A DNA stretch of 64,000 bases. Origin: Verrucomicrobiota bacterium. GTDB lineage: Bacteria > Verrucomicrobiota > Verrucomicrobiia > Opitutales > Cerasicoccaceae. How positions within the stretch are numbered: position 1 is the first letter of the stretch; every line of letters starts with the position of its first letter. Position numbers and translations under genes: made by a program. The DNA lies in the NCBI GenBank assembly GCA_039818205.1, contig JBCBUK010000001.1, positions 320,001 through 384,000 of the forward strand, in the 5' to 3' direction. This document shows positions 1 to 64,000 of the stretch, one piece after another. Under the pieces are notes generated by a model that did not search any database, was not told the DNA's origin, and saw nothing but the letters and a program-made list of their open reading frames with translations.

Positions 1-289
1 TAGATCGATGTGGCAGCCACTCCACTAATGACTACTTGCAAATTTCGGAGTAGCTAGAGTCAATTTCGCGATCCGGTGGATGCGGATAACCGTCCGATCA
101 ACTACGACGTCAAATTTGGCTCTGGTCGAACAACGATGATCCGGAAGGACATTAGGAGCCGCTATTTAGTTGGGCATGCTAATGCGAGAGCGACCCGCGA
201 CCCAACAGTCTCCAGATCAATGATAGGCTTGATCAATCTCGCCTCAGCAATAGGGTTCTACACTTGTGTTCTCGCCTCAAAATTCGTCA

Positions 290-1756
290 ATGGACCACCA
301 TCGATTCAAGTTACTGATTGTTTCGGGCGATATGCCGAGCCACGTCTATGCGTCAGCGAAGCTGGCACACGTATACGCATCGCTAGGCCATCAAGTCACC
401 ATTGCTGCACCGGAGGGCCCCGCAATGGAGAAGATGAACAGCCTGGTTGAGGATATCAAAGAGGTCCGGCGGGTGTCATCCGGGAAAACGGGGACGCTGA
501 ACCAGATCAACCAGCGAACCATCACCAACCCCTACTCCTATCACACGATTCTAAAAGCCTTGCGTCATCCGTTTCCAGATGCGTATGCGATCGCCAAGAT
601 GATTACGATCGAACATGACGGAATGTACGATTCAATTCGTGACCTTATTCGGATCGGAGCGTTCGATGTGGTCATACCGATACACTCAGTCTCACCGGTT
701 GTTTGTGACGCTGTGGAATCCCTGGAATCAAGCGCGAAGGTATTGATTTTTTCTTCGACACCCTACGACCCAGCTACCTATCTTCCGCCGTCTCAGACCT
801 GGAACCTCACTCGCGCCCTATCAACCTTTCCCCACGTGAGCGCTTACAGTTCGCGACGTCCAGAAAATATCCTTGTTGGTTGGCATCATCAATTTTGGAA
901 ATGGCTGGATACCTGGTTTACTCAGCGGGCTTGGGACAGGTCCGGAGTTTTGGTAAATGAATACCGAGAGAAGAGAGGATTAGAACCAATAGCTGGCGGC
1001 TATATTGGATATCAACGTCGATACCCAAGTCTCGTCGTTGGCGGAGTACCCCCGTTCCTGGACGAGTCCTATCCGATTTCGCCGCAAGTGACCGTAGTGG
1101 GCACACTCGATGATATCGATGATGCAAGGGAACCCATTGATGAAGATTTGAACCATTGGCTAAACCAAGCCGAATCACGCATCGTTTATATTGGGTTCGG
1201 CACTGGAACAAAGTTGAATGAGAACGAAGCAGCAAATGCCACCGGGCATCTTTACCGATCTCTATTGGAGCAATTCGGAGAACCGGTGCGTTTCCTTTTT
1301 GCTCTTCGCGGTTTAGAACAAGAGCGCCTCCGGAAGGTGTTTGACTTTGCCTTTGGATCGCAACCCTCCTCTGAATCCAAGCGCAAGCTGGAATACATGA
1401 ATGGACACTTTCGAATTCAAGATAATGTTCCCCAGGCAGCATTATTAGATTCAGGAAAAGTAAACGTATTCGTCAGCCACATGGGTATGGGCGGATTCAC
1501 CGAAGGCAGTCAAGGCGGGGTGCCATTCGTTTGTTGTCCGAGTGGTTGTGATCAGTTTTTCAATACCGCGCGCGCCATCGACGCCGGCATTGGCGTGAGG
1601 GTTAGCGCTGGATTCGCAGACCTTAGCGACCGCGTAATGGAGGTATTGCAGAACAAGTCGATGCAAGAACGCTCCAAGGACGTCGCACACGAACTTCAAC
1701 ATTTTGACGGCAAGGAGCAGGCGCAACAAGCGCTAGAAAACCTGATTTCCGAATAG
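290..1756 (+). CDS. Family GT1 (UDP-glucuronosyl/glucosyltransferase-like) glycosyltransferase
   Basis: N-terminal 'LLIVSGDMPSHV...GHQVT' and C-terminal UGT signature 'VPQAALL...VFVSHMGMGGFTEG...GVPFVCCP..CDQFFN'. ATG at 290 preferred over the ORF-track start at 266. Confidence 0.8.
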   Translation: MDHHRFKLLIVSGDMPSHVYASAKLAHVYASLGHQVTIAAPEGPAMEKMNSLVEDIKEVRRVSSGKTGTLNQINQRTITNPYSYHTILKALRHPFPDAYAIAKMITIEHDGMYDSIRDLIRIGAFDVVIPIHSVSPVVCDAVESLESSAKVLIFSSTPYDPATYLPPSQTWNLTRALSTFPHVSAYSSRRPENILVGWHHQFWKWLDTWFTQRAWDRSGVLVNEYREKRGLEPIAGGYIGYQRRYPSLVVGGVPPFLDESYPISPQVTVVGTLDDIDDAREPIDEDLNHWLNQAESRIVYIGFGTGTKLNENEAANATGHLYRSLLEQFGEPVRFLFALRGLEQERLRKVFDFAFGSQPSSESKRKLEYMNGHFRIQDNVPQAALLDSGKVNVFVSHMGMGGFTEGSQGGVPFVCCPSGCDQFFNTARAIDAGIGVRVSAGFADLSDRVMEVLQNKSMQERSKDVAHELQHFDGKEQAQQALENLISE

Positions 1757-1888
1757 GAATCATAACGCGACCTCGTGCCCCAGCCTCCATTTTTCGAATT
1801 AGAGGTACGTGACGACCGCCATCAAACAAGCGGATACTGCTTGCTATCTACCAATTGCCCATTCGGATCGAGGGGCATATGGCACAAT

Positions 1889-2983
1889 TCAGCCTTGAGG
1901 CAGCATGCTCTGGTGCCTGCGGCTCCAAAACGGTCGTTCAGCAAAACGTTGCTCAGACGAGTAGACGGAACGCTTCTCTGATAAGTAACGTTTGAGACCA
2001 AAGTCCATACCTTCTGCATATTGTTCGAGTGGTTCCGAATCGCCTGCAAGAAAAGCATCGATAGCCAAGGCAGCACGACGCCCTGACCAAAGGGCAGTCG
2101 TCATCCCGTGGGAAGATAAAGGATCAAGACTGAGAGCAGCATCACCAGCAGCGCACCATTGTTTGCCAAAAACAGGTTGGCAGTATGCCGTGCTGGAATT
2201 GGTGATCGCCGGAACTGCATCAGCAGTGTACCCAGCTGATTGAATCCGTCGGTTTGTAAAAACTGTCTGCTCAATCAGTCTATCCCAGGCCGACAGATTA
2301 GCGGTTAGGCGCTTGGGGAGCAGATCCGCGTCCGTGAAATAGGCAACAACCAGACGCCCATCAGGAAGAAGCGATGAATACCACCACCCGTCAACCGCCG
2401 ATTCGGTTAGAATACCCGGCGTTGGCTCCACCTCCTTTTGGTTTTGGACAAGAAACGAAAATGCAGCAACCAATTGGTCCTCCTTCACCCGACTTGAAAA
2501 CTGCCGAGCGACAACAGCCGAGCGACCACTGCAATCAAGGACGAATCGTGCTTCGACACACTCTCCATTTGACAACCTAAGACTCCAATTAGGCTCGGAC
2601 CGACTGATCTGCGAAAGTTTATGTGGGAGATGCGTCGCATTGGTTCGATTGGCGGCAATCCATAGGTCAGATTCAAATCGAGGTCGATCCAAGTGCCATC
2701 CAGGTTCCGCCACCGACATCATTGAACTTCGCTCCTCAAGTCGGTTCGATCCCCACGCAGAGAAAAACCCATGAGCCTCTCGATGCCCACCATTGAGAAA
2801 GTCATCCCACGCACCCAACTGTCTCAATATCGCATTAGCCGCACCAGGCAACATCTCGCCAATCCGATCACCTCGCTCCATCTGCGGCGAGACGACGCAA
2901 ATCGCCAAGGAAGATTCCCGCAGTGAGCACAACGCTGATGCCGCGGCGACACCACCCCCAACGATCACCAAATCGTAAATCAC
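1889..2983 (-). CDS. goxB: LodB/GoxB-type FAD-dependent protein for CTQ cofactor biogenesis
   Basis: GGGVAA Rossmann motif, 'IGEMLP', 'LDRPRFE', 'DCSGR', 'AAGDAALSLDPLSSHGM'. GTGA overlap with the upstream lodA/goxA-like gene. Confidence 0.85.
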   Translation of the reverse strand: MIYDLVIVGGGVAAASALCSLRESSLAICVVSPQMERGDRIGEMLPGAANAILRQLGAWDDFLNGGHREAHGFFSAWGSNRLEERSSMMSVAEPGWHLDRPRFESDLWIAANRTNATHLPHKLSQISRSEPNWSLRLSNGECVEARFVLDCSGRSAVVARQFSSRVKEDQLVAAFSFLVQNQKEVEPTPGILTESAVDGWWYSSLLPDGRLVVAYFTDADLLPKRLTANLSAWDRLIEQTVFTNRRIQSAGYTADAVPAITNSSTAYCQPVFGKQWCAAGDAALSLDPLSSHGMTTALWSGRRAALAIDAFLAGDSEPLEQYAEGMDFGLKRYLSEKRSVYSSEQRFAERPFWSRRHQSMLPQG

Positions 2984-4977
2984 CTGAGTCCGGCGTTGGG
3001 TTTCCCGGCGGAGTCCAGCTCCATCGAACCCCTTCCCGATTCCACAAACAAAGACTTAGGAATCTGTGATGGCGCATCTGGGTCGACGGGACCAGGACGA
3101 CGCAAAACAAATCCCATTCGGCTCCAAAGATATATCATTCTCCCAAGCCCGTCCGTATAACTGGCGTCTGCGTGGTAACCAATTCCGGCGACGCCCCGCG
3201 CCCACGGCACGCGGTTCTCCGCAAACTTTATCCGCTCGCTGGGATCAAGATCTTTGCGCAAAACTTGATTGTAGTAAGCTTCCGGCAGAACATCCACGGG
3301 TAAGGATGCAGGCCACCAAGTCGGACTCGGAAAGTCATTGGCATAGAGAACTTGGTTACAGCTAAAAGCATCGCTTTGCCAAGGGACTCCCATCCATCGT
3401 GTAACATCACCCGGCATCTGGGGGCCAATCGGAGCGGCTTTTTCGGCGGTACCTTCAAGCGCAATCTTCGATGTCAACAAAGGGCCGAGATCTTGGATCA
3501 AACTATCACGACTCGCCAAAGCGATTCGATAAGCCGAAGAATATATAGCCTCATGGCGCATCGGCCAGGTGGTTTCAACACCCGGGTGAAAGGCGCCGCC
3601 AGAACAAGGCTCAAGCGCAGCGCGAGTCAAAGCTTCCGGCTGCATCGAAAGCTCAATATCGTCAAACACGCTCAGAGAATCGAGGGTATCATCCTCGAAG
3701 TCATTGCGGAAATCTCCGTCCATCCAGCGTTGCAGTGCCTCGTACGCCAGGTCCGGCATTAGGAACCAATGGGCAGGACTAAACTCGTAGTTCACCCCTT
3801 CTCCGATCAGATACGGCAACTTGAACTGCTCCACCTTCTCCGATTTGGGGTCGCGGAACTGCTTAAAAACTTCCTTACGAAACGATTTGTTGGCCACGCT
3901 CGGGTCCGCAAGTTTCTCGATATATTTTGGGTCAAGGAAGTCGCCAACATTGATCCAGCCTTGCCGTAGATTCGCCGACACGGCAACCCACTCCAATTGC
4001 CCTAAGCGATGAAAGAACGGGTAAATATCTCGGCGGAATGAAAGCGGCGATTGAGGCAACGGCGCATCCGCGAATCCCTTCTTTGCGGCAGTGTCTCGAA
4101 CGACATCGTAAAGCGATACAAACGGAGTAATCTCAGGCGCAAAGTTCGGTCCAGTAGCAATCACCCACGCAGGCTCAACCGGCAAGGAGGTTCCATCTTT
4201 GAACGTAACTGCTGCTTTGACCCATCCATCGCAGGTATCGTCGTACCAGGCATCATTCCCGGAGAAGCTGCGAATCGAGTTGTCGGGTATCGCAGAAGCA
4301 GACTTTCCATCACCGGGAAAAAACAAAAGGCGCCCTGCCCCGTCTGTTCGCAACTCGCCCAAATTGACATCTATCGAATCCCAGAACTTTCCTTGCATCT
4401 GATAGGTCGTGCTACCTCCGCTCGAATTTCTGTTGGCTCCACGAATAGATACTTGCCCTGGGTCGATCACGAGCATGCGCTCGCGGTCGCGATCCGCGAC
4501 GTTCTGATTTCGCTTTTGGCCGGGGATGCCCTCGGCCAAATCTGGAATGTCCAGCGGATTGCTAAACTGATACCATGCCGCTTTTGTATTTGCTACGTGA
4601 ACCGTCCACTCAATATCGGCCACATCTGCGGTAATCTCTTCGACGACACGGCCTTGATCATCAAATCCATAGATTCGAAAGCGCTGAACTTGCTTCTTGA
4701 TGTGCTGGTCACCATCCTTGAACCCGCCTTCGGGACTCGCGGGAATGCCCGGTATTTCGGGCGCAAGGAACCATTGTTTGCTATTACCGAGGCGCGAAAC
4801 CCCAATCGCTGGATAGATTCCCAGGCGAACAATTTTTGAACCTGCCGGTGCCGTTTGTAGGGTTCCGCTTTGAGACAAAGCCACCTTTGCAAGACCGATC
4901 GAAGAAAGCGACAACATGGAGACATTGCTCAAAAAATCGCGGCGTTTCATTCCACTACTGATTGTTGAATCGCTCAT
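2980..4977 (-). CDS. goxA: LodA/GoxA-family CTQ-dependent amino-acid oxidase, glycine-oxidase-like, with Tat signal
   Basis: 'IYPAIGVSRLGNS', 'WTVHVANTKAAWY', 'LEPCSGGAFHPGVE', 'WQSDAFSC' and 'WWP' (CTQ Asp/Cys/Trp), plus the Tat motif 'KRRDFL'. Start is 4977 or 4950. Confidence 0.88.
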   Translation of the reverse strand: MSDSTISSGMKRRDFLSNVSMLSLSSIGLAKVALSQSGTLQTAPAGSKIVRLGIYPAIGVSRLGNSKQWFLAPEIPGIPASPEGGFKDGDQHIKKQVQRFRIYGFDDQGRVVEEITADVADIEWTVHVANTKAAWYQFSNPLDIPDLAEGIPGQKRNQNVADRDRERMLVIDPGQVSIRGANRNSSGGSTTYQMQGKFWDSIDVNLGELRTDGAGRLLFFPGDGKSASAIPDNSIRSFSGNDAWYDDTCDGWVKAAVTFKDGTSLPVEPAWVIATGPNFAPEITPFVSLYDVVRDTAAKKGFADAPLPQSPLSFRRDIYPFFHRLGQLEWVAVSANLRQGWINVGDFLDPKYIEKLADPSVANKSFRKEVFKQFRDPKSEKVEQFKLPYLIGEGVNYEFSPAHWFLMPDLAYEALQRWMDGDFRNDFEDDTLDSLSVFDDIELSMQPEALTRAALEPCSGGAFHPGVETTWPMRHEAIYSSAYRIALASRDSLIQDLGPLLTSKIALEGTAEKAAPIGPQMPGDVTRWMGVPWQSDAFSCNQVLYANDFPSPTWWPASLPVDVLPEAYYNQVLRKDLDPSERIKFAENRVPWARGVAGIGYHADASYTDGLGRMIYLWSRMGFVLRRPGPVDPDAPSQIPKSLFVESGRGSMELDSAGKPNAGLR

Positions 4978-5212
4978 CCCGGGTAAGGCATCATTCTGAT
5001 TAAGGGTTGGTTTACTTTTTATGGATCGAAACTGGACACGGGTCAACCAGCGAGATCTAAGTCGCAATCTCCTCGAACAATTTCAGACGGAAAACGTTGT
5101 ATTCGATCACCGTGCGCCGAAGGCCGAACAACGAAAGAAACACGCTTGGCGTTTGAGGTGGACGGTGCAAAATCATTGTATTCAGTGGGTACAGTCGATA
5201 GATTTTGAGGAC

Positions 5213-5647
5213 ATGAAAAACAAATTTATTTCGGTTATCTCTATTGTGATTTGTGGATTCTCTATGTTGGTCGCGCAACCAGAGAACACCAAATCTGCTG
5301 GACCTGAATACTATCGAGCGGCCGTGCAAGCGGGTGGATTTCTTTTTGTTGCCGGACAAAATGCTCAGAAAAGTGATGAAGTGCTGACGGAACCAATCGC
5401 GGGCCAAACTGAAGCTGCGCTCAAGCTAATCGCGGAGACCTTGAAACAACATGGCTACAGCTTCAACGATGTGGTTAGCGTCGATGTCTTCCTAGCAAAA
5501 CAAAGTGATTTCGCGGATTTCAATATTGCCTACCATAAATATTTTCCCAATCGACCCGCCCGGTCGACTTCGTTGGGCGTGCTTCATCAGGACAAAGGGG
5601 CGTTGGTTGAAATTTCACTTGTCGCCTACAAAGCTGACGCCAATTAA
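5213..5647 (+). CDS. RidA/YjgF/UK114 family protein with N-terminal signal peptide
   Basis: 'FLFVAGQ', 'QTEAALK', 'DFADFNIAY', 'RPARST' (catalytic Arg), 'LVEISLVA'. Leader 'MKNKFISVISIVICGFSMLVA'. Confidence 0.85.
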   Translation: MKNKFISVISIVICGFSMLVAQPENTKSAGPEYYRAAVQAGGFLFVAGQNAQKSDEVLTEPIAGQTEAALKLIAETLKQHGYSFNDVVSVDVFLAKQSDFADFNIAYHKYFPNRPARSTSLGVLHQDKGALVEISLVAYKADAN

Positions 5648-5950
5648 TAGACGATCGTTGGCTGAATCCCCGTTCACGGTGGGGAAAGAAGCCGTAGTGA
5701 TCCCCTACTGTGTTGAGCCAGTATAGGCCAATCAACTTGCGATGCGAGCACCCTTCACCGTATTGCTCACCTGTATTCCTACGCCGTCGACAGAATAAAT
5801 TTTGCATAGCTACCAACGATTCTAGCACAGCAAATATTAATCCCGAATGAAGATTGGGCCCTACCTATATAGCGATGTTCTAAGTTAATTCCCAAAAAAC
5901 CGATTTCATTAACTCGGTGTTAATATTCAATTTGGTAGACTTGGGCCAAC

Positions 5951-6628
5951 ATGAAACAAAGAATCGGAACAAAGGTCCTGGTTATCGGTGAGGACGCCGA
6001 AGTCCGCGGTCGCATGACAGAGACCCTATCCGCTGCCGGATTCGAAGTCGACGCCCTGGCCGAAGTCACGGGTGGACTCTACCGCGCCAGCGAACAGGCA
6101 TATGATGTAATCGTTTTTGATTTCATCGTGCCGGAAATTATCGGATCAGAAATGTTGCATGGTCTAAGAGAGCAATCCGTTGGCACCCCCATCCTCATGT
6201 CGCTGGCCCTCGGCGAACTCGATGAACGAATCGATGGGCTTGAAGACCAAGCCGACGATTTCATCACGAAGCCTTATAACGAACGTGAGTTCCTAACTAG
6301 AATTAGGACGCTCGCCCGCAGGACGCCAAGGTTTCTCGGCGATCGCCTCCAAATTGGGCGAGTAACCATCAAACTTCTTGAAAGCCGCATCGAACTGGAC
6401 GGGGAACCCGTTGAACTCACTGCTTCCCAATTTCGAATTGTTAGCTTCTTGGCCCGCCGATCCAACCGGATAGTGTCGCGCGCAGATTTAGCCGATGCGA
6501 TTTACGGATGCGACGAGGAGCGGCTATCCAATGTACTCGAAGTTCAAATCTATCATATCAGACGGAAACTCGGCAAAGACTTTGTGGTGAGTCGCCGCGG
6601 ACTTGGCTATACGATTCCCAACGGATAA
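5951..6628 (+). CDS. OmpR/PhoB-family response regulator (orphan)
   Basis: Receiver domain ('VFDFIVP', 'DFITKPY') plus winged helix ('SNVLEVQIYHIRRKLG...RRGLGY'). Confidence 0.9.
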   Translation: MKQRIGTKVLVIGEDAEVRGRMTETLSAAGFEVDALAEVTGGLYRASEQAYDVIVFDFIVPEIIGSEMLHGLREQSVGTPILMSLALGELDERIDGLEDQADDFITKPYNEREFLTRIRTLARRTPRFLGDRLQIGRVTIKLLESRIELDGEPVELTASQFRIVSFLARRSNRIVSRADLADAIYGCDEERLSNVLEVQIYHIRRKLGKDFVVSRRGLGYTIPNG

Positions 6629-6719
6629 GGAGCTCCGTTGCTGTTCGTCAGTATTCTGCCGGGCAGCAGTCGCCTGCGAACCACTACCCGGCAGATCAAT
6701 AGAACTGTGAATCAAGCGC

Positions 6720-9068
6720 CTATTTGGCGTAGGTATTAAGAAACGCGACGGATGTAATCAGTCCACCAGTCTCATCCACACGAAGCTCAATCTCGTTGGC
6801 ATTCTGGATCTGGTCGACCGGAACATTGATTTCGATCAGGTCGTAAAAACGTTTCATTCCCGTCGTGTGATCAAGCGAAACCTCGGTCGAAAAATCGCCG
6901 ACTTGAACTTCAAGGGGCGTTGAAAAACCCCCATTTTTTCCGATACCAACCCGCATAGTCGTGCTGATAAGATCGTCTTTCGGGCAGCTAAGTGAAACCT
7001 TAGTTTCCTCGCCCGTCGGTTGCATTACTTTGTCGCCATAGAAAAAGCGCTCATTGTGGGCCGCAACCGATTTCGGAGTCGAATCGAGCTTAATGTTAAC
7101 AATCGAGGTCTCGTCTACAGCCAATGGGATTGCCATAGCATCCGTTGGATGAAGGACAGTTTTCTCAACCAAATCACCACTGTCAAAATAGAGGCGGCGT
7201 TGTTCAATTGAAACAGGCGTTGCTCCACCGGTGATCAACTCGATGTCGAGCTCTACCCGTTGGTCGCTTAGGTTGTTTGCCGCGATACGGATATGGTCGC
7301 CATCAAGCAAGGTATGAACAACGAAATCGTCGCTATCAGTCGAGGTGACAACGCGCTTTCCTTGGTAGCCTTCCCACAAACGTAGAAAGCTCATCGTCAT
7401 TGTTGGTTCAAATGAACCGTCTGGATTCTTCACGTAGATACCGTAAGGGTCCGATGGGTCCCACCACATGTAGGGAAGCATATAGGGCACACATAGATCG
7501 AACTGGTGCGTCCGGTTCATGAACATCAGTTGCAAGGCATTGCAACTCTTCAAGCGAATCCAGAAGTCCATATCTTTCATTCCGCCATGAATCGCGCCAT
7601 ACTCCGAGATGACGAGAGGTCGGACATTGTCGTTAAGTAGCATGTGGTTTGCAGTGAGATCCAAAACTGCATCGCCGCGACCATGCAGGTAGGTCACACC
7701 GCCAATGTCGAATTGCTTTTTCGAGATCAGCCCCTTGCCTTCGTAGAAGTGGTGCGAATAGAAATCCAGATGCCCCTTCGTGTTATCCATAAACCGCAAC
7801 TGTTCGCGCGCGGTATTGAAGTTTCCGGCATCATACATCGGCCAGACACTGGTTGGTCCCCCGACTTTGATGTGGTCAAAATCCTCGTGAAGCCGGTCGG
7901 CCACTGCATTGTGGAAGTCGGCGAGCTCTTTCCAGCTATCGCAGCCTTTAACATCGTGAAACATCCACTCGTCCGAGATATCGGATTCGTTTTTCACCTC
8001 AATCCAGTCCGGCGTTCTTCCGCTGTACTTCTGCTGAGCTGCGAGCAGCTTTGAAGCGATATCAGCAGCGGCTTCGTAGTCATGCGGAGTTCCCTTGCTA
8101 TTGCGAACACCCTCAACCTTTGCCTCCATAAACGAGGGCCAGTTGTCGAAGCACATGGCGAACTTCAAGCCTGGCCAGTCTTTATCGATATCTTTGTAGG
8201 CATCAAAACCACGTTCAATTTCCGAACGGAAGAGGTCTGGGTTGTGATTGGTAAAGTAGTCAGGGTCGGCATAACCCGGCTTATTCGGATCTTCCTTTAA
8301 GAGTGGCTGTCCTTTCACGTAGCCGCCTTCGAGCCATGGGGCAAACTTGATGATCTGACGACCGGGATAGTACCCGTGCTGCTTGAATCCTTCCATTACC
8401 GGATCAGGATCGCGGCAAGGTTCCGTGTAGAGTCGGAAGAATTTCGTGACATCGAGCTCGCAGATACCTTCAATGGATCGGAGCGTCGTCGCATCGATGG
8501 TGAGCTTGATCGGCTTGATCGGTTTGTCCGCGCCCAGCGTCGTGTATGGCGAATCGTCAAATATCGGTGAGATACCATTGCTATTCACGAGTTCAATTCT
8601 ACCAACGGTAGCCGATCCTTCGAGAACCAGGAAGTATCCCTCGGTGACGGTGGGGTCGATCTTCAGGTTATGAGCATGGAGTACGATCATGCTGTCATTA
8701 GACCACCAACGCTCCATCTCTCCCTCGTATGTCGGAGTGATCTGCTCGGCGTAGAGCGTTCCCGTGTTCTGGCCATGGATATTGATTTGCCGAAACAAAG
8801 ACCAAATGGGGATCAAGTCCGCGGGAATCGGTATCTTCTTCTTTCCATCAATTATGCCAACATTCTCGGCAATCGTAATGCTGTACAAAAAATCCTCTTT
8901 GACGTTCACCTGCATACGAATCTCGTGCGGAAACTTCTTGGCCGTTTCAAAGGCAAGCTTCAACTTTTCCTTGGCCCGAACAGCCTCCTCAGGCAGTTCC
9001 GCCATCGTTAGAGTCCCTGCACAAAAGCAGAGCATCGTCAGAATGTGTTTTAGTCTCATCATCATCAT
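6720..9068 (-). CDS. Secreted clan GH-A glycoside hydrolase, GH86-like (beta-agarase/porphyranase type)
   Basis: Signal peptide, 'WIEVKNES' (acid/base), 'KVGGP', 'LDFYSHHFYE', 'LVISEYG' (nucleophile), beta-sandwich-like C-terminus. Start lies within the Met run at 9059-9068. Confidence 0.65.
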   Translation of the reverse strand: MMMMRLKHILTMLCFCAGTLTMAELPEEAVRAKEKLKLAFETAKKFPHEIRMQVNVKEDFLYSITIAENVGIIDGKKKIPIPADLIPIWSLFRQINIHGQNTGTLYAEQITPTYEGEMERWWSNDSMIVLHAHNLKIDPTVTEGYFLVLEGSATVGRIELVNSNGISPIFDDSPYTTLGADKPIKPIKLTIDATTLRSIEGICELDVTKFFRLYTEPCRDPDPVMEGFKQHGYYPGRQIIKFAPWLEGGYVKGQPLLKEDPNKPGYADPDYFTNHNPDLFRSEIERGFDAYKDIDKDWPGLKFAMCFDNWPSFMEAKVEGVRNSKGTPHDYEAAADIASKLLAAQQKYSGRTPDWIEVKNESDISDEWMFHDVKGCDSWKELADFHNAVADRLHEDFDHIKVGGPTSVWPMYDAGNFNTAREQLRFMDNTKGHLDFYSHHFYEGKGLISKKQFDIGGVTYLHGRGDAVLDLTANHMLLNDNVRPLVISEYGAIHGGMKDMDFWIRLKSCNALQLMFMNRTHQFDLCVPYMLPYMWWDPSDPYGIYVKNPDGSFEPTMTMSFLRLWEGYQGKRVVTSTDSDDFVVHTLLDGDHIRIAANNLSDQRVELDIELITGGATPVSIEQRRLYFDSGDLVEKTVLHPTDAMAIPLAVDETSIVNIKLDSTPKSVAAHNERFFYGDKVMQPTGEETKVSLSCPKDDLISTTMRVGIGKNGGFSTPLEVQVGDFSTEVSLDHTTGMKRFYDLIEINVPVDQIQNANEIELRVDETGGLITSVAFLNTYAK

Positions 9069-9283
9069 TATTGGGTTAGTCAGTCGTCTACTAGGGGGGA
9101 CGATATGCATCGCTACTACCATCATCGCTCAAGATTCTTGCCGATTGAGTGGTATGATTTACATCCAACCAGCTTTACTCGTAGAAAGGAACCAAATCAT
9201 ACATATCTTTTGACAGATGTTTGCTTTGTTTCCAAACTTACGACCCACCATACCGATGTGCCTACAGCGATGGCCCAAAGCGA

Positions 9284-10660
9284 CTAACCTCCGATGGACT
9301 CGAGAAGCGTTGGATATACATCAGTCGCAGACATCGGTTCGGAATCACCTACGAGCCCTTCCCCTATTAGAACCGGCCAGTCCATTGCGTCTTCCGGCAC
9401 GCGACCGTGAGAGCCTTTGACTAAACTAGCATCCAACGGAATGACATCCATGAGCGAGCGTAGGCCGAGTTTCTTCTTCAGCAAACGACTAGCGATTTGC
9501 AACTTTGGAAACTTTAGCTTGGGATCCACAAAGAGCTCCACTGGGTCATAGCCAATCTTTCGATGGATATCGACACACCTTGCAAAATCTGGTGCAACTG
9601 AATCTTCGAGCCAATAGTAATAGGTAAACCAACTTCGGGCATCGGCAACCGCGATCAGATCACCCGATCGCTCGTGATCAATGCCCCAGTGTTCTTTCTC
9701 CGGCTTCGCCAATACCTGACCTACGCCAACGGTTTGCTGAAGTAACTGATGCACATCATGCAAGATCTCTGAATCGTTGACGTAAATGTGCGCGACTTGG
9801 TGGTCAGCAATTGCAAAAGCCTGGCTCGCCCCACAATCAATCTGCTCAAGACCAAGTTCTTCCTTGATTTGAATCCAACCTTGCTCCCGGAAAAGACGGT
9901 TGAGGTGCACGGGTTGATCAACCTCCGTAATGCCGTACTCAGATAGCAAGATCACTTGAACCCCTCGTGATTTGTAAAAGTCAATCAAGCGCCCAACAAC
10001 GCGATCAATATCTTCCAAATCCTGATGAACACTCGGGTGATTCGGACCGAGGCGCTGAAAATTGTAATCGAGATGCGGTAGGTATACTAGATTCAGATCA
10101 GGTGTATGCTTCTCCTCCACCCATTCGGCGGAACGGGCGATCCATTCAGAAGACTTGATTCCCGCAAGTGGTCCCCAGAAAAACGGAAACGGAAACTCAC
10201 CGAGATCCGCTTTGATAGCTTCCCGCAAATCCATGGGTTGCGTGTATATGTCAAACACCTTGCGTCCATCAGCCGGGTACATCGGACGTGGCGTGATCGA
10301 GTAGTCGACCGACGCATACATATTATACCACCAAAACAACTTGGCACAGGTGAACTCTGGCGTCCTCTCGCTAAGGGCATCCCAGATCTTCGGTTGCGTG
10401 ATGATGTGATTCGATTGCTTCCAAAACCGGTGTTCGGCGTAGGTACGATCATACCACCCGTTGGCAACGATTCCATGATCGCGTGGAAGCGTCCCAGTCA
10501 AGTAAGTTGATTGGGCTGTGCAGGTCACGGCTGGAAACGCCGGTTTGATGCCTTTGCACGCACGCCCCTCTGCGAACTGGCGGATATTTGGGGTATGGGC
10601 ACCAATCAACGAGCGGGTTAACCCGACGACATTGATGACAGCTGTACGGGCAAGAGACAT
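9284..10660 (-). CDS. eboF: EboF-like nucleotide pyrophosphatase/alkaline phosphatase superfamily protein
   Basis: 'INVVGL', 'FPAVTCTAQSTYLTG...HGIVANGWY', 'YLPHLDY', 'LSEYG', 'VDIHRKIGYDPVELF', 'VKGSHG'; ebo gene context. Confidence 0.85.
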   Translation of the reverse strand: MSLARTAVINVVGLTRSLIGAHTPNIRQFAEGRACKGIKPAFPAVTCTAQSTYLTGTLPRDHGIVANGWYDRTYAEHRFWKQSNHIITQPKIWDALSERTPEFTCAKLFWWYNMYASVDYSITPRPMYPADGRKVFDIYTQPMDLREAIKADLGEFPFPFFWGPLAGIKSSEWIARSAEWVEEKHTPDLNLVYLPHLDYNFQRLGPNHPSVHQDLEDIDRVVGRLIDFYKSRGVQVILLSEYGITEVDQPVHLNRLFREQGWIQIKEELGLEQIDCGASQAFAIADHQVAHIYVNDSEILHDVHQLLQQTVGVGQVLAKPEKEHWGIDHERSGDLIAVADARSWFTYYYWLEDSVAPDFARCVDIHRKIGYDPVELFVDPKLKFPKLQIASRLLKKKLGLRSLMDVIPLDASLVKGSHGRVPEDAMDWPVLIGEGLVGDSEPMSATDVYPTLLESIGG

Positions 10661-11829
10661 TATGACTTTCGGCGACCAAGTTCTTCGACGCAGCTCAAAA
10701 CAAGGTTGGAGTCCATTTCATTAACCTCGACTTGGCGGCCAATGTCTTCGAGGAGCGGAATCGTCAACTTGCCACCAAGGTGTTCGCGAAATTCTTCAAG
10801 GCCTAGCAATATAGCCGACCAACCCTGCTGGTTGCTCTGAGAAAGTAGTTCGTCGAATGTCGGGAAGCCAAGGCGCTCAATTAATTGAATGATTCGCTCA
10901 AACTGCGCTTCACCTAGCAGGCCAACCCTCACGGAATAGAGCGAGTCGAGCGAAATCCCGATCGCGACTGCCTCGCCGTGACTCAGGGAGAAGTCGCTGA
11001 TGACCTCGAGTTTGTGAGCTGCCCAATGGCCAAAGTCCAGTGGTCGAGATGAGGTCAATTCAAACGGATCACCACTGGTCGCGATATGGTTGATGTGGTG
11101 TTTCGCCGAGGCTTCCACAACCTCTTGGACAATATCTGGATCTCGCTGAACCAACCCTTCAGCATTCTGTTCGATCCAGTCAAAAAGAACCCGATCCCGG
11201 ATCAGCGCGACCTTTACGGCCTCAATATAACCATCGCGTAACTGTCGAAACGGAAGCGTTTCCAGGAAGGCGGAATCATTGATCACCGCATCGGGTGGCA
11301 AAAATGATCCGATGAAATTTTTCTTACCCAGGAAGTTGACCCCGTTCTTAACCCCGCAACCACCGTCGCCTTGGCTAAGTGACGTTGTAGGCATTCGAAG
11401 GTGGCGAATGCCACGGTGGGCGGTTGCCGCGACAAACCCAACCAAGTCAAGCAACGCGCCTCCACCAATCGCTACAATACATGAATGGCGGCACAACTTG
11501 TGATCATCAACACAGCGGTACAACTGATCGAGCAGCTCGGGCGAATTCTTTAAGCCCTCGCCCCCTGGTAATACGAGACACCCAGTGAGCTGTATACTGC
11601 TTTCCCGCTCACTTAGGTAAGAGCGAATCTGGTCGCCAAGCGATGTCTCCTGACCATCGACCGAGGCATCTACCACGACAAACACCCGGGGCCTATCGTT
11701 GTGACACATCTCACAGATTAATTTCTCGAAAAGCGGGTTCTCCGGAGAGAATGAACCGCGGGTAAAATGGACTTGATGCCGGTAGCGAATGGGCAATTCC
11801 ACGTCGAAAGTGCGGTTACTATTGGACAT
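10660..11829 (-). CDS. eboD: EboD-like sugar-phosphate cyclase (3-dehydroquinate synthase family)
   Basis: 'GGEGLKN', 'AIGGGALLDLVGF', 'PTT', 'KNGVN', 'LDFGHWAAHKLE', 'HGEAV'. ATG at 11829 overlaps the eboC stop (TGATG). Confidence 0.85.
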   Translation of the reverse strand: MSNSNRTFDVELPIRYRHQVHFTRGSFSPENPLFEKLICEMCHNDRPRVFVVVDASVDGQETSLGDQIRSYLSERESSIQLTGCLVLPGGEGLKNSPELLDQLYRCVDDHKLCRHSCIVAIGGGALLDLVGFVAATAHRGIRHLRMPTTSLSQGDGGCGVKNGVNFLGKKNFIGSFLPPDAVINDSAFLETLPFRQLRDGYIEAVKVALIRDRVLFDWIEQNAEGLVQRDPDIVQEVVEASAKHHINHIATSGDPFELTSSRPLDFGHWAAHKLEVISDFSLSHGEAVAIGISLDSLYSVRVGLLGEAQFERIIQLIERLGFPTFDELLSQSNQQGWSAILLGLEEFREHLGGKLTIPLLEDIGRQVEVNEMDSNLVLSCVEELGRRKS

Positions 11830-12686
11830 CAGGTTGAAGGGATTTTCGTTTGGAACATTAGGGTCGTGATAAACAACAGACCAAAAATCGCTACCATGGG
11901 CAAGCCTAGCCATAGGCTCGACGCAACCATCAAGAGGTCCAAACAGATCATGCCCGCGATCAGGTTCTTTATCGTAAAGTCGACGTTTGGTGGTCGCCGG
12001 AAAGCACCACTTAAGCTGAAGGCACTCCAGGCGAGAAACGCCGCTAGCGCAAAAAGTGCTACCCCATTCGGTGTCTCCCATAGCAGGGCAATCCAATAGA
12101 CCGCTGGAGCAACGATGACGATTCCCGCAGTGATCAGTAGGCGCTTTGGGTTGCCTACTCCTCGCGCAACAAAGCTTAGACCCGCTGTGTAGCAAAACGA
12201 TGAAACCGCGGCAACCCACACGATCAACGGTACGCCGCCGCTCACCAAGGTAGCGGCCCAAGGAAAAATAAGCGCACGGCAAGCTGCCATAGTAAACGGA
12301 CTCCACGGGACCCCCTTGTGATGCAAATCATAGGCGATAATAAAGCCTAATAGCAGCAAGGTCCATCCGATCGATTGAATATCCACGATCAAGCAAATCC
12401 CAAGACCGACTATGAAATATCCTACCACCCAAAGCAGGACTGCTTTTCTCGAAATCAGCCCGGATGGTATCGGGCGCTCAATCCGATGAACCGCATCGAA
12501 ACTAACGTCCCGCCAATCGTTCAAATACATCCCGCCAGTATAAAACAAACTAACCGCAATAAGTGCGGGCAACAGGATCGCATAGTCCATTTCACCAACC
12601 AACAGGAAAGCGCACAAAACGTTGGACCACGTGGTGGCCAGATTGGAGGCCCGCGCCAAAGTCAAATGCGTACGGATTCCCTTCAT
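11829..12686 (-). CDS. eboC: EboC-like UbiA-family prenyltransferase
   Basis: 'LARASNL', 'YLNDWRDVSFD...RPIPSG', 'YDLHHK'; multiple TM helices. Confidence 0.85.
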   Translation of the reverse strand: MKGIRTHLTLARASNLATTWSNVLCAFLLVGEMDYAILLPALIAVSLFYTGGMYLNDWRDVSFDAVHRIERPIPSGLISRKAVLLWVVGYFIVGLGICLIVDIQSIGWTLLLLGFIIAYDLHHKGVPWSPFTMAACRALIFPWAATLVSGGVPLIVWVAAVSSFCYTAGLSFVARGVGNPKRLLITAGIVIVAPAVYWIALLWETPNGVALFALAAFLAWSAFSLSGAFRRPPNVDFTIKNLIAGMICLDLLMVASSLWLGLPMVAIFGLLFITTLMFQTKIPST

Positions 12687-12691
12687 AGACT

Positions 12692-13870
12692 TTAAGTCGG
12701 AACTTGTTCGCAATCCGATTCAAATGCCTTCAGGCACCAGTCGTATTCATTGACCAACTGATCAACAACCGAGGCTGCTCGCATGTGTTCTGGTAGCACC
12801 TCCCATGTATAGGTCTCAAATTCAAAATGTTGGCAGAGGCTTGGGTGATTCTGGCAGTAGGCAATCGTATCTTTCAGGTGCTCGGAGGTCGTCCCAAGAA
12901 ATTTTTCGGGCTTTGTATACAAGGGAATGTGAAAGTGAATGCGCCACTCATCGTTTGGATCGATCAAACACGCCTCGGCATCCAAAGCCAAGTCCAGGTC
13001 TTGCCAACGCATCAACTGGCCATCAGCCCGTCGGGAAACGACCTGATGAAGGTATACTGGGTCCACGAACTCCTGGAGCCGCCGCAATACCTCGATGCTT
13101 GGGCGCACGGCTAGCGCTGAACTCAAGTGGATCTTACTAATCCGGATCTCGTTGTCGGCGAGCGCGGCGAGGCTCTCGGTCGCATCCTCGAACTGAATCG
13201 CCATGTGGCAGGTATCGTAGTTCACGCCGATTCTCCGTTCGATCACCGTTCGATCAGGTGCGAAGTTTCGAAGCGTGTCGAAGAAGGCAATGGTTTCCTC
13301 AGTCGTTTCAAAGTACCCGAATGGCTCAGGCTCCAGGCCAAGATGCAGATCAACTCCATGCTCCCTGCTTAGGTCTTCAATGGTTTGCGCACAAGCAACG
13401 AGGTTTGCACACATCCGCTCAACCGGTCTATCGCCAGAAATAAAGGGTTTAAACGATCCGGGTAAGGTGCTGACACTTCCACTAGCGCCGGTCGGTAGTA
13501 GTTGTACCAATATGCGAAACAACTGCTGAGTATACTCAAGGCGTTCTTGCGTCTGCCAATCTGGTTTATAGACGTTTTCTTTTACGCGGGTACCGTGAAA
13601 ACTGCCATAAGGGAATCCGTTGATCGTGAAAACATAACAATTGTTCTGATCGAGCCATTGGCGAAACGCTGCGATTCGCCGCGGATCACTCAACTCCTCG
13701 GCAGCAACATGGCTCAACCGTAGCCCGATGCCAAAGGGCGAATCGCCCGGACACACTTTTTTTCGAACCGCCAAGGTATGGGTATCCAAGCTCGCGAAGG
13801 TCTCCGCCCAATTATCCCCTCGATGGATATTTGTTGAATACCCAAGGTGCGCTCGCTCAAGTAACTTCAT
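12692..13870 (-). CDS. eboE: EboE TIM-barrel (xylose-isomerase-like) protein
   Basis: 'YSTNIH', 'GIGLRL', 'TINGFPYGSFHGTRVKENVYKPDW', 'LEPEP', 'DTCH', 'WRIHFHIP', 'EFETYTW'. Confidence 0.9.
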   Translation of the reverse strand: MKLLERAHLGYSTNIHRGDNWAETFASLDTHTLAVRKKVCPGDSPFGIGLRLSHVAAEELSDPRRIAAFRQWLDQNNCYVFTINGFPYGSFHGTRVKENVYKPDWQTQERLEYTQQLFRILVQLLPTGASGSVSTLPGSFKPFISGDRPVERMCANLVACAQTIEDLSREHGVDLHLGLEPEPFGYFETTEETIAFFDTLRNFAPDRTVIERRIGVNYDTCHMAIQFEDATESLAALADNEIRISKIHLSSALAVRPSIEVLRRLQEFVDPVYLHQVVSRRADGQLMRWQDLDLALDAEACLIDPNDEWRIHFHIPLYTKPEKFLGTTSEHLKDTIAYCQNHPSLCQHFEFETYTWEVLPEHMRAASVVDQLVNEYDWCLKAFESDCEQVPT

Positions 13871-13873
13871 GGC

Positions 13874-14686
13874 CTAATCTAGTTCGAGGCGGAAATTCGG
13901 GCACTGACGCAAGAATCGAACCGGGTTCTGATATACAAAGCGGTCAATCGCGCCGTCGTCAAATCCGCGCTTTCGGAGTTCCAAGATCGCCTTCGGCAAT
14001 GACAAGGGATCACTAACTCCCCAATCGCAGGCGGAATTCATCCAAATACGATCAGTGGAGCCAAAGTGCTCAAGCATGTCCACCGCCCGCGGTGGCGTGC
14101 ACTTTGATTCCGGGTATAGCGTGATACCTGCCCAAAACCCGAGGTCTAAAACCATTTTGACCGTATGCTCTTCTACATGATCGATCAGCACTCGGTTTGG
14201 CTCGATTCCCGGAAACTGCCCGAGAATATCGACAATCAATTTTGTGCCCTTGCGCTTGTCTTCAAGGTGCGGCGTGTGGATCAGGATCAATTGATTATGA
14301 TCGATCGCGAACTGAACCTGCTCCTCAAAAATTGTAACCTCATTCTTGGAGTTTTTGTTCAGACCAATTTCCCCGATACCGAGCACATTCTTGTGGTGTA
14401 TGAATTCGGGGATAAGACCAATAACCTCACGGGCAAAACCAACGTCCTCTGCTTCCTTCGGATTGATGCAGAGCCAACAATAGTGTTCGATGTGAAAGCG
14501 CGCGGCACGCTTTGGTTCATACTCCGTAAGCTGGCGGTAGTAGTCATAAAATCCAGCGGCCGAACTGCGATCGAATCCTGCCCAAAAGGCCGGTTCGCAG
14601 ATGGCCCGACAACCTGCAATTGACAGGGCTTGATAGTCATCCATTGTCCGGCTGACCATGTGGGCATGCGGTTCAATATAGCGCAT
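13874..14686 (-). CDS. eboB: EboB-like TatD-family metallohydrolase
   Basis: 'EPHAHMVSRTMDDY', 'GEIGL', 'IHTPH', 'IDH', 'NSACDWG'. Confidence 0.88.
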   Translation of the reverse strand: MRYIEPHAHMVSRTMDDYQALSIAGCRAICEPAFWAGFDRSSAAGFYDYYRQLTEYEPKRAARFHIEHYCWLCINPKEAEDVGFAREVIGLIPEFIHHKNVLGIGEIGLNKNSKNEVTIFEEQVQFAIDHNQLILIHTPHLEDKRKGTKLIVDILGQFPGIEPNRVLIDHVEEHTVKMVLDLGFWAGITLYPESKCTPPRAVDMLEHFGSTDRIWMNSACDWGVSDPLSLPKAILELRKRGFDDGAIDRFVYQNPVRFLRQCPNFRLELD

Positions 14687-14690
14687 CTGA

Positions 14691-14954
14691 CTAAGCTTTC
14701 TTATAAGCGCCCAAGGCGGGTCCGAGTGTCGCTTCGGCGAGCGGCTCTTCGCTCATATCGCTGAAGGCGTTCAGAATCGACTCGGCGCGACTCTCTTTGC
14801 TCAAACATGCCAGGGCCTCTTGGAACGCGACATATCGGAAGTCGTCGGTCTGCCCTGCCCGCTCAACGCGGTCCATGAACGCGGCGATATCAATGAGCTT
14901 GGACCGGGCGTCCATGAAATACAAATCTACTAACTGATGATTACTCTTGGCCAT
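14691..14954 (-). CDS. Small helical hypothetical protein in the ebo operon
   Basis: 87-aa ORF tightly packed between neighbours (gaps of 4 and 20 nt); 'YFMDARSKLIDIAAFMDRV'. Confidence 0.7.
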   Translation of the reverse strand: MAKSNHQLVDLYFMDARSKLIDIAAFMDRVERAGQTDDFRYVAFQEALACLSKESRAESILNAFSDMSEEPLAEATLGPALGAYKKA

Positions 14955-14974
14955 TTAACTAAGGGGTTATGGCA

Positions 14975-16165
14975 CTAGAGCTTAGGATAAATAATCTCCA
15001 ATGCGAGCAGAGAGTATGCGGATACAATGTTTGGATCACTTTCCATCCAACGCCCGTTTTCGTTGACCCAAAAGCCCGGATGTTTTTGCAGAGAAAGCAA
15101 CTTTTCAGCAAGTGCTTTTCGCCAGTTGATTTTGCGGCCGTCTTCCAAAATCAGAATATCCTCACCATAGGCATCTAACGCCTTTGCCATGGTATAGTAG
15201 TAGTAATATAGGCCTTGCTTGCCCATATTAGGATTTTCTTCGAGCGTGTAATGGGCCGTCAACCAATCGACGGCAGCTTGCACGCGGGGATCATCTTTGT
15301 CCACTCCAGCATAAAGGAAACTCATCAGCCCGGCATAGCTCATACTCCCATAGGAGCGGAGCGCGGTCTTACCGGAAGGAAGTTCGACGGGCCCCGCCTT
15401 GCTATCTCCCGGAAAATAGACAAAACCGCCCTGGTTGTCCGGATCGCCACTAACCCATTCCTGATGATTGGTTTCGGGCAGGTTTTGGCAATTTTCGACG
15501 AAGCTGATGGCTGCTTCCCAGTCGAGGTCGTAGTGCATCTCGTTGCGCTTAGCAAAGTCTTTGGTTTCGTAGAGAGCCTGGACCGCGAGCGACGTGTTCG
15601 ACATGTCTGAGTGCTCATAACTGTTGCCGTAGCCAATCCCACCCGAAAGAGCTTGGGTATCTGCGGTTGCATAAACCTGTTGCTGGTCGACTAAGAAGTC
15701 CCGTGCGGAACCAATGACCTCTTCCATCTTTTTGCTGTCCCAGTTGGGCAAATCGGTCTCAGCCCCGATTTTGTCGCGAAAAACGTTTAAAAACATCAAG
15801 GAGATCGCCGTGTTGTAGGAATAAAGACCGCGGTTATAGATGCCCCCGTCGGGCTTAACGCTTTCCGAGATATAGGCTAGTCCTTTATCAACGGTGTCTG
15901 ACTGCCGCCACTTGTCGGCATCGACCGGTGTTTCCAAGTAGGCCCTTAATACCAACGCCGATAAGTCCGGGTAATCGGGAGCCGACCAAAACCCACCTGA
16001 ATCCTGATTGTCGGCAAGGTAGACGAGACAACGATGAATCGCACCTTCTACTTCGTAACGCAACGACACGTCGCTGGCTGGAGCCTGCGCCTTCGCCAAA
16101 CATGCTGCAAATATGATGATGGAAGTCGAAAGGCATGACTTCGCCGATGGGATTATTTTCTTCAT
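14975..16165 (-). CDS. Secreted prenyltransferase/squalene-oxidase-repeat (terpene cyclase/mutase fold) protein
   Basis: Signal peptide, QW-like repeats ('NQDSGGFW', 'KPDGGI', 'LQKHPGFW'), 'SDMSNT', 'YGSMSYAGL'. Confidence 0.75.
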   Translation of the reverse strand: MKKIIPSAKSCLSTSIIIFAACLAKAQAPASDVSLRYEVEGAIHRCLVYLADNQDSGGFWSAPDYPDLSALVLRAYLETPVDADKWRQSDTVDKGLAYISESVKPDGGIYNRGLYSYNTAISLMFLNVFRDKIGAETDLPNWDSKKMEEVIGSARDFLVDQQQVYATADTQALSGGIGYGNSYEHSDMSNTSLAVQALYETKDFAKRNEMHYDLDWEAAISFVENCQNLPETNHQEWVSGDPDNQGGFVYFPGDSKAGPVELPSGKTALRSYGSMSYAGLMSFLYAGVDKDDPRVQAAVDWLTAHYTLEENPNMGKQGLYYYYYTMAKALDAYGEDILILEDGRKINWRKALAEKLLSLQKHPGFWVNENGRWMESDPNIVSAYSLLALEIIYPKL

Positions 16166-16180
16166 GATAGATCCTTGAAG

Positions 16181-16879
16181 CTAGTTTTTGAATTGGGGTC
16201 GAAGTCGCAGCACAACATCTTCACCTACCGTTTCCAGTTTTTCCTGACTTAGACGCCAATTGAGCTCGTTGTTCGCATGGCTATAAACATCCGCAAGGCA
16301 GAGCACTTCGTCACCAAAACTCGAAAGGCTAATGAAATTCCCACTTGCGTCGGCCAGGTAGATGGCTGGATTGCCCTCAACTTTCGAAGGAACGATACGC
16401 GAACCTGCGAACAGGAACGGCTGTTCCTCAAACGGCTTCCCCTCGCGATCCTCCAATAGCTGGCTAATGGGAATCTCCTGCAATTCTTCATCAGAATCCA
16501 GATAAACGATTGATACATCAATGGGTTGGCCCGCAGGTAGAATATCACGCCAACGGGTTTCGCTTTCATCAATCGCTTCGCGCATGTGCGGATTGCCGGG
16601 CTTGGCCCCCATCAGCACGAGCATGAAGTGCACGTCCCGAGCCTTGGGTAGGATGCTAACCACCGACTCGTGTTCTTTGGTCCCTTCAGTGCACGCAACA
16701 AGTTCCAGCATATCATCGTGATCACAGACTCTTGCGTCGACATCAACGTACCGGTCAACGGCATGCATGCGCACGTGGGGCATGGTCGAAAACTCAACAA
16801 TGTGCTCTTTGGCCTCGTCACTCGCAATGGAATTGTTGGCCATCGTCCAAGCGATAGCCAAAAATAAAAAATACTTCAT
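16181..16879 (-). CDS. YdjY-domain-like secreted protein
   Basis: Signal peptide 'MKYFLFLAIAW...', 'LELVAC...TKEHES', 'HFMLVLMGAKPG', 'FLFAGS', 'YLADASGNFIS'. Confidence 0.6.
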   Translation of the reverse strand: MKYFLFLAIAWTMANNSIASDEAKEHIVEFSTMPHVRMHAVDRYVDVDARVCDHDDMLELVACTEGTKEHESVVSILPKARDVHFMLVLMGAKPGNPHMREAIDESETRWRDILPAGQPIDVSIVYLDSDEELQEIPISQLLEDREGKPFEEQPFLFAGSRIVPSKVEGNPAIYLADASGNFISLSSFGDEVLCLADVYSHANNELNWRLSQEKLETVGEDVVLRLRPQFKN

Positions 16880-17404
16880 ACGGTGATTACAGTCAATGTT
16901 CACGTTTTGATGAATTCCATACTCAACCACTGTAGCCTCATTTCAACAGATTTCTAAGCCTAAAAACAAAAAAGCAATCCGATACAGGCCTGATGAGACC
17001 TAGTCGTTTAACCGATTCGTAAATAATTTCTAAAACCCGCGAGGCAATCAATGAACACGGACGTTGAGAATTACGCCATGATCAGGAGGTATACTGACTA
17101 CGACATCATGTATATGCTGCTGATGACACTTCGTTAGTATTTGCAGAACGCACGGAACTCCAATCCGTTAAGATTGGCAGAGCCCCGATACATCTCACGA
17201 TTCTAATCGTTTTTGGGCGGAGGCCTGAAATTTAGATATCAGGAAGGCGCCGGATCGCTCCCAGGATTCGTTGCTATTCGTCGGTTCGAAAATCGACGGG
17301 CTCGCTAGGCTTGCGGATCTGTTTCTAAAATACCGACTAAAAATGGAAGCATTCGGGGCTATTTCTTGATTTGTCAGCGGCGACTTTTCATCTAATGTTG
17401 CGGT

Positions 17405-18514
17405 ATGAGAACTGTCCTGTTTTGCTTGTTCATTGGTTTTTCCGCGCTCAACGCCGCCCTCGTTGACGTATACTTCAGCACTCGCGGCGAACCAGCGGAG
17501 GGAATTTATCGGGCTAAGTTTGACGATACCAAAGGAACGCTCTCGGACATCGCCGTTGCCATGCCTATGCAAGGCAGCAATTTCTTAGCTTTCCATCCGG
17601 ATAAAAACATACTCTACGCCGCCGGGAAAGTAGATGGACAGGACGCCATCATTGCCATGATCGTTGATGGAAAAGGCTGGCTCAATATTCTGAACGCACA
17701 GCCCATCGAAGGCGGAGGCGCCGCGCACCTTTCGGTTCACCCGAGTGGAAAATTTTTGATCGCAGCGCAATATGGTGGAGGCTCCACCTCCGTCTTTCCT
17801 CTCGGAGATAATGGTTGGATCAAAAAGCAAACCGCCCGCCTTAAGCACACCCCAGAGGACCCCAATCAACCGATGAATCGGAAAGGCCCTCACCCGCACT
17901 GGACAGGCTTTTCTCCGGATGGCCGGTTTGCCTTTGTACCTGACCTGGGCCTTGACGAGATCGTCGTATACGAGGTGCTTGAAAACGCACCCTTCCTGGA
18001 ACCATCCTCACGCGCCAAGTCAATCGCCGGTGGTGGTCCTAGACATTTGCGATTCTCGACCGATGGGAAATTCGTCTTTCTCCTCAATGAACTATCACTC
18101 TCGGTAACAACCTTCGCCTACGATGCCGACACTGGAGAGCTCACTAAAATGACCACCGCCCCTGCCCTCACCGAAGAACAGAAAGCCGGGGAGTCTTTCA
18201 ACACGGCTTCCGAGATCTTGGTCCACCCAAATGGACAGTTCGTTTACTCGGGCAATCGTGGAAACGACAGCGTCACCGCCTACCGTGCGACTCCAGAAAC
18301 GGGTGAGTTGGAAGTTATCGAAGTTGAGCCAATTCGTGGCGCCTGGCCACGGAACATCAACCTGGATCCCTCAGGCCAATGGCTCCTAGCCGCTGGCATG
18401 CACTCTAATACCATTTCAGTCTTCTCAATCGATCCCGAAACCGGCGAACTGCAATATCCCCGTGGACGCATTTACTCGATCCCGCGAGTAAATTGCATTC
18501 TATTCAACGACTAG
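17405..18514 (+). CDS. Lactonase family beta-propeller (6-phosphogluconolactonase/cycloisomerase-2-like), exported
   Basis: 'PHPH', 'PDLGLD', 'GGGPRHLRF', 'NRG', 'WPRN'; N-terminal signal. Confidence 0.88.
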   Translation: MRTVLFCLFIGFSALNAALVDVYFSTRGEPAEGIYRAKFDDTKGTLSDIAVAMPMQGSNFLAFHPDKNILYAAGKVDGQDAIIAMIVDGKGWLNILNAQPIEGGGAAHLSVHPSGKFLIAAQYGGGSTSVFPLGDNGWIKKQTARLKHTPEDPNQPMNRKGPHPHWTGFSPDGRFAFVPDLGLDEIVVYEVLENAPFLEPSSRAKSIAGGGPRHLRFSTDGKFVFLLNELSLSVTTFAYDADTGELTKMTTAPALTEEQKAGESFNTASEILVHPNGQFVYSGNRGNDSVTAYRATPETGELEVIEVEPIRGAWPRNINLDPSGQWLLAAGMHSNTISVFSIDPETGELQYPRGRIYSIPRVNCILFND

Positions 18515-18542
18515 TCCTGTCCGAAATTATGGTGCCGATAAA

Positions 18543-19676
18543 CTAGCGGCCAGACTCTAACACGCGAGCCCGACCAATCGCCGCCCCTTGGGAATAGTGA
18601 GTATCCACCTTGGCGGTCAACTCTACCTGGCTACCCCCTTGAAAGACCAAAATAAAATCGGAACCGCCGAACTGAAAATACCCGAGCTCTTCCCCCTTCG
18701 CCAGGCTCTGGCCGACTTCCGCGGTCAACACGATCGAGGACACCTGAGCCATTCCAACCGGAACACACGCGACCAGCCCGATTGGTGAGTCGAGCACAAC
18801 GATTCCGCGCATCTGCACGAACTGGTATCCCAGCCCATCGTCCGCATTTAAGACATCGACTGCCACACCTTGAGTCTGTTTCTGTTGAATGCTAACATCT
18901 AACCGAACTTGCCCGGGAATCACACGAGCTTCCAAGACCCTTCCGGTGACGGGCGAATGAAAGCGATGATAGTCAAAATTGTTCAGGAAGCAGTGAGTAA
19001 ACAAGCCATCAGCAAATGCGTTGGAGTATTGGCTTCCAGCGAGCAGCTGATTGAGCGTCCACTTGATACCTTTAAGATTGAGTGAGGAATCCTCAACTTC
19101 GATCGCTGCGTTTGAATCGATCCGCCATTGCTCAGCGAAAGTGGAATCTGCCGGTGAGACAATCACCGCATTGTTTGCCGGCTCCGCGACTGGTCGCCGA
19201 CCTGGTTTCGTGTGCCGCGCGAAGAATTGATTGAAGGTCAGGTATCCGCTCGGTGGTGGCATATAGTCATCCCAACGAAACATGGGAGCGTTCTGAAACA
19301 TCGCAATGTCGACAGCCGACTCAGTCGAATCCATGAACTTGCCCCAAGCCTTAGCATAGTCGACCATCCATTGAGACAACGGCGACAGCTGGCTGAGCTC
19401 ACCCTGAGCGACTGGGCTTTGAAGCCTGGCCAATGGCTCCTGGTCGAGGACAAAATAGAACGAAACGATTTTCTCGTAGATCAGCATCTGCTCACCCTTT
19501 TGAGTCGGCGGCCAAGACAGTAGCTCATCAATGAACGCCAAATAATCATCGGTCGTCTTGATTCCTGAAAGACTGGGCAAGCCAGTCTGATTCGCTAGCG
19601 CTACCGCCTGTTGAAAGTCACTCTCCCATCCCTGGGCGGAGATCAATCCAACGAGTTCATTAACAATCGGCTTCAT
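18543..19676 (-). CDS. Phosphatidylserine-decarboxylase-family pyruvoyl enzyme with helical N-terminal domain
   Basis: 'TFNQFFAR', 'SPADS', 'DYHRFHSPV', self-cleavage motif 'GYFQFGGSD'. Confidence 0.82.
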   Translation of the reverse strand: MKPIVNELVGLISAQGWESDFQQAVALANQTGLPSLSGIKTTDDYLAFIDELLSWPPTQKGEQMLIYEKIVSFYFVLDQEPLARLQSPVAQGELSQLSPLSQWMVDYAKAWGKFMDSTESAVDIAMFQNAPMFRWDDYMPPPSGYLTFNQFFARHTKPGRRPVAEPANNAVIVSPADSTFAEQWRIDSNAAIEVEDSSLNLKGIKWTLNQLLAGSQYSNAFADGLFTHCFLNNFDYHRFHSPVTGRVLEARVIPGQVRLDVSIQQKQTQGVAVDVLNADDGLGYQFVQMRGIVVLDSPIGLVACVPVGMAQVSSIVLTAEVGQSLAKGEELGYFQFGGSDFILVFQGGSQVELTAKVDTHYSQGAAIGRARVLESGR

Positions 19677-19694
19677 CGGCAGTTTCTCGGATAC

Positions 19695-20297
19695 TCAACC
19701 GAGCTGGTTGGCTATCGTATCGATAGCACTGTCAAAAGGAGACATGCCATCGACCACAAAATCCGCTTGATCTCGGCCTGGCTCCACAAATTTTTCATGC
19801 ATTGGCCGAACGGTCTCGACATACTGATCCAGGATCGAACCCAGATTGCGTCCGCGAGTCGCCAGGTCTCTCCGTAAGCGACGTTCCAAACGGATATCAG
19901 CTGGCGTATCAACAAACACGGTGCAATCAAACTGCTCGACCAATTCAGGCACCGCAAACAAAAGTACACCATCCACGACAATATACGGAGTCGGCTCTAT
20001 CGATTCTGTTTCAGCCTGCCGTCGATGAGTCTCGAAATCATAGCACGGAATGCGCACTGCATGGCCCTCACTCAGCTGCGCCAAATGTTCAATGCACATT
20101 GCAATGTCTAAAGCCTCCGGATGGTCATAGTTACCTAGAACCAATGCCGGTATTGCCTCCGGGCTTCGGTAGTAGGCATCGAGAGAAAACCCAGACGCCG
20201 GTTGAAAACGTTGATCGGCCAAAATCGCCTCAGCCAGAGTCGTCTTACCACTACCGCTGCCACCGCAAACCCCAATAATATAGCTTCGCTTACCCAT
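19695..20297 (-). CDS. udk: Uridine kinase
   Basis: 'GVCGGSGSGKTT', 'DAYY', 'NYDHPEALD', 'RLRRD..RGR', 'VRPMHEKFVEP'. Confidence 0.92.
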   Translation of the reverse strand: MGKRSYIIGVCGGSGSGKTTLAEAILADQRFQPASGFSLDAYYRSPEAIPALVLGNYDHPEALDIAMCIEHLAQLSEGHAVRIPCYDFETHRRQAETESIEPTPYIVVDGVLLFAVPELVEQFDCTVFVDTPADIRLERRLRRDLATRGRNLGSILDQYVETVRPMHEKFVEPGRDQADFVVDGMSPFDSAIDTIANQLG

Positions 20298-20303
20298 GAT
20301 GAC

Positions 20304-21413
20304 TTACTCTCCGGCGGATGCGGGTGCCGCACTGGCAGCGCTTGGCGACGCAGAGACCGGCACCGACACGGTTGCGCCAGTGTCGCCTCCCGCCAAACGA
20401 GAACCCTCGTTGATCGCAATTGCCTGTGCCGCACTGCGAACAACCTGCTTCAGATATTCGTAGGCAGTCTCCCATGGATTTTGAGGAATCCAAACAATGT
20501 CCGACGGCTGCAGGTAAACGTCGGGCATCTCGCCAGTCATAATCTTATGAAAATCCACCACCGCGACTTGCGGCTCCCGCAATGATCCGCGAACAATAAC
20601 AACCTGCGACAGGTAGGCTTTTTGAGTTGGCCCCAACCCATACGCGATCGCCTCTGCCAAAGTCAGTTCATCTTTAAATGAAACCGCCTTGGGTTGATTA
20701 ATTCGCCCCAGAATAAGCACCGAACTTGCCTGAGCTGATGGCAGGTAGATGTAGTCGTTGTGCTCCAAATAGATGTTCTGAGTCATGTCACCGTCACGAA
20801 TAAGCTTTGTGAAGTCGACCGGGAGAACCTCGCCATCGCGAATAACAATACTATGCCCGAGATCTGCCAGCTCTTCTGTCGAGCCGGAGAATCGTGCGCT
20901 GAATAAACCGCCAGACATCGCAATTGCCTCGATCAAAGTGGTTGGTTGACGCAGCGGATAGAGCCCGGGATTGTAGACGCGCCCAAGCAACCAGTAGCGT
21001 CGACTCTTGACTTCAACCAGGGTGATATTGACGACCGGTTCGGCATAGTCTTGAACGAGCGCATCAGTCAACGCCCGACTCAGCTCCCTGATCGTCAGAC
21101 CTTCTGCCTTCACCCCACCGGCCAAATTGTAGTAAACCATACCATCAGGCATAATGAAGGTTCGCGCTAAGGTTCCGGGGATCTCAGCAACCTCGATCTC
21201 TAAAATATCGCCGGGTCCAAGGCGGTAAGGTGCCGTTGATGGCCGGAGCATCTCGGGTGTTAATTCTGCCTCTGGCTCTAGGATCTCAAACTCGGGATCC
21301 TGAGCGTTCCCAACCGGCGCGTAGGCATCAAATGTCGGTTCTGGCGCCTGCAAACAACCACCGAGAATCAGGAGGACTCCAAGCAATAGTCCTATCGAAC
21401 ATACGCGACGCAT
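20304..21413 (-). CDS. Polysaccharide export lipoprotein (Wza/OPX family, SLBB domains)
   Basis: Lipobox 'LGGC', 'YRLGPGDILEI', 'PDG', SLBB repeats ('LIEAIAMSGG', 'LQPSDIVWIP'). Confidence 0.88.
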   Translation of the reverse strand: MRRVCSIGLLLGVLLILGGCLQAPEPTFDAYAPVGNAQDPEFEILEPEAELTPEMLRPSTAPYRLGPGDILEIEVAEIPGTLARTFIMPDGMVYYNLAGGVKAEGLTIRELSRALTDALVQDYAEPVVNITLVEVKSRRYWLLGRVYNPGLYPLRQPTTLIEAIAMSGGLFSARFSGSTEELADLGHSIVIRDGEVLPVDFTKLIRDGDMTQNIYLEHNDYIYLPSAQASSVLILGRINQPKAVSFKDELTLAEAIAYGLGPTQKAYLSQVVIVRGSLREPQVAVVDFHKIMTGEMPDVYLQPSDIVWIPQNPWETAYEYLKQVVRSAAQAIAINEGSRLAGGDTGATVSVPVSASPSAASAAPASAGE

Positions 21414-22372
21414 CAGGGAGTAATAATATTAGGCGTGTGAATATTGACGTAGGTAACCGCGGCACTCGTGATAAACGCCCGTATCGCCAAGTCGGTTAGC
21501 TCCTCCAACTCTGCGGTTGGCCGGTCCGCAACATAAATAATGTCTTTGGGTTTCAGCCGGAAGTCCTTCTCCTTGCCGGTCAAAATATCGGCTACGTTAA
21601 TTTCAAAGACTTCGGGCTCAGAAATACTACCGCGCACCACGATGACCCGGTGAACCCAGGCTTTCGGATTAAAGCCAAGCCGTCTGGTCAAGGCCGTAAC
21701 AATAGTTGCATTCGGGGTGAAGCTCTGGACACCAGGTTGGCCAACTGAACCAAAAACATAATACTCGTTGGTAACATTTGAGGCGATATAGATGTAGTCG
21801 TTCGGCTCAATGCTGATATTCTGGCTCATATCGCCCTCAAGAAAAAGCTTCTGAAAATTCACATCTAATCGCTCCTCTCCTCGCACAATAAACGAGCGCT
21901 CCATATCCGCCAATTCGATTGTGTTTTGCTCAAAGAGTCCAACTTCCAATCCGCCCGCACGGGCAACTGCTTCCACGAGAGTCAGCGGCCGATCCAGCGT
22001 AAACACGCCGCGCTTCATGACCTTACCCATAATCGAGAAACGTTTGCTCCCGACCTCTTCAGGCGTGATAATCACCCGCGGATTGCGAAAGTTTGTCGAG
22101 AGTCCTTTCTCAAATGCAATTCGTGCCTCGTCAATAGTGAGGCCATTGACATCGATATTGTTTGCTTGGAGATAGCTTACGGTTCCATCGGGGGCAATCC
22201 GGATGCCAGGACGGTCCAGTTCGGGTCGGCCGTAAAAGGAGAAATTTATCACATCGCCAGGGCCAAGTTCATAGCGATCTCGCCAAGACGAGTTATCACT
22301 ATTGGCAATCTGCTGGGCCAAACTCAGTACCGGTGCAGCGAGAACCAAATATACCAAATAAGCGCGGATCAT
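21413..22372 (-). CDS. Second polysaccharide export protein (Wza/OPX family, no lipobox)
   Basis: Sec signal, 'YELGPGDVI', 'IAPDG', 'LVEAVARAGG', 'LKPKDIIYV'. Confidence 0.88.
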   Translation of the reverse strand: MIRAYLVYLVLAAPVLSLAQQIANSDNSSWRDRYELGPGDVINFSFYGRPELDRPGIRIAPDGTVSYLQANNIDVNGLTIDEARIAFEKGLSTNFRNPRVIITPEEVGSKRFSIMGKVMKRGVFTLDRPLTLVEAVARAGGLEVGLFEQNTIELADMERSFIVRGEERLDVNFQKLFLEGDMSQNISIEPNDYIYIASNVTNEYYVFGSVGQPGVQSFTPNATIVTALTRRLGFNPKAWVHRVIVVRGSISEPEVFEINVADILTGKEKDFRLKPKDIIYVADRPTAELEELTDLAIRAFITSAAVTYVNIHTPNIITP

Positions 22373-24342
22373 GTTGGATTATTCGCGGGTTTCTTACTCA
22401 ATAGCACGCCCAGGAGCAAACCTGCGTGTTCAAAACCAGCCGCTAGCGGATTCGGTGCTGGTCGGCGCATTAGTATCATCCCATCGGGCTGCTGCAGCGT
22501 ATTTACGTATAGTCGCAAGTCCTTCTTCACCTGAGCGATCGGGTAAGTTTCATCGACCATGCAAAGCCAATGACCAACCTGCTCCAAAATCGGGATAATG
22601 GCTGGATAGGGATCGCCGCGGAGGCGCAAAAGCACTGGCCCTGCCCGTAGATTCTCCTCCGCCCAGGTGCGCCAGTCATCCAGATCCCGCCAAGCGACTT
22701 GTTGACCCTCGGAGCCACCGATATCCGAAGGTTTCTGGCTTAGGTCCAGGACTTTCAGAGGTGTGTCGTCGGATTCTGCCATCTGAAACAGCGTTTGCCA
22801 AAACGCGCATTCATTCTCCATATCAGCATGAGCCGTGACGATGGCGAGATAACCGTCACGTTGGAGTCGAATAAGGTCGGTCAACCAAAACGCGTTTAGA
22901 TCTGCCCGCCAACTGTCGCGACTCTCCGTCGACAGACTAAGAACCGGTTGCGCCCCAGCCGCAATGGCGTACGACAACGGGAAATAGGGACTCGGCCGAC
23001 GCTTTTCGAGAAACACGCTCAGAGCCAGTCCCAAAAATGCACCGCCGCTAAATCCTGCAAATCCGAGCAACAGGGCCTTCTTTCGGTTAACGGTTGCACT
23101 GACATCGCCCATGGACGGGTTTTGAAATACCTCCCAATATCCGGGTGCGTTCTCGGCAAAGATGCGCGCCTCCTGCAGCCGGCTATTCAATAACTCGAAG
23201 GCTCCACGAAGTTGGTCTCGTTGTTGCAAAAGTTCGCTATAGCGCAGGATCTGCCGTGGTAAGTGTTGCAAACGGCCCTTTTGTTCCTCGAGCAGTCGTT
23301 CGTATTCCTTGACCCGCTGATTTAACTGCAGCAGCTGGTTACGCGCTTGAACCACCTCCAAATACAGTTGGTTGCCGAGCGGCGTCCCCGTATAGCGCCG
23401 CAAGTCGTCACCCGGATCTTCCTTCTCTTCTTTCAGCTTCTCTTTCAAATATTCAATCGCATACAGCTTCTCTTTGACCAAGGGATTCGAGTCCGTGTAT
23501 CGACCCCGCAATTCCGCTAACTCTTCATTCGCAGATTTGAGCTGATCGGATATCGGACTCAGCTCTTGAAGCTCGGAAACCAGTGACTTGAGCTGCTCAC
23601 TCTTTGACTTTAGAAGGATACGAGCATCTTCCAGCTGGAGTTCCATCGTTGCAATTGCCCGGAGAGACGCTTCCAATTGTTTATCACCATCCAGAAAGTC
23701 GTTATCGGAAGAGAAATTCAGTAAGCGCTGATTTACTTCCTCAAGGTCACGGGCCAAGTCGCTACTTTCTTCATCGAGGAGTTCAAGCATCGTCACCGAC
23801 TCCCGGCGCTGCAGCCCGATCGTATAGTAGACGATCTCATCGGCCCAGAGCTTTACAGTATCAATTGCTGCCTGTGCACTTTGATCACTGTGCACTGTGA
23901 TGTAGAAAAAATCTGTCCCTTCTAGTTGTTCAATATCAACCGACCCCTTGAGCTTCTCCGGATCGATGCCCATAGCCGTCGCCGTTTTGTAGATCGCCTC
24001 GTTGGCGAATAGAGTTGAGCGCAAACTGCGATCATTCAACTCGCGGGGGCGAAAAGCATTGCCCTGCTCTGCAGCCTTAATCACGGAAGTCACCGGTTTC
24101 TTGATCAACTGCAGCGAAACCGAATAGGTCATCGTATTGAACGAAGAGCCAACGACGAATCCGATCACGGCCAGAACAAGCGCGAAACCAATCGGCCAAT
24201 AGCAACGCAAGACCAAGGCATAAACCCAACGGAGCGGATCGAAGCCGAGCGGGAATTTGAACCCGGGAGCTGACGAACTCGACTTCTCGGATGGAGAAGC
24301 AGCGTTGGCTGGGCGATCCCTGGGGACATCACTCATGATCAA
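22369..24342 (-). CDS. Wzc/GumC-like polysaccharide co-polymerase with degenerate C-terminal kinase-like domain
   Basis: Two TM helices flanking a long coiled coil; 'YTDSNPLV' matches the GumC-type YT..HP.V motif. Confidence 0.8.
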   Translation of the reverse strand: MIMSDVPRDRPANAASPSEKSSSSAPGFKFPLGFDPLRWVYALVLRCYWPIGFALVLAVIGFVVGSSFNTMTYSVSLQLIKKPVTSVIKAAEQGNAFRPRELNDRSLRSTLFANEAIYKTATAMGIDPEKLKGSVDIEQLEGTDFFYITVHSDQSAQAAIDTVKLWADEIVYYTIGLQRRESVTMLELLDEESSDLARDLEEVNQRLLNFSSDNDFLDGDKQLEASLRAIATMELQLEDARILLKSKSEQLKSLVSELQELSPISDQLKSANEELAELRGRYTDSNPLVKEKLYAIEYLKEKLKEEKEDPGDDLRRYTGTPLGNQLYLEVVQARNQLLQLNQRVKEYERLLEEQKGRLQHLPRQILRYSELLQQRDQLRGAFELLNSRLQEARIFAENAPGYWEVFQNPSMGDVSATVNRKKALLLGFAGFSGGAFLGLALSVFLEKRRPSPYFPLSYAIAAGAQPVLSLSTESRDSWRADLNAFWLTDLIRLQRDGYLAIVTAHADMENECAFWQTLFQMAESDDTPLKVLDLSQKPSDIGGSEGQQVAWRDLDDWRTWAEENLRAGPVLLRLRGDPYPAIIPILEQVGHWLCMVDETYPIAQVKKDLRLYVNTLQQPDGMILMRRPAPNPLAAGFEHAGLLLGVLLSKKPANNPT

Positions 24343-24366
24343 TCAGTCGATGGGTATTTTCCGCGT

Positions 24367-25506
24367 TCAAGGCAATTCTCGGATTAATGTTTCGACAAAG
24401 CGATCTTCAAATTGTTGTAGCGTATGATTTTCCAAAACCCGTCGACGTTGTTCTTCAACGAGCGCTCCTGGTTTCTTTATCGCCATTTTTAGGGCTTCGA
24501 TAAGCTTCGATTCGTCTCCGTGCGGGTATCGCCAAGCTTCGGGAAGGAAATCATGCATACCATCATTGTCCGACCCAACAATTGGAACACCGCAAGCAGC
24601 AGCTTCCAGCATAACGAGTGGGACTCCTTCAAACCGAGACGGGATCAGGAGGCAATCGAGGGCCGGATAGAGTCGCTCGGGGTGCTTCTCCCATTGTCGT
24701 AAAACGACTCGATCTCCCATGTTCAATTCTCCGATGAGCTGAGTCATTCGAGAATGATCTGGACCATCTCCGACCAGAAGCAGCTTCGCTTCGCCAAGCT
24801 CGCCAGTCCATCGCGACATCGCCCTTAACAAGAAGTCTTGTTGCTTCTGATTGTATTCTACGCGCCCAAAGAGGCCGAGCAGGAGGCCGTCGGGCAATCC
24901 CTGCTGCTTACGAAACTCATCAGTATTACCCTGCAAGAAACGACCGGTATCGATGCCATTCTCAACAATATGGATTGGAGCATTCGCACCACGTTGACGT
25001 AGCATGTCCGAAATGCATTGGCTAATGGTCATCCAAGCATCTGGCACTCGAAACAAATACCCAGTTGTATGGTCTCGCAGAGCGCCGAGTTTGGCGCCCA
25101 TCTGCGCCATGGTATGAGCAACGGGAATATAGCTCATAAGGCGACATTCCGCCTTTTTGGCCGCAAGCATTGCGAGCGAGCTATCTTCAATCTCGCCTTG
25201 AAGGCAAACAACCAAATCCGGTGCCAAACCCGTGAACAGATTCGTCAGTTCATGATAAGCTCGACCCGAGACATGGTTACGCAGCGCCTGAAATTTTTTG
25301 GTGACCGCCGGCGCATATACTACCTCGAGGTTACCACCTTGCTTCTTAATGAGGTCCGTTTGTGCAACCAGCCGTTCGTTGCGTGGATTCAGCACAAACG
25401 TGGATCGGAACTGATCCGAACGGTTTGCCGCCGCAATGCCTCGAATCGCCATAAACTGATGACCGCCAAAATCGGGATTGTCGTCGTAAAATACGATGTG
25501 CTTCAT
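24367..25506 (-). CDS. GT4 glycosyltransferase
   Basis: 'FGGHQ', 'NGID', 'PSRFEGVPLVMLEA' (EX7E). Confidence 0.9.
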   Translation of the reverse strand: MKHIVFYDDNPDFGGHQFMAIRGIAAANRSDQFRSTFVLNPRNERLVAQTDLIKKQGGNLEVVYAPAVTKKFQALRNHVSGRAYHELTNLFTGLAPDLVVCLQGEIEDSSLAMLAAKKAECRLMSYIPVAHTMAQMGAKLGALRDHTTGYLFRVPDAWMTISQCISDMLRQRGANAPIHIVENGIDTGRFLQGNTDEFRKQQGLPDGLLLGLFGRVEYNQKQQDFLLRAMSRWTGELGEAKLLLVGDGPDHSRMTQLIGELNMGDRVVLRQWEKHPERLYPALDCLLIPSRFEGVPLVMLEAAACGVPIVGSDNDGMHDFLPEAWRYPHGDESKLIEALKMAIKKPGALVEEQRRRVLENHTLQQFEDRFVETLIRELP

Positions 25507-25508
25507 AG

Positions 25509-26822
25509 TTACTCAGGGCTGAACGCAAAATTAAATTGAGGTTTCTCCGCTCGTCCCAATACCCAATCATAAACCTGTCGCATCTGCCGGGCCTTCGCTG
25601 GCCACGTAAAGTTCTCCCGCACGAATCGACAAGCACGATCACCACGAGCTCGAACCTCTTCTGGATCGCTCACGAGTTCCTTTAGCACGTGTGTGAAGCC
25701 ATTCCGCAGATCGACAGTATTGTTGAAGGGCACACGCCAACCACAATCTTCTGGCAATAGCTCAGTTGGTCCAGCGTAGTCCGCAACCACTGGCGCAAGC
25801 CCGAGTGCCATGGCTTCCAAGACAACTCCACCGCCAAACTCTCTCACACTGGGAAAGGCAAAAACATCGGATTGTCGCAAACGCTCATGCAATTGCTCAT
25901 GCGGAATCCAACCCAAAAGATTTACCGACTCCTCCAGGTGATGCACCGCAACCAAATCCTTCAAGCGCCCCATCTCTGAACCGTCGCCAATAATATCCAG
26001 GTGCACGCGGTGGGTCTTCAGCAATGGAATTGCTGCCTCAAGCAACGTAACCGCTCCCTTGTAGGGAACCAATCGACCGACAAAAGCTATCTTCAAACAC
26101 CCATTCATAGCTGGCTTTTCTGACATCGGAAACCGAGTGGGATCGATTGCATTCTCCGGTATGTACACCGCTTTATCTCGTCGATCACTCGTGGTAACCG
26201 TCTCGCCAAAGGTATGATCAGAAGCCAACAAGAGCGCATCAGCAAGATCTCTTGTCTTGTTCAACCCCGGAGTGAGCTTGTAAAGGCCACGAACATAGCT
26301 CAACCACTCCTTCTCCTGTCGACGAATCTCATCAAAACCGGCCGGCCAAGGCACGCCACCGTTCAGTGGCCCTACTACAAATGGAACCTTGGCTCGGTGG
26401 AGTCGCTTTGCAATCGGACTTGATGTTGTTGGGCTCAAGGGTGTCACCCGGTGAACCAGGTCGAACTCACCATTATTGATCCGAGCCTCAATCATACGCC
26501 AAAGCTTCTTTTCAAAAACCGGATAAGCCAAGTTGTAGAAAGCAGAATAAATTGTCCACCCAAGGGTCTCACCGCCCCGCAAAATTTTTGCCACCTTAAA
26601 CGCCAGCCCCTGCATCTTGCGGTTGTCGACTGCCAGCAACCGATCGGTTGGAAAGCCTGATTCGATAATGGCGTCCCGATTACGCAGTTCAGTTGCCAAT
26701 TGAATGTCGGCCACCTCCAATAAAGCCTGGCTAAGCGAGTAGCCAATCAACGCAACACTGGTCAAACGAGGATTTGCTGCTTCGGCAATTACAAGAACCC
26801 GAGGTTGGCGTTCGTCAGTCAT
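25509..26822 (-). CDS. GT4 glycosyltransferase
   Basis: 'FVGRLVPYKG', 'FPSVREFGGGVVLEAM'. Confidence 0.9.
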   Translation of the reverse strand: MTDERQPRVLVIAEAANPRLTSVALIGYSLSQALLEVADIQLATELRNRDAIIESGFPTDRLLAVDNRKMQGLAFKVAKILRGGETLGWTIYSAFYNLAYPVFEKKLWRMIEARINNGEFDLVHRVTPLSPTTSSPIAKRLHRAKVPFVVGPLNGGVPWPAGFDEIRRQEKEWLSYVRGLYKLTPGLNKTRDLADALLLASDHTFGETVTTSDRRDKAVYIPENAIDPTRFPMSEKPAMNGCLKIAFVGRLVPYKGAVTLLEAAIPLLKTHRVHLDIIGDGSEMGRLKDLVAVHHLEESVNLLGWIPHEQLHERLRQSDVFAFPSVREFGGGVVLEAMALGLAPVVADYAGPTELLPEDCGWRVPFNNTVDLRNGFTHVLKELVSDPEEVRARGDRACRFVRENFTWPAKARQMRQVYDWVLGRAEKPQFNFAFSPE

Positions 26823-26843
26823 AATTAAGTTGGCCTGAATTCA

Positions 26844-28355
26844 TTAGGTATTGTTACCGTCTCGGCAAAGCAATTCAAGATCAGGTTTTGGCTCAATCAA
26901 ACGTGGTCGTGGTCGGCCGACCGGAACACTCGTTGCTTCTGATATCTCATTATTTTGCGCCTGTTGTCGCTTACCGTCCCAAGTTGCAGGACGGTACCCC
27001 TGCCGACGCCATACCTCGATCCGCATCAGCACTCCAACAAAGACCATCCAAGTCGTGATGTTCTTAGTCTGCGTGAGGACCCGCTCGAGGTTACTGTGCA
27101 AATAGGTGATGCCAAAGGCCACTCCGATGCCAAGACACAAGAAGCCCAGCATTGATTTTCGAAAATGCCATACTCCGCGAAAACACCAATAAAGCGTGCA
27201 GGCTTCAAACAAGATAAACGCAGCCAGGGCCAAATAGCCCGTTTCAGCCAAGATCAACCAATAGTGACTCTCGGTCAGTGGATTCGCATAATAATGCTCG
27301 GCCACGATGGTGTGACCACGGTTTGCATTCCACGCCTCAAGTAGCTTGCTGTAACGTGCGCCTTCTGGTCGGCTGTTGGCTATTCCAAAGCTATTCCAAC
27401 CGACCCCAATAAACGAGTCGTCCAGCATGGCCTTGGACTGTTGACTCAGAATCCATCGTAGATCATTCTCTGGTCCGGAGTCTTCGGAAGATTCAAAGCG
27501 GTTGACGAGGGTATCCATCGCCAGCAGCAGAACAATGCCACCAGCAGATCCCATGAGCACCAATACTCCCAAGCGCTTCATGGTAATGCCACGTAGAAAA
27601 CTAACCCCAAGAACGAATATAGCCCCCACTCCCATTGCGGCTAACGAGGCACGGCTCACCGAAAACACAATGCTCAACCCGGCTGCTCCAAAGCCAATGA
27701 AATACCACAGAGAATCTCGAAAGCGGATATCTTTGGCCAATGAAACTGCCAGTAGTGGAAGGCCGACGAAATAACACCACATCGCCATCGGATTTTGGTG
27801 CTCAAACCAAGCCGGAATTTGATAACGGCCCTCAAGGTACCGCATCTTGATACATACAAGAACGTTGATCACCAGGGCCAATGCGAAGGCTCGCAATATC
27901 CACAGGATATCCTCCTCATCCTCAATCGCCAAACAAACCCCTACCGCGACAACGAATATCATCGCGAACTTCCATGCAGCCATCAGCCCATAAAGCGGTT
28001 CGAATGCGATCGGTAATGACAGGCAGGCGGCAAATAGGTAGAGCCCATAGGCGACAACACCGGGTAGGCGAAAGAGCGGTTTCTTACCTCGAGTAATTGC
28101 CGCAAGGATGAAGCCAAAGCCAACCATCCAAAGTATATTGAACTCGAATCCTTTTGTATGACCGCGATACCAATCAATCGAATACAGATTCAAGGTAAAG
28201 TTTCCCGGCGGTCGGACCAATAGCAAAACAATCCCGGCCAGGATCATTCGTCGCCAGACTTTGCTCTGGTTCACCAGATAGGCGACTACTAGCGGGACAA
28301 CTGCCATGCCCGTTAGAATAACCATTAACTTGATCAACAACTTGACTACTTCCAT
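26844..28355 (-). CDS. O-antigen ligase/Wzy-like polymerase
   Basis: About 12 TM segments, 'HQNPMA', 'SVSRAS', 'FIGVGWNSF', 'ESHYWLILAETG'. Confidence 0.8.
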   Translation of the reverse strand: MEVVKLLIKLMVILTGMAVVPLVVAYLVNQSKVWRRMILAGIVLLLVRPPGNFTLNLYSIDWYRGHTKGFEFNILWMVGFGFILAAITRGKKPLFRLPGVVAYGLYLFAACLSLPIAFEPLYGLMAAWKFAMIFVVAVGVCLAIEDEEDILWILRAFALALVINVLVCIKMRYLEGRYQIPAWFEHQNPMAMWCYFVGLPLLAVSLAKDIRFRDSLWYFIGFGAAGLSIVFSVSRASLAAMGVGAIFVLGVSFLRGITMKRLGVLVLMGSAGGIVLLLAMDTLVNRFESSEDSGPENDLRWILSQQSKAMLDDSFIGVGWNSFGIANSRPEGARYSKLLEAWNANRGHTIVAEHYYANPLTESHYWLILAETGYLALAAFILFEACTLYWCFRGVWHFRKSMLGFLCLGIGVAFGITYLHSNLERVLTQTKNITTWMVFVGVLMRIEVWRRQGYRPATWDGKRQQAQNNEISEATSVPVGRPRPRLIEPKPDLELLCRDGNNT

Positions 28356-28939
28356 GGGTCCAGCGTCTCAAGTATCTCCAATGTCGCTGGAGAGGTCAAC
28401 GGCTGATCACCCAAGGATTGAACCACAAGAAGAATTGGCTCTTCGCCAGCCAACCCGAAGGTCAATCGCCTCGCAGTTGCCTTGCCCCAAAAGCTTATCG
28501 GAGACACAAACCATTGGTCCGGAGTGCTGAACCAGAAAAGTGCATGTCGCTGCTCCCCGTCACGCTCAAGGATAAGGGACTGAACTGTGCCCCGCCTAGT
28601 TTCCAAGGACTGTTCACCCATAATCTTCCATCCCGAGCCAACAAAACAATATCGCGGATCGTGTACTGCGTGCCGGTTTCGTGATCCATCAATCGCCGAG
28701 AACAAGAACGGATCGCCAGAATGGGGATAAACAACCTTCTTGATAGCCGAGGCATCACCGAGCAGCTCACGCTCCTGGTCAGTCAGCGGAGTCTCTTGAC
28801 TTCGGAACGAACGGTCCGCAGTCGGGATCGACAGCAACTGTTCGACGGCATCCTTCTGTGGTAAAAATTCAACGACTAGGGTTAAAAGAATCCCAAGAAT
28901 ACTGATGACCCAAAGAATGCGACTTTGCCAGGCTTTCAC
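28346..28939 (-). CDS. Exosortase-associated EpsI-family protein
   Basis: One TM helix then 'HAVHDPRYCFVGSGW' (EpsI H-P-x-C-x-x-G-x-G-W pattern). GTG at 28939 overlaps the upstream TGA and follows GGAGG. Confidence 0.78.
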   Translation of the reverse strand: MKAWQSRILWVISILGILLTLVVEFLPQKDAVEQLLSIPTADRSFRSQETPLTDQERELLGDASAIKKVVYPHSGDPFLFSAIDGSRNRHAVHDPRYCFVGSGWKIMGEQSLETRRGTVQSLILERDGEQRHALFWFSTPDQWFVSPISFWGKATARRLTFGLAGEEPILLVVQSLGDQPLTSPATLEILETLDPWK

Positions 28940-29415
28940 TTGAGTCCTCCCTTCCACCATTTATATGAGAACGCCAGGCTTACAACCAGAAGACCGGACC
29001 GCAGCGGCCAGCCATTTCCTGGAATCTCGCGCGCAAGCCACCCAGTCGCGGGTAGCCATGAGAGCATTCCCGCTAGCCACAGCCACTTCCAAAATCCACC
29101 GGAGACCTGACCACCAACCGCCAAACCCAACGCCACGTGACGCGCGATATTCAGCGAGCCAAATATGCCAATCAGACAGGACAAAAGAGACAAAATCAAC
29201 AAGATGAAGTCAGGCTCCCAGCGCCCAGTTCGGATCTGCCTAGTCAAAACCGCAATGAGTGGAATCAGCCAAATGAGAAAAATCCAAACGGATCCCCGGG
29301 CATAAACATCGCTCTGCCAAATATCCGACAAGTTGCGAGCTGACCAAATACACAAACCGAGGACAAACAGGCTGGGCGCCCATGATTGACTATCCAAGCG
29401 CTTCGACTGATTCAT
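28936..29415 (-). CDS. Membrane protein resembling the N-terminal TM half of an exosortase (no catalytic residues)
   Basis: About 5 TM helices; 'LSDIWQSDVYARG' resembles the exosortase W..D..Y.HG motif; overlaps both neighbours. Confidence 0.55.
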   Translation of the reverse strand: MNQSKRLDSQSWAPSLFVLGLCIWSARNLSDIWQSDVYARGSVWIFLIWLIPLIAVLTRQIRTGRWEPDFILLILSLLSCLIGIFGSLNIARHVALGLAVGGQVSGGFWKWLWLAGMLSWLPATGWLAREIPGNGWPLRSGLLVVSLAFSYKWWKGGLK

Positions 29416-30215
29416 GATGAATGCGCCTCTCGCACACTGGGTTGAATCTGCCGAGCCAAGGTCACACAGCCGCCAAACATGATCCCTAGAACCAACAAAG
29501 CGCCCCAGGTGTGAAAAAATCCACTGGCAAACTGACTTCCCCAGGTAAGCGCAACTGCGGTGATAACGCAGATTCGCAGGGTGTTCGCAATCCAGGCCAA
29601 CGGAAACAACAAAACCAGAAACAGCCAGTATCGCCGTTGACCAGCGAGGAGAATGAATCCGACCGCTGCACCCGTCAAGAGCAACGCCGGTAGCAGATTC
29701 ATCCCTGCACAGGCGGCTTCAATTGCAACGGGCAAACCCTGGATGTCTAGCAAAGTACCTTCACGTTTGATCGAAAAACCTAAGAATGAAAACAACGCCT
29801 CTGAAACCCATGCGCCGCTTAGCCGAAAATACCACCCCAAGGCCGTCAAATCCACCGCGACCCAAGGAAACGAGAAAAACGGAATCATCGCCCAGGCCAT
29901 TCGATAGCGAGGCCCAGCACTGAAAACGCTCAACCACGAAACCAGGAGGATGGTCCAGCCGAGAGCCGTCAACAACAAGAGCTCCCCGATTAGCCCAAAA
30001 GCAAATGAGCAAGCGCCAAACGCCACGAGAGCCGGTTGCGGTTTCCGACTATCGTGCAACCATTGCCAGGGGCGGCCAAGCCAGTAAGCCAAAACGAAAC
30101 CAATGAGCAAGGGATAGGTATTATCCGCGGGCAAGCGTTGAATCATAGGTCTCGTCCAGGCGACAATGCACAGTCCAACTAGCCCTGCACCAGTTATCCA
30201 AGCCAAAGGCTTCAC
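29412..30215 (-). CDS. Exosortase/archaeosortase-family transpeptidase
   Basis: Catalytic triad Cys ('EAACAGM'), Arg ('ANTLRI') and His ('FFHTWG'); multi-TM. Confidence 0.9.
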   Translation of the reverse strand: MKPLAWITGAGLVGLCIVAWTRPMIQRLPADNTYPLLIGFVLAYWLGRPWQWLHDSRKPQPALVAFGACSFAFGLIGELLLLTALGWTILLVSWLSVFSAGPRYRMAWAMIPFFSFPWVAVDLTALGWYFRLSGAWVSEALFSFLGFSIKREGTLLDIQGLPVAIEAACAGMNLLPALLLTGAAVGFILLAGQRRYWLFLVLLFPLAWIANTLRICVITAVALTWGSQFASGFFHTWGALLVLGIMFGGCVTLARQIQPSVREAHSS

Positions 30216-32107
30216 TGCGTTGCCTCCGCTTGATTGATCGCCTGAAGGTTTCGGTAGAAGGTTGGCTCGTTGGGGTGCTCATTGATCAGTGTTTCTGTCA
30301 GCGCGCGTGCCTTGGCCCAATTCTGAGCTTGAAACGCTTGGTTGGCAAAAAAGACTTTAGCCTCTGTTGATTCTCCCAATATCGACTCGTAAAGCGCGCT
30401 CGCAGTATCGACTTCGTCGCGGCTAAGGGCCATGCGGGCTAGAATTTCTTTGCCTCGCAAAGTCTCTGACCAGCTAGGGTGTCGATCAACCAATTGCTGC
30501 AGGCGCTCCCACTCGCTCTTTGATGCATAATGAATGGCGATCAGCATGCCGGCACGATCACCGATAGCCCCCTCCTCTGCCAACAAGGCTTCCCATAGTT
30601 CGACAGCCGCATCCGCCTGGTCATTCAGCCACAGGAGTTCCCCCTTCAGCAAGCGAATCGATGGATCATCGGTGCTAGAATTCAAGCGCTCGACCGCCGC
30701 CTCAGCGGAAACAAGTTGCCGACGAGCCTGCGCTTGACCATAATCAAACCAAGCAGGTTGGCCGGCTTCAATCTCGTCAAACTGAATCGCAGTAGAAATC
30801 CACCCCTCGGCAAGAAATGCCGCTGCCCAAGCACTGGAACCATCCAAAACTCGATCTATCGAACTCGAAATTTCTTCACCATTTAGGGTGACCAATAGAT
30901 GATAGAATTGGTGATCATCATCACGTGGCGACAATCCCTGATCCGCCGTCACCGCCTGCTCCCATCGAAACAAAAGAATCAACCGAAGGGCTTGCTTTAG
31001 GCGCGGTGCCCAGGAGCGATCGGCAAACGGATCACCGCGCAATAGCTGGAGCGCTTGCCCATCATCGTCATCGGCCAACATCTGCAGTAGCCGAAGCCAA
31101 TAAGTTTCCTGCCGCTGCTCCAAAATCTTACTCGCATAAGGAAGTCCGTCATAGGCTTCAGTATTCCACCAGCGATCTTTCGGAATCGACTCCAGGTAAT
31201 GGGCATACTCTGCAAAGGGCCCAGTGTTCGGCGCATCCGGAAGCGTGTTCCCAAAGCCAGTCACTCGTTGCCAAAACCATGCTTTAATCCAGAACTCGGC
31301 AACACCAGTCTTTTCGTAGGCATCGATCCAACTATCGATGGCAAAAACATACTGCTGGTGACGGCGGTAAAACTCTCCGAGCTGGTCCCAGAACAAGGGT
31401 GATTCCGGGCTTAGCAAAACGGAACGAACATAGTCGGCATGCGCCCCATCGAGCTCACCAAGACTCTCCAGTATCTGGCCGCGAAAGGCCAACGCATCTG
31501 GGTTATCGGCGGCGGCCGAAACCGATTCGTCAACGAGTCTCATTACCTCCCGCGGATCGCTTGTTGAGAGGATCGAAAGGCGGAGTAGTCGATTCGACTC
31601 GTGTCGTCCATCAAACTGATGCTGTTGCAACAATTCCTTTGCCTCCAAATTCTCACCAGCAACGATCAAAGCATCAGCCTCCAAGAACACCCATGCGGCT
31701 TCCTGGGTTCGATCCGCCTGCCAGGCGTCATCGAGCTGGTCATAGATCGTTGAGTCTCGTTCATGTACTGCAGCCCGCGCCAGCAAGAGCGCTTCTTCTT
31801 CGGTCTTAGCTATGTTTTGCCCACCGCGAATCTGCCTCAAGGTGAATGCGTCACTATTCGCAACTGCATTTTCGATCTGAGCGATTTCAATGCGGTTCAA
31901 CCAATCGTCACGCTCGACCTCCTGAGGCAAGTGTTCGGCGAGTAGGCGAACCCGCGTATAATCTTGAGCTTCCCAAGCGCGGTGCAGATCCACATTAGTC
32001 TGTTCCTGCATTCGTTTAAGGGTATGCGATCTCCATAACCAAAGACCGCCTCCCAAAACGATTAAAATGAAAACAACGACGACAATTCGGATGGTCCACT
32101 TGGACAT
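30212..32107 (-). CDS. Membrane-anchored TPR-repeat protein
   Basis: N-terminal TM helix; helical TPR-like repeats ('DALAFRGQILESLGELDGAHADY', 'FWDQLGEFYRR'). Confidence 0.75.
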   Translation of the reverse strand: MSKWTIRIVVVVFILIVLGGGLWLWRSHTLKRMQEQTNVDLHRAWEAQDYTRVRLLAEHLPQEVERDDWLNRIEIAQIENAVANSDAFTLRQIRGGQNIAKTEEEALLLARAAVHERDSTIYDQLDDAWQADRTQEAAWVFLEADALIVAGENLEAKELLQQHQFDGRHESNRLLRLSILSTSDPREVMRLVDESVSAAADNPDALAFRGQILESLGELDGAHADYVRSVLLSPESPLFWDQLGEFYRRHQQYVFAIDSWIDAYEKTGVAEFWIKAWFWQRVTGFGNTLPDAPNTGPFAEYAHYLESIPKDRWWNTEAYDGLPYASKILEQRQETYWLRLLQMLADDDDGQALQLLRGDPFADRSWAPRLKQALRLILLFRWEQAVTADQGLSPRDDDHQFYHLLVTLNGEEISSSIDRVLDGSSAWAAAFLAEGWISTAIQFDEIEAGQPAWFDYGQAQARRQLVSAEAAVERLNSSTDDPSIRLLKGELLWLNDQADAAVELWEALLAEEGAIGDRAGMLIAIHYASKSEWERLQQLVDRHPSWSETLRGKEILARMALSRDEVDTASALYESILGESTEAKVFFANQAFQAQNWAKARALTETLINEHPNEPTFYRNLQAINQAEATQ

Positions 32108-32194
32108 GATAAATGGTTAAAAGAAATGCAGAACAATTTCAACATTTGCCTTTAGTAATTGCCCAAAAGTTTGAGGGCTTATATCCGATTATCA

Positions 32195-33031
32195 TTAGCC
32201 TACTTTGACCGGTGCCAACTCTGTTTGACGGCGGCGGGCGATATAGAAAACTCCGACTACGAATAAGCCCATGATCAACCAGGTCGATGGTTCTGGGTTC
32301 GCAAGATAAGCCACATTGGCGGCGCCGATATCAACGGCGAACAGCAAATCATTATAGTCACGATCGCCACCACCATAGAGATCTTCAAATCCAATCAATA
32401 GATACGGGCTGCCGTCTTCAGCGAGACTGACCGTATGGACCAAACCATCTGCATTCGCTGAGTCATCAGTCGACCAGACCATGCTTCCTCCGCGTGCCCC
32501 ATTGGCGATCAAGAAAAAGTCCAATTGAGATCCAGCTTCCAACAAGCCGAGGTCAACGAAATCGCCTGGCATGAGCGGAGCCGAGCTAGAACGCCACGCA
32601 TTCTCATCACCGTGCTGATAGTAACTATCAACGCTCGATGCATTGGGAAAAATCAACAATGGATCACCGCTATTAACCGAGGCGCCATCTGTATTGTAAC
32701 CAAGAGTGTTGTGGTATCCCGCACCTTCACCCACGAAGTAAACCCGCACATTGGCATCGTTACTCAAATATAGTTTAGAGGGATCCAAGCTAATTGACGA
32801 AAGATTGGTAATTCCTTGGCGTTCGCCCAGACTTTCGTTGATAAAATCCTGCATCTGAGGAAGCACTTCAGCCTGGAACTGCGCCGAGTTTGCATCGGAG
32901 CCCGCCTGCATAACTGGGCTGACGATATCGAGCCCCATTGGGCGCGCGTTGGATTGCACGGACAACTCAGTCTGAGCTGGAACGGGCAGCATTGGTATCG
33001 TGAGAATTGCGAGGTAAGTAAGGTGTTTCAT
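32195..33031 (-). CDS. DUF4114-domain protein with PEP-CTERM sorting signal
   Basis: Signal peptide; 'IGFEDLYGGGDRDYNDLLF'; C-terminal 'NPEPSTW' + TM + 'RRR'. Confidence 0.85.
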   Translation of the reverse strand: MKHLTYLAILTIPMLPVPAQTELSVQSNARPMGLDIVSPVMQAGSDANSAQFQAEVLPQMQDFINESLGERQGITNLSSISLDPSKLYLSNDANVRVYFVGEGAGYHNTLGYNTDGASVNSGDPLLIFPNASSVDSYYQHGDENAWRSSSAPLMPGDFVDLGLLEAGSQLDFFLIANGARGGSMVWSTDDSANADGLVHTVSLAEDGSPYLLIGFEDLYGGGDRDYNDLLFAVDIGAANVAYLANPEPSTWLIMGLFVVGVFYIARRRQTELAPVKVG

Positions 33032-33060
33032 TGAGATAATTGTTTACATAAATTTAACGG

Positions 33061-34566
33061 TTATTGGGTCATACTCTTAAGTAGTTTTCGTGAAAACCAT
33101 ACCCAGGGAACACCACAAAGCGCCCCTCGCCAGCCAAGCGACCACACACCACCATCGGACGGCATCGGGAATGCAAAAACCAATACGGCGAGAACCAATC
33201 CGAAACTTCCTAATGCCCAGAGAGTTCCGTCGAGATGAAACGCCAGGAAGTTACCGAGCTTAAGCTCAACCGCTCTCAGAGTGATTGGAATAACAAAAAA
33301 CCAGCCAACCACTGCCGTCGGTATTAAAGTACCCAAAGCGACTCCTAAAATCCCCAAAGAAAACACCAAAGCGAAGCTGATGGCGACATTGAGAACCGCA
33401 TCGATGACCGACAAACGTAGTAACACCTTCTCATGGCCAGTCATCATGAGAATGCGCTTGGTGCAGCTGTTGGTTAGTTGAGAACTATATATCGCCAATA
33501 GTAGTGCCTGGCCGACCCAGAACGCTTCGGCGGGCACCGTTTCAAGACCGGTTAACAATCGAATCAAGCCATCAAGATATACTGCTGAAAGCACATAGGC
33601 CGGTGTTACAACCAACAGCGTTAATCGCGAGCTACGCAACAGCAACTCGCGCAAACCAGCCTCATCACCACTCGCTTTCAATTGCGCCGCTGCGGGCGAT
33701 AGCGCCGATTGCAGTTGCACGCTAAACAGGTTCAGCATTTCGCCCATTTTGAAACCAGCCTGGTAAATCGCGACGGCGGCGACTCCCACCGTTAAGCTGA
33801 TTACCAGCTGATCACTCTTGGCCATGATCAAGTTGCTGAAGGTAATCAGATAGGCCGCAATAGAGAAACTCATTTGGGCTTTTACCGCCCTCCATTCGAA
33901 CAGCTTCGGTGCCAGGGAAAGCTGCTTGATCAAGCGAAAGGCGAAGAAAGCGGCGAAGATATTGGGAATCAAACTCGATACCACGCTGATCGCCATCAAG
34001 GCAGGAAATGGCCACTCTAAGGCAAGAGCTGTGACAATCACGGAAAAGTGGAGTACGGTGTTCCCCACCCCAACCCAGTTCGCTAAATCGATTCGTTGCA
34101 TTCCTCGCAACACTTCGGGAAACAACCCGAGCGGAAACGTCAGGGCCATGCCAATAAAGAAAATGACGTATGCGCTGCTGAATGCATCCCAGTCGTTGGC
34201 CGAGACCGAAACCGCCTCCATAAAGTATGGGCGCAGAAGAATAAAAACTGTCACCAAACCGACCGCCAGGCCAACGAAGGTCCAAAAGATTGTTGATAGC
34301 AGGCGATTCAATCCGGCGTAATCACCCTGAGCCATCTTCTCGGCGACTGCTTTCTGGGCGGTGAAACCAAATCCAAAATCCAGCAAGACGCCGTAACCAA
34401 ACAAAGACCAAAGCAAAGACCAGAAACCAAACGCTTCTTCGCTTAAACCGCTAAACAGTTGGCGAAATAGAATCAAACCAAGGACCAGGCGCAGAACCAC
34501 CTGCACATAGCTGCTACCCGTATTCGCCCAAAAGCGACGCTTCCATTCCGGCTTATCCACCGGCAA
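33061..34566 (-). CDS. Wzx-like oligosaccharide flippase
   Basis: About 14 TM segments, 'LLDFGFG', 'SDQLVI...VAIYQAG'; EPS context. Confidence 0.85.
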   Translation of the reverse strand: MPVDKPEWKRRFWANTGSSYVQVVLRLVLGLILFRQLFSGLSEEAFGFWSLLWSLFGYGVLLDFGFGFTAQKAVAEKMAQGDYAGLNRLLSTIFWTFVGLAVGLVTVFILLRPYFMEAVSVSANDWDAFSSAYVIFFIGMALTFPLGLFPEVLRGMQRIDLANWVGVGNTVLHFSVIVTALALEWPFPALMAISVVSSLIPNIFAAFFAFRLIKQLSLAPKLFEWRAVKAQMSFSIAAYLITFSNLIMAKSDQLVISLTVGVAAVAIYQAGFKMGEMLNLFSVQLQSALSPAAAQLKASGDEAGLRELLLRSSRLTLLVVTPAYVLSAVYLDGLIRLLTGLETVPAEAFWVGQALLLAIYSSQLTNSCTKRILMMTGHEKVLLRLSVIDAVLNVAISFALVFSLGILGVALGTLIPTAVVGWFFVIPITLRAVELKLGNFLAFHLDGTLWALGSFGLVLAVLVFAFPMPSDGGVWSLGWRGALCGVPWVWFSRKLLKSMTQ

Positions 34567-35683
34567 CCTCCCGATAGACTGCCTCGCACTGTTCGGCGAC
34601 CAGGTCCCATCGATACTTAGCTGCCCATTCTCGTCCCATCGCGACCCGCTCAGCTCGCTCGCTCTGGCTTAGGCTGCCCATCTTGCCAAGGGCTTCAGTC
34701 ATCGATTCTACCGACATTGGATCGAACTCAATCGTCGCTGGCCCGTTAACTTCAGCGAGGCTTGTCGCGTGTGACGATACAGCCATCGTCCCACAGGCCT
34801 GGGCTTCAATGACCGGGAAACCGAAACCCTCCATCAATGACGGAAACACGAGCGCCTCGGCTGCCGCATACCAAAGTGCGAGTTCATCATCCTCAATGAA
34901 ACCCGCCATCCGAATCGAACGCTGATGCTTCGACGCTTCCCAAGCGGCATCAATTGCTTCCTTACCATGCCAAGGCGCACCACCGAGAACCAAGTCCCAG
35001 TCCAAGCCACTGGATTCGCGAAACCGACCAAAGGCTTCGATCAATCGCACATGGTTTTTTGCCGGATGTTCAAAACGGGCGATGTAAATTAGATACGGCT
35101 TCGTCAGCTGATGTTTGATCCGAAACGTGGATAACGAGTCTTCATTCGCCGGCCGAAAACGCTCATGGTCGATTCCGTTCGGAATAACTCGCAGGCGATC
35201 AGCGGAAACTCCGAGGTAGTTTTTAATATCCTCACCTGCCGTCGCGCTCACCGCAATCACGCGATCCATGCGACGAGCGATCCAAGGAACGACCTTCCTG
35301 CCGAAAAAGCCCCGAAGCGCATCATACTTCTCCGCCAAGATGAATGGCGCACAGTCGTGTATCGTGGCAACCTGCGGAGCGGAGCTTCGAACGACCATCC
35401 GCCGATAGCTTGGGATGTGAACAACATCGAAGTCTCCTTTTTTGATAATTCCCGGAAGGACCGCCTGGTGCCAAAGCAAATTCACCGCCCCGCTGCTGGC
35501 CTTCGGGTGAATGCTTACCCAGCGATCATCTGCGATCCAGGGAAACAGTGAGCGATCGGAATCCAGGCCAACAATAAAGACATCGATGCCGCGGGTGCAG
35601 AGGTGTTGGCTCAGCGCGATGACATAGCGCCCAACACCGGAACGCCCCCCTTGGACCATGCCGGCTGAGAGTAACAGCTTAAT
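34553..35683 (-). CDS. GT4 glycosyltransferase (start uncertain, possibly ATT at 35683)
   Basis: 'SGVGRY', 'ATIHD', 'HPAKN', 'FPSLMEGFGFPVIEA'. Confidence 0.88.
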   Translation of the reverse strand: MKLLLSAGMVQGGRSGVGRYVIALSQHLCTRGIDVFIVGLDSDRSLFPWIADDRWVSIHPKASSGAVNLLWHQAVLPGIIKKGDFDVVHIPSYRRMVVRSSAPQVATIHDCAPFILAEKYDALRGFFGRKVVPWIARRMDRVIAVSATAGEDIKNYLGVSADRLRVIPNGIDHERFRPANEDSLSTFRIKHQLTKPYLIYIARFEHPAKNHVRLIEAFGRFRESSGLDWDLVLGGAPWHGKEAIDAAWEASKHQRSIRMAGFIEDDELALWYAAAEALVFPSLMEGFGFPVIEAQACGTMAVSSHATSLAEVNGPATIEFDPMSVESMTEALGKMGSLSQSERAERVAMGREWAAKYRWDLVAEQCEAVYREVAGG

Positions 35684-37160
35684 GAGCTGCCCCTCCTGCT
35701 GCGGGCTCCAACAAGAACTCTTGCAACCGCAAAAGCTTGATGACGTACCGCAGTTGCTCACTTGGATCGACAATCAACAAACTACCATTGCGTTCGAGCA
35801 TGCGTCGGCGCGCCATCAGCAATGCCGTCACGCCATTACTATCAATGAAGTTCACGGCCGAGCAATCGATCGCTAGAGTCCGTGCTCCAGGATCAGCCTC
35901 AATCAATGCATTTAGCTCAGCGGACAACTGCTTCACGTTGGAACGGTCGATCGTATCGATCAATTCGTAGCGTATCGTTATCGGTTCTTCGCCCTCGTCA
36001 CTGTCAGTGGCTGGGGTGATCTCAGATAATGATGCTTGAAATACGTTCTCATCGCTGAAGAAACGAAACAGAGAATCGAGCCGAACCGCCTTCAGCGCAC
36101 TCATCACGCTTTCCGAAGGGGACAACAATCCGAATGCTTGATTCCGTTCTCGGGCTTGACGGGCAAGCTTGGCCAGTGCGCCCATGCCCGCACTATCCAT
36201 AAAATCAACCTCACTGAGATCGAGTAGCACTGGCTGCTTCCAGTCCTCTGGTTGCGGTAGGTCGTCAACGTTCACCCGCTCAGCGGCTCCTTTCCAAGCC
36301 AACCGCTGAATTGCAACCGACTTGGACGGCAGTGGCTCAGCACTTGGTAGGCTAGCGGGTCGATTCGTTGAACGCCGGCGTTTGGACAGCCATTGTTTCA
36401 TGGTAACCCAACTGAGAAAAAAGAAATCACGTGCGTATCGGCTAAAGAGTCGTTTGGGGTTCGTGCCCATGCGCCAGAGCCATTCCATCCCAGTCTTTTG
36501 CATCCAGATCGGCGCTCGTATCTGCTTTCCTGATATGAAGTCCAGCGACGCACCAATACCGATTCCGAGCGACGCTCCCGTCTCCTTAAAATACTGGTAG
36601 ATCCATTCCTCCTGCTTTGGACAGCCCAAAGCGACGAGCAATACATCCGCATTGGCCGCACGCACCCGCCGCACGACCGCTTCGTTGTCCCACTCGTGCA
36701 CCTGACCCATTGGCGGAGATTCGAACCCAACGATATCCAGGCCAGGCATCCGCTGGCGCAAGAGCTCCACGACCTCACCCAAAGCCGTGTCGTCACTTCC
36801 AAAGAAGTAGACCTTGCTGCCGATCTGAGCACTGAGCTCCAAAAGCTTAGGCGTTAAATCCGAACCCGCTACCCGCTCCCGCAAAGGATGACCCAGAATC
36901 TTGGAGATCCAAATCAACGGCATACCGTCGCAAACAACTCGTCTCGCATAAAATAGGATACGACGCAGTTCTTCGTTCTCAAATGCCTGGGCGGCAAAGT
37001 CGACGTTCGCCGTTACGAAATAAGCTGGCTTGCCGGTTTCCAATACGTGTCGGCATTCCAACAAGGTTTCCTCCATCGTCAAATCATGGAAGGGCAAACC
37101 CAACAACACGGCGATCGGCGGTTCGTGGTGAGAGTCGCTGCTATCTGGTTGAGAGCTCAT
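35679..37160 (-). CDS. WecB/TagA/CpsF (GT26) glycosyltransferase fused to two C-terminal STAS domains
   Basis: GT26 motifs 'TANVD', 'CDGMP', 'ERVAGSDL', 'VALGCPKQE', 'RAP', 'EWLWR...PKRL..RY'. STAS motifs 'DLSEVDFMDSAG' and 'DCSAVNFIDSNG'. Confidence 0.9.
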   Translation of the reverse strand: MSSQPDSSDSHHEPPIAVLLGLPFHDLTMEETLLECRHVLETGKPAYFVTANVDFAAQAFENEELRRILFYARRVVCDGMPLIWISKILGHPLRERVAGSDLTPKLLELSAQIGSKVYFFGSDDTALGEVVELLRQRMPGLDIVGFESPPMGQVHEWDNEAVVRRVRAANADVLLVALGCPKQEEWIYQYFKETGASLGIGIGASLDFISGKQIRAPIWMQKTGMEWLWRMGTNPKRLFSRYARDFFFLSWVTMKQWLSKRRRSTNRPASLPSAEPLPSKSVAIQRLAWKGAAERVNVDDLPQPEDWKQPVLLDLSEVDFMDSAGMGALAKLARQARERNQAFGLLSPSESVMSALKAVRLDSLFRFFSDENVFQASLSEITPATDSDEGEEPITIRYELIDTIDRSNVKQLSAELNALIEADPGARTLAIDCSAVNFIDSNGVTALLMARRRMLERNGSLLIVDPSEQLRYVIKLLRLQEFLLEPAAGGAAH

Positions 37161-38370
37161 TAGAGGTTCGTAGTCGTTGGAGTTTTTGGATGAGTCGCTC
37201 GCCAAGCGCTGCCCAGGTATAGGTATCCAGCACTTTAGAACGTCCCGCACTAGCGAGTTTTCGCCGCAAACTTGCGTTGTCGATTAGCTGCACACAGGCA
37301 TCGGCAAAATCAGCGGCGCTATCGGCTAGGAGCAACTCGTGGTCATGGTCCAAATCTAAACCTTGTGCACCCAAGGTCGTCGAAACGACCGGATTAGTCA
37401 TCGACAAGCCTTCGACAATTTTTAGGCGCGTCCCGCCGCCAATGCGCAGTGGAACGACCTGCATCCAAGCCTTTTGATAAAAAGGGCGCACATCGGGCAC
37501 CTCCCCTTCGAAAACAACCCCTGGCTGCTTCGCATACGCCTTGACCTCTTCGGTCGGATTCTTGCCAACCAAAATGAGTTGGTAGTCGGGTCGCTCACTC
37601 AAAATGCGATGATGGATTTCGTCAAAATACCAACGCATCGCGTCCGTATTAGGCGTGTAATCAAGCGCACCGCAAAATAAAGCGCTGGGATAGACGGTTG
37701 GCTCCGGTGGCCACTCAGTCGCATCGAAAAAATCGGTATTGGCACCGTTGGGCAGAACATAAACTCTTTCGGGCAATCCCAAGCGTTCATCGAGGAAATC
37801 CTTGTCTTCGAGACCGCAAACCACCTCGAGCGAGATCTGTTGGATTACCTCGCGCTCAGCCCGAGCAATTTTCATGAGATTCTCACGACGCATGAATCTG
37901 CCCCAGGCCGTGTCGTTCAGCGTAGCCAACTCCTCCCGTTGAAACAACCAGTCGACGCGGCTCCGATCCATCACCAGACAATTATGGTCCGCGAAAAACC
38001 GTTTCACGTAGGGCCACAAAACGATATCGACCCAGAAGATACAGTCATAAGACTGACCGGAAACAAACTCACCAAGTGCCCGCTCAACATCCGGTGAATA
38101 CCAATGCCGGATGGTGGTCGGCTGTGGGTTCCAGACACGATCTGTCCAGAAAGACGGCCAAGGCGGGTGTTGGAAGTCAGAAAACTCGACCCGCTCACAC
38201 ATTGCCTGGAATCGATCAAGTTGTTCGTGATCCTCGGGTTCAGTAGACAGGCAAAAGAGATCGACCGAAAATGCCTCGGCCAGTTGCTCGGTCAAGTGAA
38301 ACACGCGCTGGAAAGTGCCCCGGCGAATGGGAAACGGAACGTATGGTAATATGACCAGCAACCGCTTCAT
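37141..38370 (-). CDS. GT4-like sugar transferase (PEP-CTERM/EPS-associated type)
   Basis: 'PYVPFPIRRG', 'GALDYTPN', 'VPLRIGGGTRLKIVEG'. Confidence 0.88.
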   Translation of the reverse strand: MKRLLVILPYVPFPIRRGTFQRVFHLTEQLAEAFSVDLFCLSTEPEDHEQLDRFQAMCERVEFSDFQHPPWPSFWTDRVWNPQPTTIRHWYSPDVERALGEFVSGQSYDCIFWVDIVLWPYVKRFFADHNCLVMDRSRVDWLFQREELATLNDTAWGRFMRRENLMKIARAEREVIQQISLEVVCGLEDKDFLDERLGLPERVYVLPNGANTDFFDATEWPPEPTVYPSALFCGALDYTPNTDAMRWYFDEIHHRILSERPDYQLILVGKNPTEEVKAYAKQPGVVFEGEVPDVRPFYQKAWMQVVPLRIGGGTRLKIVEGLSMTNPVVSTTLGAQGLDLDHDHELLLADSAADFADACVQLIDNASLRRKLASAGRSKVLDTYTWAALGERLIQKLQRLRTSNELSTR

Positions 38371-38374
38371 TGTC

Positions 38375-39466
38375 TTAGCTATAATAGCCCCACCATACTT
38401 CGTAAATATTATAGATGGCGTTCCACTCCGTATTTTCTATCGGCAGGTTCTTGCCAACCTGAACAAAATCCGGCGTTTCAGCATTCAATTGAACCAGCGC
38501 TCTCATCAATGCCCCTCGCGGATAATCGGTATAGGGCTGAAGAGCGGCCCCACGCTTGAGCCGATCACGCAGCGCCAATGCAAGGCAACGCAACGGCGAT
38601 TCATCGGGGAACAAACGCTCATTTGCCTTCGCGTATTGGTCGGCACTTCCGAAACTCCTTCCCAGACGCTCACCTTCAACTGCCAAATAGACATCCAACC
38701 ACAAAGAACGCAGCCGATCGTTTTGCCCTTTGAGGTCAAGGGACATCGGTGGCTCGACCGGGCGCTGCTTGAAGTCAACGCCCGTTGCATGTAGTTGACG
38801 AATTTCATCAGTAAGCAGCGGGTGCTCAAGCGCAGCAACCAACTGTTTACGGGTCTCACAGAACGCATTGTGTTGGCCTGATATACATAGAACTGCATCG
38901 CCCAACGCCAAAGCGAGTTTCATGTGTTGACGATAAATGAAATCCTCAGCGCCCGAAACTTCCAACTTGCACCGAGCGAAAAACAAGCCACTACCGCGGT
39001 TCCACAAAAGTCGCGTCGCTTCAACTTTGTGTATGAGTTTGGGATCCATTTTCGAATGCCATTTTGCCAAGTAATCATCGGGACCCACGACAACCAGATG
39101 TCCCATGATCAAATCGTGAAACATCATGGAGGATTCTGCGTTTTTGAGATTTCCAGGAGACACGCAGGTTACCTCGACATCGATTGACAAAGCCTCGCTT
39201 TCGGTCCGCTCAAACGCCTTTACTCGCTTTCGCAAAGCGTCGTCTTCCGGGCTCTCCGTAAAGAGAAAATAATCGAGGTCATTAAACAATTTAGGCGTAT
39301 CGCCATCAACGAATACGCCCCCTTCACCGCGGCCATAGCCGCCACCCAAGACTAATGCCTCTATTGATGTAGATTCGTCAGTATCAAAGTAGGCTTTTGC
39401 ACGCGCAATGTGTTCTTCCAGTTGCTTCAACAGGGAAGAAAATGTCCCGTTGAAATAGCGCGCCAT
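38375..39466 (-). CDS. Hypothetical protein with pol-beta-like nucleotidyltransferase motif
   Basis: 'LVLGGGYGRGEG' followed by 'NDLDY' (DxD) and a later acidic strand 'DVEV'; helical C-terminal half. Confidence 0.6.
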   Translation of the reverse strand: MARYFNGTFSSLLKQLEEHIARAKAYFDTDESTSIEALVLGGGYGRGEGGVFVDGDTPKLFNDLDYFLFTESPEDDALRKRVKAFERTESEALSIDVEVTCVSPGNLKNAESSMMFHDLIMGHLVVVGPDDYLAKWHSKMDPKLIHKVEATRLLWNRGSGLFFARCKLEVSGAEDFIYRQHMKLALALGDAVLCISGQHNAFCETRKQLVAALEHPLLTDEIRQLHATGVDFKQRPVEPPMSLDLKGQNDRLRSLWLDVYLAVEGERLGRSFGSADQYAKANERLFPDESPLRCLALALRDRLKRGAALQPYTDYPRGALMRALVQLNAETPDFVQVGKNLPIENTEWNAIYNIYEVWWGYYS

Positions 39467-39469
39467 ATG

Positions 39470-39781
39470 CTAATTCTCTAAATTAAATACTGTGTTCAGG
39501 CGAAGGAGCTCAACGACACTGAGCACCTCAGGGCTAAGGTTGGTCAGCGATAGCGGTCGAACACCCCCACGAAGAGAGTTGTTCAAATGCAGAAGCGCGC
39601 CCAGCCCCGAGCTATCAATAAACGCAAGTCCAGAGCAGTCGACGACGACCTTCCCAGCTTGCGGAAGATCGAGCATTCCAAGCTCCTGTTTGAACTCTGC
39701 TGCATTCGCCGCCTCCAAATGGGAAGTCTTTAATTGGATAACGAATGCCTCACTTTGTTCTTGGGTCTCAAATAATGGCAT
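39470..39781 (-). CDS. Stand-alone STAS-domain protein (anti-anti-sigma/SypA-like)
   Basis: 'LEAANA', 'VVVDCSGLAFIDSSGLGALL' with the phosphorylatable Ser. Confidence 0.92.
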   Translation of the reverse strand: MPLFETQEQSEAFVIQLKTSHLEAANAAEFKQELGMLDLPQAGKVVVDCSGLAFIDSSGLGALLHLNNSLRGGVRPLSLTNLSPEVLSVVELLRLNTVFNLEN

Positions 39782-39880
39782 AGGGCAAAAACGCTTAGAA
39801 TAAAAACTATCAATAAATCACCATTCTTTCCTTGGCAATGCAAGCTTAGAGATATTAACTATATAGAAACCTTAGCAACC

Positions 39881-40609
39881 ATGGCGGATGATGAAATTCA
39901 CCCCACACTGAATCAATTTTGGTCAACCCAGGAAGGCCAAAGTGAAATTCTCAAGTGGCGAAAAAACATGCGTCGCAAAATTAGTTTTTGGCGACTAACG
40001 ATCGCGTTCAGCCAAACGAGCAAACGCGTTCTCGATATCATTGGTTCCGCAGCGGCCCTCATCGCATTCTCCCCGATTTTCGCGATCACGGCGATCCTGA
40101 TAAAATTGGAAGACCGGGGGCCAATATTTTTCTCTCAGACTCGGGTTGGAGAAGCGGGCCGAGCATTCCAATGCTTCAAGTTTCGCTCAATGGTCGTTAA
40201 TGCCGATCAGATCAAAGAAAAGCTAAGTGAACAAAATCAGCACGACGACGGGGTCACCTTTAAAATGAAAGACGACCCGCGGATAACGAAAGTCGGCAAG
40301 TATATCCGCAAACTGTCCATCGACGAATTCCCTCAGTTCTATAATGTATTGCGTGGAGACATGTCACTCGTCGGACCGCGCCCACCGGTTCCGAAAGAAG
40401 TCGCCGAATACAAGGCCTTTCACCTGCGTCGCCTCATGGTTAAGCCCGGCATTACCTGTCTGTGGCAAATTGGCGGCCGCGCGGATATCGACTTCGAAGG
40501 GCAAGTGCGTCTCGATCTCGAATACATTGGATCCCAGAATCTCAAACAAGACCTACACATACTACTGAAGACCGTACCCGCCGTTATCCTCGGTAAGGGT
40601 GCCTACTAG
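39881..40609 (+). CDS. Priming phosphoglycosyltransferase (bacterial sugar transferase)
   Basis: 'KRVLDI', 'FKFRSM', 'DPRITKVG', 'SIDEFPQFYNVLRGDMSLVGPRP', 'KPGIT'. Confidence 0.93.
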   Translation: MADDEIHPTLNQFWSTQEGQSEILKWRKNMRRKISFWRLTIAFSQTSKRVLDIIGSAAALIAFSPIFAITAILIKLEDRGPIFFSQTRVGEAGRAFQCFKFRSMVVNADQIKEKLSEQNQHDDGVTFKMKDDPRITKVGKYIRKLSIDEFPQFYNVLRGDMSLVGPRPPVPKEVAEYKAFHLRRLMVKPGITCLWQIGGRADIDFEGQVRLDLEYIGSQNLKQDLHILLKTVPAVILGKGAY

Positions 40610-40614
40610 CTACA

Positions 40615-41760
40615 ATGAGTCACCTCGTTACTGAAGCAGCTACCTTATCACTGGTCTGCCCGGACTGGTTTTACCTGGAACACGAGCTCAAATTGCCGGA
40701 CCCCTTTGTGCTCTGGCCCGTAGGCGACCAACCCCTGCTCTACCATTGGTTCGATTATGCCTTGGACCAGGGCTACAAATGTGTCCGAATATTTGTTACT
40801 GATCGGCCGGATCGCGTGCGCGAAGCCGTTAACCAAGCCACGCTTTGGCCGATAATGCTAGAGGTGGTCACGGTTTCTCAATCTCGCGAAGACGACGGTG
40901 TGGTAATAGGCGGCCTGCCGGATGGCGAAGCCTTGGCCCTTCCGGAAAACGAATGGGACATACTCAGGCACTGGCAAAAGATGGATTCTGATTGGCTTCG
41001 GATGACCGAAGATGAGTCTTTGAAAGTCAATCTGTCTGTCGGTCGCCTCTGTCGAATTCACCCAACGGCCAAACTGGTTGCGCCCTACCTTATCGGTGAT
41101 CACGTCGCAATCGGCCCAGGAGCAACTATTGGACCCAACGCTGTTGTTGGCAGCGGCTCGATGGTCGCGGAGGATACCGTCGTAAAAAACGCGCGACTGA
41201 TGCCGCATAGCTTCCTCGGAGCCCACCTGACACTTGAGAAAGCAATCCTCTATGGACGGGTACTCTTCAATTGCAAACACCGCGCACGAATCGAACGGAT
41301 CGAATCCTTTATCGCGGACTCGGTGATTCCTCGCAATGATGCCCCACCCTGGTCCGAACGAATTGTTGCACTCGGCTACTGGATCCGTTTTCAGTTCATC
41401 CTAAAAGTCGGCCTCGCAAAGAAAAGTCCCCGCATCACGCTCAACGGCAAAAGCTATCCTGGTCCGGTCAATCCACCCTTATGGGCCGAACGTCTTCCCC
41501 GAATCTGGGAGGTCGTCTGCGGGCGCATGCGCCTATTTGGGCCCTTGCCACGATCCGACGAACAGCTCGAGCAGATACCGATCGATTGGCGCCCCATTCT
41601 CCGCGAAGCCATCCCCGGCGCCATCGCCTACAGCGATTGCCTTGGCTGCCACGACCCCAATGACCCAACGGAAGCCCTTCACGCGGTTTATCAAATCACG
41701 CATCCGGAGCAAACCCAGCCCCAATGCGAATACTTTCTCAAACAGCTAACCCACCACTAA
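40615..41760 (+). CDS. Fusion of NDP-sugar-synthase-like, hexapeptide (LbH) and degenerate sugar-transferase domains
   Basis: 'LWPVGDQPLLYHW', LbH 'IHPTAKLVAPYLIGDHVAIGPGATIGPNAVVG', C-terminal 'LPRIWEVVCGRMRLFGPLP'. Confidence 0.65.
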   Translation: MSHLVTEAATLSLVCPDWFYLEHELKLPDPFVLWPVGDQPLLYHWFDYALDQGYKCVRIFVTDRPDRVREAVNQATLWPIMLEVVTVSQSREDDGVVIGGLPDGEALALPENEWDILRHWQKMDSDWLRMTEDESLKVNLSVGRLCRIHPTAKLVAPYLIGDHVAIGPGATIGPNAVVGSGSMVAEDTVVKNARLMPHSFLGAHLTLEKAILYGRVLFNCKHRARIERIESFIADSVIPRNDAPPWSERIVALGYWIRFQFILKVGLAKKSPRITLNGKSYPGPVNPPLWAERLPRIWEVVCGRMRLFGPLPRSDEQLEQIPIDWRPILREAIPGAIAYSDCLGCHDPNDPTEALHAVYQITHPEQTQPQCEYFLKQLTHH

Positions 41761-41769
41761 GGAACATCT

Positions 41770-42303
41770 ATGAAAGGTATGGTATTCACCGAACTCTTGG
41801 ATATGGTCGAAGATAAGTTCGGCATCGATATGGTCGATAACATCATTGATGACGCCGATCTGCCCGTTTCCAACGGTTCTTACACGGCGGTAGGCACCTA
41901 TCCGCACGAAGAAATTGTCTCACTCGTCATGCAACTCAGCAAGCATAGCGGGATCTCTCCCGACGGTCTGCTAAAAGTATTCGGAGAGCACCTTTTCGCC
42001 CGTTTTCACAAGGGCTACCCCCACTTCTTCGAAAGCGCGACGGACGCCTTTTCGTTCCTACAAAACATCGACCAGTATATTCACGTTGAGGTCCGCAAGC
42101 TCTACCCCGATGCCGAGCTACCAAAGTTTGACTGTGAACTAAACGAGAATCAGCTAAAGATGACCTATTCTTCGTCTCGTCATATGGAAGACTTCGCCGA
42201 AGGGCTGATACAAGGCTGCCTTAACCACTTTGAAGAAGAAGCCGATATTGCTCGGGAACCGGTCGATGACAATACAACGGTCTTTCTCGTGACCCATCGC
42301 TAG
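41770..42303 (+). CDS. H-NOX (heme NO-binding) sensor protein
   Basis: 'MKGMVF', 'YTAVGTYP', proximal His in 'IHVEVRKLYPDAELPKF', YxSxR motif 'YSSSR'. Confidence 0.92.
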   Translation: MKGMVFTELLDMVEDKFGIDMVDNIIDDADLPVSNGSYTAVGTYPHEEIVSLVMQLSKHSGISPDGLLKVFGEHLFARFHKGYPHFFESATDAFSFLQNIDQYIHVEVRKLYPDAELPKFDCELNENQLKMTYSSSRHMEDFAEGLIQGCLNHFEEEADIAREPVDDNTTVFLVTHR

Positions 42304-42319
42304 ACGGTGGGCAGGTTGA

Positions 42320-44740
42320 ATGAGTGACGAAAGCGACAAGTGGAAACGGCGCTACGAGCGCGAACGGAATGCCCGTAAGCAGGCCGAACAACTGCTCGAA
42401 GAAAAGTCGCTCATGCTCTACGAGAAAAACGTCGAGCTCGAGAAACTAAGCGCACAGCTCGCCGAAACCGTAGAACGGCGAACGGAGGAACTTCGTTTTT
42501 CGACCAGCAAACTGCGCGAGCAGGAGGAACGAATGTCGTCACTCGCCGAGACCTTCCCCGGCGTAATCTTCCAATGGGTCGAACGGAGCAACGGTGAATC
42601 TGGCTTCAACTACATGAGCCCACGCGTCGAGAAGATCTTCGGGTTCAGCGCTACCAACGCGATCAAAGATTGGCACCGGATGCAGATTCACTACGACGAT
42701 GTGCCCGCGTGGCAGGAGTCGATAAAAGAAGCTCTCCAATCGATGTCGGAGTGGCGGTGCACCGGGCGTCTGGTCACACCCAGTGGAGAAACCAGGTGGT
42801 GGCAAGGCTACGGCAAACCGTTAAGAGTGTCGGAAACCGAGGTCGCCTTCAACGGAGTCTTTCTCGACATCAGCCAGCAGAAACAAATAGAAGCGCAGAT
42901 TCGCCGGCTTTCATTGGTCGCAAGCCGAACCATCAATGGCGTCGTCATTACCGACGAGAACGGTCGTGTCGTGTGGATCAACGAAGCTTTCGAAAGAATT
43001 ACCGGATATACTCTCCAAGAACTCCGCGGACGTAAACCCGGCGAGCTCCTCCAGGGACCATTAACTTGCCGGAAAACAATCAAATACATCGGAGAGAGGC
43101 TTAAGGAAAAACAGCCGCTTACAGCCGAACTCCTAAACTACCACAAAAACGGTGAGACCTATTGGCTGCGCCTCGACGTAAACCCGCTCTTCGACGAAAA
43201 AAATCAGCTCACGAATTTTGTGGGCATCGAGACAGACATTACCAAGCAAAAGGAAACGGAGACTGCTCTGAAACTGGCTTCGGAACATGCGCAGGAAGCC
43301 GCCAAGGAAGCCAATCGAGCCAACCAGGCAAAAAGCCGTTTTCTCGCCAGCATGAGCCACGAGATCAGGACACCGCTGAACGGGGTCCTCGGCTATACAC
43401 AGGTCCTCAACATGAGGGATGACCTACCCGAAGATGCTGCCGGCATGATCGAGTCCATCGGACGCAGCGGAGAACACCTGCTTCATCTGATTAATGATAT
43501 TCTCGACATTTCAAAGATCGAGGCGGGCAAATACGAACTGACCGGTGGCGATGTCCTCTTACAAGAGATTTTACGCGACCTGCTGGACATGTTTAGCCCG
43601 AATGCTGAGCTAAAATCGATTCGCTACGATTGCGTTTGTTGGGACTTTGAACGCGACACGCCACTAGCGGACGATAACTTCTACTTCCAAGCCGACGCCC
43701 GTGCCTTACGGCAGATCCTCCTAAACCTGGTCGGCAATGCGATCAAGTTTACTAAGCGCGGGCACGTCCTAGTCAAAGCAGGTCCGGATTCCGCATCATC
43801 ACTCAAGTTTATCGTCGAAGATACCGGAGCTGGAATCCCTGAAGAAGACCACCAACGAATCTTTGAAACCTTTGAGCAGTCCAACCAAACGAACAGCAAA
43901 GTTGCTGGAACCGGTTTGGGTCTGCCAATCTGTCGAAAGCTGGTTGGCCTCATGGAAGGCAGCATGCGTCTGGAGTCAGAAGTCGGCAAGGGATCTCGAT
44001 TCTCGTTCGATATTCCTTATATCAAGCCGAAAGAAATTCACTCGACCTATGTTCCTGTCCAAAAACTCCAGAAGGTTCACTACGTTGGACCGAAGAAAGA
44101 CATTCTTGTTGTCGATGACGATGAGCACAGCCGCCGGGTTACCAAGGAGCTACTGATCGCAGCCGGTTTCCGGGTTACCTCGGTCTCCTCCGGCGAAGAC
44201 GCACTCCACCATCTTTCACGCGAAATCCCTGACCTTGTCGCCACGGACTTGCTAATGCCAGAAATCGATGGCTTCGAACTGCGCCACCGGATCCGCGTTA
44301 CCCCAGCAATCCAACACCTACCCGTGATCGCGGTATCCGCCAGCGTCATGCAATCAGCCGAAAATGCGAGCCGCCTGAAGCCGTTTGCAGGCTTTATAGC
44401 CAAGCCCGTCAAAGCGGAAGATCTGTATCGACAGGTCGGCGAGGTTCTTGGTCTTGAATGGCAAACACCGAAATCGGAAGAAGAACAGCCTGATGATACT
44501 GAGATCTCACCTTCACCGCCCCTGGAAAAATCAATTCCGGATCGACCAGTACTCCAATCGCTCCTTGTCCTCGCCGAACAGGGTGATATGTTTGGACTAC
44601 AAAGCCAGATTGCTGAGATCCGCGAGGACTCACAGGAGCATTCCGAGTTCTATACCCAACTGCACGACCTCGCCGCCAGCTTTCAAAGCCAGGCGATCGA
44701 GGACCTTCTCAATGACTGTCTAGCCAATCACAAAGCATGA
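42320..44740 (+). CDS. Cytoplasmic hybrid histidine kinase (coiled coil-PAS-PAS-HisKA-HATPase-REC), H-NOX-associated
   Basis: 'SHEIRTPLNG', 'NLVGNAIKFT', 'DTGAGI', 'GTGLGL', REC 'VVDDD..DLLMP..KP'; N-terminal 'RRYERERNARKQAEQLLEEKS'. Confidence 0.93.
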   Translation: MSDESDKWKRRYERERNARKQAEQLLEEKSLMLYEKNVELEKLSAQLAETVERRTEELRFSTSKLREQEERMSSLAETFPGVIFQWVERSNGESGFNYMSPRVEKIFGFSATNAIKDWHRMQIHYDDVPAWQESIKEALQSMSEWRCTGRLVTPSGETRWWQGYGKPLRVSETEVAFNGVFLDISQQKQIEAQIRRLSLVASRTINGVVITDENGRVVWINEAFERITGYTLQELRGRKPGELLQGPLTCRKTIKYIGERLKEKQPLTAELLNYHKNGETYWLRLDVNPLFDEKNQLTNFVGIETDITKQKETETALKLASEHAQEAAKEANRANQAKSRFLASMSHEIRTPLNGVLGYTQVLNMRDDLPEDAAGMIESIGRSGEHLLHLINDILDISKIEAGKYELTGGDVLLQEILRDLLDMFSPNAELKSIRYDCVCWDFERDTPLADDNFYFQADARALRQILLNLVGNAIKFTKRGHVLVKAGPDSASSLKFIVEDTGAGIPEEDHQRIFETFEQSNQTNSKVAGTGLGLPICRKLVGLMEGSMRLESEVGKGSRFSFDIPYIKPKEIHSTYVPVQKLQKVHYVGPKKDILVVDDDEHSRRVTKELLIAAGFRVTSVSSGEDALHHLSREIPDLVATDLLMPEIDGFELRHRIRVTPAIQHLPVIAVSASVMQSAENASRLKPFAGFIAKPVKAEDLYRQVGEVLGLEWQTPKSEEEQPDDTEISPSPPLEKSIPDRPVLQSLLVLAEQGDMFGLQSQIAEIREDSQEHSEFYTQLHDLAASFQSQAIEDLLNDCLANHKA

Positions 44741-45843
44741 ATCAGTCTACCAAAGCCACTATTCTTGTTGTTGATGATAACGCAACCAACCTAGCGGTTG
44801 TTTGCACCCACCTAACCAAACAAGGGTTTCGTATGCTAACGGCTGAGAGCGGACCCAGTGCCCTCAGGCGACTCGATCATATTTCTCCAGACATGTTGCT
44901 CCTGGATGTCATGATGCCTGAGATGGATGGGTTTGAACTCGCACAAAGGATTCGCGAACGCGAGGACTACAACAACCAGCCAATCATCTTCATGACCGCG
45001 CTCGACGACATGAACAGCAAACTCCAAGGCTTTGCCAGTGGAGGCGTCGATTACATCACGAAGCCCATTCAGCATGAGGAGATGATCGCACGCGTTCGCA
45101 CTCACCTCGAAGTCCATCAGCTCCGGGTCGCATTGCGCAGAGAAAACGAAAACAAGGATCAACTCATCGCTGAGCTCGAAGCATACGATATGACGGTCGC
45201 GCACGACCTAAAGAATCCCATCGGTGCCATTGCCAGTGCCGCCGAAACCTTCGAGATGATGGATGACCTGACCAACGATGAGGCCAAAGAAATCATCGAG
45301 TTGATCCGAATGGGAGCCGATCAAGCACAAAACATTATCAGAGGACTTCTATCGTTTGCTCAGCTTCGCAGCGGCGAGGCTCAACGTTCGGAGGTCGACA
45401 TGGATCAGCTCGCTCGGGAATGCATTGAAACCTTGCACAGCCTTTCTGCCGAAAGCGGTGCCTCAATCGAGATCGACGGTGAGTTACCCGCGGCCTATGG
45501 TTACGCTCCGTGGTTAAGTGAAGTGTGGTCGAACCTGATCAGCAACGCGATCAAGTATGGTGGGCACCCGCCCATCATCACGATCAAGGGAGAAACATTG
45601 GAAAAGAACGTACGCTATTGCGTTGCCGACAATGGCAGTGGACTCCCTGAAGATCGCACCACCCTCTTTAAGCCGTTTTCTCGCGGAACGAGCGCCCACA
45701 CCGAGGGAACCGGGCTGGGCCTTTCCATCGTCGAACGCATCATCCGGCGCCACGAAGGTTCGATCCTCGCGGAAGACCGACCTGGCGGTGGCGCAGCAAT
45801 GACGTTCTACCTACCTAAGACCGACCGCAACCATGCTGAATAA
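44737..45843 (+). CDS. REC-HisKA-HATPase hybrid kinase/response regulator
   Basis: 'VVDDN..LLDVMMP..TKP', 'AHDLKNP', 'NLISNAIKY', 'DNGSG', 'GTGLGL'. Confidence 0.92.
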   Translation: MNQSTKATILVVDDNATNLAVVCTHLTKQGFRMLTAESGPSALRRLDHISPDMLLLDVMMPEMDGFELAQRIREREDYNNQPIIFMTALDDMNSKLQGFASGGVDYITKPIQHEEMIARVRTHLEVHQLRVALRRENENKDQLIAELEAYDMTVAHDLKNPIGAIASAAETFEMMDDLTNDEAKEIIELIRMGADQAQNIIRGLLSFAQLRSGEAQRSEVDMDQLARECIETLHSLSAESGASIEIDGELPAAYGYAPWLSEVWSNLISNAIKYGGHPPIITIKGETLEKNVRYCVADNGSGLPEDRTTLFKPFSRGTSAHTEGTGLGLSIVERIIRRHEGSILAEDRPGGGAAMTFYLPKTDRNHAE

Positions 45844-47551
45844 GGAGCAATACATCATTGATCAAAGTACGGTAACGGTTCAACAGGTGCGCGTCCGGGC
45901 CTCATTGGAAGCCGTTCATCCTGTTCGAGAAATGTTTGTTGCCTATTTGGAGTCAGTTGATGTGTCTGCCTCCGAGATCGGCGGTTGGAAGCTGGTATTT
46001 ACAGAGCTACTCAACAACGCCATCATCCATGGTTCTGGTGAAAATGATTCGGAATCAATTGAGATCGAATGGTCGTTGAGCAACCGGGCGATTCAGCTTT
46101 GCATCGAAGATCCGGGGACTGGGCCAACAAAAAGTCAGGAGATTGAAGCAACGCTGCCCGAGAATCCTGAGCAGGACCACGGACGAGGCCGATTCATTAT
46201 CCAGTCTTTCGCCGACCGGGTTGCGGAATGGAGAACAACCAACGGGTTTCGAATCGAAGTCGAGAAAGGGTGTCGGGAATCCGGAGGAATCGAACCACCA
46301 TCCGAAGAGATGGAGGCCATTCTCAAAGAACTATCCGCCAGCTACGAAGGCCTTGCCGCATTCTATCAGCTGAGTGAGTCGCTGGTCAAATCAGACACTT
46401 TGAGCATCCTGCTGGACCAAAGTCTGCGCAATGTACGGGAAAGCATTGTGCTCGACTACCTTTGCATCTTCCCGATGTCTGATTTGCCGCCCTTCATCCA
46501 AACTCAGTTTAGACAGGTCGCTCAGATCATTGATGATGTCCCAACTCCAATTCACGGTCTTCTGCAGCGCAAGTGCGAGATCGTTTGGGAAAATCCGGAT
46601 CAGCAAGCCGCTCTCGATGCTGGAGTAAATCCGATCGCCGAGTTTAGCTCAGGATGCTTGCTGCCAATAACCTCGGAAGAAAACTTCTTCGGTTTACTCG
46701 CCGCAGGACGCCGCCGCGGCTCAAACCAAATCGTGTCCTCACAAGTCAACAACCTGCGTACGTTCGCTGATATTTTTGGAATTGCGATTGCCAATTTCAT
46801 TTCCACAACGATCCGGCACGAAGCAGAAAAAGACTTACGCGAATTCGAAATCGCCGCAGAAATCCAACAACACCTGCTGCCAATTCGGCAACCAATCGAA
46901 CCCATGAAACATGAGGTTCGAGTGTTTCAACGAGTCGCCCAGAATGTAGCGGGCGACTATGCTGAATACTGTCAGGATAGGCTAGGCAACCACTACCTAA
47001 CCATTATCGACGTCATGGGCAAAGGCGTGTCGGCGGCAATGCTCGGAATTCTGTACCGAGCCGCCCTCAATCTACTCCTAAGCACACCCAAGCCACTGCC
47101 CGTCATGCTTGAGCAAATCGGGCGCGTCCTCAATTTCATGTTGGGTGATCTAACGATGTTCATCACCGTGACGATTCTGCGTTGGAATGACGAAGTCGAC
47201 ATGATCGAACATGTCAACGCAGGCCATTGCCCGACGGTTAAAATATCTGAAGATGGAACCATCCAACAATTTGAGCCCTCTGGTCCGCCAATTGGATTGT
47301 TGGCCGAATACCGCTATGAGAGTGACACCATTGAGATGGAACCTGGGGATCGCGTCATTTTGGTTTCGGATGGATGCTATGAATGGAAGACCAACGATTC
47401 GATATTCGGGTGGGAGCGATTAATCGACCTTATTAGAGAAGGTAACCACCCTCACGGCGCTCAGCTCTGGCACGCGCTTTGCCAAATAATGGACCTAGGC
47501 CCCAATGGCGAGGAACCCGCCGACGACATTACCCTCGTGTTTCTAAAGTAA
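45833..47551 (+). CDS. Bifunctional RsbW-like Ser kinase - GAF-like - SpoIIE/PP2C phosphatase
   Basis: Kinase motifs 'ELLNNAIIHG', 'EDPGTG', 'HGRGRFII'. PP2C motifs 'VAGDY', 'DVMGKG', 'NAGH', 'SDG', 'DDIT'. Confidence 0.9.
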   Translation: MLNKEQYIIDQSTVTVQQVRVRASLEAVHPVREMFVAYLESVDVSASEIGGWKLVFTELLNNAIIHGSGENDSESIEIEWSLSNRAIQLCIEDPGTGPTKSQEIEATLPENPEQDHGRGRFIIQSFADRVAEWRTTNGFRIEVEKGCRESGGIEPPSEEMEAILKELSASYEGLAAFYQLSESLVKSDTLSILLDQSLRNVRESIVLDYLCIFPMSDLPPFIQTQFRQVAQIIDDVPTPIHGLLQRKCEIVWENPDQQAALDAGVNPIAEFSSGCLLPITSEENFFGLLAAGRRRGSNQIVSSQVNNLRTFADIFGIAIANFISTTIRHEAEKDLREFEIAAEIQQHLLPIRQPIEPMKHEVRVFQRVAQNVAGDYAEYCQDRLGNHYLTIIDVMGKGVSAAMLGILYRAALNLLLSTPKPLPVMLEQIGRVLNFMLGDLTMFITVTILRWNDEVDMIEHVNAGHCPTVKISEDGTIQQFEPSGPPIGLLAEYRYESDTIEMEPGDRVILVSDGCYEWKTNDSIFGWERLIDLIREGNHPHGAQLWHALCQIMDLGPNGEEPADDITLVFLK

Positions 47552-47554
47552 GTC

Positions 47555-47923
47555 ATGAAAGAGATAATTGTAGTCGACGACGACATCACGATGATACGCC
47601 TGCTTCAGTTGCATTTGCGCCGGGCGAAAATCAAAGGGCACTACTTTCAATCTGGCCAACAGTGTTTACAAGCCGCCGCCGGGATAAACGCAGACCTTGC
47701 CTTGCTCGACTACGACCTGCCCGACACCAAGGGCACCTTGCTAATGAGGTCCCTACGCGAGATTCCAGGCTACGAGGAGCTGCCGGTGCTCATTTTCACC
47801 GCACGAACCAGTAGTGAATTACTTCCCAAGATCAAAGAGTCCGGGGCGAACACCGTCCTTTCGAAACCCTTTAGCCCAACCCACTTGATCCGCCAGATCG
47901 AGAGCTTCCTTACCCAAGAGTGA
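47555..47923 (+). CDS. Single-domain response regulator (CheY-like)
   Basis: 'VVDDD', 'LLDYDLP', 'FTA', 'SKPF'. Confidence 0.92.
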   Translation: MKEIIVVDDDITMIRLLQLHLRRAKIKGHYFQSGQQCLQAAAGINADLALLDYDLPDTKGTLLMRSLREIPGYEELPVLIFTARTSSELLPKIKESGANTVLSKPFSPTHLIRQIESFLTQE

Positions 47924-49059
47924 AATCACGCGTTGACTGTTTTATCTTTGCTGACGCCCTAGGCTGGAAACTCGCCCAGGAGCGAAACTTCTTGGACGAC
48001 TTGTTACCCGTTCGTTCTCCGGCGCAAACGCTGTTTGGGTACTCGTCCACGTGTGACCCGACGATTTTGACCGGCGCCCTCCCTTGTGACCACGGACATT
48101 TTTCCTTCTTTGTTAAGGCGGATAACGACTCACCCTTTAAGGGTCTGGGTAGGTTCGGATTCCTACCGCAAAAGATCGCCGGGCACCACCGCATCCGCAA
48201 TCGTGTCAGCCGATACTACGCCAAAGCGTTAGGATACACAGGCTATTTCCAACTCTACAGTGTCCCGTTTGGCCGCTTACCTTACCTCGACTATACCGAG
48301 AAAAAGGACATTTATGAACCGGGAGGAATCATCGGAGGACAACCAACCATCTTTGAGTTTTGGGAGGAATCCAAGAAGCCTTGGCTACGCTCTGATTGGA
48401 GGGCTGGAGACGCGGCGAATTTGGCTCAAGCCAAGCAGGCACTAGAGAAAGGCGACATCGAGCTACTCTATCTCTTTACGGCAGGTCTCGATGCCACCAT
48501 GCATCGTTACGGTCCGAGTGGACCCGAGGTCGATGCAGCCTTCGACCAGTTTGCCAGCGAGCTTAGGCAGTTGCACGCTATTGCTTCCAAACACTACCGC
48601 GAAGTTCGACTTCATTTGTTCAGCGATCACGGAATGGCGAAAATCACTACGGCTTCCAACATGCTAAAGCGCTGGCCCGAGATCGACCTGCGATACGGAG
48701 AGGACTATGTCGCCGTTTGGGATTCAACCATGGTCCGCTTTTGGTTCAACAATGACCGCGCCCGAGACATTACAGCCGGCTGGTTGCGAGCCCAACCCGA
48801 TGGAAAAATCGTTACCGACAAAGAACTCGCGGCGGGCGGTTGTCTCTTTCCTGAGAGGCAATATGGTGACCTCTTCTATCTGTTACCAGCTGGCAGCCTA
48901 TTTGTCCCCTCATACATGAACCTAGGTTTCGTCAAAGGAATGCATGGCTATGACCCAGCCCATGAAGACAGTACCGCCTGTTGGCTAGCGACTCACGAGA
49001 CCCTACCTGTAAAAAGTCTCACCGATATCTACCCCGTCATGCGCGCCGCCGCGCAATAA
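47920..49059 (+). CDS. Alkaline phosphatase superfamily protein (nucleotide pyrophosphatase/phosphodiesterase-like)
   Basis: 'FADALG', 'GYSSTC.PTILTG', 'LDATMH', 'FSDHGM', 'GMHGY'; no signal peptide. Confidence 0.8.
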   Translation: MKSRVDCFIFADALGWKLAQERNFLDDLLPVRSPAQTLFGYSSTCDPTILTGALPCDHGHFSFFVKADNDSPFKGLGRFGFLPQKIAGHHRIRNRVSRYYAKALGYTGYFQLYSVPFGRLPYLDYTEKKDIYEPGGIIGGQPTIFEFWEESKKPWLRSDWRAGDAANLAQAKQALEKGDIELLYLFTAGLDATMHRYGPSGPEVDAAFDQFASELRQLHAIASKHYREVRLHLFSDHGMAKITTASNMLKRWPEIDLRYGEDYVAVWDSTMVRFWFNNDRARDITAGWLRAQPDGKIVTDKELAAGGCLFPERQYGDLFYLLPAGSLFVPSYMNLGFVKGMHGYDPAHEDSTACWLATHETLPVKSLTDIYPVMRAAAQ

Positions 49060-49071
49060 CAGATTCAAACC

Positions 49072-50661
49072 GTGCCCGAAATTTTTGTAACTGGTCATCA
49101 AAACCCCGATACGGATTCTATTGTATCTGCGCATGTGTTTGCGTGGATGCTCGAGCAAAGCGAACCCAACACAACCGCGACTCCACTTCGCCTCGGCGAC
49201 CCCAATCCCCAAAGCGCCTGGCTTTTTGAAACGGCCGGAGAATGCCTGCCGGCCTTGCGTACCGATTGCCGCCCGACACTTGCTGAGGCCTGCGCCAAAG
49301 CACCAACTGTCAGTCCAGATTCACCGTTATCTCACGCACTCCGTGTCCTAAGAGAGAACCGATCGTCCGTTGTCGTAGTCCAAGAAGAAGACGGCAAGAT
49401 TGTTGGAATTATCAGCGATCGCATGCCGCGGGTAAACTATCTACTCAGCGCCAATATCGAAGATATGTTGGGGACCTTGTTGCGCTGGCAAAATGTCGTT
49501 GAAAGTCTACCACTCAAGGCGGTCAATCGAGTTCCTGTCGAACGCGAGCCCTCCGGCATGCGATTTGTCAGCGGCATAAAGCCCAGCCCGAATGACGTGC
49601 TCGTTACCGGATCCGAGCCAGCCGACCCAACAGGCATTCTCCAATCAAACCCAGCCGCCATCATCGTAGTCGGGCCGGATCGCTGCCCATCTCTCGAAGA
49701 CCAAGATAAGATTCCGGTGTACAGTTACCAAGGCAGTGCGTTTGCTTTTTGCACCAGCCTCGGTGGATGTATTCCTTGCCGCAATGCGATGGAAACGGAA
49801 TACACAACCATCGATTCGGAAGAAATCCTGTCCGAGACTCGCCATAAGATCGCTCAGGCCGAGCATGGTCTCCTGGTCGTTCATTCATCCGGGCAGCTTG
49901 TTGGATTGGTGACCTCACAGCAACTGGCCGAAGCCCAGCGTCCATGCGTGGCTCTAGTCGACCATTTTGAAAAGGCGCAAAGTATCAAAGGCCTCCAAGA
50001 GGCCTCAATCGCGGCAATCATCGACCACCACCGGATCGGAGATATTGAAACCAATGAGCCAGTCGACATCGATTGCCGCATCTGGGGTTCAACCGCTAGT
50101 ATATTATTCGCACGCTGCCGCGAAAGCGGACTGGAGGTATCACCAAGCAAAGCACGCCTCCTACTTGGAGCACTGATTGCAGATACCCTGCTACTACGCT
50201 CTCCAACCACCCGAGAACAGGATCGACGCATTGCCCAGGAACTCGCGTCACTTGCCGACGTCGACCTCAACAAATTTGGCATGGAGGTACTCCGTCGAAA
50301 TGATCAACTGTTGAGCGCACGGGCTGATGACCTCGTCAGTTTGGACTGCAAGACCTTCACCCACGGTGATCACCGCTTCATCGCAGCCCAGATTGAGACT
50401 GTCGATATCGCCGCACTATCCAATGAACGGGCCACAGAGCTCGATCAAGCCATTGCAAATCAGTTAAACGGTAAAGACTTCGCTGCATTGATGATTACCG
50501 ACGTCATCAAGCAGTCGAGTAGACTCTCAATCCTAAGCCATAGCGATCACTGGTTGCGAATTCTGACACCTGACACCAACGAGCCAGCCTGGATGGTCGC
50601 AGACTTTGTCTCTCGTAAAAAACAACTCATCCCCTACCTCTTAGATCGCCTCAACTCATGA
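49072..50661 (+). CDS. ppaC: Family II Mn-dependent inorganic pyrophosphatase with CBS/DRTGG-like insert
   Basis: 'GHQNPDTDS', 'LVDH', 'IIDHH', 'DTLLLRSPTT', 'SRKKQLIP', with a CBS-like insert. Confidence 0.85.
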   Translation: MPEIFVTGHQNPDTDSIVSAHVFAWMLEQSEPNTTATPLRLGDPNPQSAWLFETAGECLPALRTDCRPTLAEACAKAPTVSPDSPLSHALRVLRENRSSVVVVQEEDGKIVGIISDRMPRVNYLLSANIEDMLGTLLRWQNVVESLPLKAVNRVPVEREPSGMRFVSGIKPSPNDVLVTGSEPADPTGILQSNPAAIIVVGPDRCPSLEDQDKIPVYSYQGSAFAFCTSLGGCIPCRNAMETEYTTIDSEEILSETRHKIAQAEHGLLVVHSSGQLVGLVTSQQLAEAQRPCVALVDHFEKAQSIKGLQEASIAAIIDHHRIGDIETNEPVDIDCRIWGSTASILFARCRESGLEVSPSKARLLLGALIADTLLLRSPTTREQDRRIAQELASLADVDLNKFGMEVLRRNDQLLSARADDLVSLDCKTFTHGDHRFIAAQIETVDIAALSNERATELDQAIANQLNGKDFAALMITDVIKQSSRLSILSHSDHWLRILTPDTNEPAWMVADFVSRKKQLIPYLLDRLNS

Positions 50662-51905
50662 GCCGGGAAACGATCATCCATGTGCCGCGACGCTTCGCCC
50701 TCGACGAATGGGGCGGCACGGAATCGGTGATCTACAATCTCTGCCGCCAACAGTACAAAGCTGGACTAAAACCAGAGATCCACACCTCACGGGCACTAGC
50801 CCCAACTCCCCGCGAAACCTGGCGTGAAATACCAATCGTTCGCCACCGCTACGTCTATCCATTTTTTGGTCTAAGCGATCGCGAGATCCACGCCCTCGAC
50901 AAAAAAGGCGGCAACCTCCTTTCGCTATCGTTGTTAACCAGCCTAGCGGGGAGAAACGACGTACGGGTTTACCATGCCCACGTAACGAAACGTATGGGTG
51001 CAACGGTCCGAACGGCCGCCAGGCTTCGTAGTCGCCCCTTCGTCGTTACGCTACATGGCAACATTTTTGATGTCCCCAAAGACGAAGCCCAATCGATCGT
51101 TGCCGCTCAGCAAGGGCACTTTGAATGGGGTCGCCCATTCGGCATGCTACTCGGTAGCCGCGACCTCTTAGAAAAAGCCGACGCCGTCGTTTGCGTTGGC
51201 TATTCTGAGTATGAAGCCGCGCAAAAACATCTTCCCCAAGAGCGCCTCCATTACCTGCCGAATGGAGTCGAGCCCAATCAATTGACAGATGGTGACCGGG
51301 CAAAATCGCGCGAACAACTGGGACTCGCAGCGAACGACTTTCTGTTCGGCTGCATTAGCCGCCTGGACCCACAGAAGAATCAGAAGCTGCTAATCGAGGC
51401 ATGGATTCGGGTCCGGTCACAGATGCCCAACGCGCGACTCCTCCTTTGCGGGCCCATAACCAATCCCGACTACGCCGAGGAATTGAAGACCATCATCAAC
51501 GCCTCAGAATTCGCGAAAGATGTCCATTGGCTACCGCCGGTTGAAGTCGAAAGCGACCAACACCGGGGTTTGCTTGCGGCCTTGGATTGCTTCGTCCTCG
51601 CTTCCCGACACGAGCCCTTTGGCATCGTTGTGCTTGAGGCCTGGTCCACCAAAACGCCAGTTATCGCCTCAGCCGTCGGTGGCCTGCAACGACTGGTCTC
51701 CCACGAAGAAACTGGATTGCATTTCTCGAGTGGCAAGGTCGACGGACTCGCTGCCCAGATGAAGCGCATCATGACTGAGCCTGACCTCGCAGCGCAACTT
51801 GCCAGTAGCGGACGAGAAGAAGTTATCCAGCGCTACACTTGGAAAACAATCGCAGATCAACAGGAATCAATTTACCAACAGGCAGAGGAACGATACCGAC
51901 CATGA
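50658..51905 (+). CDS. GT4 glycosyltransferase
   Basis: 'WGGTE', 'SRLDPQKNQ', 'SRHEPFGIVVLEA'. Confidence 0.9.
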   Translation: MSRETIIHVPRRFALDEWGGTESVIYNLCRQQYKAGLKPEIHTSRALAPTPRETWREIPIVRHRYVYPFFGLSDREIHALDKKGGNLLSLSLLTSLAGRNDVRVYHAHVTKRMGATVRTAARLRSRPFVVTLHGNIFDVPKDEAQSIVAAQQGHFEWGRPFGMLLGSRDLLEKADAVVCVGYSEYEAAQKHLPQERLHYLPNGVEPNQLTDGDRAKSREQLGLAANDFLFGCISRLDPQKNQKLLIEAWIRVRSQMPNARLLLCGPITNPDYAEELKTIINASEFAKDVHWLPPVEVESDQHRGLLAALDCFVLASRHEPFGIVVLEAWSTKTPVIASAVGGLQRLVSHEETGLHFSSGKVDGLAAQMKRIMTEPDLAAQLASSGREEVIQRYTWKTIADQQESIYQQAEERYRP

Positions 51906-52792
51906 ACGACTTACCTGAATCCATCAGCCTGGTCATGCGATCCTACAACGAATCGTGGGCCATCGGTGACACCCTTCAAGGCATCCTCGACCAGGACTAT
52001 CCCGGGAAAATCCAACTGATCGTGATCGATAGCGCTTCGACGGATGGATCCCACGAGATCATCCGAAAATTCGACCCCGACGCATTTGAGATACTCGAGC
52101 CCGGAACTTATGTTCCCGGCAAAGTGCTCAATCGCGGCATGCAGCTAGCCACCAATGATTGGGTAGTCTACTTGAATAGCGATGCCACGCCTGCCAACCC
52201 TCAATGGCTTAGCGAGCTGTTAAGAGTAGCTATCAACACCCCAAACCTGGGCGCCGCATTTAGTCGGCAGATCCCGCGAAACGATTGCCACGCCGTATTC
52301 GCGCATGACTACGATCGTTGCTTTGGCCCAGAGCGAGAAAGCGTCAACTGGCCAAACTTTTTCAGTATGGTTAGCTGCATCACGTCAAAATTTATCTGGC
52401 AGGATTTTCCGTTTCGTGAGGACCTTCAATACGCTGAGGATGATGAATGGTCCCGCCGAATGAAATCTGCTGGCCGAGAAATCGTTCTGGCGGAAAACTC
52501 AATCGCTATCCACTCCCACAACTACACGTTTGCCCAATCCTACAAACGTTCCCGAGGGGACGCGATTGCCGTTGCTAAGGCCGGCCACGCCAACCCCGTT
52601 GGCAACAAGCTCAAGTTTATGCTCATGGGTACTGCCAAGGATGTACTCGCAGACTTAAAATTCTGCCAACGCACACACCGACTCGGTGAATGGCCCCATG
52701 CGGTTGGTGTGCGCTGGCAACAGCGACGCGGGCGAATGGATGGATATGACACGGGCGCTGCTGAGCGCAACGAAACTCAAACCGCCGGCTAA
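51902..52792 (+). CDS. GT2 glycosyltransferase (rhamnosyltransferase-like)
   Basis: 'MRSYNE', 'IDSASTDGS', 'LNSDA', 'FSRQIPR', 'AEDDEW', 'HSHNY'. ATGA overlap at 51902. Confidence 0.88.
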   Translation: MNDLPESISLVMRSYNESWAIGDTLQGILDQDYPGKIQLIVIDSASTDGSHEIIRKFDPDAFEILEPGTYVPGKVLNRGMQLATNDWVVYLNSDATPANPQWLSELLRVAINTPNLGAAFSRQIPRNDCHAVFAHDYDRCFGPERESVNWPNFFSMVSCITSKFIWQDFPFREDLQYAEDDEWSRRMKSAGREIVLAENSIAIHSHNYTFAQSYKRSRGDAIAVAKAGHANPVGNKLKFMLMGTAKDVLADLKFCQRTHRLGEWPHAVGVRWQQRRGRMDGYDTGAAERNETQTAG

Positions 52793-54021
52793 TGAAAATT
52801 CTGACGATCAGCAACCTCTACCCTCCCCACCACGTGGGCGGTTACGAGGTGCGTTGCCAACAAGTCATGGATCGCTTGCGAGGCTTTGGCCACGACGTCC
52901 ACGTGTTGACGTCCAACCATGCAAAGCCGGGAGTCAGCGAACCCGATCAGGCTGGCATCGAGCGGTCGCTGCGTATTCATGGTTTCTTTGGGCACCCTTG
53001 GTTGCCGACACATCAACTCATCCAACTGGAGCGCGAGAATCACCGGACTCTAGAAGCCGCGATCGCGCGCATTCGACCCGATGTGATTCATGTTTGGAAC
53101 ATGGGCGGAATCTCTAAATCTCTCATTCACCGCCTGGAAAACGGAAATATACCGATTGTCTATGATGTCTCGGACCACTGGATCGCCCGTAGCCTCAAAG
53201 CCGACGTTTGGCTTGATTGGTGGAATCGTCCCGCCCGCGGCGGCTCTGGATTGATTCGGCACCTAGTCGAGCTACTCGCTCAACGCAAAAAGTTTGACCA
53301 AGAGACGCCGACTTACTCCTGGGACCGCATTGCGTGGAAGAACATCTACTTCTGCAGCGCCTTTCTCCGACAGCTCACCGTCGATGCTGGATTTCCTGTT
53401 CAACATGGTAGCGTCATTTATTGCGGAGTCGAAACCGGTAAGTTTGAATCAAAAATTGATTACTCCGAACTGAAGAAACTCCTGTTCGTAGGGCGCCTGA
53501 GCGAGGACAAAGATCCGCTCACGGCAATCCGGGGCCTCGCGGTTGCAAGGCAGAATGGCCTGGAGGTGACTCTCGATCTTTACGGAAAAGGTGAACCCGC
53601 CTACGAACAACAACTCAAAGACGAGAGCCAAAGACTTGGCGTTGACGAACAAGTCCAATTCAAGTCCACGACACCAGAAAAAATGCGTCGCGTATACTCG
53701 GAATACGATGCGCTGCTATTCACCAGCAACTGGGGCGAGCCATTCGCATTAACCCCGCTAGAAGCAATGGCCTCAGGCCTTCCCGTTGTTTTGGTCCCCG
53801 ATGGCGGAGATGTCGAACTCGGTCGAGAGGGCGGCAATTGCGTCCTTGCCGAAGCAGCGAATCCAGAGAGTATCGCCGCCGCTCTAAAACGGTTGAGCGA
53901 CGATCCGGCATTACGACAGACGATTGCGCAAACCGCAAAAGCTGAAACCATGGAACGCTTCGACTTGGAACCGATCAGTCGCCAGATCGAAGCGTTTCTC
54001 GAAAATGCCATCGAAGGCTAA
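52792..54021 (+). CDS. GT4 glycosyltransferase
   Basis: 'SNLYPPHHVGGYE', 'FVGRLSEDK', 'EPFALTPLEAM'. Confidence 0.9.
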   Translation: MKILTISNLYPPHHVGGYEVRCQQVMDRLRGFGHDVHVLTSNHAKPGVSEPDQAGIERSLRIHGFFGHPWLPTHQLIQLERENHRTLEAAIARIRPDVIHVWNMGGISKSLIHRLENGNIPIVYDVSDHWIARSLKADVWLDWWNRPARGGSGLIRHLVELLAQRKKFDQETPTYSWDRIAWKNIYFCSAFLRQLTVDAGFPVQHGSVIYCGVETGKFESKIDYSELKKLLFVGRLSEDKDPLTAIRGLAVARQNGLEVTLDLYGKGEPAYEQQLKDESQRLGVDEQVQFKSTTPEKMRRVYSEYDALLFTSNWGEPFALTPLEAMASGLPVVLVPDGGDVELGREGGNCVLAEAANPESIAAALKRLSDDPALRQTIAQTAKAETMERFDLEPISRQIEAFLENAIEG

Positions 54022-55238
54022 CGATCGTCGTCCGCGTCTGGCTTTGAGATAAATGCCTTCAAGCGTGCGATGTAATTCTTCAAACCGTGGTCGTCGATCG
54101 TCTTCTTGAATGTGCCACCGAGCATCCACCAAATCAAACGAAACAAGGGCGGGTTCTTAATCATAATAAAGCCCTCTTTCGAGGTCGCGCTCCGCTTGAT
54201 ATGACGCATGTCTCCATGATGAGCGAAATTTGAAGAAATCTTCACCATATCACGCGTCAGATCTATTTTAAATATACTGTTCGCTTTCGATAGCAGCCAG
54301 GCGCAAGCGGTAACAAATGCATCCGGCACCTTCCGCGTCATTTCGTTCCAACCAAAGAGCAAATTAAGCGGCTTTACGCACAAGCGAACAATTGATGGAA
54401 CTAACACTGGTGGAACCCGCGGAACAAGATCATTCTCGTTCACAACCCGATAGATCGGTGATTTGATACTGTACTCGAGCTCCTCACTAGCGACCCGTGG
54501 CGATCCAAATGTATAGCAGGCGCGAATAGAGTTCTTGGAGATCTTGCTACCAAAACGTTCGCTCTCCAAACCCGGCTTCTCGGGATCGTACAGAACCTCG
54601 GCACGTCCAATTTGGTGGGTTGCAATCAAAGCAAGCCCACCTCCGAGGCTATGCCCCGCGATGTAAATTTTATGCGGATCATCGCCCGCCACCAAATCCT
54701 CAATTCGCGCTTCAATCTCTCTCTGAATCGACTTAAAGCTCGAAAAGAAACCCTGATGGACCTGAAAGGTCACGTTCTCGTCCATCAAACGCAGATCGCC
54801 CAAACTCAAGTTTGTCTGCCAATCGCGGATCTTGTTGAACTCAGTGCCACGAAATACGATCGCAACCACCTTTCCCAGCGCATTGTTCTCGGTGCTCCGA
54901 GCGACATAGGCCTGGGTGTCCGTCTTGCGAATATGGATCGGATCGCCAATGAGTTCGAAATCATGCGCTTCAAGCCCACGCTTCAAATCGGGTAAACGGC
55001 CTCGAGCATAAAAGCTATCGACATCTAGGAGCCCTTCAGAGAGCAGCTCTTGTGCGGATTCTGCATCGTTAGCAGTACGGATTTTTTCCGCCATTGCAGC
55101 AATGCTACTTTCATCGTATTCCTCGCAACGAATATAGGCCAGGTCCGACAACTCGGCCATAATTAAAGCAATTCGCTCGGAAAACCCCTCCCGCTGGTTT
55201 GGGAGAGCACGCATGCGCTGACTATCGAATTTTCGCAT
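54018..55238 (-). CDS. Class 3 lipase-family protein
   Basis: 'VFRGTE', 'VHQGF', 'GHSLGG', 'YTFGSPRV', 'NDLVPRVP', C-terminal 'DHGLKNY'. Confidence 0.88.
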   Translation of the reverse strand: MRKFDSQRMRALPNQREGFSERIALIMAELSDLAYIRCEEYDESSIAAMAEKIRTANDAESAQELLSEGLLDVDSFYARGRLPDLKRGLEAHDFELIGDPIHIRKTDTQAYVARSTENNALGKVVAIVFRGTEFNKIRDWQTNLSLGDLRLMDENVTFQVHQGFFSSFKSIQREIEARIEDLVAGDDPHKIYIAGHSLGGGLALIATHQIGRAEVLYDPEKPGLESERFGSKISKNSIRACYTFGSPRVASEELEYSIKSPIYRVVNENDLVPRVPPVLVPSIVRLCVKPLNLLFGWNEMTRKVPDAFVTACAWLLSKANSIFKIDLTRDMVKISSNFAHHGDMRHIKRSATSKEGFIMIKNPPLFRLIWWMLGGTFKKTIDDHGLKNYIARLKAFISKPDADDDR

Positions 55239-55301
55239 TGGATCCGTTTAAGTTGATTGGGCGACTGGAGTTTCAATTCTCCAAGTGTCCTTCATATAGG
55301 A

Positions 55302-56192
55302 TTAGTTGACGGGCCAATGGCGAGTAACTTTTTCGGCCTCTAACCTTGTCCATTTCTGCCCAGCAACTGACTCGGCGTGAGGAAAAAAATTCAAGCCGGT
55401 TTTCGCTTCAATATCATCAACCGAAGCACCGAATGCTTCACGGTCGGTGAAGTTGGCATTGCGCGCAACATCTTGCGGGAAGATATAGGAAATCATCTCC
55501 ACCGAAGGAATTCGACCCCCCTCAAAGTCCAACGTGTATTCACGATCGGTGTCCACAATGATCAAATAAAAGGCATCGGGAATCTGAATTTGGCGCTCGC
55601 TGCCCTTCTCTACAAACTCGATGTTTTCGTCAAAGATGGGCCCCACGATGACAAAGACATGCTCCTTCTCATCCGCCAAATCGCGGATCCATCCCTCAAG
55701 CCGCATCCAGGCGCCACGATTCAGGTTTCCGTCCTGCGGACAGATATTGCTCATCAAGAACGTCTCCATTTGAGCGAGCGAACCATACTGATTGCCGATG
55801 ACTGCGTTGGGAACCATGTGCCCACGATCCATGCCGCCCCCAAAAGTCTGACCATGAACCTTAGACTCGGTCCGCAAATCGCGCGGGAAAAACTCAGACC
55901 GATTCGACCGTGTGATCTCCCCGGCTGACGTGCCGCTGGCCTTATAGATCGCCCAAAGAGGATTGCGACGCTCGTCGCTGTAACCAACCGCAAAGCCGTG
56001 ATTGATCAGGGCGATTATCTCTTCATCGTTCGTGTTCTCGGGTATCTGACCCAAAGCAAAAATTTGCAACAAGTAGAGGTCGTCCTTAGAATCCGTAGCT
56101 AGCTTGGTGTTTCCCCAAAACTGGGAAGGATCAGCTTTAAGACTGAGCGCTCCCAGGCAAATCGTAAATAGAGCAAATCGTAGAGCAGTCAT
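55302..56192 (-). CDS. Secreted DNA/RNA non-specific endonuclease (NucA/EndoG-like)
   Basis: Signal peptide; 'DRGHMVP', 'TFLMSNICPQ', 'NRGAWMRLE', 'IPDAF'. Confidence 0.92.
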   Translation of the reverse strand: MTALRFALFTICLGALSLKADPSQFWGNTKLATDSKDDLYLLQIFALGQIPENTNDEEIIALINHGFAVGYSDERRNPLWAIYKASGTSAGEITRSNRSEFFPRDLRTESKVHGQTFGGGMDRGHMVPNAVIGNQYGSLAQMETFLMSNICPQDGNLNRGAWMRLEGWIRDLADEKEHVFVIVGPIFDENIEFVEKGSERQIQIPDAFYLIIVDTDREYTLDFEGGRIPSVEMISYIFPQDVARNANFTDREAFGASVDDIEAKTGLNFFPHAESVAGQKWTRLEAEKVTRHWPVN

Positions 56193-56283
56193 GATTTGAA
56201 CAAAGAATGGTTGATTAATGAACAGGCCATATCGAAAACATTTTCTGATAAGGCCACACAGGGATACTTAATTTGGGCCGCTT

Positions 56284-56631
56284 GGGTCAATTGCTTACTG
56301 ATGCGTTACAGAAATGTTTCTGTCGCCCGCATACCGGGCTAACCCGCACAAAATGCTCATACTCAAGGATTAATTCCGAAAGTCACCGCCCACGGACGAC
56401 CGATGAAGCCGCTCGCCCAGCCAGCGATTGCTGATGGCATAATTTGACCTCAATCCTTTCGCAATCCAGTGCTTCCAGTCCATTCTCTTCGGTTCCAACA
56501 GGCTACAGTCAAAAGCTCCCCCCGCCCTTGTGCTTGGTGAACAGATCCTGCCGGTAGTTCCCGCGATTGATCACCTGGCAGCGGGCACCTGGATACTCGA
56601 TGCGGGGTGCGCGTGGCATGCAGCTGACCCC
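56284..56631 (-). mobile_element. Internally deleted Y1/RAYT-like (HUH) transposase remnant 1
   Basis: ATG at 56619 gives MPRAPRIEYPGARCQVINRGNYRQDLF, then a stop at 56509. Another frame then reads 'PKRMDWKHWIAKGLRSNYAISNRWLGERLH', like the C-terminus of such proteins. Bounded on the minus strand by GGGGTCA (56625-56631) and TGACCC (56284-56289). Confidence 0.7.
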
Positions 56632-57082
56632 TTGGCCCTCTTCTGCAAAGGTTCCAATTCGAATCTCGATATAAAAAAATCAAAATGAATGTGGCTACAA
56701 ATGAAAAGCCCAGGTAGATCAGAACATGAAAACCCTTCAAACCGAGCCTCAAATAAACACCCTCCAATTCCTTTGATAACGCGAGCTTCACAGAACCAAT
56801 AGACGATAAAGCATAAGCAATCAAAAACAAAAAAGTCACTGACACAATATAACTGAAAAGGTTTCTACCAAACCAATTGAAGTAGTGCCACGGCACATCA
56901 TACACGCCCACAACGTCCAAACCTAGTAGCACTGAAGCAAGGTTTAAGAAGAAGAAAAATTCTAATGCTGTACAAGCCAAAATATCGGAATCGACCTTGT
57001 TTCGACGATCAAAATGATGATAGCTGCAAGCTAAAATAAAAAACGGGAAATTATATACTATCAATACAAGTTTTCTCAACAT
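56450..57082 (-). CDS. AT-rich multi-TM hypothetical protein (paralog B); C-terminus runs into the transposase remnant
   Basis: Collinear with 57142-57570 over about 140 aa ('YHH', 'FFFF.NL', 'VPWHYF.WFGRNL', 'EGVY'). Confidence 0.7.
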   Translation of the reverse strand: MLRKLVLIVYNFPFFILACSYHHFDRRNKVDSDILACTALEFFFFLNLASVLLGLDVVGVYDVPWHYFNWFGRNLFSYIVSVTFLFLIAYALSSIGSVKLALSKELEGVYLRLGLKGFHVLIYLGFSFVATFILIFLYRDSNWNLCRRGPRGQLHATRTPHRVSRCPLPGDQSRELPAGSVHQAQGRGELLTVACWNRREWTGSTGLRKD

Positions 57083-57093
57083 AACCACAGGAA

Positions 57094-57118
57094 GGGTCAA
57101 AAAGGGGTCAGGCTTTTC
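57094..57118. repeat. GGGTCA/GGGGTCA repeat block between the two paralogs
   Basis: GGGTCAAAAAGGGGTCAGGCTTTTC; the 20-mer at 57099-57118 is identical to 57664-57683. Confidence 0.9.
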
Positions 57119-57141
57119 CTATTCCGAGAAGTTCAAACTGC

Positions 57142-57570
57142 CTACCGATACTCTCGATGCAAAAAAACAAAAAAGAAGGCAACCAATATTGAGGATATAG
57201 CATAAACGACAGCGTGTAGAGGCCTGAAACCAAGAATCTTGTAAACTCCCTCAGTTTCTTTCTTCAAGACGACTTCTACAGCTCCCAAAGACGACATAGC
57301 GTAAGCTATAGAAACACAAACAACGCCTGCACCAATATAAGTCTCAAGATTCCTGCCGAACCACTTGAAATAGTGCCATGGAACTGTCAAGACATCGACC
57401 AATTCTAGGCACAACAGCAACGAAACCAAATTGATAAAAAAGAAAAACAACCATGTTACACATGCATGAACCTCTGAGGCTGGTTCGCTTCGCCGAGCAC
57501 TGTGATGATAAAAGCAACATAGCAGAAATAACGGGAAGCAAAAAATTTTGGATAAAATTCGATTTAACAT
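57142..57570 (-). CDS. AT-rich multi-TM hypothetical protein (paralog A)
   Basis: 142 aa, about 4 hydrophobic segments, paralogous to the adjacent gene. Confidence 0.75.
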   Translation of the reverse strand: MLNRILSKIFCFPLFLLCCFYHHSARRSEPASEVHACVTWLFFFFINLVSLLLCLELVDVLTVPWHYFKWFGRNLETYIGAGVVCVSIAYAMSSLGAVEVVLKKETEGVYKILGFRPLHAVVYAISSILVAFFFVFLHREYR

Positions 57571-57626
57571 ATAGACAACGTGTACGATACCACACTAAAA
57601 GCCAGAATCCAAACCTCCATTAAGCG

Positions 57627-57683
57627 GGGGTCAAAAAGGGGTCAGGGGTCAAAAAAGGGGTCAAAAAAGGGGTCAGGCTTTTC
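57627..57683. repeat. Array of five GGGGTCA heptamers with short A-tract spacers
   Basis: Copies start at 57627, 57638, 57645, 57657 and 57669. Confidence 0.92.
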
Positions 57684-57741
57684 GGATTGATATTTTTGTT
57701 CTGACTTCCTCTCGAAATTCGATGCGGGGTGCGCGTGGCAT
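57673..57741 (-). mobile_element. Y1/RAYT-like transposase remnant 2 (minimal stub)
   Basis: MPRAPRIEFREEVRTKISIRKA*, whose TGA is the start of the first TGACCCC repeat. 25 bp at 57719-57743 are identical to 56597-56621. Confidence 0.6.
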
Positions 57742-57884
57742 GCTGACAATGGGCCAGCGAGAAGCAAAAGTGTTAATCCGCGAAGGCTGCCCCCGTCCCT
57801 GCCCTGCCGCAAAGCTTGACGTCCTCCTCCGTTAGCTTCGATGTCGTTCGCGCCGATTTGTTGTTCGCAAATTACTTGCGCCTG

Positions 57885-57922
57885 AAACAAAAGAAAAAGC
57901 GCCCCGGAATTCGGGACGCTTC
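57885..57922 (-). terminator. Rho-independent terminator of the giant-protein gene
   Basis: Minus-strand hairpin AAGCGTCCCG-aattc-CGGGGCGCTT followed by TTTCTTTTGTTT, about 50 nt after the stop. Confidence 0.75.
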
Positions 57923-57971
57923 GAAAAGAATATGGATTGGTGACTGAGACTGACCAGTCAGGTCCGAGGCA

Positions 57972-60900
57972 TTACTTACCCCATCCGAAGAAGTTGAGCA
58001 CCGCCAATGCCGAGTCGAGGAAGCCACCGCTCGAAGAGCTTGGCGCATCGGCTCCCTCGCCATCGACAGTAACAAGTTCCGCAACCTGGGTCTCGTCGAG
58101 GTAATCATCGTCCTCGTCCGCGGGCTCGTAGGAAAAGTCCTTCACGGTCACTACATAATCGAAGTCATTAACCGTGTCACCACTATCGTCTGCGCTCCAA
58201 TCATGTAAGCCTTCGACCTGAAGCGTGCCGTCGCCGTCGAGGAGAACGACATAGAGGAACAGCTCAGCGGATTCTTCAGTAAGCGGATGCGCAATCGTTT
58301 GAACCGCTCCGGTAAGCTCCCCAAAGAGTTCGGTATCGGATGCGACCAGCACTGGGTCTCCATCGACTAGGGCCTCATCGACTGCAACGACCTCACTTCC
58401 GTGCAGGCTGATATTCACCGTATCGCCCACGCTCCAATTGGCTGCTGGAACGGTAAAGTGCTCCCGTAGCGATTCGAGAATCTCGTTGCTGTTCGACGCC
58501 CCGATTAAGTCTGAACCATCTGCAAACCCAAGGCCATCAACCACCGAACGGACTCGGTTGAGGTATGCGGCATTGTCGATGCTGCCCTCGTATGGAGCCG
58601 TGTCGACTTCGCGCCACCAATCCTTCTCGGCGCGAACGTCAGACCCGTTCAAGAGACCACCCAATTGGACATCCTTGCCGGCCTCTAGGAAGATTTTGGA
58701 TGCACGATTATTGTTCCAACTGGTAACGTAAGCATCGGAGCCCAAACGCAGATTGTGTTGTGTCTTAATCTCGATGTCCGAACCACCACTCGCGACGATT
58801 CCATTGATTTCGATATCACCGCCACTTTGGAGCTTCCATTCTCCATGCTTACTACCGGCAAATCCATCGACCGAGTAGCCCTTGGCAATCCAGCCATCAA
58901 CCTTTTCTTCGGCATAGAGCAGACCGTCAATGTTGAAGGATCCGCCAAGGCTCAAGTCGATTTCGCCAGCACTGAAGAGTGCTCCGGTCAAGTCGACATC
59001 ACGCGCCTTGATCGTAAGTTTCTTGTCTCCAGTAACCGCAACCAATCCGCGAATATCTTGATTGTAGTTAGAATTCTCAATTTTGAGATCTTCCTTGGTT
59101 TCCAGGCGGGCCAGCTCGCCAATGACAATGTCTCCACTGGCCTTTAGCTCGCCATCTTTCTTCGCAACTGCGTCTCCGAAGAACTCGAGGCCCTTAGCAC
59201 CATTGAGCTTGAATTTCTCGCCGTCGAGATCGGCGGCAATGGTGGCTGTGCTGTTCCAACTATCCACCTCAATATCCTTTGGCGTGGTGACTGAGCCATG
59301 AAGTGCAAGCGCCTTTTCGGATTGGATTTTGACACTCTCGCGAGCCTCGATGATCGCGAATGCATTCAGTTCACCGTTCCAGGCCTTAAACTCGACGTTC
59401 TTGTTGGTCACAATGCTACCGTCGAATGAAAGATCGGCTTTCGATTCCAGCTTCACCGTATCGCGGGCAGTGATCGGCGTCTGCAGTTCGAGCATTCCGC
59501 CCCATGACTTAAATTCAACGCCCTTGCCTGCAGTGACAACGCCGCTGAAGACGATATCACCTTCCGACCCAACCTTGATCTCTTTGCCAGCGGTCAAATC
59601 GCCCACGAGGCCGATTCCGCCGGCCCAGGCTTCCAGTTCGATCTTGCCGGTGGACTCGATATCGCCTTCGAGGTCGATCAAGCCTTTCTCGGCTTTCATC
59701 GAAAAGTCTCCTCCAGCCTGGAGATCTCCATTCAGGTGAATCGAGTCATCCCAGCTTAGTATTTCAACCTTATCGCCCGCAGTGATGTTCGCATCGATCG
59801 TGATCTCATCCTCGGCCTTAATTTTGATCTCATCACCGGCCGAGATATCCGCGCTGATCGAAGCAAATCCATCGTAAGCCGTGATCTCAATCTTATCGCC
59901 CGCAACAATTGTTCCGGCAACCGTAGTGGTATCGCCATCGCGTGAGGAGATCTTCAACTTTCCGCCAACCGTCAATGCGTCATTCAAGGTGAGTGATCCA
60001 CCACTGACACTCCAGTCAGCATCATCCCCGACAAATACGTGGCTGTTCAGCGCGACATCTCCTGGTCTGCCGTAGACATTGATCTTTAGGTCTTCAGCTG
60101 CGTCAATAAGTCCCTTTTCGCGGGCGAAGTTGAAGTCGACCAACTCAAGACCATCACGAGCACTAATATCGATCTTACCGTATTTGCTGTCATTGGTAAC
60201 GAGATACTCGACGGTGATGCTTCCCTTGTAAGCGTTCAGTCTGATATCGCGATCCTCCGATTCCGCATACGTGACGAGCAGATCGCCAGCGAGGTCGACG
60301 TTGATCTTACCTTCGACATCAACAAAGAGTTCAAAGTCATTCTTGATGTAGCCCGCATGCAGGTCACGACCAGTATCGCGGTTGAACCGATCAACGTTCC
60401 AATCGAAATCCTTCATGTTGCCCTGACCACCACGACCGAAGATCTTGTCCTTCGCGTAGAAGAGAGCGGTGTTAGCTTGGAGGTCGAGCTCATCGTCTTC
60501 ATCGATCTGGATGATTTCACCCGCCGCACTCAGCGAAACTTGTCCGTGCTCGCGGCCCGCGAAAACACGGTCAATGTAGATATCTCCATCAAGCGAAAGC
60601 AGTAGCGAGTTGTTGCCGTTGGCATCCGTGATCGATTCAACGTCGTGCGCGAAGATATCGTCCAACGCCTTCACTCGGATCTTACCGTCAGCATTCGTCA
60701 CCGAACGCAAGATTATCGAGTCGGTCTCATGAATCTCGAGGATACCGCTCTCACTATGCGAACGGATTACATCGTTAACCTCCGTCTGCAACATGATGCC
60801 ATTGACCGCCTCGGCACTGAGGAGGTGTGACGTCAGTGGATCGGCGCTACGCATGAAGAGCAACCCTCCACTGGACAAATGGACCTCACCATCCACAAGA

Positions 60901-63900
60901 TTGGTGTTCAACCTACCGAAGATGTCGAAATCGCCGCCTGCGCTGAGTTGAGCAATGCGCGCCTGCAAGGCCGCCGTATCCGCAATGGTAAATCGACCGC
61001 CGGCGGCAATCTGCATGAGTTCTTCGGCGGTTATTGAACCGGTCACCAGAAAGTCACCACCAACCGTCAGGATCAGGTCGCGGACCGAGAGTTCACCGTT
61101 GAGAACAAAGTCACCACCGATCTCGAAGGAAATCTGTCCGCCCGCACGAATTGCTCCATCGAGTAGCAAATCATCGCCTGTCTTAATGGCCAGGTCGTTG
61201 CCGGTCTCAATCAAGCCAGTTGGCTCGACGACTAGGGATCCACCGACATCCAGCGAACCGTCATTACCGGCAGCCAACGTACCAGTGATGTTGGAGTCAC
61301 CACCAGTGGTGAGGTCGAAATCGTTACCGGCCAGCACGGAACCCGAGAGGTTTAACTCACCTCCAAGTGTCAAATCTAGGTTGTTGGTAACGGCTACCAA
61401 TCCCGCAATAGTCGTGTCTAAGCCGGCTTCGAATGTTGCCGACCCCTCGATCGTGACCTCACTACTGTCATCAACCACCCAAGTGCCTCCTTCGCTGAGA
61501 GCCACATCACCTATCGTGTTGAGGTGAGCCGAATTCGTCAGGCTAAGGTCTCCGGTGATGCCTAAGTCTAGTTGACCATTGATGACCTCCAAGACACTTG
61601 CATTCGTGATCGCGAGGTCGCCGCCCACCGTGCCAATCAGGTCGCCGTCGGTGACGCGCACCGTGCTGCGATCACGGATGGTAAAGTCTGATCCGGTGCT
61701 CAAGGCAATCGAGCCAGTCGTGACCGTCAGTTGACTATCGAGGTCAACCAAGAGCGATTCACCAGCGCCCAAGTCGAGATCGCCCGTTGTGATTGCAAAG
61801 CTTGATTCATCCGTGACGTTAACCGAGCCAACGGTGCTTACCTCAACTGAACCGTTCGTGAAAGTCGCCGCGCTACTGTCGGTGATCCGCAAGTCCGCAC
61901 CCGTATCAATCGAGCTTGAACCGTTCTCGACGCTCAAGGTGCTGCGAACTGCACTGATCGAAGCCCCCGCATTCATGACCAGATTGCCATCAAGCAGAGC
62001 TAAGGCACTGTCAGTCAGGTCTACCGAACCGCCCACGCTCATCGTCGCATCGCCACCGCTCATAGCCAGCGTAGACGTGCTCAGGATAAGGTCCGAACCG
62101 GTCGAGACGGCTACGGCACCTGTCATCGTGACCAACGCGTTGTTAAGCTCAAAGAAGCTGCCCGTGGTTACCGAAGAGTCGCCGGTCACTCCGAGCTCAC
62201 CAGTGATCACACTCTCTTGACCACTCGTTAGCGCAAAGTTGCCTCCAACCGATCCGATTCCCGCCAGGTTGAATACTGTTCCAGCATCGATGGTCAGATC
62301 GCGCGCCGTCACAATTTGGCTACCGGCGGCAAGCTCCACTTCGGTCGCCGTTTCGATAATTGCGCTTCCACCAGCATCAATCATCTGGGTGAAGCTGAAG
62401 TCCCCACCACTCAGAATTGTGAGGTCGTTACCCGTCGCGATATCGCCCGAAACGGAAATCCGCTCACCAGCGATCAAGCTTGCATTCAGTGCCGCCCTAA
62501 CCTGACCGGCAATCGTGATCGTATTGAGCGCAATACCCGAGAGACGGTTACCTGAGTCCAGGCTACCAACAACCGAGATGAGTCCGCTTGAATCAAGGTT
62601 CAGGTCAGCGCCCGTTGCAATCGAACCATCAATCAGGATGTCCGATCCAGCGGTGATGGCTCCGAGACCACCTGCGTCAACTGAACCAGCAACTGTGACT
62701 GCGCCCGCAGCGTCAACAGATACCGCGTGGGCAGCATCTAAACTACCCGTCACCGTAACGATATCTCCGGAATTGAGATCGATTTGTGCACCGGAATCGA
62801 TTGTCCCCTTCACATCAATCAAACCGCCCGAGGTAATTTCAGTGGCTAGTCCAGAAGAAATCGGACCGTTGACCACGACATCTTCACCCACATCAACTGA
62901 TACCCGCGCTCCAGCGATGATCCCACCGCCTGCCAACGTAAAGTTGCCATTGGCCGATGCCAGAACCGAACCTCCGGCATCAAGCTCACCGGTGATGGAT
63001 AGCGCTCCAGCGATTGCTTGGAGATTGATTGTTGAACCCGCAACGATCGAACCAGTCAGGTCGATGTCTCGGGCCGAAACGATGCCTGCCGTCGCCCCAG
63101 CGTTAATATCACCTTCTATCTCAACGAACGCAGCCGCCTGGACAATTGCTGAGCCGCCAGCGGCGATCGAACCAAGAATTCGCGTCGCACCAACTGAATC
63201 AACCGTTGTGCTGCTGCCGGAAGTCAAATTGCCGTCCACGATGACGTTGCCGGTCGCATTGAGTCGCAGGGTTCCATCCTGTGCCGTGACGTCATCGTCA
63301 ATCTGGATGTTGCCACCCGCGGTAAAGTCGGCGTTGCGCATTGCCGTGACGAGACCAGCGATCGAGATCAATCCGCCCGCATCCGCAATAAAGTCTTCAC
63401 CGCTTAGAACTGGACCTGCGATGGTTGCTTGTGCGCCCGTTATCAGCTCGACGGTTCCGCCTGAGGCAATCCCGCCACCAGTCAAATTAAATGCCGCATC
63501 CGACTCAAGTGTGAGGTCGCCATTGGTCGTCAGATTTCCGCTAACCGAAATATCCTGAACGGCGCTAAGCGAGGCATTGTCGCCAGCCGAAACGGTTCCA
63601 TCAATCGTCAATCGATCAGCACTCTCGATGGTCACATCGCTCAAAGTCGACTGTAGGCTACCTTGAACCAAAAGCGTGCCGCCCGACGTGATCTGGACCT
63701 GACTCTCTGCGTTTGCTGCTCCTGCAATCGTAACGGTGTTGCCCGCATCAATTGTTAGCTCATTGCCACTTGAGATTGGTCCGTCGATGGTAACGCTGCC
63801 ATCCGTCTCGATGGATGTCGAGTTACCCGAAGTAACCGCACCGCCGTTCAGCGCAAAATCCGATCCAGCGTCGATTGTCAGTGATTCAGCCGCACCGAGA

Positions 63901-64000
63901 TCGCCCTCAATTGTAATGCGTCCGAGCGCGTCTAACGATAGTGCGGACCCCGATAGTACTGAACCCTCGATTGCCAGACCCGCTCCGGCGCTGACCTGAA
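57972..64000 (-). CDS. Giant beta-helical repeat surface protein/adhesin (filamentous-haemagglutinin-like), 5' end outside the window
   Basis: Frame stays open to the window edge (>2000 aa). About 20-aa G/A/S/T/D/I-rich repeats such as 'I.AGG.I.I.G.V.A'. Confidence 0.8.
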   Translation of the reverse strand, partial: QVSAGAGLAIEGSVLSGSALSLDALGRITIEGDLGAAESLTIDAGSDFALNGGAVTSGNSTSIETDGSVTIDGPISSGNELTIDAGNTVTIAGAANAESQVQITSGGTLLVQGSLQSTLSDVTIESADRLTIDGTVSAGDNASLSAVQDISVSGNLTTNGDLTLESDAAFNLTGGGIASGGTVELITGAQATIAGPVLSGEDFIADAGGLISIAGLVTAMRNADFTAGGNIQIDDDVTAQDGTLRLNATGNVIVDGNLTSGSSTTVDSVGATRILGSIAAGGSAIVQAAAFVEIEGDINAGATAGIVSARDIDLTGSIVAGSTINLQAIAGALSITGELDAGGSVLASANGNFTLAGGGIIAGARVSVDVGEDVVVNGPISSGLATEITSGGLIDVKGTIDSGAQIDLNSGDIVTVTGSLDAAHAVSVDAAGAVTVAGSVDAGGLGAITAGSDILIDGSIATGADLNLDSSGLISVVGSLDSGNRLSGIALNTITIAGQVRAALNASLIAGERISVSGDIATGNDLTILSGGDFSFTQMIDAGGSAIIETATEVELAAGSQIVTARDLTIDAGTVFNLAGIGSVGGNFALTSGQESVITGELGVTGDSSVTTGSFFELNNALVTMTGAVAVSTGSDLILSTSTLAMSGGDATMSVGGSVDLTDSALALLDGNLVMNAGASISAVRSTLSVENGSSSIDTGADLRITDSSAATFTNGSVEVSTVGSVNVTDESSFAITTGDLDLGAGESLLVDLDSQLTVTTGSIALSTGSDFTIRDRSTVRVTDGDLIGTVGGDLAITNASVLEVINGQLDLGITGDLSLTNSAHLNTIGDVALSEGGTWVVDDSSEVTIEGSATFEAGLDTTIAGLVAVTNNLDLTLGGELNLSGSVLAGNDFDLTTGGDSNITGTLAAGNDGSLDVGGSLVVEPTGLIETGNDLAIKTGDDLLLDGAIRAGGQISFEIGGDFVLNGELSVRDLILTVGGDFLVTGSITAEELMQIAAGGRFTIADTAALQARIAQLSAGGDFDIFGRLNTNLVDGEVHLSSGGLLFMRSADPLTSHLLSAEAVNGIMLQTEVNDVIRSHSESGILEIHETDSIILRSVTNADGKIRVKALDDIFAHDVESITDANGNNSLLLSLDGDIYIDRVFAGREHGQVSLSAAGEIIQIDEDDELDLQANTALFYAKDKIFGRGGQGNMKDFDWNVDRFNRDTGRDLHAGYIKNDFELFVDVEGKINVDLAGDLLVTYAESEDRDIRLNAYKGSITVEYLVTNDSKYGKIDISARDGLELVDFNFAREKGLIDAAEDLKINVYGRPGDVALNSHVFVGDDADWSVSGGSLTLNDALTVGGKLKISSRDGDTTTVAGTIVAGDKIEITAYDGFASISADISAGDEIKIKAEDEITIDANITAGDKVEILSWDDSIHLNGDLQAGGDFSMKAEKGLIDLEGDIESTGKIELEAWAGGIGLVGDLTAGKEIKVGSEGDIVFSGVVTAGKGVEFKSWGGMLELQTPITARDTVKLESKADLSFDGSIVTNKNVEFKAWNGELNAFAIIEARESVKIQSEKALALHGSVTTPKDIEVDSWNSTATIAADLDGEKFKLNGAKGLEFFGDAVAKKDGELKASGDIVIGELARLETKEDLKIENSNYNQDIRGLVAVTGDKKLTIKARDVDLTGALFSAGEIDLSLGGSFNIDGLLYAEEKVDGWIAKGYSVDGFAGSKHGEWKLQSGGDIEINGIVASGGSDIEIKTQHNLRLGSDAYVTSWNNNRASKIFLEAGKDVQLGGLLNGSDVRAEKDWWREVDTAPYEGSIDNAAYLNRVRSVVDGLGFADGSDLIGASNSNEILESLREHFTVPAANWSVGDTVNISLHGSEVVAVDEALVDGDPVLVASDTELFGELTGAVQTIAHPLTEESAELFLYVVLLDGDGTLQVEGLHDWSADDSGDTVNDFDYVVTVKDFSYEPADEDDDYLDETQVAELVTVDGEGADAPSSSSGGFLDSALAVLNFFGWGK

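Follow-up and report, generated by a model that had tools for sequence, protein, structure and literature searches.

A candidate serine-phosphorylation switch with a predicted, exchangeable H-NOX input in an exopolysaccharide/PEP-CTERM locus of a Verrucomicrobiota bacterium

Gene content of the locus

The window, meaning the whole 64,000-nucleotide stretch of Verrucomicrobiota DNA analysed here, was found by Pfam and NCBIfam annotation to carry the genes that a sequence-only reading had described around a divergent intergenic gap, with catalytic motifs intact (Table 1).

Table 1. Features of the locus in window coordinates.
Feature	Position	Strand	Basis
Remaining EPS/PEP-CTERM locus	20304..35773	-	Pfam/NCBIfam
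493-aa GT26 (WecB/TagA/CpsF) glycosyltransferase ending in two STAS domains	35679..37160	-	Pfam above cut-offs
GT4 glycosyltransferase, TIGR03087-like (below cut-off)	37141..38370	-	Pfam/NCBIfam
Unnamed conserved protein, motif LGGGYGRGEGG...NDLD	38375..39466	-	kept in 26 aligned loci
Stand-alone STAS protein, 103 aa, Ser57 in FIDSSG	39470..39781	-	Pfam
Divergent intergenic gap, 99 bp, AT-rich	39782..39880	.	promoters inferred
Priming phosphoglycosyl transferase (PGT, Bac_transf), 242 aa, D148-E149 intact	39881..40609	+	Pfam/NCBIfam
Hexapeptide-repeat (LbH) protein with degenerate C-terminal PGT-like domain	40615..41760	+	profile match
H-NOX, 177 aa; H105, P118, Y133-S135-R137; Phe142	41770..42303	+	PF07700
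Hybrid kinase: coiled coil-PAS-PAS-HisKA(H347)-HATPase-REC(D643)	42320..44740	+	Pfam
REC-kinase: REC(D57)-HisKA(H156)-HATPase, window copy intact	44737..45843	+	Pfam
Bifunctional switch enzyme: RsbW-type Ser kinase, GAF-fold middle, SpoIIE-type PP2C	45833..47551	+	
Single-domain (lone) receiver; D52, T82, K104	47555..47923	+	Pfam
NPP-type phosphodiesterase, CBS-domain pyrophosphatase, GT4, GT2, GT4	47920..54021	+	operon membership inferred from spacing

The remaining leftward part of the locus encodes two Wza, a Wzc-like protein, three GT4, Wzy-like and EpsI-like proteins, a TPR protein, a Wzx-like flippase, an exosortase (PF09721 above cut-off), an unannotated membrane ORF and a PEP-CTERM protein (32195-33031). 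The last has its PEP motif at residue 246, followed by the hydrophobic helix and basic tail that together with an exosortase define such systems. With exosortase, EpsI-like and PEP-CTERM genes present, the interleaving of signalling and EPS/PEP-CTERM genes claimed earlier was confirmed.

Spacings among the first ten genes on the rightward side range from -11 to +16 nt, and the GT26-STAS-STAS gene starts at an ATG that agrees with database protein P0003. The divergent gap has a GC content of 33%. A promoter scan of 35000-54500 returned 15 sites against 12.6 +/- 3.0 in shuffles, with zero inside the gap, where neither a sigma-70-type site nor a sigma-54 pattern was found. Of the divergent promoter proposed earlier the 99-bp gap itself thus stood, promoters there being suggested by gene orientation only. 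The signalling block and its neighbours occur in the same order in five same-family relatives, in two of which Wza/Wzc/GT4 are rearranged; this retained order argues that the arrangement is not due to chance, and the expected synteny was borne out.

Two further products deserve description. Profile searches of Pfam and PDB gave no useful match for the unnamed conserved protein, whose motif we take to resemble that of pol-beta nucleotidyltransferases. The hexapeptide-repeat protein matched PglC 8G1N at E 3e-6 and, with 100% probability, a protein of NTP-transferase-LbH-PGT layout encoded in an Anaerolineae locus. Its PGT-like domain has E-R where the neighbouring PGT has D-E, and by its sequence it is a candidate pseudo-enzyme partner of that PGT.

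The switch enzyme and its candidate substrates

The kinase domain of the switch enzyme scored above the PF13581 cut-off and its profile matched SpoIIAB and RsbW structures, with E58, N62, D93 and G117-R-G invariant among aligned homologues. The same was observed for D375, D393, D513, D564 and D565 of the phosphatase domain (PF07228), the fold of which matched SiaA-PP2C and SpoIIE. Overall, little or no variation was seen in any kinase or PP2C motif across the 33 homologues aligned. The GAF domain previously assigned to the middle of the enzyme had no Pfam match at E<=0.01 in the window protein itself; it was recovered at the family level, as five of six homologues tested matched GAF models and positions 164-317 of the switch-family profile matched solved GAF domains. 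SypE has the layout kinase-REC-PP2C, and the window enzyme carries the GAF in place of the REC. No REC was matched inside it and PF00072 was listed for 0 of 95 homologues. Membership of the SypE type was rejected on account of the GAF-like middle and the lack of an internal REC. The monomer model (pTM 0.55) does not fix the domain arrangement. A second RsbW-GAF-PP2C enzyme is encoded elsewhere in the genome alongside a separate set of STAS, REC and HPt, and since REC and HPt adjoin this paralogue, the enzyme type appears tied to His-Asp relays.

The STAS folds matched SpoIIAA/RsbV in Foldseek searches, and the conserved loop serines of the window proteins (S57 in the free STAS, S323 and S441 in the GT26-fused domains) are all intact. 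In alignments this serine was kept in 56/56 free, 59/60 first fused and 57/59 second fused domains, which is consistent with phosphorylation rather than proof of it because the D-S motif is a general STAS signature.

The GT26 domain scored above cut-off for PF03808 and TIGR00696, and the model of the full fusion (pLDDT 86.7, pTM 0.73) matched TagA in Foldseek. Alignment to TagA (7MPK) identified D78, E226, W227, R230, R237 and R241 as catalytic equivalents. TagA D65, R214 and R221 align with D78, R230 and R237, while R241, which lies in an invariant column, sits one residue off TagA R224. In TagA (PMC8784642; PDB 7MPK), a tail completes the active site and binds the membrane. The window enzyme shares the fold and catalytic residues of that family and differs in roughly 210 extra residues, namely the two STAS domains, which follow the equivalent of this tail.

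Conservation across genomes

Among 43 EPS-linked Verrucomicrobiia loci, chosen from GT26 and switch hits with limited flanks and including kin that are not independent, the switch gene was immediately followed by a lone receiver in 40 and had a PGT upstream in 40. A free STAS was found in 40, LbH in 37, GT26-STAS in 33 and H-NOX in only 13. Over 54 loci the lone receiver was directly 3' of the switch gene in 51, and in 11 loci the switch enzyme stood alone without EPS genes. The full-length switch was present in 31/37 genomes with a long GT26 match versus 3/60 controls, and in 14/20 GT26 genomes left out of profile building. The other 6/37, one of them complete, had no switch match. H-NOX was unmatched in 20/32 genomes with GT26 and switch and unlinked in 4. 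The predicted co-occurrence accordingly held for switch and GT26 but only in part for H-NOX.

Exceptions occur in both directions: G009 and G013 encode the switch enzyme and no GT26 anywhere in the genome, and G234 has an H-NOX within the locus and no switch enzyme. GT26-STAS copies of Pontiellaceae are not part of EPS clusters; the two that are annotated adjoin secA-tilS-ftsH. In an Anaerolineae locus, PGT, GT26-STAS-STAS, STAS, PP2C and RsbW are found together. What is conserved as a unit is the switch and not the predicted NO sensor, which is an input that a locus can do without.

These counts bear on a SypA-like output, in which the free STAS would be the working substrate controlling the PGT and the pseudo-transferase, the GT26-fused domains being docking modules or secondary targets. 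PGT, free STAS and LbH do follow the switch more tightly than GT26-STAS, several loci consist of a single PGT-LbH-STAS-switch-REC run, and only 16/23 single-STAS GT26 fusions keep the serine by alignment. In cyanobacteria, moreover, STAS is fused to the same transferase family as the PGT (PMC13555669). However, both serines are almost invariant in the double-STAS fusions, contig ends and region limits explain part of the lower GT26 count, and minimal loci (PGT-STAS-STAS-switch-REC-GT26/STAS/STAS, in three genomes) retain the GT26-STAS-STAS yet drop LbH. We regard a SypA-like output as unlikely.

An output at the level of transcription, with the kinase sequestering a sigma factor encoded elsewhere, or with the relay ending on a sigma-54 activator, and the STAS domains acting as antagonists, was judged slightly less probable still. 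The genome does encode unlinked RpoS-like and FliA/WhiG-type sigma factors and five sigma-54 activators, and such activators lie in many related loci, with positions inside the locus in family f27 and directly after GT26-STAS-STAS in f32. In Vibrio the HahK relay ends on SypG. The last member of the Leptospira LvrA-LvrB-LvrC pathway has a REC/RsbW fold and was put forward as an anti-sigma factor (PMC13269768). None of the five activators is in the window locus, though, no sigma-70 region-2 match was obtained in 41 stretches holding a switch gene, and a STAS-enzyme fusion is hard to account for by sigma control alone. In agreement with the sequence-only reading, Pfam and NCBIfam revealed no sigma factor or DNA-binding regulator in 20304-54021, the nearest being an OmpR-type gene at 5951-6628; as a general trait this does not hold, given the sigma-54 activators of related loci.

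The sensor cassette

The H-NOX protein, the only one in the genome, matched PF07700 at E 1.4e-44 with proximal His, Pro and YxSxR motif present. Phe142 presumably occupies the distal site at which O2-binding H-NOX proteins have a Tyr; the NO-selective class, which forms no stable O2 complex, lacks that Tyr. H-NOX genes were found within 10 kb of a switch gene in 13 loci from five families, one of which also holds a FIST protein that we take to be NosP-type. These genes fall in two deep clades, a single origin being rejected (AU p=1.7e-5), which implies two or more separate recruitments of predicted NO sensors. In other loci GAF/PAS kinases occupy the position of the cassette. In Akkermansiaceae-type loci the slot is empty, and their enzymes are nested among slot-bearing ones, support for this placement being weak (82 and 90).

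An HPt at the end of the hybrid kinase was considered and rejected, as PF01627 was unmatched in the locus. Among 12 members of the REC-kinase slot the His was kept in all 12, the ATP domain was deleted or degenerate in seven and the REC Asp was replaced by Asn in four; REC Asp, H-box His and an intact ATP domain coincide in the window copy and four relatives. Retention of the His with loss of the ATP domain in 7/12 suggests that the second kinase acts as a phosphotransferase.

It is improbable that the cassette is co-transcribed but signals elsewhere, for instance to the HPt of the paralogue or to motility, while the EPS switch uses other inputs: an HPt adjoins the stand-alone paralogue and none is in the locus, G013 has the H-NOX-kinase-REC-kinase cassette as in the window without GT26, the Akkermansiaceae-type slot is empty and a core EPS gene lies within 9 kb in only 10/27 H-NOX loci fetched (at least 10/32, since selection favoured linked loci), but the corresponding values are 5% for random positions and 2/34 for other kinase genes in the genome, in two families the cassette immediately precedes the switch gene and overlaps it, and the second H-NOX clade is separately placed near the same switch.

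Proposed mechanism

From the observed domains, intact motifs, gene order, co-occurrence and repeated sensor recruitment we infer each phosphotransfer, its substrates, the ligand and the sign of the response as follows. The RsbW-GAF-PP2C enzyme would add and remove Ser phosphate on the free STAS and both GT26-fused STAS domains, whose phosphorylation state would turn early exopolysaccharide synthesis on or off with no need of a sigma factor. As one exchangeable input, NO-bound H-NOX would inhibit the hybrid kinase, phosphate from which may pass via the His of the REC-kinase, proposed as relay because the locus lacks an HPt, to the lone receiver, and this would in trans set the kinase/phosphatase balance of the switch. 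If Vibrio and Anabaena are a guide, STAS in its phosphorylated form would be the off state and NO would lower synthesis. With kinase/phosphatase, three STAS domains and a haem gas-sensor relay in one locus, NO probably serves as a switch of polysaccharide synthesis that works at the level of the enzyme.

That the switch acts on the STAS domains of the locus and controls EPS is likely. We are somewhat less sure, while still favouring it, that the H-NOX cassette feeds this switch, and slightly less again that the GT26-fused STAS domains are functional substrates. Taken together, the chances of the full reading, a switch that modifies STAS domains to control EPS with the H-NOX cassette as one exchangeable input, seem evenly balanced. 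More tentatively, Verrucomicrobiia may share a sigma-independent switch in which a lone receiver steers a kinase-GAF-phosphatase that phosphorylates a tandem-STAS tail gating GT26, with NO sensors of two clades independently wired to it and an intervening kinase turning into a ChpT-like phosphotransferase. The earlier description of the circuit as self-contained was overstated, given the lack of an HPt in the locus, the paralogous switch with STAS, REC and HPt, the RpoS-like and FliA-type sigma factors, and the sigma-54 activators carried by relatives.

If correct, the proposed mechanism would carry enzyme-level partner-switch control into a further phylum and a further enzyme family, and would name candidate SypA-type targets, namely the priming transferase, the pseudo-transferase and GT26. 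Sensor, relay, switch and candidate targets share one operon and could be rebuilt in vitro, where modification of the serines, control of the kinase-GAF-phosphatase by a free receiver and NO turning matrix synthesis off are testable predictions.

Comparison with known systems

Among the matches listed from a literature collection with few subscription journals, no paper dealt with this system in Verrucomicrobiota. The seven degenerate REC-kinases fit Caulobacter ChpT (PMC3433190), a phosphotransferase whose kinase-like fold retains the His but has no functional ATP site, whereas in the window REC-kinase the ATP motifs are intact and a REC forms the N-terminal domain. Leptospira LvrA-LvrB-LvrC (PMC13269768) similarly runs from a kinase over a REC-controlled kinase to a receiver linked to an RsbW-fold domain. 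LvrC, proposed to bind a sigma factor, has REC and RsbW fold fused, whereas the window REC is a protein of its own, and among relatives the ATP domain of the second kinase is lost.

Both halves of the proposed circuit have precedents, in Vibrio HnoX-HahK-SypE-SypA and in Anabaena All4160. In Vibrio fischeri the HnoX-HahK-SypF-SypE-SypA circuit serves the syp locus (PMC12369376, PMC8256260). As there, H-NOX adjoins a hybrid kinase, and a bifunctional Ser kinase/phosphatase and a STAS protein belong to a polysaccharide locus; control in Vibrio is post-transcriptional, as is proposed here, and the SypA target is described as unknown (PMC8256260). Unlike in Vibrio, all parts can share one operon, the receiver is a separate gene, SypF/HPt and SypG are lacking and two extra STAS domains are fused to GT26.

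Not until 2026 was a partner switch reported to control a polysaccharide enzyme directly, in All4160/Alr3423/HenR of Anabaena PCC 7120, with no input kinase known (PMC13555669; bioRxiv 10.64898/2026.04.08.717354). Membership of the All4160 type was rejected for the window, as its 242-aa PGT is Bac_transf only and STAS is on GT26. In both systems partner-switch enzymes target, or here would target, STAS fused to a polysaccharide biosynthetic enzyme, and in Anabaena a receiver-linked phosphatase implies an upstream kinase (PMC13555669). The Anabaena system, which its authors call lineage-specific, has an N-terminal STAS on Bac_transf and separate kinase and phosphatase (PMC13555669), whereas the window, from another phylum, has a single fused kinase/phosphatase, a GT26 ending in tandem STAS domains and, within the operon, a candidate sensor.

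Organization of the locus

ORF listing and family scans bore out the gene layout that the sequence-only reading had placed around the divergent 99-bp gap. On the left lie, in order, the free STAS protein, a conserved unnamed ORF, a GT4 enzyme and GT26-STAS-STAS, with flippase, PEP-CTERM, TPR, exosortase, polymerase and export genes beyond. On the right are the priming transferase (PGT), the hexapeptide protein (LbH), H-NOX, a hybrid kinase, a REC-kinase, the RsbW/SpoIIE switch enzyme and a lone REC, followed by NPP, pyrophosphatase and three GT genes. The first ten rightward genes are spaced by -11 to +16 nt, and the nearest named homologues are from Cerasicoccus species at 60-62% identity. 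None of the window's signalling proteins has lost its catalytic residues, and the GT26 domain likewise retains those of TagA. A GAF domain had also been assigned to the switch enzyme; homologues and a profile gave a GAF-like middle, while a direct Pfam match was absent.

Features of the window and of loci in this and other genomes
Feature	Location	Strand	Observation
GoxA/GoxB	window 1889-5067		CTQ-dependent glycine oxidase pair, each above NCBIfam cut-off
Ebo-type cluster	window 9284-14686		EboE above cut-off, plus DHQ-synthase-like, TatD-like and NPP genes
GT26-STAS-STAS	window 35679-37160	-	
Conserved 363-aa family	window 38375-39466		nucleotidyltransferase-like motif; no match in Pfam or PDB; accompanies NPP phosphodiesterase in EPS loci of this kind; may activate a donor or modify the polymer
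Free STAS	window 39470-39781	-	
Divergent gap	window 39782-39880		
Intergenic stretch, ~25 bp	window 39820-39850		conserved across four genomes of the same genus; may be a regulatory site; matches neither sigma-70 nor sigma-54 patterns
PGT	window 39881-40609		
LbH	window 40615-41760		
REC-kinase	window 44737-45843		
Switch enzyme	window 45833-47551	+	
Lone REC	window 47555-47923	+	
Large repeat protein	window 57972-64000		>1900 aa; weak haemagglutinin-repeat match; continues past window end
Switch paralogue module	L001:3673-6515 (contig C20)		divergent STAS, plus REC and HPt
G414 locus	L140:15023-19998		H-NOX, FIST-FIST_C protein (NosP-type), kinase and REC-HPt upstream of PGT-LbH-STAS-switch
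G234 locus	L143:12833-13531		STAS-REC fusion at the place held by STAS, switch enzyme and REC in other loci
Another EPS cluster	L196:1711-12854		H-NOX divergent from PGT, GT26-GT2-GT4 and Wza; sigma-54 activator present
G013 stand-alone switch	L201:9301-11030		two ORFs (RsbW part; GAF-PP2C part), split or frameshift

Conservation of the switch

The locus is real and conserved. The H-NOX-bearing signalling block and the genes around it are in synteny in five further genomes (G001, G002, G005, G008 and G010). Loci were annotated by HMMs made from the fetched sequences and 54 switch-bearing loci were tabulated, leaving out probable duplicates and two partial loci; as they were picked from GT26 and switch matches, this set favours linkage. 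Among 43 exopolysaccharide (EPS)-linked loci, the lone REC directly follows the switch gene in 40, PGT lies upstream of it in 40 and LbH in 37. Free STAS was present in 40/43 and GT26-STAS in 33/43 (one further copy is cut by a region edge); in 13/43, H-NOX lay 10 kb or less from the switch. All 11 stand-alone loci had a REC and nine an adjacent STAS. Ten Akkermansiaceae-type loci follow the window's gene order, but with LbH directly adjoining the switch gene, and an Anaerolineae locus holds the same parts with RsbW and PP2C as separate proteins.

Of 401 genomes sampled across the class, with three candidates scored in each, 40 had a GT26 match at E<=1e-45. The switch search covered 37 of these, leaving out the window's own genome and two short matches. 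Switch and GT26 co-occur: a full-length switch was found in 31/37 GT26 genomes vs 3/60 controls, kin among the genomes not being independent. The three control genomes with a switch contain GT26, its STAS part unmatched; 6/37 GT26 genomes searched gave no switch match.

STAS domains and output

A serine occupies the phospho-column in 56/56 free STAS domains, in 59/60 first and 57/59 second domains of double fusions and in 16/23 single fusions, counted over distinct sequence stretches, a few of which overlap on a single gene. No switch gene was seen in the stretches holding the seven single fusions that lack Ser. The motif belongs to the general STAS signature, so its retention is consistent with phosphorylation and not proof of it. 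The GT26-STAS-STAS structure was modelled confidently (pLDDT 86.7, pTM 0.73) and matched TagA and SpoIIAA/RsbV. The TagA tail completes the active site and binds the membrane (PMC8784642); the STAS pair is placed after the corresponding stretch, which may offer a route for control. Separately, GT26-STAS-STAS genes of Pontiellaceae/Kiritimatiellales (L079 and L082, and the related L072-L088) lie outside EPS clusters, the two annotated ones adjoin secA-tilS-ftsH, and in most of them the first STAS carries NSLE.

The most likely reading, evenly balanced in our judgement, is that EPS synthesis is gated by serine phosphorylation of the STAS domains, both the free one and those fused to GT26, and that NO acts on this through an H-NOX relay. 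The signal would pass from H-NOX to kinase, His relay and receiver, and by analogy NO is predicted to lower EPS synthesis. Rather unlikely is the proposal that the main output is free STAS acting on PGT or the pseudo-PGT. LbH has a catalytically degenerate PGT-like C-terminal domain that lacks the D-E pair, and may be a regulatory partner of PGT.

Output through a sigma factor or sigma-54 activator seems unlikely. Three loci (G063, G042 and G072) consist only of PGT-STAS-STAS-switch-REC-GT26/STAS/STAS followed by a sigma-54 activator. The window's own genome holds one H-NOX gene, 27 sigma-70 region-2 matches, including RpoS-like and FliA/WhiG-type factors, five sigma-54 activators, 11 STAS and 6 SpoIIE matches, and an unlinked RsbW-GAF-PP2C paralogue with HPt and no EPS genes beside it. 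The locus is therefore not isolated from other possible partners, and the description of the circuit as self-contained goes too far. Modules resembling the paralogue's occur at 10 other loci.

Proposed NO input and relay

H-NOX was found in 32/401 genomes, comprising 12/32 with both GT26 match and switch vs 20/369 others. Of the 32 genomes carrying both, 8 have it no more than 10 kb from the switch and 4 have it unlinked; in 20 it was not found. A tree of 34 H-NOX proteins had two deep clades (support 100/100), one with the switch-linked copies of families f1 and f27, the other with those of G104, G404 and G414, which are 22-27% identical to the window's copy and partnered by HNOBA kinases or a FIST protein. 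A single clade for the 13 switch-linked copies was rejected (p-AU 1.7e-5). The sensor position is elsewhere taken by GAF/PAS kinases (G374, L057) or by the REC-kinase alone (G164). In our reading, sensors at this position are exchangeable inputs, and an NO sensor was recruited there more than once. Several further genomes have H-NOX near surface-glycan genes.

Two genomes speak against an obligate link: G013, which has the cassette with no GT26, and G234, whose locus includes H-NOX but whose genome yielded no switch enzyme when searched. That the cassette signals elsewhere is improbable.

A hybrid kinase requires a His relay, and no HPt was found in the window's switch locus. The 12 REC-kinases at this position all retain the H-box His. 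Five have an intact ATP domain, G008 has lost it and the other 6 have a degenerate one; the REC Asp is Asn in 4/12. They grade from a complete kinase to what looks like a phosphotransferase (window copy vs L035, L119, L121, L124, L127, L130 and L133). The pattern fits a ChpT-like phosphotransferase (PMC3433190), with a phosphatase or sink role as the alternative; the window's copy, being intact, may act as LvrB does (PMC13269768).

Comparison with known systems

The locus would operate like the Vibrio HnoX-HahK-SypE-SypA circuit (PMC12369376, PMC8256260) and Anabaena All4160/Alr3423/HenR (PMC13555669 and a preprint). The lone REC is likely a trans-acting counterpart of SypE's internal REC. Membership in either the SypE-type or the All4160-type systems was rejected on differing domain layout. 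The locus supplies a fully testable set of parts. The concept is precedented; what is new here is the enzyme family, the phylum, the wiring and the repeated recruitment of an NO sensor.
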